The notes under the pieces were generated by a model, which was given only the letters and a program-made list of their open reading frames with translations, had not been told where the DNA came from and did no database searches. Position numbers and translations under genes: made by a program. From contig NZ_NIDE01000017.1 of assembly GCF_002197845.1 (NCBI RefSeq), forward strand, positions 386,712 through 418,711: 32,000 nucleotides of DNA. Direction: 5' to 3'. The stretch is from Fimbriiglobus ruber (GTDB taxonomy: Bacteria; Planctomycetota; Planctomycetia; Gemmatales; Gemmataceae). This document shows positions 1 to 32,000 of the stretch, one piece after another (position 1 is the stretch's first letter; each line of letters opens with the position of its first letter).

Positions 1-106
1 CGGCCCGGGTCAAGGCGACGTGCATCAGTTTGGCGTCCGCGGCCGGGTCCGCGTCGGCGAACGTCCAGGGTTCCGCTTCGTCGAATACACGTGCGGCCCC
101 GGGCAT
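1..106 (-). CDS. N-terminal fragment of a CDS running off the left edge (MPGAARVFDEAEPWTFADADPAADAKLMHVALTRA...)
   Basis: ATG on the minus strand at 106 preceded by an AGGAAG-like RBS; open frame to the edge. 'LMHVALTRA' resembles the N-terminus of deaminase-type proteins (RibD/TadA-like), but too little is present to assign. Confidence 0.4.
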   Translation of the reverse strand, partial: MPGAARVFDEAEPWTFADADPAADAKLMHVALTRA

Positions 107-937
107 GCTTCCTGCTGTGTTATGCACTCGTCCGGAACCACCCTCGTGAGAGAACGTCATGTCGGACCGCTTCCTCTGGACCGTCTTGCTGCTCCCTGGC
201 TTCCGTCCGCCACAGCTCAGAAGTCGGACGACCTCCACGTCGAAAAGATCGAGGTTCCCAAAGTCGCGGACGCGAGCGGGAAGCGACCGGACCTCGCCGG
301 GGCGGCGAAAGCCGTCGTCGAGGCGACCAACGCGTTCCGGAAAACGAACGCCCGGGGCGCCGTTCCGGCCGACGCGAAACTGACCGCCGCCGCCCAGTCG
401 TTCGCGGACTACATGGCTCGGACGGACGAGTACGGCCACGGGGCCGACGGGAACAACCCGGGCGAGCGAGCGAAGCAGCACGGGTACGACTACTGTCTGA
501 TCGGGGAGAACATCGCGTACGCCTTCGACTCGAAGGGGTTCGAGACCCGCCCGCTCGCCGACACGTTCGCGACCGGGTGGGAGAAGTCGCCGCCGCACCG
601 GCGGAACATGCTCGACCCGGACGTGACCGCGACCGGGGTGGCGGTCGCCCGGAGCGAGACCACCGGGTACTACTACGCGGTCCAGTTGTTCGGCCGGCCG
701 AAGTCGGCGGCCATCGTCTTCAAGGTGGAGAACCGGTCGGATGCGGGCGTGGCCTACAAACTCGGCGACGCGAAGTTCGACCTCCCCCCGCGCGTAATTC
801 GGACCCACACCGTGTGTCGCCCGCCGGAGTTGACGTTCACCTGGTCCGACGGGAAGACGCGGGATGTCAAGCCACTTGGGGGCGACCGGCTTGTCGTCAC
901 CAAGACTCGCGACGAGTTTTCGGTGACCAAAGAGTAG
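20..937 (+). CDS. CAP/SCP (allergen V5/PR-1-like) domain secreted protein; true start uncertain, possible 5' frameshift
   Basis: ATNAFRKTNARGAVPADAKLTAAAQSFADYMARTDEYGHGADGNNPGERAKQHGYDYCLIGENIAYAF...GWEKSPPHRRNMLDPDVTATGVAVARSETTGYYYAVQLFG matches the CAP domain pattern (HG..., GENI, W..S..H..N...). The signal-like N-terminus lies in another frame at 159. Confidence 0.75.
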   Translation: MHQFGVRGRVRVGERPGFRFVEYTCGPGHASCCVMHSSGTTLVRERHVGPLPLDRLAAPWLPSATAQKSDDLHVEKIEVPKVADASGKRPDLAGAAKAVVEATNAFRKTNARGAVPADAKLTAAAQSFADYMARTDEYGHGADGNNPGERAKQHGYDYCLIGENIAYAFDSKGFETRPLADTFATGWEKSPPHRRNMLDPDVTATGVAVARSETTGYYYAVQLFGRPKSAAIVFKVENRSDAGVAYKLGDAKFDLPPRVIRTHTVCRPPELTFTWSDGKTRDVKPLGGDRLVVTKTRDEFSVTKE

Positions 938-1169
938 AGGAGCATTCGGGGCGAACTGCGGCTATTCTCGAACACTGCGACACGGCCGGGCGCGCGGGTT
1001 CGCAAGATATGCTTCGCGCGGAGTTCGAGACCGGTCTGATCGTCGAGTGTCGGATAACTTCGGTGTGGGCGGACGTCGGACTTGCGACCGATAGTGTGAT
1101 TTTGCGTCCACGATTAATCCTTAACCAAGCGTCGCCATTGGCAAATTGACGTTGGAGAAAAACGAAAAG

Positions 1170-1246
1170 CTTGAAATCCTTCGTGTTTTCCGGTGTTTGT
1201 AGGGTTGCAGAGTCCACAACCACCGGAAAACACGAAGGATTTCAAG
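1170..1246. repeat. Perfect 26-bp inverted repeat (hairpin) directly abutting the transposase start
   Basis: Arm CTTGAAATCCTTCGTGTTTTCCGGTG at 1170-1195 and its exact reverse complement at 1221-1246, with a 25-nt spacer. Confidence 0.95.
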
Positions 1247-2775
1247 TGAAACCTATCTTCCGCCGCTGGTTCCAAAAAGGCAAGGCCCGCATCGCTCGCC
1301 GACTCGATCAAACGCGCAATCCGCTCAGCCCCGAGCCCGTGCTCAAAGCCCGCAACATCCACTATGAGGTCTCCGACAAAGCCCAGGCCATCCACTGCGG
1401 TGGCATCGGCCTCATCCATGCGCTGGGTCAACGATTCGGGCTCGCCAAGACCATCGACCAAAAACTTCATCTGCTCAAATTCCACGTCCCGTATCACGAA
1501 TCCGATCACGTCCTCACCCTCGCCTACAACCCGCTCTGCGGCGGCACCTGCCTTCAAGACCTCGAACTCCTCCGCAACGACGAGACCTTCCTCAACGCCC
1601 TGGACGCGCGACGCATCCCCGACCCCACCACCGCCGGCGACTTCTGCCGCCGCTTCTTGGCGTCCGACGTCGAAGCGCTGATCGACGCGATCAACGAGGT
1701 CCGTCGTCGCGTCTGGGCCGAGCAACCCGAGTCGTTCTTCGACTGCGCGACGATCGATCTGGATGGCACCCTCGTCGGGACCACCGGTCCGTGCAAGGAG
1801 GGAATGGACATCGCCTACGACGGCACCTGGGGTTATCACCCGCTGGTCGTTTCGCTGGCCGAGACCGGGGAGGTCCTCAGCATCGTGAATCGTCCGGGGA
1901 ATCGCCCGTCGCACGAGGGCGCGGCCCGGGAAGTCAACCGCTCGCTGGTGTTGTGCCTCGAGGCCGGTTTTCGCACGGTCCTCTTGCGGGGCGACACCGA
2001 TTTCTCGCAGACCCAGTATCTGGATGGCTGGAATGCCATCCGCAAGACGCGGTTCCTTTTCGGTTACGATGCCGTGCCCACTCTGGTGCGGAAAGCCGAG
2101 GAACTCCCGGACCACGCGTGGCGGCGGCTGACCCGCCCCGCCCGTTACCACGTGAACACGCAACCGCGGCGGACGCCGGAAAACGTCAAGGCCAGGATCG
2201 TGACGGAGCGGGAGTACGAGACGCTCCGTTTGGACTCGGAAGACATCGCCGAGTTCGAGTATCGGCCCACCGCCTGCCGCCAGAAGTACCGGATGGTGGT
2301 GATCCGCAAGAACATCACCAAGGCGAAAGGCGAGGCGGCACTGTTCGATGAGGTGCGTTACTTCTTTTACATCACGAACGAGCGGCAGTGGTCGGCGGAC
2401 GCGATTGTGTTCTCGGCCAATGACCGGTGCCACCAGGAGAACCTGCACGCCCAGTTGAAGAGCGGCGTGCGGGCGTTGCGGGCGCCGGTGGACACGCTGG
2501 AAAGCAACTGGGCGTACATGGTGATGACGGCACTGGGCTGGAACGTGAAGGCGTGGTGGGCGTTGTCGTTGCCGGAACCGCCGGGCCGCTGGCGAGACAA
2601 GTATCGTCAGGAGAAGCGGTGGGTGTTGGGTTTGGAGTTCCGGAGTTTCGTCCACGCATTCGTCGGGCTGCCGTGCCAGGTTCTCCGGACGGGCCGCAAG
2701 CTAGTTTATCGTCTGTTGAGTTGGAACCCTCATTTACGGGTCTTCTTCCGACTGGTCGAGACGTTGAACTGTTGA
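1246..2775 (+). CDS. IS1380-family-like DDE transposase (ORF track start 1171; a GTG start at 1246 is more plausible)
   Basis: HCGGIGLIHALGQRFGLAKTIDQKLHLLKFHVPYHESDHVLTLAYNPLCGGTCLQDLELLRND..LNALDARRIPDPTTAGDFCRRF...DLDGTLVGTTGPCKEGMDIAYDGTWGYHPLVVSLAETGEVL is typical of IS1380 transposases. VKPIFRRWF starts at GTG 1246. Confidence 0.85.
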   Translation: MKPIFRRWFQKGKARIARRLDQTRNPLSPEPVLKARNIHYEVSDKAQAIHCGGIGLIHALGQRFGLAKTIDQKLHLLKFHVPYHESDHVLTLAYNPLCGGTCLQDLELLRNDETFLNALDARRIPDPTTAGDFCRRFLASDVEALIDAINEVRRRVWAEQPESFFDCATIDLDGTLVGTTGPCKEGMDIAYDGTWGYHPLVVSLAETGEVLSIVNRPGNRPSHEGAAREVNRSLVLCLEAGFRTVLLRGDTDFSQTQYLDGWNAIRKTRFLFGYDAVPTLVRKAEELPDHAWRRLTRPARYHVNTQPRRTPENVKARIVTEREYETLRLDSEDIAEFEYRPTACRQKYRMVVIRKNITKAKGEAALFDEVRYFFYITNERQWSADAIVFSANDRCHQENLHAQLKSGVRALRAPVDTLESNWAYMVMTALGWNVKAWWALSLPEPPGRWRDKYRQEKRWVLGLEFRSFVHAFVGLPCQVLRTGRKLVYRLLSWNPHLRVFFRLVETLNC

Positions 2776-3126
2776 GGCCTGGCAACCCGAAGTCGGGATC
2801 TGGATGTCCCGATCCGCAACGGCGCCGAAAGCGATCGCGCGAAACGGAGGCTGAATACTCGGGTTGTTGAAGGAGATATAACAATGAAGAAGCCCACTCT
2901 CATGAGTGGGGCCAGAGATGATATGCAATTTACCAGAGCGACATTGCCTACATCGTGATCGCAATCGCCCTCGCTTGTTTAAGGACTAGGCAGGCCGATA
3001 TCTTCAACTTTCGGATTCGTCTGACCATTCCAACTGTTGTGCCGGCGCGATGTGCTTGCGGATTCGTGCGGCGACGTTCGATGAGTTACAGGTGGGGATC
3101 ACGTCGGCACGACCCGCCCGCCAACC

Positions 3127-3624
3127 TCACGCCGGCCGCCATTCATACGTCGCGGATTGGCCGACGTTCTCCTCGACTTCGACGCGGAGGGCGTCCGGCG
3201 TAAACGCGTGGTGTTTGCGGAGGGAGTCGAGCAACCGGCCGGCGATGTACCGGGCGAGCAGTTCGGCCGTCGTGTTCTCGATCGGCAGCAGCACGCAGTC
3301 GCCGCGGGGGAACACCCACTCGCGATCCTTGTACGCGACCCGCACGTTGGCCGGGTGTTCGTCCACCCGGATGACCGGGTTGCGGGTGGCCAGGAGCATG
3401 TGGTGGTCGAGTTCGTCGGTGATCGTTTTGGTCCGGGCCTTGAGGGCGACGAAGTCGAACACGTAGAAGTCGGTGGCGTTCAGCGGCCCCTCGACCTCGA
3501 CGGCTGCCCGGTAGTTGTGGCCGTGCAACCGCTCGCAGCGGTGCCCTTCGTAACTGATGAAGTGTCCGCAGCAGAAGACGAGGTGGTCTTTGGTGACGCG
3601 GACTTTGAACCGTTCGGTGCCCAT
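3127..3624 (-). CDS. 6-pyruvoyl-tetrahydropterin synthase (PTPS/QueD)-like protein
   Basis: KDHLVFCCGHFISYEGHRCERLHGHNYRAAVEVEG...DFYVFDFVALKARTKTITDELDHHMLL...ENTTAELLARYI contains the zinc-binding His set and HGHNY of the PTPS family. Internal Met start at 3624 (ORF track 3705). Confidence 0.85.
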   Translation of the reverse strand: MGTERFKVRVTKDHLVFCCGHFISYEGHRCERLHGHNYRAAVEVEGPLNATDFYVFDFVALKARTKTITDELDHHMLLATRNPVIRVDEHPANVRVAYKDREWVFPRGDCVLLPIENTTAELLARYIAGRLLDSLRKHHAFTPDALRVEVEENVGQSATYEWRPA

Positions 3625-3626
3625 GA

Positions 3627-4508
3627 TTACAGCCAGTCCTGGACCTGCCAACGGAACGGGGCGGAGGGTGCTACCATATTCTCCCGCAGGGCCACAAACA
3701 AGCAAGCCGTCACGAGATCGGCCGTCGTCCCCGGGTTGAGCTTGTTCCCGTCCGACCGCAGGTGCCGGTCGAGCGCGACCCCGGCCGCCCGGCCCGCGGG
3801 CGTTTCGAGGCCGCCCAGTTCGAGGACGTGGGCGACCCGCGCTTGTACGTCAGTCGCGGTTTCGGCCCCTTTTTTCCGGGCGATCAGGCTGTCGGGGAAC
3901 CGCGCGAGCCAGCGTAACTGGCAGTCGATAATCGCCGCCTCGACGCAGCCGAACCGCGCGAACGCGGCCACGAACGCGGGCGCGCCGAAGTCAAAGACAT
4001 CCGCGAAGCCGTTCGCGTACTGTCGGGCGATCATGTCGCGGTCGGCGGCAAGTTTCATCGCTTCGAGTAGCGTGACGGTCGGCGCGTCGCGGACGTCCTG
4101 CTCCGGGGCGTCACCGAGACCGCCGGGGTTAGCGAGGCGGATGGCCCGGTAGACCTCGCTCGTGTCGTCCGTTGTCAGGTTCGACAGTACCGATGCGAGC
4201 CCCGGCCGAAGTATTTCTTCCCCGGAAGTCGCGGCGAACGGGGCAAGCAGCAAGACGATGCCAAGATTCGTATTCTGCCCGACCAGACCTTGCGTCGCTT
4301 CGACTGCGAGGGCAACCGTTGTGCCGACGGGCCGATGCGGTTCGAGATCGAACGGGCAAGCGATGGCCGCCGCGCTTAATAGGAAGTCCAGATAAGTCGT
4401 GCCGTCGAAGTCTTTGTACCTGTGGACGTTACCCATCTTCCGGGCTGTGGCTTCCCACACGCAGGCGATCTGGGCCATGTTGCCGGTCGTCAATTTCGCC
4501 CGCGTCAC
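3627..4508 (-). CDS. Triphosphoribosyl-dephospho-CoA synthase (CitG)-like protein
   Basis: ARKMGNVHRYKDFDGTTYLDFLLSAAAIACPF...TVALAVEATQGLVGQNTNLGIVLLLAPFAA is the CitG-family GNVHR and NTNLGI...L signature. Confidence 0.8.
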   Translation of the reverse strand: MTRAKLTTGNMAQIACVWEATARKMGNVHRYKDFDGTTYLDFLLSAAAIACPFDLEPHRPVGTTVALAVEATQGLVGQNTNLGIVLLLAPFAATSGEEILRPGLASVLSNLTTDDTSEVYRAIRLANPGGLGDAPEQDVRDAPTVTLLEAMKLAADRDMIARQYANGFADVFDFGAPAFVAAFARFGCVEAAIIDCQLRWLARFPDSLIARKKGAETATDVQARVAHVLELGGLETPAGRAAGVALDRHLRSDGNKLNPGTTADLVTACLFVALRENMVAPSAPFRWQVQDWL

Positions 4509-5374
4509 GCCTGGTACTCCTCGGCCAGAAACCGCACGACTGCCGTTGCCACGTCCAGATCACACGCGGCCGACAGTGCCCGCCACCCCGGAACGGCGTT
4601 CACCTCGATCACGTACCACTCGCCCCGCGGCCCCGGCAGCAGGTCGACGCCGGCGACCGCCGCGCCGACGGCCCGGGCCGCCCGCACCGCGAGGTCGCGT
4701 TCTGGGACGGCGAGTTCCATTCGCTCGGCCGCGCCGCCCTGGGCGACGTTCGTCCGCCAGTCGTCGCGGGACGTGCGCCGCATGGCCGCGACGACCCGCC
4801 CGCCGATCACGAACGCCCGCGCGTCCCACCCCGGATGGCGGATGAATTGCTGCAAATAGAGGACGCCACCGGTCTGCTCGATCGCCCGGAAGGTCCGCCA
4901 CGCGAGTTCCGGGTCGGAGACACGGACCATCCCCCGCCCTTCCGCCCCAAACAGCGGCTTCACCACCACGTCCCCACCCAGGGCGTCGAATGCGGCGAGA
5001 GCGTCGTCGGCCCGCTGGCAGGCGACGGTCACCGGCACGGGTAGCCCCGCGCGGACGAACCGGACGTTGGCCAGATACTTGTCGACGCAGGCTTCGACCG
5101 CGCGGGGTGGGTTCAGCACGCGGACGCCGTTGGCCGCCGCCGCGTGGAGCAAATCCATGCGGAACACGATCTGTTCGAGCGACCCGGCCGGCATGGTGCG
5201 GACGATCGCCCCGTCGTACCCGGCAAGCGCGTCAGTTGTCCCGGTGACGCCCGGGGCCGCGGCGGACAGCCGGCGGAAATCGAGGACGTCCGCGTGGTGC
5301 CCAAGGTCGGCAGCCGCCCGCGCGAGATCCTGGACGTGCCACCCGGTCCCGCCGGACAAGATCGCGACGCGCAT
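4505..5374 (-). CDS. RimK-like ATP-grasp ligase (possible MptN-like glutamate ligase)
   Basis: MRVAILSGGTGWHVQDLARAAADLG...NPPRAVEACVDKYLANVRFVRAGLPVPVTV...GGDVVVKPLFGAEGRGMVRV...LYLQQFIRHPGWDARAFVIGGRVVAAMRR...VDLLPGPRGEWYVIEVNAVPGWRAL. Overlaps the downstream gene by 4 nt. Confidence 0.82.
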   Translation of the reverse strand: MRVAILSGGTGWHVQDLARAAADLGHHADVLDFRRLSAAAPGVTGTTDALAGYDGAIVRTMPAGSLEQIVFRMDLLHAAAANGVRVLNPPRAVEACVDKYLANVRFVRAGLPVPVTVACQRADDALAAFDALGGDVVVKPLFGAEGRGMVRVSDPELAWRTFRAIEQTGGVLYLQQFIRHPGWDARAFVIGGRVVAAMRRTSRDDWRTNVAQGGAAERMELAVPERDLAVRAARAVGAAVAGVDLLPGPRGEWYVIEVNAVPGWRALSAACDLDVATAVVRFLAEEYQA

Positions 5375-5504
5375 GCGGAGCCCTGGAGGGTGGGGGGTGC
5401 GGTGGATTATTGTAGAAGGCTGTCGTCTTGGCCAAGATGTCTGGCATCAGACCAGAGAATTGGCTGGCACGAATCCGTGGGTTACACAAAATCCGAAGGC
5501 TGGC

Positions 5505-5972
5505 ATGGCGTTATTACGGTTTACCAACCCGACCGACATCCCGGCCTACAGCGGCTGGGAATTCAAGGTTTATGCCGCGGAGATCGCCCTCCGCGCCGAA
5601 GACATGAGAGACGCGTATGCCGCTTACATGGAAAACCACCGCCGCCGCTTTAGCAATATTCCCAAAGACTGGGGGCGGTACGCAGAGGCCCAACGGGTTG
5701 CCGAATTACTTGCCATGATGAACGAAGCGTGCGAAGTCGACAAGGACGTGATGCTCGACGGGCGCGATTACGTTTGGTCGTTTTCGTCGGGTCTGATGTT
5801 CGAGAAACGATTCGTCTCTGTCACCTGCCCGGAGTGTCACCGGGAGTTAAGCCCCGAGGAATGCCGGGTGCTGGTATGGTCCTACGGCGGCGGATTAGCG
5901 GCGGAGGGCGGTCGCCGTGTGGTGTGTCTCGCCGGCCATACCCTTTATTCGTGCGGTGAGTGGAACTCGTAA
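5505..5972 (+). CDS. Hypothetical protein (155 aa) with a CPEC... zinc-ribbon-like C-terminus
   Basis: MALLRFTNPTDIPAYSGWEFKVYAAEIALRAEDMRDAYAAYMENHRRRF... with TCPECHRELSPEECRVLV...VVCLAGHTLYSCGEW. Start chosen at the internal ATG 5505; upstream residues of the ORF (from 5067) lie antisense to the ATP-grasp gene. Confidence 0.65.
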   Translation: MALLRFTNPTDIPAYSGWEFKVYAAEIALRAEDMRDAYAAYMENHRRRFSNIPKDWGRYAEAQRVAELLAMMNEACEVDKDVMLDGRDYVWSFSSGLMFEKRFVSVTCPECHRELSPEECRVLVWSYGGGLAAEGGRRVVCLAGHTLYSCGEWNS

Positions 5973-6014
5973 CGCTAAACTTGAGCCGGATCGTGAACGG
6001 CCGGGAACGAAAAT

Positions 6015-6347
6015 ATGTCGCTCGATTACCCCTATTACGAAGAGTTGTGCCGTCGGAAGCACCGGGCCGCTTGGTGGTGGCGGATCGGCGACACGCTGTA
6101 CTATCTGGGTCTGTTGCCTGCCATGTTTGCCATACCCGGCGCGGGGTTCGCATTCGTCGCCGGGCTGTCGGGCTTTGGCTGGCACTGGCTGTTGCTTTCA
6201 GCAATCGCGTTTGGGGGCGGGGCAGTGGTATTTGTCGTTGGATCATCGCTCAAGGGGCACGCTTACAGGTTGGCCGAGCGAGATGGCATCCTGTCCTCCG
6301 AGGTATACGCGCGCGGTGCCGGCGATGGCGGAACAGAAGTGAAATAA
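6015..6347 (+). CDS. Small membrane protein (two predicted TM helices)
   Basis: MSLDYPYYEELCRRKHRAAWWWRIGDTLYYLGLLPAMFAIPGAGFAFVAGLSGFGWHWLLLSAIAFGGGAVVFVVGSSLKGHAYRLAERDG; two hydrophobic segments. Confidence 0.65.
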   Translation: MSLDYPYYEELCRRKHRAAWWWRIGDTLYYLGLLPAMFAIPGAGFAFVAGLSGFGWHWLLLSAIAFGGGAVVFVVGSSLKGHAYRLAERDGILSSEVYARGAGDGGTEVK

Positions 6348-6394
6348 CGCACGACGACTGAGGGACTCGGCTCAAGAACATCGGAGGTAAGGCC

Positions 6395-6730
6395 ATGACG
6401 CAGGCAATCAGTGAGCCGGACTGGAAGCTCTTTCGCCACTTACACGCGGTCGCCCTCGATCGTTTCTGTTATCGAGTACTCGCCGAGGTGAATCGTATCA
6501 CCGCCGACTCGTCCCTGACCCATCATGCCCGCTATTTAGAGGTCGTCAAACTCGTCGACCGGCGGGATCGCGAGTGCGCGGAGTTGTTTGACGATCTGCG
6601 GCGGTCGACGGCCCTACTCCAACTCGCGCGCATCCGTTCCCTGGACTTGGTGACCGACGAAGAGTTCGCCCAATTCAGCCCCGAAACACGCGGGGTAGTG
6701 GAATCTATCCTTGAGATTCGGTCAGACTAA
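6395..6730 (+). CDS. Hypothetical protein (111 aa)
   Basis: ATG start 8 nt after AGGTAAGG; coherent, acidic, helical-looking protein MTQAISEPDWKLFRHLHAVALDRFCYRVLAEVNRITADSSLTHHARYLEVV... Confidence 0.6.
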   Translation: MTQAISEPDWKLFRHLHAVALDRFCYRVLAEVNRITADSSLTHHARYLEVVKLVDRRDRECAELFDDLRRSTALLQLARIRSLDLVTDEEFAQFSPETRGVVESILEIRSD

Positions 6731-6882
6731 AGCTTATGTCGACACCGGGCCGATGAGGGCCGACACGAGACGTGTCAAGCACATCGACCGGCGTTCGTAA
6801 AATCGCGGAGCCCTCGGCCGACCCGTGGCGGCCGACAGCCCGAGGCTTTCGAATTCTCAGTTTGCTTCTCCGTTCCCACGTC

Positions 6883-8430
6883 TCACCGCCGCGGCGGCAG
6901 CACTTCCGTGTTCGTCGTCGGCTTGTACACCGGGATCGCCCCTTCGAGCGGGACCGGGGGAATGGGGGCGACGGCCGGCGGCGCGGCTGGTTGCTGCGGG
7001 AGTGTGTTCCGGGTGGGTGCGATCGGGAGCGGAGCCGACGGCGGAAGCGGGGCGTCGGGCGACTCCTTGAGGCCGGTACTCGGGCGAACGATCCCGCCCG
7101 CGCCCAGCGTTTCCGGCCGGCGGGCGATCTTGTCCGCGAACACTTCCAGGTCGCGGGTGATCTTCTCCACCCGCGCCAGCGTCCGCGCCGCGCTCACCGT
7201 CGCGTCGTTCAGGTTGGCGAACAGCGACGGGTCGGTCAGCAACTTCTGAACAGTGCCCTCGCCGCTGCTCGCGGATTTGACCAGCGTTTGCACGTTAGCC
7301 AACATGCCGGACAACTGCTCGGACGCGGCCCGCAAGTTCTTCACCGTCTGGTCGACGTTCTGCACGATCCCGGGCGCGGCGTCGACCAGCGGCCGCGTGA
7401 CTTTTTCCACATTGTCGATCACCCGCTCGGTCTGCGCGATCCGGGCCTGAAGTTCCTTCAGTGTCGACTCGGCCTGGCCCGCGACCACGGCGACGAGCCG
7501 GATCATCTTCGTCAGGTCGTCGCTCGCCGCCTGGAGGTTTTTGAGCGTCGCCGAGAAAGCCTTGCGGTTTTCCGGGTTGAGCGCGTCGTTCGCGCTGTCC
7601 GCCGCATCACGGACAGACTTGAGCGTCTTATTCACGTCCGGGCCGTTCTCCTTCAGCATCGCCCGCAGGTCTTCGGCCGCGGGGCGGACGGTCTTCAACA
7701 AGTCGATGATCTCTTTCATCATCGCCCGCACCGTGACCGGCTCGTCTGGCGCGCCGGGGACGTTCGCACCGATCAGATCCTGGATGCGGGCGTTCGTCTG
7801 GCGGAGTTCCGGGACGATCTCCCGCCCGGTCCGAGCTAACCCGGCGACCTCGTCCAGCGCCCGCTCCGCTTTCGGGGCCACTCGTTCGAACCGCTCCATC
7901 GACTGGAGTAAGCGGGCGATCGATTCCTGGGCGGTGGGGATCACGCCCGAGGCTTCTTTGAGGAGGATCCGCGTGTTGACGGGCGGTACGCCTGGGATCT
8001 CGCTGTCCGGCGGGTAAGGCTCGCGGGAAACCACGGTCGCGATCTCGGCCGCCGACTTGGGCACGAAATCGATGGTCGTGTCGCCGCTGAGGATGCCGCG
8101 GGAGATCGCCGGTTCGTCGGTCGGCCGGGGCATGAATTTCTTTTCTACCTCCACCGCCACGCGAACCTGCCCGGTCTCCTCGTCCAGGTCGACCCCGCCC
8201 ACCTCGCCGATCCGCACGCCGGACTTCCGCACCGGCGTACCGGGGCCGACACCGGGGGCTTCCGGGAAGAGAAGCGTGTATTTCACGCGGTTCGACAAAA
8301 TGCCCGGCCGCCCGCCGAACAGCACGACGAGCGCGGACAGGACGAGCAACGACCCGCCCACGAAAATCCCGAGTCGTATCTTCGCGCGCCGCTCGGCCAT
8401 GACAGAAACCCTCAGTCGCTTGGAAGCCAA
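6883..8430 (-). CDS. mlaD: MlaD/MCE-domain substrate-binding protein with long helical C-terminus and Pro-rich tail
   Basis: RRAKIRLGIFVGGSLLVLSALVVLFGG...YTLLFPEAPGVGPGTPVRKSGVRIGEVGGVDLDEETGQVRVAVEVEKKF is an MCE domain; adjacent to mlaF and mlaE genes. Confidence 0.85.
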   Translation of the reverse strand: MASKRLRVSVMAERRAKIRLGIFVGGSLLVLSALVVLFGGRPGILSNRVKYTLLFPEAPGVGPGTPVRKSGVRIGEVGGVDLDEETGQVRVAVEVEKKFMPRPTDEPAISRGILSGDTTIDFVPKSAAEIATVVSREPYPPDSEIPGVPPVNTRILLKEASGVIPTAQESIARLLQSMERFERVAPKAERALDEVAGLARTGREIVPELRQTNARIQDLIGANVPGAPDEPVTVRAMMKEIIDLLKTVRPAAEDLRAMLKENGPDVNKTLKSVRDAADSANDALNPENRKAFSATLKNLQAASDDLTKMIRLVAVVAGQAESTLKELQARIAQTERVIDNVEKVTRPLVDAAPGIVQNVDQTVKNLRAASEQLSGMLANVQTLVKSASSGEGTVQKLLTDPSLFANLNDATVSAARTLARVEKITRDLEVFADKIARRPETLGAGGIVRPSTGLKESPDAPLPPSAPLPIAPTRNTLPQQPAAPPAVAPIPPVPLEGAIPVYKPTTNTEVLPPRR

Positions 8431-8445
8431 ACCCGCTTCGGGTTT

Positions 8446-9270
8446 TCATTCGTTGTCTGCCCGCAGCTCGGACAATCGATCGCGGGCTTCGCCTTCCACG
8501 AACTGGCGGACCCGCTGGTCGGCGCACTCGCGCAACCCTTCGGGCGGGCCGTCGTAGAGTACCTGCGACTCGCCCGGTTTGAGGCGGGCCAGCGGGTAGA
8601 GCATGATTACGCGGTCGGCGACTTTCTGCACCGTCCGCATCTCGTGCGTCACCACCAGGCTCGTCACCGGCCGCTTCTGGCGGGTTTGCAGAATCAGTTC
8701 GTTGATCACGTCGGTCATGATCGGGTCGAGCCCGGTCGTCGGCTCGTCGTACAGCATAACGTCCGGCGCGAGGGCGAGAGCCCGGGCCAGCCCGACCCGC
8801 TTCCGCATCCCCCCGGACAACTCGGCCGGCATCTGGTTCTCGACCTTCTTGTACGACAGGCCGACGTCCTCCAGTCGCTCGCGAACCCGCGTGCGGACGG
8901 CTTCGTCCGCGATTCCGCCTTTCGCCCGCAACCCGAAAGCTACGTTGTCGTACACGCTCAGGCTGTCGAACAGGGCCGCCTGTTGGAACAGGAACCCGAC
9001 CCGCAGGCGCATCGCGGTGAGTTCGCGCTCGCGCATCCGGCGGACCGGCTTGCCCTCGAAATAGACCTCGCCGGTCGTGGGCGTCAGCAGGCCGACCACG
9101 AGCTTGAGCGTGACCGACTTGCCGCAGCCGCTCTCGCCGATCAGCACCACGGTCTGGTGCGGGTAAATGTCCAGTGAGACGTTCGACAACACCTGCTGCC
9201 GGCCGAAGCCGATCGACGCGTTCGCCAGCCGGATTACCGGCTCGGGCGGAGTGGCAGCGGGCTCATTCAT
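8446..9270 (-). CDS. mlaF: ABC transporter ATP-binding protein, MlaF-like
   Basis: VLIGESGCGKSVTLKLVVGLLTPTTGEV (Walker A), QMPAELSGGMRKRVGLARALALAPDVMLYDEPTTGLDP (signature and Walker B), VVTHEM. Confidence 0.92.
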   Translation of the reverse strand: MNEPAATPPEPVIRLANASIGFGRQQVLSNVSLDIYPHQTVVLIGESGCGKSVTLKLVVGLLTPTTGEVYFEGKPVRRMRERELTAMRLRVGFLFQQAALFDSLSVYDNVAFGLRAKGGIADEAVRTRVRERLEDVGLSYKKVENQMPAELSGGMRKRVGLARALALAPDVMLYDEPTTGLDPIMTDVINELILQTRQKRPVTSLVVTHEMRTVQKVADRVIMLYPLARLKPGESQVLYDGPPEGLRECADQRVRQFVEGEARDRLSELRADNE

Positions 9271-9299
9271 ACGCGGCTGTTCCCCGACAGACTTTGCGC

Positions 9300-9377
9300 A
9301 AATTTGGAGTGCGGCGCTTGACCGCCGCTTTGGTTTTTAAAAGCAAAAGCGGCGGTCAAGCGCCGCACTCCAAATTT
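9300..9377. repeat. Perfect 32-bp inverted repeat with 14-nt loop, inside the mla operon
   Basis: AAATTTGGAGTGCGGCGCTTGACCGCCGCTTT (9300-9331) and its exact reverse complement (9346-9377). Confidence 0.97.
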
Positions 9378-9389
9378 AGACAACAATCG

Positions 9390-10247
9390 TCACGCTACTT
9401 TCGCCCCGGACGCTGGCCAGAACAGGGTGGCGATCGCGGTGGACAGCATGGCCAGGATGAAGTCGATGACCAGGATGGCAACGAAAGAAAGCACGAACCC
9501 TTCCGTGGCTGCCCGGCCCACGCCCTCGGCTCCGGGTCGGCTGTGGAACCCGCGGTGACAACAAATCAGTGCCAACACGCCTCCGAAGATGACCGACTTG
9601 CCCAACCCGACGAGCAAGTCCCACTGTTTGACGTAATTCGCCGTGTGCCGCCAGTAGTGGAACGAGTCGATGTGGTACACCTTCAGGCTAATGAGCGTAC
9701 TCCCGACCACGCCCATCGCGTCGGCCAGAACCGTGAGCAACGGGATGACGAGGAGGCAGCCGAGGAACCGCGGGGCGACGAGGTATTTGACCGGGTCGAC
9801 GCCGAGGCAGGCGAGGGCGTCGATTTGCTCGGTGACGCGCATGGTCGCGAGCTGGGCCGCCATCGCGGTCCCCACCCGGCCGGCCAGCATGACCGCGGCC
9901 AAAACCGGGCCGAGTTCCCGCACGACCGACATGTGGATCACCGCGCCCAGCGACGTGTCCAGGCCGATCATGTGGAACTGGTTGTACGCCTGGACGGCCA
10001 GCACCATGCCGATGAACGTGCCCGTGATCGCGATCACGCCGACCGAACTGACGCCGACTTCGACGCAGACGCGGATGAGTTCGTTGATTTTGAGGTGTCG
10101 GGAGACGACGCCCGAGATGGCCCGGGCGGAGAAGATCGTCCAGTCGCCGAGGCCCGCGAAATTGTCGGCCAGGGCTTCACCGACGTTCCTCAAGAACCCC
10201 GGCTCGGCGGGGGCAATCGGTGCCGGGGCTGCGGATACGCTGGCCAT
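9390..10247 (-). CDS. mlaE: MlaE-like ABC transporter permease
   Basis: [17 protein letters not shown]-type context: [92 protein letters not shown] (MlaE core; the ORF itself reads [14 protein letters not shown]...). Start at internal MASVSAAP (ORF track start 10307). Confidence 0.9.
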   Translation of the reverse strand: [285 protein letters not shown]

Positions 10248-10457
10248 GCGGACAATCCTTGTCGTGTCGACGCGGGAAATGGGAAGCCGGCGTTCGTGCC
10301 GTTGCAATCATTTTGGCGAACGATTCGCCCGCCAATCCGTTCCCGGAACGATTTCCCCACGTTTCAACATCGAACGCCGGCCGGGTCCGGGACGAACCCG
10401 AGACCGCGGCCGGCGGTGGTGAGCAGGCGGGCGAACCATCATATCCGGCACGATCGG

Positions 10458-11318
10458 CTAATCCGCGGCGACCCGCCGGACCGGGCGCCCGTCACGCCAC
10501 TGGGTCCACGTCCTGTCTGCCGGGTTCCACTCCCACCCGTCGACCGGATCGACGTGGTGCTGGTAAAACACCGGCTGGGCCACGCGAGTGAATCGCCTCG
10601 CTTGCTGGCGGTCCCACCGGCGCTGTTCGTCGAGTCCACGCACCATCGCCAGCTCGGTGCGGCCCATCATGAACACGACCGCGGCGATCAGGACGAGCAT
10701 GTACTCTTTTTCCCGGATTCCAACAAACGCCATCAAGACCGCCATGATTGTGCCGACCACCATCGCGACTTCCGTCGCCGTGATCCGGTCGGTAAACAAG
10801 CTAACCACGGCCCGGAACACCCGCCCACCGTCCATCGGGAAGGCCGGGATCAGGTTAAACACGACCAGCACGATGTTGGCTACCAACACCCGAGAGAAGA
10901 ACGCCTCTTCCAGGCTGCCCGCCGACCTCAGGTTTTGGTCGAACCCAAGTCCGCCGACGACAAACAGGGCGTACAGTGATACGGCGATCGCCACGTTGAC
11001 GGCCGGCCCGGCCAGCGCGATCACGATTTCCGGCCACGCCTTCTCGGGGATGTTTTCCAACCGCGCCACGCCCCCGAGTGGGTAAAGCGTGATGTCCCGC
11101 GTGTTGATGCCGTAGCCGCGGGCCGCCATCGCGTGCCCTAGCTCGTGCAACGCGACGCAGCCGAAGACGGCGAACAGCACGGCGACATCGAGCGCCGCCT
11201 GTTCCGCACCCCGGCCGCTCAATATCACGAACAGGGGGAGCAGCCAAAAGGTCGGGTGGATAAAGAGATCGATGCCGAACACTCGGCCTAATTTTAGAGA
11301 TTGGAACATTGGTGTCAC
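10458..11318 (-). CDS. Site-2 protease-like (M50) zinc metalloprotease
   Basis: ALHELGHAMAARGYGI (HExxH) and NLIPAFPMDGGRVFRAVVSL (NPDG-type third ligand) with several TM segments. Confidence 0.88.
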   Translation of the reverse strand: MTPMFQSLKLGRVFGIDLFIHPTFWLLPLFVILSGRGAEQAALDVAVLFAVFGCVALHELGHAMAARGYGINTRDITLYPLGGVARLENIPEKAWPEIVIALAGPAVNVAIAVSLYALFVVGGLGFDQNLRSAGSLEEAFFSRVLVANIVLVVFNLIPAFPMDGGRVFRAVVSLFTDRITATEVAMVVGTIMAVLMAFVGIREKEYMLVLIAAVVFMMGRTELAMVRGLDEQRRWDRQQARRFTRVAQPVFYQHHVDPVDGWEWNPADRTWTQWRDGRPVRRVAAD

Positions 11319-11725
11319 CTTTCGATAACGCGGTGCGATTTTGTGGGGCTGGGCAGCACCGGTATCGGATTATTCGCCGGGCGGTGGCAAAACTTGCAGA
11401 AAACCGCGTGCCGAACTTAAACGGCGAGAACATCTCTGCCCCGCGTCTGTTGAATTAGATGGCGAAATGCGGCTTCGGATTCGCCCGAAGTCGAGAAACG
11501 ACAAAGGGGCGTCGGACCCGCCTTTACCGCGTCATAATTGCGGAATTGTGGCGCCTTGCTTCAACAAATCGGAACACAACCGAATTGTTGCCCAATCGAC
11601 GAAGTGTGTCTTTTTACCGAAAAAATGTGTCCACTCCGCCCACACCACGGCTCGAGTTCGACAATAATGAAATCGTAAATCTATACCGCGTCTCCAGATA
11701 TTCCCTCGCTTCCCGCGAGCCGACC

Positions 11726-12418
11726 ATGCCGCCCCGCTCATCCGTCCCCACGTTCGCCGCAACGACGCACGGGTTCCCGTTCCCGAACTGTTACCCACCT
11801 GGTTCGCCGGTGATTTCAGTTCCGACGCCGTTCGGTCAGGTCAAGGTCGGAGACGCCAGCGGCGGGCTGTGCGGCGGGATGGTGTTCGCGGCTCTCGACC
11901 TGTTCCTGTTCGGCCTCCCGCGACCCACAACCCCGCATCCGCCGGTCTATCAATACTTTTGCCGCCGGTTGCTCGACAGTTGGAACCTGCCGTTCGGCGT
12001 GATGAAGTATTACGACTGGCAGTGCCGCCCGGGCGCAAGTCGCACGCTCGCCGGGGTTCGTATTCGGGACGGCGTCTCCCGGCTCACGATCGAAGAAGAA
12101 TGGCCCAAGGTCCGGGCAGCGATCGACGCCGGCACCCCAGCCCCGCTTGGTCTGGTGAAGCCCAACTCGTTCAGCCCGCGCACCCTCGGCCAGAACCATC
12201 AGGTTCTCGCTTACGGCTACGAACTCGACGGGGCCGGCCAAGAGTTGACGCTGCTCGTATACGACCCGAACTACCCGAACGACGATCACTTGACGCTTCG
12301 GGTGTCGCTGGCCGACCCGGACCGCGAGAGGCAGGTGGTCCACAGTGTCGAAGGGCCGAGCGTCCGCGGGTTCTTCCTCACCGAGTACCGCTGCCCGCCC
12401 GACGCCCCGGTGTTTTGA
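11726..12418 (+). CDS. Papain-like/C39-like cysteine peptidase-fold protein, uncharacterised
   Basis: MPPRSSVPTFAATTHGFPFPNCYPPG... with Cys motif SGGLCGGMVFAALDLF, His motif LGQNHQVLAYGYE and Asp/Asn motif LLVYDPNYP. Start at internal ATG 11726. Confidence 0.6.
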   Translation: MPPRSSVPTFAATTHGFPFPNCYPPGSPVISVPTPFGQVKVGDASGGLCGGMVFAALDLFLFGLPRPTTPHPPVYQYFCRRLLDSWNLPFGVMKYYDWQCRPGASRTLAGVRIRDGVSRLTIEEEWPKVRAAIDAGTPAPLGLVKPNSFSPRTLGQNHQVLAYGYELDGAGQELTLLVYDPNYPNDDHLTLRVSLADPDRERQVVHSVEGPSVRGFFLTEYRCPPDAPVF

Positions 12419-12483
12419 AAGAAGTTAGCCACAGAGGTCACGGAGAAAGCACTCGGAGAGCAGGGCGTCTTGTGCGGTCTCCG

Positions 12484-13896
12484 CTACGGAGTGGGCGGAA
12501 GCTGGGCCACACCGCCGCGCTTGCGCACGATCAGCATCGCGATTTCCAGGGATTGCTCGTAGTTGAGGCGCGGATCGACGGTCGACTTGTACGCGCGGGC
12601 CAGATCGGCCTCGGTTAGATCGCGCGCGCCGCCGAGGCATTCGGTGACGTTCTCGCCGGTCAGTTCCAGGTGTACGCCGCCCAGTCGCGTGCCGCAGGCG
12701 GCGTGGATATCGAAAGCGAAATCGAGTTCGGCGCGGATGTTCTCAAAGCGCCGCGTCTTCACCCCGTTCGCCAGCGTCTCGCCGTTGCCGTGCATCGGGT
12801 CCGAACACCAGAGTACGCGCTTGCCTTCGGCCTTCACCGCGTTCAGGTGTTGCGGCAGTTCGGCTTCGATCTTCGCGGCGCCCATGCGCGTGATCAGCGT
12901 GAGGCGGCCGGGTTCGTTTTCCGGATCGAGCGCGTCGATCGTGCGCAGCAACTGGTCCGGTTTCACGCCCGGCCCGACCTTCAAACCCATCGGATTGCGG
13001 ATGCCGCGACAGTATTCGACGTGCGCGCCGTCGAGTTGCGCCGTCCGCATGCCGATCCACGGGAAATGCGTCGACAGGTTGAACCACCCCCAGTTCCGCG
13101 GTACCTGGCGCGTGACCGCCTGTTCGTAGTTGAGCAGCAGTGCCTCGTGCGAGGTGTAGAAATCCACTTTCCCAAAAGTGGACAACGGCACGCCGGCCAG
13201 CGTCTCCATGAAACGCACCGAATCGCCGATCGACTCGACCATGCGCCGGTATTCGCCCTGCAGCGGCGAATGCTCGACCCAGGCCAGGTCCCAGTATTCC
13301 GGATGATGCAGGTCGGCGAAACCGCCGTCGATCAGCGCGCGCACGAAATTCATCGTCAGCGCCGATTTGGAATGCGCTTCGATGAGGCGCTGCGGGTCGG
13401 GTTCGCGGGCGCCCGCGCTGAATTCCGGCGCGTTGACGATGTCGCCGCGGTAGCACGGCAGAGTGACGCCGTCGCGCGTTTCCGTGTCCGCCGACCGCGG
13501 CTTCGCGTACTGGCCGGCGAAGCGGCCGACGCGCACGACCGGCAACTTGAGCCCGTGTACGAGTACCAGGCTCATCTGCAGCAGCACTTTCAAACGGTTG
13601 GAGATCAACGGCGAGTTGCAGTCGGAGAAACTCTCGGCGCAATCGCCGCCCTGCAACAGGAAGCAACGCCCTTCCGCCGCATCGGCCAGCTTGTGCTTCA
13701 ACGCGAGCACTTCCCACGAGGTCACCAGCGGCGGCAGCTCGCGCAATTCGGCGACGGCGCGATCGAGCGCGGCGGCATCCGCGTACACCGGCTGCTGCAC
13801 GGCTGTCTTGTTCTTCCACGACGTCGGCGCCCAATCCTTGGCTACGTTGACCGGGGTCGAAGTTGTTTCGTTCGCGCGCATGGCATTGCTCATCAA
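12484..13896 (-). CDS. Type II (plant-type) 3-deoxy-7-phosphoheptulonate (DAHP) synthase
   Basis: FLLQGGDCAESF, VVRVGRFAGQYAKPRS, YRGDIVN, WVEHSPLQGEYRR, GMRTAQLDGAHVEYCRGIRNPMGLKVGPG, LWCSDPMHGNG, GGVHLELTGENVTECLGG. Confidence 0.95.
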   Translation of the reverse strand: MMSNAMRANETTSTPVNVAKDWAPTSWKNKTAVQQPVYADAAALDRAVAELRELPPLVTSWEVLALKHKLADAAEGRCFLLQGGDCAESFSDCNSPLISNRLKVLLQMSLVLVHGLKLPVVRVGRFAGQYAKPRSADTETRDGVTLPCYRGDIVNAPEFSAGAREPDPQRLIEAHSKSALTMNFVRALIDGGFADLHHPEYWDLAWVEHSPLQGEYRRMVESIGDSVRFMETLAGVPLSTFGKVDFYTSHEALLLNYEQAVTRQVPRNWGWFNLSTHFPWIGMRTAQLDGAHVEYCRGIRNPMGLKVGPGVKPDQLLRTIDALDPENEPGRLTLITRMGAAKIEAELPQHLNAVKAEGKRVLWCSDPMHGNGETLANGVKTRRFENIRAELDFAFDIHAACGTRLGGVHLELTGENVTECLGGARDLTEADLARAYKSTVDPRLNYEQSLEIAMLIVRKRGGVAQLPPTP

Positions 13897-14111
13897 GTCG
13901 CGTCCGGCGTCACGCCAGATTGATGCGGCGGCGCAACTTGTTCTTAGGCGTTCGGCATGTGATAGCGTACCCGCCGACCGATTTCACAACGCCGGGGGCA
14001 AGCCGAAGTAGCTTCATCGGTGGGTAAGCTAATTCCTGCCGAACGCCTTACTACTAATGATCTTTTTCTGCCTGAAAAGACGTGGGCTTTCTTTCTCTCT
14101 GTTCCCTGTGG

Positions 14112-14840
14112 CTAAACCTCTTCGGCGGTCGCGGCCGGCGGCGTCAGCCAGATGTCGCCGAACGGCTCGGGCTGGTCGAGCCGGATGGCCCGGATCTTGA
14201 TCAGTTCGAGGACGGCGAGGAAGAGCCCGATCAACCGCACCTTGGTGTGCGGCGGGGTGAACAGGTCGCGGAAGAGAACCCGCCCGGCTGCCAGGACTTG
14301 GTCGCGGATGAGCGATTCGTACACGTGCTGCGGCGTGTCATCTTCGACCACCGAGGTCGCGTCCGCGGCGTGCGTCTCGCGCATGAGCCGGGCGAACGCA
14401 CTCACAAGATCCCACAACTCGACCGGCCGCACAACCGGGGCACCGGGGCGAACCGGCTCTTCCGGGGTGACGCGCGCGAGGCGTGTTCCCTGTTGCTCGG
14501 CCCGCTGTTCGAGGGCGGCGGCCGCGTCCTTGAAGGCCCGGTATTCGAGTAGTTGCCGGACCAGCTCGCGCCGGGGGTCGGGCGCCTCGTGGTCCGCGGC
14601 CGGGGCGTCCACCGGCAGCAGCGACCGCGCCTTGATCTCCATGAGCGTGGCCGCCATCACCAGGAAGTCCCCGGCGAGTTCCACGTCCAGGGCTTGGGCG
14701 GCCGCCATGAATTCCGTGTACTGGTCCACGAGTTCCGAGATCGCGATGTCGAGGACGTCCACCTCGTTGCGCTTGACCAGGTACAGCAACAGGTCGAGCG
14801 GGCCGTGGAAGGAGTCGAGCGCGACCTGGTAGAGTGTCAT
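14112..14840 (-). CDS. scpA: Segregation and condensation protein A
   Basis: YQVALDSFHGPLDLLLYLVKRNEVDVLDIAISELVDQYTEFM...LAGDFLVMAATLMEIKARSLLP is the ScpA/kleisin N-terminus. Confidence 0.93.
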   Translation of the reverse strand: MTLYQVALDSFHGPLDLLLYLVKRNEVDVLDIAISELVDQYTEFMAAAQALDVELAGDFLVMAATLMEIKARSLLPVDAPAADHEAPDPRRELVRQLLEYRAFKDAAAALEQRAEQQGTRLARVTPEEPVRPGAPVVRPVELWDLVSAFARLMRETHAADATSVVEDDTPQHVYESLIRDQVLAAGRVLFRDLFTPPHTKVRLIGLFLAVLELIKIRAIRLDQPEPFGDIWLTPPAATAEEV

Positions 14841-14873
14841 GGGCCGGCCGGATTGGGCAAAGCGAACGAAAAA

Positions 14874-14900
14874 AGCCCGCGGGTTTTTCCCCCGCGGGCT
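14874..14900 (-). terminator. Rho-independent terminator for the kinase/tubulin-like genes
   Basis: 10-bp perfect stem AGCCCGCGGG/CCCGCGGGCT with a 7-nt loop; A-run at 14869-14874 reads as a U-tract on the minus strand, just after the stop at 14918. Confidence 0.85.
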
Positions 14901-14917
14901 GTCGTGTACGGTCCCCG

Positions 14918-17900
14918 TCAGTCGGTGTCAACGTCAACCCACGCCGTCACGTCCAGGCGGGCGTGCGGGTTGATCTGCTGGGCGTCCGGGACGACCCGGT
15001 AGGCGGCCGCCCAGGCCGGCCCGAGTTGGGGGACGGCGGCGAGCGGGACGGCCGAGTACTCGCGGTAAATCACCACCTCGTCCGGCACGGTGGCGGTGGC
15101 CGCCGCGTCGGGCAGCATGCGGGCCGCGAGGTCGCGGACCGGGTCGCCGCCCGCCCCGGTCGGGCTGCCGAACACCGTGACGGCGGACTGCGCCCACGGT
15201 CCCGGGCCGACCAGCGGCGGGGCCGCCCGGTCGAACGCCCGGCGGAGTTCGGCCACGGCCGCGTCCGCCGTCCCGTAGTGCTGGGCGAACATGCCGGCCA
15301 CGTCGGCCTCCCCGAGCCGCGCGTCGAGGTAGGCGCGGGCGGCCGTCCGGACCTCGCGGAGCAGTCCGAGGGGGCCGTCGATCGAGTTCACGCACGCCTG
15401 GTATAGCCCGCCGAACGTCCGCTCCAGCCGCTCTTGCACCTTGGTATCGAGGGCGATCAGGTCGTCGTCGGTCAGCGACCCGATGAACACCTGGGCCGCG
15501 TCTTCCGTCGTCGGGCACCGGGCCGGGAGCAGTTCGCCCGGGCCGCACCCGGGGGCCGGGAACTCGGATTCGAGGGCCAGGTCCCGGCGGCACGCCTCGG
15601 CCCGCTGGCGGTACGCGGACACGTCGCCCAGGATCTCGGTCAACAACTCCTTGAGTTCGCGGTACACCCGCAACACCCCGCGGATCAGCATGAGTTGGTG
15701 CTGCCCGCTCGGGTACTGACCGACCGCGGCCGCGAAGTCGGTCGCGGACACCTTCTTCATGCCCTTCTGGAAGTTCGTGTACGCGAGGATCTGTTCCAGC
15801 GCCGTCGCCGTCCCGGTTTCGAGCGCCGCCGCCTGCTTGTCGAGCTGGACGCGGGCCTTGTTCAGGACGGCGAGCATCTGGCGGGCCGCCTCTTCGGTCC
15901 CGGCGAGCCGGAACGCCGGGGTCTCGACCAGGCCGTGGAACAGGGCGGTGATTTCCGACCGGGCGAGCGCGGTGAGGTCGTCCGCGGTCGCCGCGACGGC
16001 CTCCTCGACGGCGGTGGGCGGGCGGGCGACGACGCCCTGTTGTTTGCCGAAAATGCGCTGCCACTGGTCGACCGCCGCGGTCACCCGGTCGGGGTCCGGG
16101 AGGCGGGCCAGCCACCCCTTCGGGAGGAGGATTTCGGTCGTCCGCGCGACGAGTTCCTGGATCGGCCCGCCGGCCGCCTGGTTGGCGGCGTCGGAGAGGC
16201 GGGTCGTGATCTTGTCCGGCGCCGTCCCCAGCCGGGTCCACTGGTTCGCCACCCACCCCGGGATGACCTGCCGCACGTGGGCCGGGTCGGTCGACACCCA
16301 GTGGTTGAGCAGGACCGGGGCGAGGATTCGCGCGGCCCGCCCGACCACCTCGGCCCGCGGCCACGAGTATCTGGTGAGCCCGCACACCCGCACCGATCCG
16401 GCCGACGTCTCCGGCGTGGGCGGCCGCGTTTGGTCGTCGGCGAGGCGGCCGACCTGTGACGTCGTACTGAGCCGCAGGAATTCCGCCGAGAGGGCCGTCG
16501 GGTCGCGGGTCACGTCCGCGTCGCCCGCTTTCCCGCCGGGGCCGGGCGGGCGGTTCCAGGCGTCGGTCCGCAGGCCCGGGGTCGACCGCCCGGACGGGGT
16601 GGTCCGCGAGATCATCGGCTGTGTGCCGCTCGGGCCGCGGGCGGTATTCGAGAGCGGGCCCGAGTTGCGGACGGTCGCCGCCGTCGCGGTTACGGTCGAC
16701 CCCGGGATGACCGGGGGAGAGTACGCCGACCCGGGGAATAGAAACACGTTGCTGAACGGGCGGTCCGCGTCGCGGACGTTCCCGACGCGCTCGTCGTAAG
16801 ACGCGGCGAACACGGTCTGCGGGCGGGAGTAGTGGTGCAGCTCAGTCAGCGCCGCGTACGTGTTGGCCTGAGACAGCGGGGTCGTGTTGGCGGCCGCCCC
16901 GTCCGGCGGCAGGTGGAACACGCCGACTACGTCGGGGTCGGTGTACCCCATCCGCTTGAGCCGGGAGCGGACGATGTACGCCAGGTCGAGGAACATGCCG
17001 CTCCCGGTCCCCCCGCCGAGACCCGCGACCACGTACACGCGGGGCCGGTTCGTCCGCACGGCCTGGCCGGTTCCGTCCCGGGTCGCGGTGAGCGCGACCG
17101 GGTTCAGGCAGGCGTCGAGTTCGGTCTGGATTTTTTGCACGAGCGCCCGCGAGTGGTCGCACAGCGCGAGCCGGCCGAACCCGCGGATCCCCATCGTGGT
17201 CGGCGTCCGCGTGAGCTTGTACAGCAGTTGCTGGTCGAACCACCCGTCCACCACGTTCCGCCCGTTGGGCCGCGGCTTCAGGTAGTGGGCGGCCCGGTTC
17301 AGTCGGGCGGCGAACACCTCTTCCGGGTCGAGCCCGGCCAACCCGGCCGCGGGGTCGGGCGCGGTCGCGGTCTGAACGTCCGGGTCCGTGTCGATGTACA
17401 GGGTGCGGAACGAGGGCACGGCGTCCGCCGGCCCGAACCTGTCGGCCAGGTGTTTCCGGAACCGCTGGAGGACGCGGAGCCCGGTGTACCCGAGGCCGAG
17501 GATCAGGGTCGGCTGGAGCGTCCCCGGGCCGGTTATCTCGCGCGGGGCGTCCTGCCGCGGGTAGGGCGGGTCGGTGTCGCCCCGCGGGGTCGGCGTCTGG
17601 ACGAGGGCGAACGGGAAATTGTCGGGTCCGACCGACGGCAGCGGGAACTGCGTCGGGGTCATGTTCGCGGGCGGCGCGTCGGCGGCCGGGGGGACGTGCG
17701 CCGGGAAAACTTCGATCGGTCCGGACTTGCTCCCGTCGCCGAGGCCGTGCCGCGAGCCGGGCGGGACGCCCCCGCTGCCCGCGGGGACCACCGTCCGGTC
17801 CGAGCCCGCGTTGCCGGCCCGGATCGCGGCGACCATCGCGGACACGCTCGGGAACCGCTCGTCCGGCTTCTTGGCCAGCGCGCGGGCCAGGGCCGGCCGG

Positions 17901-18631
17901 TCGCCCGGCGGGGACGGCGTCAGGTTCGGGGGCATTTGCAGGTGCTGCATGAGCAACTGCTGCATGCTGTTCCCGTCGAACGGCCGCTGGCCGCACAGCA
18001 GCTCCTGGTACACGCACGCCAGGCTGTACTGGTCGCAGAACCGGGACACGAACCCGTCGAACGTCTCGGGGGCGGCGTACACCGGGGTGATCCCGCCCGT
18101 CACCGACGCGACCATCCCTTCGAGGTCTTTGACCTGCCCGAAGTCCGCCACCTTGACGTGGTTGTAAAGGAGGAACAGGTTCTGGGGCTTGATGTCCAGG
18201 TGCTGGAGCTGGAACTGGTCGTTCATCAGGTCGAGGACTTCGGCCGTCTCGCTCATGTATTGCAGGAGTTCGTCCCGCGGGATGCCCGGGAGCTTCTGCG
18301 CGCGGCAGGCGCGGAACCGGTCCCACAGGTTGCAGTCGGCCAACTCCATGACGATCATGAGCCGGCCGTCGACGATGTCGAACCGGTCGAGGGCGAGCAG
18401 GTACGGGTGGCGGACCTGCTTGACCCGCTTGAGGGCTTTGAGTTCCTGCTCGGCGAACCGGTAGGAGTCCGTTTCCCGATTCCGGATGTCCCCGTGGACG
18501 ATCTTGATCGCCTTGAAAATGCCGCCCGGGGCCTCGGCCTTCCACACCTCGCCGAACCCGCCGCTGCCGAGGCGCTCCATCAGGCGGTACCCGGTGATCG
18601 GCTCGGTCTGGCTCTCGATTCGTGCGGTCAT
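14918..18631 (-). CDS. Ser/Thr protein kinase fused to a tubulin/FtsZ-like domain (1237 aa)
   Basis: Kinase: GYRLMERLGSGGFGEVWKAEAPGGIFKAIKIV, LQHLDIKPQNLFLL, VKVADFG, PVYAAPETF. C-terminal: LGYTGLRVLQRFRKHLADRFGP, YIDTDPD, RVYVVAGLGGGTGSGMFLDLAYIVRSRLKRMGY (tubulin-like G-loop, near 16990-17035). Confidence 0.88.
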   Translation of the reverse strand: MTARIESQTEPITGYRLMERLGSGGFGEVWKAEAPGGIFKAIKIVHGDIRNRETDSYRFAEQELKALKRVKQVRHPYLLALDRFDIVDGRLMIVMELADCNLWDRFRACRAQKLPGIPRDELLQYMSETAEVLDLMNDQFQLQHLDIKPQNLFLLYNHVKVADFGQVKDLEGMVASVTGGITPVYAAPETFDGFVSRFCDQYSLACVYQELLCGQRPFDGNSMQQLLMQHLQMPPNLTPSPPGDRPALARALAKKPDERFPSVSAMVAAIRAGNAGSDRTVVPAGSGGVPPGSRHGLGDGSKSGPIEVFPAHVPPAADAPPANMTPTQFPLPSVGPDNFPFALVQTPTPRGDTDPPYPRQDAPREITGPGTLQPTLILGLGYTGLRVLQRFRKHLADRFGPADAVPSFRTLYIDTDPDVQTATAPDPAAGLAGLDPEEVFAARLNRAAHYLKPRPNGRNVVDGWFDQQLLYKLTRTPTTMGIRGFGRLALCDHSRALVQKIQTELDACLNPVALTATRDGTGQAVRTNRPRVYVVAGLGGGTGSGMFLDLAYIVRSRLKRMGYTDPDVVGVFHLPPDGAAANTTPLSQANTYAALTELHHYSRPQTVFAASYDERVGNVRDADRPFSNVFLFPGSAYSPPVIPGSTVTATAATVRNSGPLSNTARGPSGTQPMISRTTPSGRSTPGLRTDAWNRPPGPGGKAGDADVTRDPTALSAEFLRLSTTSQVGRLADDQTRPPTPETSAGSVRVCGLTRYSWPRAEVVGRAARILAPVLLNHWVSTDPAHVRQVIPGWVANQWTRLGTAPDKITTRLSDAANQAAGGPIQELVARTTEILLPKGWLARLPDPDRVTAAVDQWQRIFGKQQGVVARPPTAVEEAVAATADDLTALARSEITALFHGLVETPAFRLAGTEEAARQMLAVLNKARVQLDKQAAALETGTATALEQILAYTNFQKGMKKVSATDFAAAVGQYPSGQHQLMLIRGVLRVYRELKELLTEILGDVSAYRQRAEACRRDLALESEFPAPGCGPGELLPARCPTTEDAAQVFIGSLTDDDLIALDTKVQERLERTFGGLYQACVNSIDGPLGLLREVRTAARAYLDARLGEADVAGMFAQHYGTADAAVAELRRAFDRAAPPLVGPGPWAQSAVTVFGSPTGAGGDPVRDLAARMLPDAAATATVPDEVVIYREYSAVPLAAVPQLGPAWAAAYRVVPDAQQINPHARLDVTAWVDVDTD

Positions 18632-18712
18632 ATCCGTTCCCCGGTGTCCCGGCAGCCTATGTAGTAAAGGAATCCGGCGCCCGGCCCGTCTCGGGCGGCG
18701 CCGGGGCGGACG

Positions 18713-21700
18713 TCATCCGGCGCCCGGAACGGGCCAGGGGAGGTCGGCCCGGGTGTGCGGGTTGTAGTCGGTGGCGAGCTGCTGCTCGTAGGCGTCGCGG
18801 GCGGCGCCGGACACCTGCGCGAGCGACGTCAGCGGAACCCGCGGGCACTCGCGGTAAATCAGAATGTCGTCCGCGAGCGGGGCCGGGATGAATTCGACCC
18901 CGGGGCAGGCGGCGACCGCGATCGCCCGGAACCGGTCCCCGTCCGCCCCGGCGGGGGCGGCCAGGATCGCGGCCTCGGTCGCCCGCCCGCCGACGCCGGT
19001 CAGGTCCGGGGCCGCCTTCGCGAACCCGGCCGCCAGGAGGTCGCGGGCGGGTTGCCCGTTCCCCTGGTAGCGGAGGAACACGGTGGCCGGGTTGGCCTTC
19101 TCGAGCCGGGCGTCCAGGAACGACCGCGCCCCGGTCTCGAGCAGTTTGAGGAAGTCCGGAGCCTTCTCGGCCTTCAGGCAGACGTTCACCAGCCCGCGGC
19201 ACTTGCGGCTGACGTCTTTCTGGAGGGCGAGGTCGAAGGCCAGGATATCTTCGGGCGAGAGTTCGGCCAGCACCCGGTCGGCCGCGTCGTCCAGGGACGT
19301 ACACCCGGACGGGAGGATGAGGGTTCCGGGGCCGACGTCGCCGACGCCGGTCCCGGCGCCCCCGAGCGACTGCCCCATTTCCGCGATCCGGCCGCGGCAG
19401 AAGTTCACGTCCCGCAGGTATTCGGGGATGCTCCCGAGGAGCCCGCGGTACACGGCCAAGGCGGCGGTGTCGTAAATCAGTCGGAGACGTTTTTGGGAGT
19501 AGACCTTGAGCGCGTCGAGAACTTCGCCGGCCGCCCCCGATTTCCGCCCCGTGAAGCCGGCGTTGAGCCCGCCGATCGCCTGCAGAACCCGGCCGAAGGC
19601 CTCGCGGACGTCCCGGTCGCCTTCCTTGCAGAGCGGCTCCAACCCCTCGGCCGTGCGCCGGACGCGTTCGGTGATCTGGTTCAGGGCTTCCTCGGCCCCG
19701 GCCAACCGGTGCTGTGGCTGTTCGATGAACGACACCGCCAGCGCGGCCAAGTTGACCTCGATTTCGCCCGCGAATTTCTTGAACGACTCCTGGACCACGG
19801 TCTCCAGGCTGCCCGGACTCTCGTTCTCGCACGCGGGCTTGCCGACCCATTTGAGGAGTTGGTCCAGCACCTCGCACGCGGTCGCCGCGTCCAGGCGCCC
19901 GCCGCCCGCCGCCCGCGCCCGAAGCGAGTCCACGGCCGCATCGAACACCGCGTCCGGGTCTTCCCGGAGGGCATCACGGGCGACTTGCTCGAACCGCCCG
20001 ATGACGGACGGCAGGTCGAGCTTTTGCTTGGCCCACTGCTCGTCGAGCCACCGCTGGATCGGCTCCCGCAGGTGGGCCGTTTCCTTCCCACCCCACCGCT
20101 GGAGGAGCCGCTGGTTGAACCGGCGGGTGGCGGTCGTCAGCAGTTCCACCCGCGGCCACGAAAACTGGTGCAGGCCGAACAGTTGGACGACCGGGGCGGC
20201 CGCGTCGCCGGTCACCGGCGTGACGGACCGGACGTAATCCGTCACCTTCCCGGCGGTGGTCAACAGTTCGGTGAACACCCCGCGGGCGGCCAACGAGTAG
20301 GCCAGTTTCTGGTCTTTATCCTTGGGTTTGGGAAGCGATACGATCGCGGTTCGGGCGAACGGGCCGTCCCCGTCCACCACCGCGGGCTCGTTCGCGTCGA
20401 ACGTCGTCTTGTACGTGTTCCCGGTCGCGAAGTGGTAGACCTCGGCCAGGGCGGCGAACGTGTTCACGAGCCCGATCGTCTTGGACGGGGCCTTGTCCGC
20501 GGGCGGCGCGAGCAGGACGCCGACGGTTTCCGGCTTCCGGTACCCGACCGCGCGGAGTTCGTGCTTGAGGATGTACGCTAGGTCGAGGAACATGCCGGAC
20601 CCGGTCCCGCCGGCCAGCCCGGCCAGGACGTACGCCCGCGGGCGGTTCGAGCGGACCCCGAGCCCGGTCCCGGCGGCCGCCTTGTCGAGCGGATCGTCCG
20701 TCAGGAACGTTTCGATTTCCTGGCGAATCCGCTGCGCGATCACGCGGTAATTGTCGCACAGGGCAAGTCGGCCGAACGCCCGGACGCCGGCGGCCGGCCC
20801 GGGCGACTTCGGGAGTTGATACAAGAGTCCGGGCGGGAGCCAACTTTCGACCGCCGGGGCCGCACTCTGTTGGAGGTAGTGGGCGGGCCGGTTCAGCCGG
20901 GCCGGAACGACCTCGCGGGCCGCGAACGGGTCCTGGCCCGACGTCGCCGCGGTGATCGCTTCCGGGTCCGTGTCGATGTACAAATACCGGAATGTGGGGA
21001 CGGCGTCCGTGCTGCCGAACCGGTCGCGGACGAACTGCCGGAGCGCCCGCAGGACGATCAGGCCGGTCTGTCCGACCGCGACGACGAGCGACGGGAATAG
21101 GACACCGGGGCCCTCTTTTTCGGGCGGCGCGATGCCGAGACTGCTCATCCGCCCGGTCTGGAAGACTTGCGGGCGCGGCAAGGTCGCCGCCGGCCCGCTG
21201 CCCGGGGTGCCCTGCGGCGTGAGCATCCGGGGCGTGACGAGGCCGGGCGTTCCGTAAGTCCCCCCGGGGCGGCGCGGGTTCGGGGTCGCGACTCCGAACC
21301 CGCCCGGGCTCATGAGCGACCGCTCCAGTGCCGCGGCCGCCACGCCACTCCCGGGACGGGTCGTGGCACGGTCCGGCCCGGGGGGCGTATTCGGCTCGGG
21401 CGAAAGGCCGGGCGGGCGTGGCGTGTCGGCTTTCGGGTCGCGGGTCGTTCCCAGCAGCGGCGTGGCGCCGGACCCCGTTCCCCCGGAGCCGGGTTGCTGG
21501 GTGGTGCCCGCGAATTTGAGGGCGCGAACCATGTCCGCGCACGTTTTCCACCGGTCGTCCGGCTTTTTACTCAGCGACCGCCCGATTACCGGTCGGTCAT
21601 TCTCGTTGAGGGGGCTCAGGTCCGGCGCCCCGTTGAGGTGTTGGAGCAGCAATTGTTTCGTGTTCGCCCCGTTGAAGGGCCGCGTTCCGGTGAGCAACTC

Positions 21701-22324
21701 CTGAAACACGATCGCCAGGCTGTACTGGTCGCTGTACCGGCTGACCCAGCCCTCGAACGTTTCCGGGGCGGCGTACACCGGCGTCACCCCGCCGGTCACC
21801 GTCGCCCGCATCCCCTCGAACGCCTTGGCCAGGCCGAAGTCGGCCACTTTCACGTGGTTGAACGTCAGGAAGATGTTCTGCGGCTTCACGTCCAGGTGTT
21901 GAATCTGGTAGTGGTCGTTCATCAGGTCCAGGGCTTCCGCGACTTCTTCCATGTACGCGATCAGCTCGACCCGCGGGATGCCGATCATGCCCTGCGTGCG
22001 GCACTCGCGGAACCTGTCCCACAGGTTGCGGTCGGCCAACTCCATAACAATGATGAGTTGGCCGTCGACGACGTCGAACCGTTCCAGGGTCAGGATGTAC
22101 GGGTGGCGGATCGACTTGACGCGGTGCAGGGCCTTGAGTTCCTGCTCGGCGGGCCGGCCGTCTTCGTCGGCCGAATCCAGGTCGCCGAACACGAACTTCA
22201 TGGCCTTCAACAGGCCGCCCGGGGCCTCGACCTTCCACACTTCGCCGAACCCGCCACGGCCGAGCCGTTCGAGTAATTTGTACCCTGGGAGGGGTTCTTC
22301 ATGACTGGTCAGGCGTACCGGCAT
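18713..22324 (-). CDS. Ser/Thr protein kinase fused to a tubulin/FtsZ-like domain, paralogue (~1203 aa from MPVRLTSH; ORF track start 22381)
   Basis: GYKLLERLGRGGFGEVWKVEAPGGLLKAMKFVFG, IQHLDVKPQNIFLTFNHVKVADFGLAKAFEGM, PVYAAPETFEGW; then VGQTGLIVLRALRQFVRDRFGSTDAVPTFRYLYIDTDPE and RAYVLAGLAGGTGSGMFLDLAYILKHELRAVGYRKPETVGVLL. Confidence 0.88.
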   Translation of the reverse strand: MPVRLTSHEEPLPGYKLLERLGRGGFGEVWKVEAPGGLLKAMKFVFGDLDSADEDGRPAEQELKALHRVKSIRHPYILTLERFDVVDGQLIIVMELADRNLWDRFRECRTQGMIGIPRVELIAYMEEVAEALDLMNDHYQIQHLDVKPQNIFLTFNHVKVADFGLAKAFEGMRATVTGGVTPVYAAPETFEGWVSRYSDQYSLAIVFQELLTGTRPFNGANTKQLLLQHLNGAPDLSPLNENDRPVIGRSLSKKPDDRWKTCADMVRALKFAGTTQQPGSGGTGSGATPLLGTTRDPKADTPRPPGLSPEPNTPPGPDRATTRPGSGVAAAALERSLMSPGGFGVATPNPRRPGGTYGTPGLVTPRMLTPQGTPGSGPAATLPRPQVFQTGRMSSLGIAPPEKEGPGVLFPSLVVAVGQTGLIVLRALRQFVRDRFGSTDAVPTFRYLYIDTDPEAITAATSGQDPFAAREVVPARLNRPAHYLQQSAAPAVESWLPPGLLYQLPKSPGPAAGVRAFGRLALCDNYRVIAQRIRQEIETFLTDDPLDKAAAGTGLGVRSNRPRAYVLAGLAGGTGSGMFLDLAYILKHELRAVGYRKPETVGVLLAPPADKAPSKTIGLVNTFAALAEVYHFATGNTYKTTFDANEPAVVDGDGPFARTAIVSLPKPKDKDQKLAYSLAARGVFTELLTTAGKVTDYVRSVTPVTGDAAAPVVQLFGLHQFSWPRVELLTTATRRFNQRLLQRWGGKETAHLREPIQRWLDEQWAKQKLDLPSVIGRFEQVARDALREDPDAVFDAAVDSLRARAAGGGRLDAATACEVLDQLLKWVGKPACENESPGSLETVVQESFKKFAGEIEVNLAALAVSFIEQPQHRLAGAEEALNQITERVRRTAEGLEPLCKEGDRDVREAFGRVLQAIGGLNAGFTGRKSGAAGEVLDALKVYSQKRLRLIYDTAALAVYRGLLGSIPEYLRDVNFCRGRIAEMGQSLGGAGTGVGDVGPGTLILPSGCTSLDDAADRVLAELSPEDILAFDLALQKDVSRKCRGLVNVCLKAEKAPDFLKLLETGARSFLDARLEKANPATVFLRYQGNGQPARDLLAAGFAKAAPDLTGVGGRATEAAILAAPAGADGDRFRAIAVAACPGVEFIPAPLADDILIYRECPRVPLTSLAQVSGAARDAYEQQLATDYNPHTRADLPWPVPGAG

Positions 22325-22937
22325 CGATACGTTCCGATGGTGATCGCCCACGCGAACGGCGCGGCGATCCGTGGTGAGCATAACTGGGACTACCTACTCT
22401 GTAGCTCATAACGGACGTTTGGCAAAACCGCGGACTTCGCCCCGTTCCTCAAAACCGGTACTTTCTGGAAACAGCTCGCGATTTCGGTTCCGGGCAGAAA
22501 GCGGTGCTGAGGACCACCTCCGGTCGACCGCAACTCGCGCAACAGAATCCGCTTCCGCCGTCTACCTTGCACCCACCTTGCACCAGTGCGGGGCACGAAC
22601 GGGATTAGAAAGGCTCACACTTCCCGCTCTCGTGCCCGGATCGAAAATGGCAGGAAGTTACTGCGGTTGGGGACCTCGTGACTCGGAACCTGAATTTTCC
22701 TGCACGAGTGCAGACGACTCCGTGAGACGTTTCCCAGGGTTCGGGCCGTCGCAAATTGGTCGGAGTGCCCCTCTTCACCCACTTACCCAGACGGCGATGT
22801 CTTTTTCGAACGAACGGTTTAAACTGTGTACTTCCGGCGAGCGTGGTAAACGGGCATGACCCGGGCGCGGAGCGCGATTGCGACCGCCGGCGTAAATTTG
22901 TACTCTTTGAGCGTCATGTAACTCGTACGACTGCGTC

Positions 22938-23654
22938 ATGGAAGGCATTATGAGCGAACGGCATCGCACCGGATTATTGGTCAGCGTCCGGTCGGCCGAC
23001 GAGGCGACGACTGCGATCGAGAGCGGGGCCGACCTGATCGACGTGAAAGACCCGACCAAGGGGCCGCTCGGGATCGCCCACCACGAGGCGGTTGCCGGCG
23101 TCGTCGCCGCGGTCGGCGGGAAGGTTCCGGTCAGCGCGGCGCTCGGCGAGTGGTCGCCGTCGGTCCTGACCGAAGCGCACTGGCACCTCGAACTCCCATT
23201 GAATTACGTGAAGTGGGGCCTGGCGGGGTACAAGGGCGGCCCGGGGTGGGGGGAAGACCTCCTCGAAACCAAGCGGCAGGTGCCGGCCGGGATCGAAGTC
23301 GTGGCCGTCGCCTACGCCGACTGGGAGAAGGCGAACTCCGTGCCCCCGATGGAAGTCGCGAAGTTCGCCAAACGGTTCCGCTTCCGCGCGTTCCTGCTAG
23401 ACACGTTCGTCAAGGAAGGAAAATCACTCCTCGACCATATGTCGCCGGCCGAAATCCGTGAGATGGTCGAGAGCCTGCGGCGCGGCATGGTCGCGGTCGC
23501 GGTGGGCGGGTCGCTGAAGGTCGAACAACTGAAACAGCTAAAAGACGTGAAGCCGGACTGGTACGCGGTCCGCGGGTCGGTCTGCGCCGGCGGCAAGCGC
23601 GACGGTGTCCTCGACCCGGTGCGGGTCAAGAAGTGGAAAGAGGCTCTGGCGTAA
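22938..23654 (+). CDS. mfnB: (5-formylfuran-3-yl)methyl phosphate synthase-like protein (MfnB / DUF556)
   Basis: GLLVSVRSADEATTAIESGADLIDVKDPTKGPLGIA...VSAALGEW...YVKWGLAGYKG...AVAYADWEKANS...FLLDTFVKEGKSLLDHMSPAEI...DWYAVRGSVCAGGKRDGVLDPVRV. Alternative start MSERHRTG at 22950. Confidence 0.85.
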   Translation: MEGIMSERHRTGLLVSVRSADEATTAIESGADLIDVKDPTKGPLGIAHHEAVAGVVAAVGGKVPVSAALGEWSPSVLTEAHWHLELPLNYVKWGLAGYKGGPGWGEDLLETKRQVPAGIEVVAVAYADWEKANSVPPMEVAKFAKRFRFRAFLLDTFVKEGKSLLDHMSPAEIREMVESLRRGMVAVAVGGSLKVEQLKQLKDVKPDWYAVRGSVCAGGKRDGVLDPVRVKKWKEALA

Positions 23655-26485
23655 TCGACAACACGCGAGCCGGTCGTTACCGATCCTTCCCGAGGTGTGG
23701 CGTACTCGTGAGACTCGTTGCTGTTCTCCTCGTCGCGGGACTCGTGTCGCCGCCTCTCTTCTCCGTGCCGCCCGACGCGACTCCTCCCGCAGATTGGCTC
23801 GTTCACCCGGACGGGTTCAAGGCGAGTGTGCGCGAGGACAAAAGCCGCAAGGAACTCACCCTCGGCAACGGGCTCGCGACCCGCGTGATTCGGCTGGCAC
23901 CGAACGCGGCCACCGTCAGCCTGGATAACCCGATCACCGGCGAAAGCCTGCTCCGGGCAGTGGGACCGGAATCGCGGGTGACGATCGATGGCGTCGAGTA
24001 CGCCGTCGGCGGGTTGTCCGGCCAGCCGGTCAAGAATTACCTTAAGGCCGAATGGCTCGACGCCCTCCGCGACTCACCCGACGCTTACCACTTCAACGGT
24101 TGGAAGGAAGGACCGATCGAGGCCCGCTTCCCGTGGAAGAAACGGACCGAGTGGCTGTCGCGCGACCTGCCGTGGCCCCCGCCGGGGCGGCACGTCGTAC
24201 TCGAATTCGTCCCGCCAACCAAGCGACCGGGTCCACCGGCCGGGCCGGTGTTGTTCGAAGACCACTTCCGCGGACCGCTCAACGAAGCCTGGAAAGTTCA
24301 CGCCAGTCCGGCGCACGCCCGCTCGTCGTTCAGCAACGAGGGGAAGCCCGGCGAGATTCTGGCGGTCCCGGACACGGCGGTTTACGCCGAACGTGGTTGG
24401 CCCAAGGGCGGGGTCGCGGTCGACGTAACGGTCGACACGGGCGACGATACCAGTTCCAACTCGTGGGGTCCCGGGCTGGCTCTGGTTTGCCCGGACCGGG
24501 TCGTTTGTTTCGCCGCCCGGCCCGCGTCGGGGCAGTTCGAGATCTGCGACCCGGACCGCGGGGAACACATCGCTGGGAAGTTCGACCGCGCCAAGCCGGT
24601 CACGCTGCGGGCACGAATCGACGGTGGCCGGGTGACGTTTGAAGCGTCGCAGGACGACGGCAAGACCGTCACGGTCGTCGGCGACGCCCGGCTCGCCCGC
24701 GAGCCGACCGCCATCCGCGTCGGGAAGGTCGGCAAGAGTGGGCGCGGGGTCGATTACCCCAACGCGACGGGCGAGCCGGTGCGCAGCCACGTCCGGTCGG
24801 TCGTGATCCGCGGCCCCGAGCCCGTACAAAAAGCCGCCCCGCGCACCGACCTGCCCGCTGTCGAAATCCACTACGAAATTTACGACGGCCTCCCGCTCTT
24901 CTCGAAGTGGCTGGTCGTGCGCAACGGGACGCAGAAGCCCGTGCGCGTGAACGCCTTTGTGTCCGAAGAACTGCGGCTGACCGAAGTCGAGTCGAACGTC
25001 GAAGCGGCGCCCGACCGCGAGCGGCCCAACCTCTGGGTCGAGACCGATTACGCCTTCGGAGCCATGGACGCGCCGCACGCCGTCAACAAGTCCGTGTTCC
25101 TCACCACCGACCCCGACTACCCCACCCAGGTCCACTACGACCGCCAAACGCCCTGCCTGCTTCGGTGCCGACCACTGGCGGGACCGGACCAGGACGTTGC
25201 GCCGGGCGGCAGCCTGGAATCGTTCCGGACGTTCGAGCTTTTATTGGACTCCACCGAGCGGGAGCGGCGGGGTCTGGCCCAGCGGCGGATGTACCGCACC
25301 CTCGCGCCGTGGACGGCCGAGAACCCGCTGATGTTCCACGTCCGCCGGGCGGACGAACAGACGATCCGGGCGGCGATCGAGCAGGCGTCCGAAGTCGGGT
25401 TCGAGATGCTGATCCTCAGCTTCGGCAGCGGCTTCCACTTTGAATCGACTGATCCGCTGTACCGTAGGAAGTTTCAGGCGCTCGCGGCGGCGGCCCGGGA
25501 GAAAAAGCTCGCCTTGGGCGGGTACTCCCTGCTTGCCTCCCGCGGGGCCGCCGACCCGAAGGACAACACCCAGGGGCCGCCCGCGATGTACGGCGCGATG
25601 CCCTGCCTCGGGTCGAAGTGGGGCCACGCCTACCTCCAACAATTGAAGGGCTTCATCTCCGAAGCGGACCTCGGGGTGCTCGAACACGACGGATCGTACC
25701 CCGGCGACCGGTGCAACAGCCACGCCCACCCCTTCCACCGCGGGCTCGAAGACTCGCAGTGGGTCCAGTGGCGGGCGATCACCGACCTGTACAAGTGGTG
25801 CCGGGCCGAAGGTGTTTACCTGAACATCCCGGACTGGTATTTCCTGGCCGGCGGCAACAAGTGCGGCATGGGCTACTGCGAAACCAACTGGTCGCTACCC
25901 CGGGCCGAGCAGGAACTGATCGAGCGCCAGAACATCTTCGACGGTACCTGGACCAAGACGGGCTCGATGGGTTGGATGTTCGTCCCGCTCACCGAGTACC
26001 AGGGCGGCGGGCCGGCCGCGACGATCGAGCCGCTGGCCAAACACCTCGACCACTACGAGGCCCGGCTCGCCAACCTCCTCGGGGCCGGCGTCCAGGCTTG
26101 CTATCGGGGGCCGCGGCTATATGACACCGACGAGACGAAAGCTCTGGTGAAGAAGTGGGTGGCGTTCTACAAGACGCACCGCGAAGTTCTCGACGGCGAC
26201 CTCATCCACCTGCGGCGGGCGAACGGCCGCGACTGGGACGGCTGGCTCCACGTCAACCCGCAGGGCAAAGAGAAAGGACTGGCGTTCTTCTACAACCCAT
26301 TGTCCGAGCCCATCGAGCGCGAGATCCGCGTCCCGCTCCAATACACCGGGTTGGTCGACAAGGCCCGCGTCTCCATCGACGGCGCGACGCCCACATCCGT
26401 TGCCCTCGACCGGACGGCGACCGCTACCCTGAAGGTGAGAATCCCGGCCCGCGGACGCACCTGGGTGGTCTTTACCACAGAATAA
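23633..26485 (+). CDS. Secreted alpha-galactosidase-like (GH-D clan-like) protein; alternative GTG start at 23708
   Basis: Signal-like VRLVAVLLVAGLVSPPLFS; TIM-barrel-like segment FEMLILSFGSGFHFES...YSLLAS...LGVLEHDGSYPGDRCNSHAHPFHRGLEDSQWVQWRAITDLYKWCR...YLNIPDWYFLAG; inserted LFEDHFRGPLNEAWKV concanavalin-like region. Confidence 0.65.
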   Translation: MERGSGVIDNTRAGRYRSFPRCGVLVRLVAVLLVAGLVSPPLFSVPPDATPPADWLVHPDGFKASVREDKSRKELTLGNGLATRVIRLAPNAATVSLDNPITGESLLRAVGPESRVTIDGVEYAVGGLSGQPVKNYLKAEWLDALRDSPDAYHFNGWKEGPIEARFPWKKRTEWLSRDLPWPPPGRHVVLEFVPPTKRPGPPAGPVLFEDHFRGPLNEAWKVHASPAHARSSFSNEGKPGEILAVPDTAVYAERGWPKGGVAVDVTVDTGDDTSSNSWGPGLALVCPDRVVCFAARPASGQFEICDPDRGEHIAGKFDRAKPVTLRARIDGGRVTFEASQDDGKTVTVVGDARLAREPTAIRVGKVGKSGRGVDYPNATGEPVRSHVRSVVIRGPEPVQKAAPRTDLPAVEIHYEIYDGLPLFSKWLVVRNGTQKPVRVNAFVSEELRLTEVESNVEAAPDRERPNLWVETDYAFGAMDAPHAVNKSVFLTTDPDYPTQVHYDRQTPCLLRCRPLAGPDQDVAPGGSLESFRTFELLLDSTERERRGLAQRRMYRTLAPWTAENPLMFHVRRADEQTIRAAIEQASEVGFEMLILSFGSGFHFESTDPLYRRKFQALAAAAREKKLALGGYSLLASRGAADPKDNTQGPPAMYGAMPCLGSKWGHAYLQQLKGFISEADLGVLEHDGSYPGDRCNSHAHPFHRGLEDSQWVQWRAITDLYKWCRAEGVYLNIPDWYFLAGGNKCGMGYCETNWSLPRAEQELIERQNIFDGTWTKTGSMGWMFVPLTEYQGGGPAATIEPLAKHLDHYEARLANLLGAGVQACYRGPRLYDTDETKALVKKWVAFYKTHREVLDGDLIHLRRANGRDWDGWLHVNPQGKEKGLAFFYNPLSEPIEREIRVPLQYTGLVDKARVSIDGATPTSVALDRTATATLKVRIPARGRTWVVFTTE

Positions 26486-26513
26486 AGCACCTCTTTTGAA
26501 CTCGATAAAAAAA

Positions 26514-26550
26514 CGACGGTTCGGGCGATTCGTGACCGCCCGAACCGTCG
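26514..26550 (-). terminator. Rho-independent terminator between convergent genes
   Basis: 14-bp perfect stem CGACGGTTCGGGCG/CGCCCGAACCGTCG, loop ATTCGTGAC; A7 on the left acts as a U-tract for the minus-strand gene. Confidence 0.9.
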
Positions 26551-26578
26551 CTCATGACCGACCCGGTTGCCCGGACAA

Positions 26579-28183
26579 CTACCGGGTGACCGTGACCGGC
26601 TCGCCTTTGGCTGCCAAGCGAACCTCTTCGACGGCGGCCACGTTGCCGCCGCCCCCGGCGCCGCCGAGGACGACGACCGCGTCGGTGCCGTACGGGACCA
26701 ACCGGCCGACCCGCCGCTTCGTCACCACCTCGCCAACCTTTTCCCACCCATCTCCGCCGGCCGTCAGCCGGAAGACGGGGCCGGCCGAGGTGTTCACCAC
26801 GAGGCGGCCGTCCACGACCGTCGCCGCGGGCGAGAACGCGTTCCCGGTCTTGCCGGGCAGCGCCGGGCCGGCCGACCACTGGCCGGTCGCCACGTCCAGG
26901 ATGTCGACGTGCGAATCGGCCCCCTTCTCACCCATCCCGGCGAGGACGTACACCTTCGACCCCACGGCCGCGGCGGTCAGTGCCCGCCGCTTGAAAGGCT
27001 GGGGGATCGCTTTCCACTGGCCGCCGTTCGCGGACAGGTCGAGGACTTGCACCGTGTCGTGCCAGACCGGTTGTTCGCCGGCCCCCTTCATTTGCCAGCC
27101 GCCGACGACCACCAACTTGTCACCCGCCACGACCACGTCGTGCGACGACCGGCCGGCCGGCAGCGGGGCGATCGGTTCCCACTTCTTGGTCGCCGGGTCG
27201 AACCGGGCACAGTCGGCCACCGACAGGTTGTCGGCCGGTTCGTCAGGCTTGTTCCGCGGCTGCATGCCGCCGACGCGGTAGACCTTGCCGCCGTGCGTGG
27301 CGAGGTTCATCCCTTGCAGGATCGGCCCGCCGGGCAGTTCTTCCCACGCGGTCCCGCCCTCCAGTTTCAACCGGTGGAACGTGCCGATGACGGAGGCGGT
27401 GTCGTACTTGTGCGTGGTGCCCGAGTGGCCGCCGTAAATGTAGACGTAGCCGTCGCAGGCGATCGCCCCGAGACTCGACACGGCTTTGGGCAGCGGCGGG
27501 AGACCCGGGCCGGCGACGTCGACGACCAGCGTGGGGTAGTGGCGGACGGTGTCGTACTTCTTGCCGTCGAGTTCGCCGGACTTCGTTTCGACGACCCGCG
27601 ACCACGCGCCGTACCGACCGGCCGCCTTGTATTCCGGCGTCAGTCCGTCCTTGTCGGTCTTGACCTTCGCGCCTTCGCCGCCGCTCGGCGGGATCACCGT
27701 GACCTCGGCGTCTGCGACCGGCTTGCCCGCGGCCAGCAGTTTGAACCGGACCGCTCCGGTTTGTCCGACGGGGACCAGTTCGGCTGGGACAGCCGAGCCC
27801 AGCGTGACCAGGGCGTCGTCGGCGCGGCCGAGGACCGCCTTGGGGTAGTAGACGAGGCGGAACGCGGGGTTGTCGCCGCGCTGCCGCACGCCTAGGTCGG
27901 TCGTGCCGAAGATCACCCGCGGGCCGTCGCCCGGGACTTCGACGCTGAGGGCGTGTTCCTTCGCGGTCGTCGTCAGGGCCGTGTCTTTGCCGCCGACGGC
28001 ACGGGCGGTGAGCTTCGTGCCGGCGAACAGCTTCGCGTTCACCCCCGCGTCGGGCTCCAGGCCCTCGCTGAGGACGACGGTGGCTTTGTTCGCCCCGTCG
28101 GGGATGACGAAGATGAAGTGGGCGCGGGCGGCGGGAACCAGGATCAACGCGGCGACCGCCGCGACGAGTAAGCGTTTTAGCAT
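26579..28183 (-). CDS. Secreted DUF4198-like domain plus kelch beta-propeller fusion protein
   Basis: Signal MLKRLLVAAVAALILVPAARAHFIFVIPDG; N-terminal AGKPVADAEVTVIPPSG...VKTDKDGLT (DUF4198/NikM-like); kelch repeats VYIYGGH, VYRVGGM, LVVVGGW, VYVLAGMG, VVVLGGAG. Confidence 0.78.
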   Translation of the reverse strand: MLKRLLVAAVAALILVPAARAHFIFVIPDGANKATVVLSEGLEPDAGVNAKLFAGTKLTARAVGGKDTALTTTAKEHALSVEVPGDGPRVIFGTTDLGVRQRGDNPAFRLVYYPKAVLGRADDALVTLGSAVPAELVPVGQTGAVRFKLLAAGKPVADAEVTVIPPSGGEGAKVKTDKDGLTPEYKAAGRYGAWSRVVETKSGELDGKKYDTVRHYPTLVVDVAGPGLPPLPKAVSSLGAIACDGYVYIYGGHSGTTHKYDTASVIGTFHRLKLEGGTAWEELPGGPILQGMNLATHGGKVYRVGGMQPRNKPDEPADNLSVADCARFDPATKKWEPIAPLPAGRSSHDVVVAGDKLVVVGGWQMKGAGEQPVWHDTVQVLDLSANGGQWKAIPQPFKRRALTAAAVGSKVYVLAGMGEKGADSHVDILDVATGQWSAGPALPGKTGNAFSPAATVVDGRLVVNTSAGPVFRLTAGGDGWEKVGEVVTKRRVGRLVPYGTDAVVVLGGAGGGGNVAAVEEVRLAAKGEPVTVTR

Positions 28184-28361
28184 GTCGGGTACCTTGGGTG
28201 GTGGGTAAGAGTTTGTGAAAGTCGTTTTTTGGGGTTAGCGGTCGTTTAATGGTCGCTGCAGGGACGTTCTTGGTTTTGAGCCCCTCCGGGGCGACCGAAC
28301 GTAGATCCGGGCGGGAGCCCGGGGACACCGGGGCTGACGGCGTGCCGCACCCGAATCAGAT

Positions 28362-29312
28362 CTACGGCAAAGTCACGACCTCGCCGCCGGCCCGGGTGCC
28401 GAGGCCGGTGAACGTCGTGGCGTCGATCGAGTCCCGGATGAACTGCACGGAGCCGTCGGCCATCGCGAAGTTGGCCCCGCCGGTGTGCTCGCTGCGGTAC
28501 GCCCCGAAGTTCGCGTCGTTGCTCCCGTCGCGTTTGTTGATCCCGTAGTACGTGCCGGTCCAATTATACAGGTATCCGTAGGCCCACACCGGGCCTTCGG
28601 TCGACGGGACGCCGGCCGGCATGAAGTCGTTCTCGCCCACGAGGAGCGTGTTCGACGTGCCGTCGGTGATGTCGGTTATCCGCACCTGGGTGTTGCCCGC
28701 CAGGTCCGGCTGGTTGGGGTTCGACGCCGAGTAAGCGGAGTTGCGGATCGGCAGAATGACCCCGTCGCAGGCGAGCGAAGCGAACGTCCCGTACCGGGCC
28801 TGGAAGGCGGTCGGGGTGCCGGCCGAAAACACGTAGCTGGAGGGGGCGCGGGTCTCCGGGGCCGTCCCGAGCGACCCGCCGTTCGTGGCGCTCGGCGGGA
28901 CCATCGACGGGCAGGTATAGGTCGGGATCTGCATCGCCTCGAGCTGGAGGTTGGAAAACCCGGCGGCGTTGGTGACCGTGCTATTCCGCGGCAGGTTGAT
29001 GTTGTACTGCTTGGCGATGTTGTCCTGCTCCAGGTACGGCAGGATAATGATCCACCCGCTGTTGTAAGAACCGGGCGTGGTCGTCTGGCCCTGCGGGTAG
29101 TCGAGTACGGCGTACGGGAACTTCTGGTACGCGTCGTGGTAGCCGTGGCAGGCGAGGGCGATCTGTTTGATGTTGTTGGAACACTTGATCCGGGCGGCGG
29201 CGGCCCGCACTTTCTGGACGGCGGGTAACAGTAACCCGATCAGGATCGCGATGATCGCGATCACCACCAACAACTCGATCAACGTGAAGGCGCGGCGGGG
29301 CTCGCGGCGCAT
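28362..29312 (-). CDS. DUF1559 domain-containing pseudopilin-like protein
   Basis: MRREPRRAFTLIELLVVIAIIAILIGLLLPAVQKVRAAAARIKCSNNIKQIALACHGYHD (type IV pilin N-methylation motif); C-terminal FAMADGSVQFIRDSI. Start at internal Met 29312. Confidence 0.92.
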   Translation of the reverse strand: MRREPRRAFTLIELLVVIAIIAILIGLLLPAVQKVRAAAARIKCSNNIKQIALACHGYHDAYQKFPYAVLDYPQGQTTTPGSYNSGWIIILPYLEQDNIAKQYNINLPRNSTVTNAAGFSNLQLEAMQIPTYTCPSMVPPSATNGGSLGTAPETRAPSSYVFSAGTPTAFQARYGTFASLACDGVILPIRNSAYSASNPNQPDLAGNTQVRITDITDGTSNTLLVGENDFMPAGVPSTEGPVWAYGYLYNWTGTYYGINKRDGSNDANFGAYRSEHTGGANFAMADGSVQFIRDSIDATTFTGLGTRAGGEVVTLP

Positions 29313-29420
29313 GGGTGGACCTCCGGTAAGCGGAAGAAACCACGAGCCGCATAGCGTACGGTGGGCCGGGGGCGGATGAGCGCCAGACTCGGCGACGGAA
29401 GCGTAGCGTTCTCGAACACA

Positions 29421-29449
29421 ATCTTGTTGAGATTGAATGTCAACAAGAT
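29421..29449. promoter_or_regulatory. 10-bp perfect inverted repeat, candidate operator between divergent genes
   Basis: ATCTTGTTGA (29421-29430) / TCAACAAGAT (29440-29449), 9-nt spacer, upstream of the DUF1559 gene. Confidence 0.5.
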
Positions 29450-29621
29450 GCTGATAGATTAAGCGGAACGCGGCTGCCGTCAACCGGAATCAGGACTTTC
29501 CTACTGCTTTTTCCCAGGACTCTATTACCAACGGCTTTTCAGCGTTCTGACTGAGATTACGGAACCGTAAGATAGAGTCTGCGACTAAGTCTCATTCGCT
29601 ACCGACGAAATTGAGGTCATT

Positions 29622-29798
29622 ATGCCCGAACAGGAGGCGAATCCGCCTGCCCCCGAGGACAACGAAAAGGCGACCCCGCCACAGGTCTATCAACTGGAAG
29701 AATGGCTCGGCGGTCAGAAGGAAGTGATGATCGAATACGCGGGGAAGCGATACCGCCTCCGGGTCACAGACCGCGGCCGATTGATCTTAACGAAGTGA
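29622..29798 (+). CDS. hemP: HemP-like small protein (58 aa), absent from the supplied ORF track
   Basis: MPEQEANPPAPEDNEKATPPQVYQLEEWLGGQKEVMIEYAGKRYRLRVTDRGRLILTK; the C-terminal YRLRxTxxGxLILTK is the HemP family signature. Confidence 0.75.
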   Translation: MPEQEANPPAPEDNEKATPPQVYQLEEWLGGQKEVMIEYAGKRYRLRVTDRGRLILTK

Positions 29799-29806
29799 CC
29801 TGCCGC

Positions 29807-31222
29807 TCACGTCAGTTCGGCGCGCTCGCGGACGGCAGCGAACGTCGTGCGGGTCGTTACTTCGCCGTTCCGGAAGACCGTGGAGAGCAAATCGTCGCCG
29901 GGCGCCGTGTGGGGAATAGTTTTCAGACCCTGTTCGCCGCGGACGAGCTTGAACCGGCCGGCTTTCGATTTCTTCCCGCCGTCCGTGACCGGGCGCTTGA
30001 ACACGTCCCGCTCCTCGCCGTTGACGTTGGCCGACGCGCACTTGAAGGCGAAGCGTTCGGTGTCGCGGTTTAGCTTCTGGAGCAACCCGCCGCCAGAGCC
30101 GAACGCGATGTTGTCGGCCGACCACTTTTGGGCGGTCATCGTGTCGAGAATCTTGGGCAGCATGGCGAAGTCGATGCCGTCGCCCTGGATGACGCGGACC
30201 TTGGGGTGGAGGACGCGGTAGCCCTTGGCGTTCGTCGTGGTGCCAAATTTCTCGCCCAGGAGTTCGAGAACCTTCGGCACGATTTCGGGCGGCGGCCCGC
30301 TGTCCGGCCGCACGACCAGGGTGCCGTCGCGGGCCAGCACTTCGCTCTTGAGCACGCCGCCCCAGTAGTCGGAACAGGCGCGGAAGATGTCGAAGCTGTC
30401 GGACACGCACGCAACCAACCCGGTCGGGTACTGGTGGAGCATGTTTCGCATGGCGTCGACTTCGTGGGCCTCGCCCCAGCTGGTGATCGTCGAGTGTTCG
30501 GAAGCGGGGATCGAGAAGCCGGCCATCGGTTCGTCGTAAAAGCGGCTGGCCATGACCAACCCGGCTACGTTGTCCGTCCCGAGGAAGTTCACCAGGTGGG
30601 CCGCCCCGCCCAGCGCCGCTTGCTCGGGGCAGGTACATCCGCGGAAGCCGAAGTCGTGGAGCTTGAACGCGATCTGAGTCGGGTCGCCGGTCTTTTCCAG
30701 GTACGACAAGATCAGCTTCTTCATGGCCCGGCTCTGCGTGCAGACGGTGGAGGGGTACCACGTCTGGACGAGGAGCGTTTCGAGGTAATTCGTCAGCCAG
30801 TAGCACTCGTCGTCCGTGTTCTCCACGGTCATCAGCACGTTCGATTCGGGAACGACCGTCCCCTCCGGGGCCGCGCGGATTTCGACGGGCAGGCGGCCGC
30901 CGTGCTTTTCGAGGATGTGCTGCCACCCGGCCCGGTTGAACACCCGGCCGCCGAAGTGGAGGGCGAACAGGTCGTCGGCCGCGTCGATCTTTTCGCGGGT
31001 GACGACCTGCCCCTGAAGGTAGTTCTGCAGGAAATATTGGAGGCCGAAAAAGACGACTTCCGGGTAAACGCTGCCGGACCGCGACTCGAAATACGAGTAG
31101 ACCCGCCGTGTGCCCGGCGGGTACTGCTTGAAGTGGCTGGCCTTGTATTCTCGGACTCGCCTGAAGTGACACAAGTCGGCCTTGAGCAACCAGGCCTGGA
31201 TAGCGGAGGATAGATCCTTCAC
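29807..31222 (-). CDS. nadV: Nicotinamide phosphoribosyltransferase (NAMPT/NadV); N-terminus probably lost or replaced through insertion of the adjacent IS (coding homology starts at 31147)
   Basis: YKASHFKQYPPGTRRVYSYFESRSG, FGLQYFLQNYLQG, LHDFGFRGCTCPEQAALGGAAHLVNFLGTDNVAG, FSIPASEHSTITSWG, RPDSGPPPEIVPKVLELLGEKFGTTTNAKGYRVLHPKVRVIQGDGID, FGSGGGLLQKLNRDT. Confidence 0.85.
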   Translation of the reverse strand: MKDLSSAIQAWLLKADLCHFRRVREYKASHFKQYPPGTRRVYSYFESRSGSVYPEVVFFGLQYFLQNYLQGQVVTREKIDAADDLFALHFGGRVFNRAGWQHILEKHGGRLPVEIRAAPEGTVVPESNVLMTVENTDDECYWLTNYLETLLVQTWYPSTVCTQSRAMKKLILSYLEKTGDPTQIAFKLHDFGFRGCTCPEQAALGGAAHLVNFLGTDNVAGLVMASRFYDEPMAGFSIPASEHSTITSWGEAHEVDAMRNMLHQYPTGLVACVSDSFDIFRACSDYWGGVLKSEVLARDGTLVVRPDSGPPPEIVPKVLELLGEKFGTTTNAKGYRVLHPKVRVIQGDGIDFAMLPKILDTMTAQKWSADNIAFGSGGGLLQKLNRDTERFAFKCASANVNGEERDVFKRPVTDGGKKSKAGRFKLVRGEQGLKTIPHTAPGDDLLSTVFRNGEVTTRTTFAAVRERAELT

Positions 31223-31246
31223 CGATCCGTCTGCGGGAGGGCAAGG

Positions 31247-31771
31247 ATGCGTCCCCAATATTCGTTTCCCGAACCCGTGGTCCAAGCGATCGCGGACGCG
31301 CGCTATCGGCACCCGGACCCGCGTGTCCAAGAGCGGATGGAGATTCTCTGGCTCAAGACCCGGAACGTGACGCACAGTCGGATCGCGGAGTTGGCCAACG
31401 TGTCGCGCTCCACGGTGCAGCGGACCCTGCGGATCTATGCGGCGAAGGGTCTGGATGGGGTCCGATCGTTCGGCTGGAAGGGCCAACCCAGTGCGCTGAC
31501 ACCGCATCACGGGACGATCGAAGACGCGTTTCGCCGGCACCCGCCGCACACGGCCCACGAGGCGGCGCGGCGGATCGAGGACCTGACGGGCGTCCGACGC
31601 AAGGCGTCGCGGGTGCGCCAGTTCTTGAAAGAGGATCTGGGGATGAAATGCCTGAAGGTGGCACCCATCCCGGTGCCGCCCAAGAAAACGGTCGACGAAC
31701 ACGCCCGCACGCAGGCGGATTTTTTAAAAGACGGAACTGGAACCGAAGTTGGCGGAAGCCCGCGACGGTAA
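31247..31771 (+). CDS. IS630-family transposase, N-terminal part (HTH region)
   Basis: YSFPEPVVQAIADARYRHPDPRVQERMEILWLKTRNVTHSRIAELANVSRSTVQRTLRIYAAKGLDGVRSF...PVPPKKTVDEHARTQADFLKD, then an out-of-frame end. Confidence 0.8.
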   Translation: MRPQYSFPEPVVQAIADARYRHPDPRVQERMEILWLKTRNVTHSRIAELANVSRSTVQRTLRIYAAKGLDGVRSFGWKGQPSALTPHHGTIEDAFRRHPPHTAHEAARRIEDLTGVRRKASRVRQFLKEDLGMKCLKVAPIPVPPKKTVDEHARTQADFLKDGTGTEVGGSPRR

Positions 31772-32000
31772 GCGGACGGTGTACTTCGTGGACGCGTCGC
31801 ACTTCGTCTTGGCGTCGTTCCTGGGGTGGGTGTGGTGCTTCGTCCGGTTACATGTCCGGGCCGCGTCGGGACGGCAGAGGTACAACGTGCTGGGTGCGCT
31901 GAACGCGGTCACGCACGAGCTGGTGACAGAAATCAACACGACGTACATCACGGCCACCTCGGTGTGTGCGTTGCTCCGCAAGATCGCGGCCCTCGGTGGG
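31728..32000 (+). CDS. IS630-family transposase, C-terminal (DDE) part in +1 frame, running off the right edge
   Basis: ...ELEPKLAEARDGKRTVYFVDASHFVLASFLGWVWCFVRLHVRAASGRQRYNVLGALNAVTHELVTEINTTYITATSVCALLRKIAALGG; FVDxxHF is the first catalytic Asp region of IS630 transposases. Confidence 0.75.

What the first reader, a model, noticed from the sequence alone, without database searches (positions are those of the whole stretch)
14918..22324. Tandem pair of giant kinase-tubulin/FtsZ-like fusion proteins
Two adjacent same-strand genes, separated by only 81 bp, encode ~1,200-aa paralogues. Each has an intact Ser/Thr kinase domain (glycine loop, catalytic Lys, HLD(I/V)KPQN, ADFG, APE), a Pro-rich linker, and a domain with a tubulin/FtsZ-type G-loop (GGGTGSGMFLDLAYI and AGGTGSGMFLDLAYI). 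Most Planctomycetes are known to lack canonical FtsZ, so a predicted nucleotide-binding tubulin-like domain tethered to a kinase could be a phospho-regulated cytoskeletal or scaffold system. Possible roles include division, membrane organisation or stress response; the function is not known from the sequence.
Basis: partly seen in the sequence, partly recalled or inferred. Interest (0 to 1): 0.88.

Follow-up and report, generated by a model that had tools for sequence, protein, structure and literature searches.

The report
Paired kinase–tubulin-like (FtsZl1) fusion genes
Two neighbouring genes of the planctomycete Fimbriiglobus ruber each fuse a protein kinase to a divergent tubulin/FtsZ-like domain; this fusion type was described computationally in 2010 and has a Pfam family, but its function has never been tested.

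Summary
Two minus-strand genes, A (18713-22324, 1203 aa) and B (14918-18631, 1237 aa), lie 81 bp apart. Each encodes an intact Hanks-type kinase, a Pro/Gly/Thr-rich linker, a tubulin-like domain (Pfam Tubulin_2, E about 1e-35) and a roughly 460-aa helical C-terminal region.

An AlphaFold model (pLDDT 88) matches tubulin, FtsZ and CetZ by Foldseek at probability 1.0. The kinase catalytic residues and the T1, T2 and T4 nucleotide-binding motifs are 96-100% conserved in 310 full-length relatives.

The novelty was overstated. This is the FtsZl1 family of Makarova and Koonin (2010), who already noted the N-terminal kinase in Planctomycetes. Papers from 2023 and 2024 repeat the point, and NCBI names both proteins 'tubulin-like domain-containing'.

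Three things appear new:
- A and B are ancient paralogues whose order (A upstream, B downstream) is kept across deep divergence.
- The A gene almost always sits divergent to an ASCH/4-HFC-P synthase gene pair.
- scpA, the SMC kleisin gene, follows the cassette in four distant lineages.

No T7-type catalytic loop or FtsZ-like C-terminal domain could be identified, so polymerisation is unproven. My best reading is a GTP-dependent self-assembling kinase scaffold with a housekeeping, possibly chromosome or cell-cycle, role. Interest is moderate.

The parts
18713..22324 (-). Gene A: PK-FtsZl1 fusion protein, 1203 aa (upstream paralogue, 'A-type')
   Evidence: ORF; Pfam Pkinase + Tubulin_2; 100% identical to an NCBI Fimbriiglobus ruber protein named 'tubulin-like doman-containing protein'
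21629..22282 (-). A kinase domain (aa 15-232); non-RD Hanks-type kinase with HLDVKPQN
   Evidence: Pfam; catalytic residues conserved in 310 relatives
21089..21502 (-). A linker (aa 275-412): 20% Pro, 17% Gly, 12% Thr; poorly conserved
   Evidence: Composition; consensus is mostly 'x'
20102..21088 (-). A tubulin-like (Tubulin_2/FtsZl1) domain, aa 413-741
   Evidence: Pfam; AF2 model; Foldseek hits to tubulin, FtsZ and CetZ
20582..20617 (-). A T4 signature LAGGTGSGMFLD (aa 570-581)
   Evidence: conservation
18716..20101 (-). A C-terminal region (aa 742-1203): helical bundle with two very long helices (about 49 and 61 residues), followed by a small alpha/beta end domain
   Evidence: AF2 models (pLDDT 87.9 each); no PDB fold match
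18632..18712 (.). 81-bp A-B intergenic spacer with no terminator-like site
14918..18631 (-). Gene B: PK-FtsZl1 fusion protein, 1237 aa (downstream paralogue, 'B-type')
   Evidence: ORF; Pfam; NCBI F. ruber P0269, 100% identity
17945..18589 (-). B kinase domain (aa 15-229), HLDIKPQN
16730..17506 (-). B tubulin-like domain, N-terminal part (aa 376-634), including the T4 signature LGGGTGSGMFLD at 16985-17020
16427..16744 (-). B-specific low-complexity insertion of about 70-100 aa (Thr/Pro/Ser/Gly-rich). It lies between the strand equivalent to S6 and the core helices of the tubulin-like domain
   Evidence: Gap in the BLASTP alignment; composition
14874..14900 (-). Strong intrinsic-terminator-like hairpin just after the B stop codon: 10-bp stem with 9 G-C pairs, followed by TTTTTT
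14112..14840 (-). scpA (SMC kleisin), 77 bp downstream of B; a recurrent neighbour of the cassette in distant lineages
   Evidence: Pfam SMC_ScpA E 6e-31; same position in L021, L022 and the P0218 locus
22938..23654 (+). 4-HFC-P synthase (MfnB-like) gene, divergent from A; the most conserved neighbour of A-type genes
   Evidence: Pfam; synteny
22325..22937 (.). 613-bp divergent intergenic region. The ASCH gene present here in most relatives is missing

Best explanation
Both genes encode cytoplasmic members of the FtsZl1 (Pfam Tubulin_2) branch of the tubulin/FtsZ superfamily, in the planctomycete-specific form that carries an N-terminal Hanks-type Ser/Thr kinase.

Shown here:
- Both domains keep every residue needed for nucleotide binding and phosphotransfer.
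- A and B are old paralogues, probably co-transcribed.
- The cassette sits in a vertically inherited, housekeeping chromosomal context.

Inferred:
- The tubulin-like domain binds GTP and drives homo- or A/B hetero-oligomerisation, helped by the long helical hairpin of the C-terminal region.
- Assembly brings the tethered non-RD kinase domains together, so that they phosphorylate each other (the Thr-rich activation loop or the Pro/Thr-rich linkers) and bound substrates. Nucleotide state and phosphorylation would then be coupled.
- The most likely cellular role is a housekeeping cell-cycle function such as chromosome organisation, segregation or division in these FtsZ-less bacteria. The basis is the recurrent scpA neighbour.

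Whether these proteins form true filaments is open.
For: Identity:
- Pfam Tubulin_2 and Pkinase score well above their cut-offs.
- The AF2 model has pLDDT 87.9 and pTM 0.74.
- The top 50 Foldseek PDB hits are all tubulin, FtsZ, CetZ or OdinTubulin, at probability 1.00 and E 2e-5 to 2e-4.
- hhalign aligns T1 and T2 (VVAVGQTG...YIDTDPEA) with FtsZ VIGVGGGG...AVNTDAQA.

Purifying selection on both active sites in 310 full-length relatives:
- Kinase: G-loop, K43, E62, H-L-D145, K147, N150, DFG and APE are about 100% conserved.
- Tubulin-like domain: T1 G418/G421, T2 D-T-D, T4 GGTGxG, D581 and N621 are 96-100% conserved.

Family size: 2963 clusters at 50% identity with E<1e-3. Of 116 full-coverage representatives, 92 carry an N-terminal extension of more than 300 aa.

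Cytoplasmic location: no transmembrane-like segment. PMC11032199 also places the tubulin-like domain only in cytoplasmic kinases.

Operon and paralogy:
- No terminator in the 81-bp A-B gap.
- Tandem A then B is seen in 10 other loci, including Limnoglobus, Tuwongella and a distant metagenomic lineage.
- The upstream gene is always A-type and the downstream gene always B-type.

Housekeeping context:
- The divergent ASCH/4-HFC-P synthase neighbour is conserved in about 20 loci (and others).
- scpA lies directly downstream in the window, in Tuwongella (where it overlaps B by 35 nt), in L022 (18-bp gap) and in a single-copy locus (36-bp gap).

Kinase-FtsZl1 coupling beyond the fusion: separate kinase genes are frequent in FtsZl1 operons of other phyla (PMC2875224). 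The fusion therefore acts as a Rosetta stone for that partnership.
Against: - No conserved NxDxxD/E T7 loop was found. The loop after the core helices is variable.
- The C-terminal 502 aa has no FtsZ or tubulin C-domain match, nor any PDB match (best E 0.03, TM 0.18 or less). The elements that make FtsZ and tubulin polymerise and hydrolyse GTP cooperatively are therefore not demonstrated.
- The Pfam Tubulin family proper (PF00091) scores below its threshold (15-22 bits against 33).
- In this window a strong terminator hairpin separates B from scpA.
- scpA is adjacent in only 4 of about 20 loci examined. It is not next to such a gene in Planctopirus limnophila, where Plim_1683 has other neighbours.
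- A and B are unlinked in Gemmata, and some lineages have a single copy. A heteromer therefore cannot be obligatory for the family.
- No experimental data were found.
Confidence: 0.45

Rival explanations
1. Membrane-remodelling machine. As Makarova and Koonin proposed for FtsZl1 generally, the proteins would shape or maintain the extensive cytoplasmic-membrane invaginations or the budding neck of Gemmataceae, with the kinase as regulator.
For: This is the published inference for the family (PMC2875224). Planctomycetes have complex endomembranes and lack FtsZ (PMC11032199). The long helical hairpin of the C-terminal region weakly resembles elongated helical bundles of membrane-active proteins, but only at E 0.03 or worse.
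Against: - The vWA, OmpA-like, GTPase and transmembrane partners on which that inference rested were not found among the ORFs of this window that were scanned, nor among the called genes of the related loci.
- Neither protein has a transmembrane or obviously amphipathic segment.
- The fold similarity to pore-forming toxins is not significant (TM 0.18 or less).
Confidence: 0.2
2. Non-polymerising GTP switch. The tubulin-like domain would act as a nucleotide-sensing or dimerising regulatory module for the kinase, analogous in logic to Roc-COR-kinase (ROCO/LRRK2) proteins, and would not be a cytoskeletal element.
For: [quoted passage not shown]
- The kinase is the most conserved part: 63% identity between A and B against 32% for the rest.
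- 13 of the 17 positions that differ between A and B but are conserved within each paralogue lie in the kinase.
- The kinase is non-RD in the whole family, so regulation by something other than activation-loop priming is plausible.
Against: - An 800-aa module with long coiled-coil-like helices is large for a simple switch.
- Every characterised branch of the tubulin/FtsZ superfamily polymerises (general knowledge).
- Retention of two paralogues in fixed order suggests structural partnership.
Confidence: 0.2
3. Biological-conflict (anti-phage or programmed cell death) system. Here NTP-dependent assembly of a tubulin-like protein would set a threshold for an effector, as Kaur et al. 2020 proposed for tubulin plus coiled-coil proteins linked to vWA, GAP1-N2 GTPases and HSP70.
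For: - PMC7159879 places related tubulin/coiled-coil proteins in conflict systems.
- The kinase domains hit PADLOC models mad6 and PD-T4-6 (E 1e-37 to 1e-43).
- A third paralogue in L022 lies next to a 919-aa HSP70/MreB-like gene.
Against: - The PADLOC hits cover only the generic kinase domain. The NCBIfam MAD6 score is 61-85 bits against a cut-off of 460.
- No vWA, GTPase or effector genes were found in the neighbourhood.
- The locus is syntenic across genera and deeper lineages, between housekeeping genes: 4-HFC-P synthase, scpA and DAHP synthase. That is the opposite of a variable defence island.
- No phage relatives appear beyond generic FtsZ or tubulin.
Confidence: 0.1

Closest known systems
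FtsZl1 family (Makarova & Koonin 2010) = Pfam Tubulin_2 PF13809, planctomycete kinase-fused subgroup
   Same: - Strong Pfam match.
- N-terminal FtsZ-like nucleotide-binding domain with T1 and T4 conserved and nothing alignable beyond H5.
- A long coiled-coil-like region and an alpha-helical C-terminal part (description).
- An extra N-terminal protein kinase, as reported for Planctomycetes.
   Different: - The vWA, GTPase and OmpA operon partners typical of the family were not found among the scanned ORFs.
- There are two fixed-order paralogues in tandem, with a conserved ASCH/4-HFC-P synthase neighbour and a recurrent scpA neighbour. None of the papers I could search mention this.
Canonical FtsZ, tubulin, CetZ and TubZ
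   Same: Predicted Rossmann-like GTPase fold (Foldseek probability 1.0, TM by target 0.38-0.52). T1 glycine loop, T2 D-T-D (compare FtsZ N-T-D) and T4 GGTGSG signature.
   Different: - PF00091 scores below threshold.
- About 12-15% identity.
- Family-specific inserts between T1 and T4.
- No recognisable T7 NxDxxD/E motif and no FtsZ_C or Tubulin_C domain.
- No FtsA/ZipA-binding C-terminal peptide.
- Fused to a kinase.
Hanks-type bacterial Ser/Thr kinases (PknB/StkP class)
   Same: All catalytic motifs are present. Best NCBIfam similarity is to PknB and StpK7 kinase domains. PknB/StkP-class kinases phosphorylate division and segregation proteins (general knowledge).
   Different: The kinase is non-RD (H-L-D, invariant in 307 of 310). 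It has no transmembrane segment and no PASTA or other sensor domain. Its partner domain is tubulin-like.
Alpha/beta-tubulin and BtubA/B (adjacent paralogous tubulin genes forming heterodimers)
   Same: Two anciently diverged paralogues encoded side by side, probably co-transcribed, with order conserved.
   Different: - No evidence here of heterodimerisation.
- Neither paralogue has lost a nucleotide-binding motif, and only 4 of the 17 positions that differ between A and B but are conserved within each lie outside the kinase.
- The paralogues are unlinked in Gemmata, and some lineages have a single copy.
ROCO proteins (Roc GTPase-COR-kinase, e.g. LRRK2)
   Same: A guanine-nucleotide-binding domain and a protein kinase in one large polypeptide, which suggests nucleotide-gated kinase signalling (analogy only).
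   Different: The G domain is unrelated (Ras-like against tubulin-like) and the domain order differs. There is no homology outside the kinase.
Tubulin plus coiled-coil components of GTPase-centric conflict systems (Kaur, Burroughs, Iyer, Aravind 2020)
   Same: A tubulin-superfamily domain fused to C-terminal coiled-coil or alpha-helical regions. These are probably the same FtsZl1 lineage.
   Different: Those systems are defined by linked GAP1-N2/DO-GTPases, vWA, FNIII and HSP70 genes. None was found among the scanned ORFs here. They also lack the fused kinase.

Membership tests
FtsZl1 / Pfam Tubulin_2 (PF13809) | Significant match to the family profile | tested here: met
   124.3 and 121.4 bits against a gathering cut-off of 27
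FtsZl1 / Pfam Tubulin_2 (PF13809) | [quoted passage not shown] | tested here: met
   Secondary-structure order in the AF2 models. Helices 474-522 and 529-589 of the modelled fragment form the long pair. This matches the description in PMC2875224
FtsZl1 / Pfam Tubulin_2 (PF13809) | Operon association with vWA-domain protein, divergent P-loop GTPase or OmpA-like protein | tested here: not met
   Pfam scans of 20 larger ORFs of the window (seven gave no hit) and the called genes in 12 related loci show none. This is typical of the family, not obligatory
Planctomycete PK-FtsZl1 subgroup | N-terminal Ser/Thr protein kinase domain fused to the FtsZl1 module | tested here: met
   Pkinase aa 15-230 in both proteins. 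Literature:
Tubulin/FtsZ superfamily | Rossmann-like GTPase-domain fold | tested here: met
   Foldseek against PDB: the top 50 hits are all tubulin, FtsZ, CetZ or OdinTubulin, at probability 1.00. This rests on a predicted structure
Tubulin/FtsZ superfamily | T1 glycine loop and T4 signature [SAG]GGTG[SAT]G | tested here: met
   G418 is conserved in 310/310 and G421 in 306/310. The four glycines of T4 GGTGxG are 299-310/310 and the Thr 298/310
Tubulin/FtsZ superfamily | T7 'synergy' loop with a catalytic acidic residue, and the C-terminal activation domain that completes the active site of the next subunit | tested here: inconclusive
   - No conserved NxDxxD/E motif. The loop after the core helices is variable.
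- The only conserved acid nearby is D696 of A, at 80% or more, in G-K-x-x-D-x-x-R.
- The C-terminal model has no FtsZ or tubulin C-domain hit.
Tubulin/FtsZ superfamily | GTP binding, GTP hydrolysis and polymerisation | not testable with these tools
   Needs biochemistry and EM
Canonical FtsZ (cell-division protein) | PF00091 above threshold, FtsZ_C domain, conserved C-terminal FtsA/ZipA-binding peptide | tested here: not met
   PF00091 scores 15.1 and 21.6 bits against a cut-off of 33. No FtsZ_C hit. Sequence search of PDB finds nothing
Hanks-type Ser/Thr protein kinase (active) | Gly-rich loop, VAIK Lys, alphaC Glu, HxD catalytic Asp, Asn, DFG and APE | tested here: met
   All are present in A and B and at least 98% conserved in 310 relatives. 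HRD is replaced by HLD, so the kinase is non-RD
Known anti-phage kinase systems (MADS MAD6, PD-T4-6, Mokosh MkoA, Stk2) | Full-length match to the system protein and presence of the partner genes | tested here: not met
   PADLOC hits cover the kinase domain only. NCBIfam MAD6 scores 61-85 bits against a cut-off of 460. No partner genes were found

The most novel reading that the evidence does not exclude
A and B co-assemble, alpha/beta-tubulin-style, into a GTP-dependent heteropolymer decorated with kinase domains. This polymer would be the missing cytoskeletal element for chromosome segregation or bud-neck division in FtsZ-less Gemmataceae, acting on or with the SMC-ScpA condensin encoded next to it.
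Probability: 0.1. Interest if true: 0.85.

Novelty: new member of a known kind. Interest (0 to 1): 0.4.

Why it matters
Planctomycetes divide without FtsZ, and the machinery that does the job is still unknown. The kinase-FtsZl1 proteins are the only tubulin-superfamily proteins reported in this phylum in the papers I read. They are widespread and strongly conserved. This work shows that they sit in a stable housekeeping locus that repeatedly includes the condensin kleisin gene scpA.

The papers on planctomycete cell division, essential genes and general biology that I could open do not mention them. A clear domain map, the conserved residues to mutate, the A/B paralogue pairing and the scpA link make a concrete, testable candidate. 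None of this changes the fact that the protein type itself has been in the literature and in Pfam since about 2010.

Tried and rejected
- Sequence search of the non-kinase 877 aa of B against PDB found only chance hits (E above 1).
Residue-level equivalence beyond that could not be obtained by sequence.
- I considered whether the far C-terminal beta-alpha-beta-beta unit (model residues 719-765), together with strand 313-323 and helix 326-345, is an FtsZ C-domain split by a 370-aa helical insertion. The order of secondary-structure elements fits. However, Foldseek of the 502-aa C-terminal model gave no FtsZ or tubulin hit, and I had no coordinates. This stays an untested idea, not a finding.
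- A defence-system reading was rejected as the main explanation: PADLOC and NCBIfam hits are kinase-only and the locus is syntenic.
- An alpha/beta-like catalytic asymmetry between A and B was rejected. No nucleotide-binding or kinase motif is lost in either paralogue.
- Rfam found nothing in the window.
- I searched for an ASCH remnant in the 613-bp upstream gap and found none.
- Supplements of the P. limnophila essential-gene paper contain no 'tubulin' annotation. The essentiality of a homologue there could not be read off.

Full report
**1. Observation**

The window carries two long minus-strand ORFs, 14918..18631 (1237 aa, here 'B') and 18713..22381. The start codon that homologues and NCBI use for the second ORF is the ATG at 22324, giving 1203 aa (here 'A'). 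A protein 100% identical to A, from Fimbriiglobus ruber, is 1203 aa long, and the family consensus begins MPVRL. The two genes are 81 bp apart.

All quoted motifs are present. BLASTP of A against B gives 63% identity over the kinase (E 5e-114) and 32% identity over about 880 further residues (E 4e-95). The two are true full-length paralogues.

**2. What the proteins are**

Pfam finds Pkinase (aa 15-230) and Tubulin_2 PF13809 in both proteins. Tubulin_2 scores 124 and 121 bits against a cut-off of 27. The classical Tubulin/FtsZ family PF00091 touches only the T4 region and scores below its threshold.

NCBIfam and PADLOC hits are confined to the kinase domain and lie far below the family cut-offs. 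A sequence search of PDB with the non-kinase part finds nothing.

An AlphaFold2 model of A residues 400-1203 is confident (pLDDT 87.9, pTM 0.74). Its 50 best Foldseek matches in PDB are all tubulins, FtsZ, CetZ or OdinTubulin. These have probability 1.00, E 2e-5 to 2e-4, 325-380 aligned columns and target-normalised TM 0.38-0.52. In the viral structure library the only significant matches are phage FtsZ or tubulin homologues. A family profile aligns T1 and T2 with FtsZ: VVAVGQTG...YIDTDPEA against VIGVGGGG...AVNTDAQA.

In an alignment of 310 full-length relatives:
- The kinase G-loop, Lys43, Glu62, His-Leu-Asp145, Lys147, Asn150, DFG and APE are essentially invariant.
- The tubulin-type motifs T1 (G418, G421), T2 (D451-T-D453) and T4 (GGTGxG), plus D581 and N621, are 96-100% conserved.
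- The catalytic-loop motif is H-L-D in 307 of 310, so this is a non-RD kinase family.

Both enzymatic modules are therefore under strong purifying selection in both paralogues.

The linkers (A 275-412, B 272-375) are about 20% Pro with abundant Gly and Thr, and are unconserved. B has an extra Thr/Pro/Ser/Gly-rich insertion of about 70-100 aa inside the tubulin-like domain. Neither protein has a transmembrane-like segment.

**3. What could not be confirmed**

The region after the last Rossmann strand consists of two helices (model residues 270-302), a variable loop, one long strand and a helix. After that comes about 350 aa of helices, including two very long ones (474-522 and 529-589), and then a small beta-alpha-beta-beta-alpha unit.

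No conserved NxDxxD/E T7 motif is present. The only well-conserved acidic residue near the end of the core helices is D696 of A.

A separate model of the last 502 aa (pLDDT 87.9) has no significant PDB neighbour. The best hit has E 0.03 and TM 0.18 or less, and the hits are generic long-helix bundles.

This agrees with Makarova and Koonin, who could not align FtsZl1 beyond helix H5.

**4. Prior knowledge**

The architecture is published.
- Makarova and Koonin 2010 defined the FtsZl1 family. [quoted passage not shown]
- Santana-Molina et al. 2023 repeat this for Tubulin_2.
- Odelgard et al. 2024 report the tubulin-like domain as the commonest partner domain among exclusively cytoplasmic planctomycete kinases.
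- NCBI names both F. ruber proteins 'tubulin-like domain-containing protein'.

The family is large. It has 2963 clusters at 50% identity with E<1e-3, and 468 with E<1e-30. Most full-coverage representatives carry the N-terminal extension of more than 300 aa.

I found no experimental study. A 2016 review of PVC division, the main text of the 2023 P. limnophila essential-gene paper and a 2025 review of the phylum do not mention these proteins.

**5. What appears to be new: the gene neighbourhood**

Loci came from a genome-collection scan and from contig look-ups.

- **Paralogue pairing.** The tandem A-then-B arrangement recurs in Limnoglobus roseus, several Fimbriiglobus and Gemmataceae MAGs, LR593887 (probably Tuwongella immobilis, identified from memory of the accession, not by a tool) and a much more distant metagenomic lineage (31% identity). 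In every case the upstream gene groups with A and the downstream gene with B. The duplication is therefore old and its order is fixed.
- **Exceptions.** In Gemmata the two are unlinked. Some lineages have a single copy.
- **Upstream neighbour.** An ASCH gene plus a 4-HFC-P synthase (MfnB-like) gene lie divergently upstream of the A-type gene in nearly all loci. In this window the ASCH gene is missing, leaving a 613-bp gap of lower G+C.
- **Downstream neighbour.** scpA lies immediately downstream of the cassette in four places: this window (77 bp), LR593887 (overlapping B by 35 nt), the distant L022 lineage (18 bp), and a single-copy locus (36 bp). It is absent from that position in about 16 other loci.
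- **Caveat in F. ruber.** A strong terminator-like hairpin (10-bp stem with 9 G-C pairs, then a T run) lies between B and scpA, whereas none lies between A and B. A-B co-transcription is likely. In F. ruber, B-scpA co-transcription is doubtful.
- **What is absent.** No vWA, GTPase or OmpA-like partner typical of FtsZl1 operons elsewhere was found among the scanned ORFs.

**6. Mechanism (inference)**

The conserved nucleotide-binding motifs and the superfamily's general behaviour suggest GTP-dependent self-association of the tubulin-like module. The long helical hairpin probably provides additional lateral or dimer contacts.

Each subunit carries a flexible 100-140-aa linker and a non-RD kinase. 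Assembly would therefore concentrate kinase domains for trans-phosphorylation, on the Thr-rich activation loop or the linkers, and for phosphorylation of bound substrates. Phosphorylation could in turn feed back on assembly.

Separate kinase genes are frequent in FtsZl1 operons of other phyla. The fusion thus marks a general kinase-FtsZl1 partnership.

The stable, vertically inherited housekeeping context and the recurrent scpA neighbour point to a cell-cycle role in chromosome organisation, segregation or division, in a phylum that lacks FtsZ. The evidence is modest. I put about 0.45 on the composite statement. Within it, identity is near certain and the cellular role is weak.

**7. Rivals**

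- Membrane remodelling, the original proposal for the family. The partners on which it rested were not found here.
- A non-polymerising GTP switch for the kinase. This is favoured by the missing T7 loop and C-domain, and by the kinase being the best-conserved part.
- A conflict system, as in Kaur et al. 2020. This is disfavoured by synteny, the absence of partner genes, and kinase-only PADLOC hits.

**8. Verdict**

It belongs to a protein type already described and catalogued. I file it as a new member of a known kind, with some new contextual detail: the fixed-order A/B pair, the ASCH/4-HFC-P synthase neighbour and the scpA neighbour.

Interest is 0.4. The function is genuinely unknown and bears on FtsZ-less division, but a specialist in the tubulin/FtsZ superfamily would not be surprised by the architecture.

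Noticed in passing
window 22325-22937; compare L021 7337-7750, L025 1571-2008, L027 1685-2125: A small ASCH-domain gene sits between the 4-HFC-P synthase gene and the A-type kinase-FtsZl1 gene in nearly all related loci. It is absent from this window: tblastn finds nothing better than E 0.2. What remains is a 613-bp gap with lower G+C (0.60). Why an ASCH/4-HFC-P synthase pair stays divergently linked to this gene over such deep divergence is unexplained.
   Followed up: partly
window 14874-14900 (- strand): A very strong intrinsic-terminator-like hairpin (AGCCCGCGGG-GGAAAAA-CCCGCGGGCT followed by TTTTTT) lies between the stop codon of gene B and the start of scpA. In LR593887 (probably Tuwongella) scpA instead overlaps the end of the B-type gene.
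   Followed up: partly
L022 1-5056: A distant metagenomic genome has a third kinase-Tubulin_2 paralogue. It lies convergent to a 265-aa gene with no Pfam hit, which is followed by a 919-aa HSP70/MreB-like protein with DUF3731. This recalls the tubulin-HSP70 pairing described for GTPase-centric conflict systems (PMC7159879). Loci L018 and L019 also carry a third, divergent paralogue type (about 27% identity to A and about 25% to B).
   Followed up: no
window 15001-18000 against the flanks: G+C is 0.73-0.74 across gene B and 0.69-0.70 across gene A, against 0.60-0.67 in the flanking genes. Many long spurious ORFs overlap both genes in other frames. The locus is syntenic in relatives, so this more likely reflects amino-acid composition (Ala/Pro/Gly/Arg-rich) than recent transfer.
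   Followed up: no
window 1171-2775 (+): An ORF with DDE transposase domains (DDE_Tnp_1_4, E 2e-24), about 12 kb from the cassette. It is the only mobile-element signature seen in the window.
   Followed up: no
window 6883-9270 (-): An MlaD/Mce-domain protein (515 aa) followed by an ABC-transporter ATPase (274 aa). This looks like an Mla/Mce-type lipid-transport module.
   Followed up: no
window 23633-26485 (+): A 950-aa ORF that overlaps the end of the 4-HFC-P synthase gene by 22 nt and has no Pfam match. It also has no counterpart in the related loci at E<1e-10.
   Followed up: no
window 26579-31702 (-): Three genes on the minus strand: a Kelch-repeat protein (534 aa), a DUF1559/N-terminal-methylation (pseudopilin-like) protein typical of Planctomycetes (373 aa), and a NAMPT-type nicotinamide phosphoribosyltransferase (631-aa ORF).
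   Followed up: no
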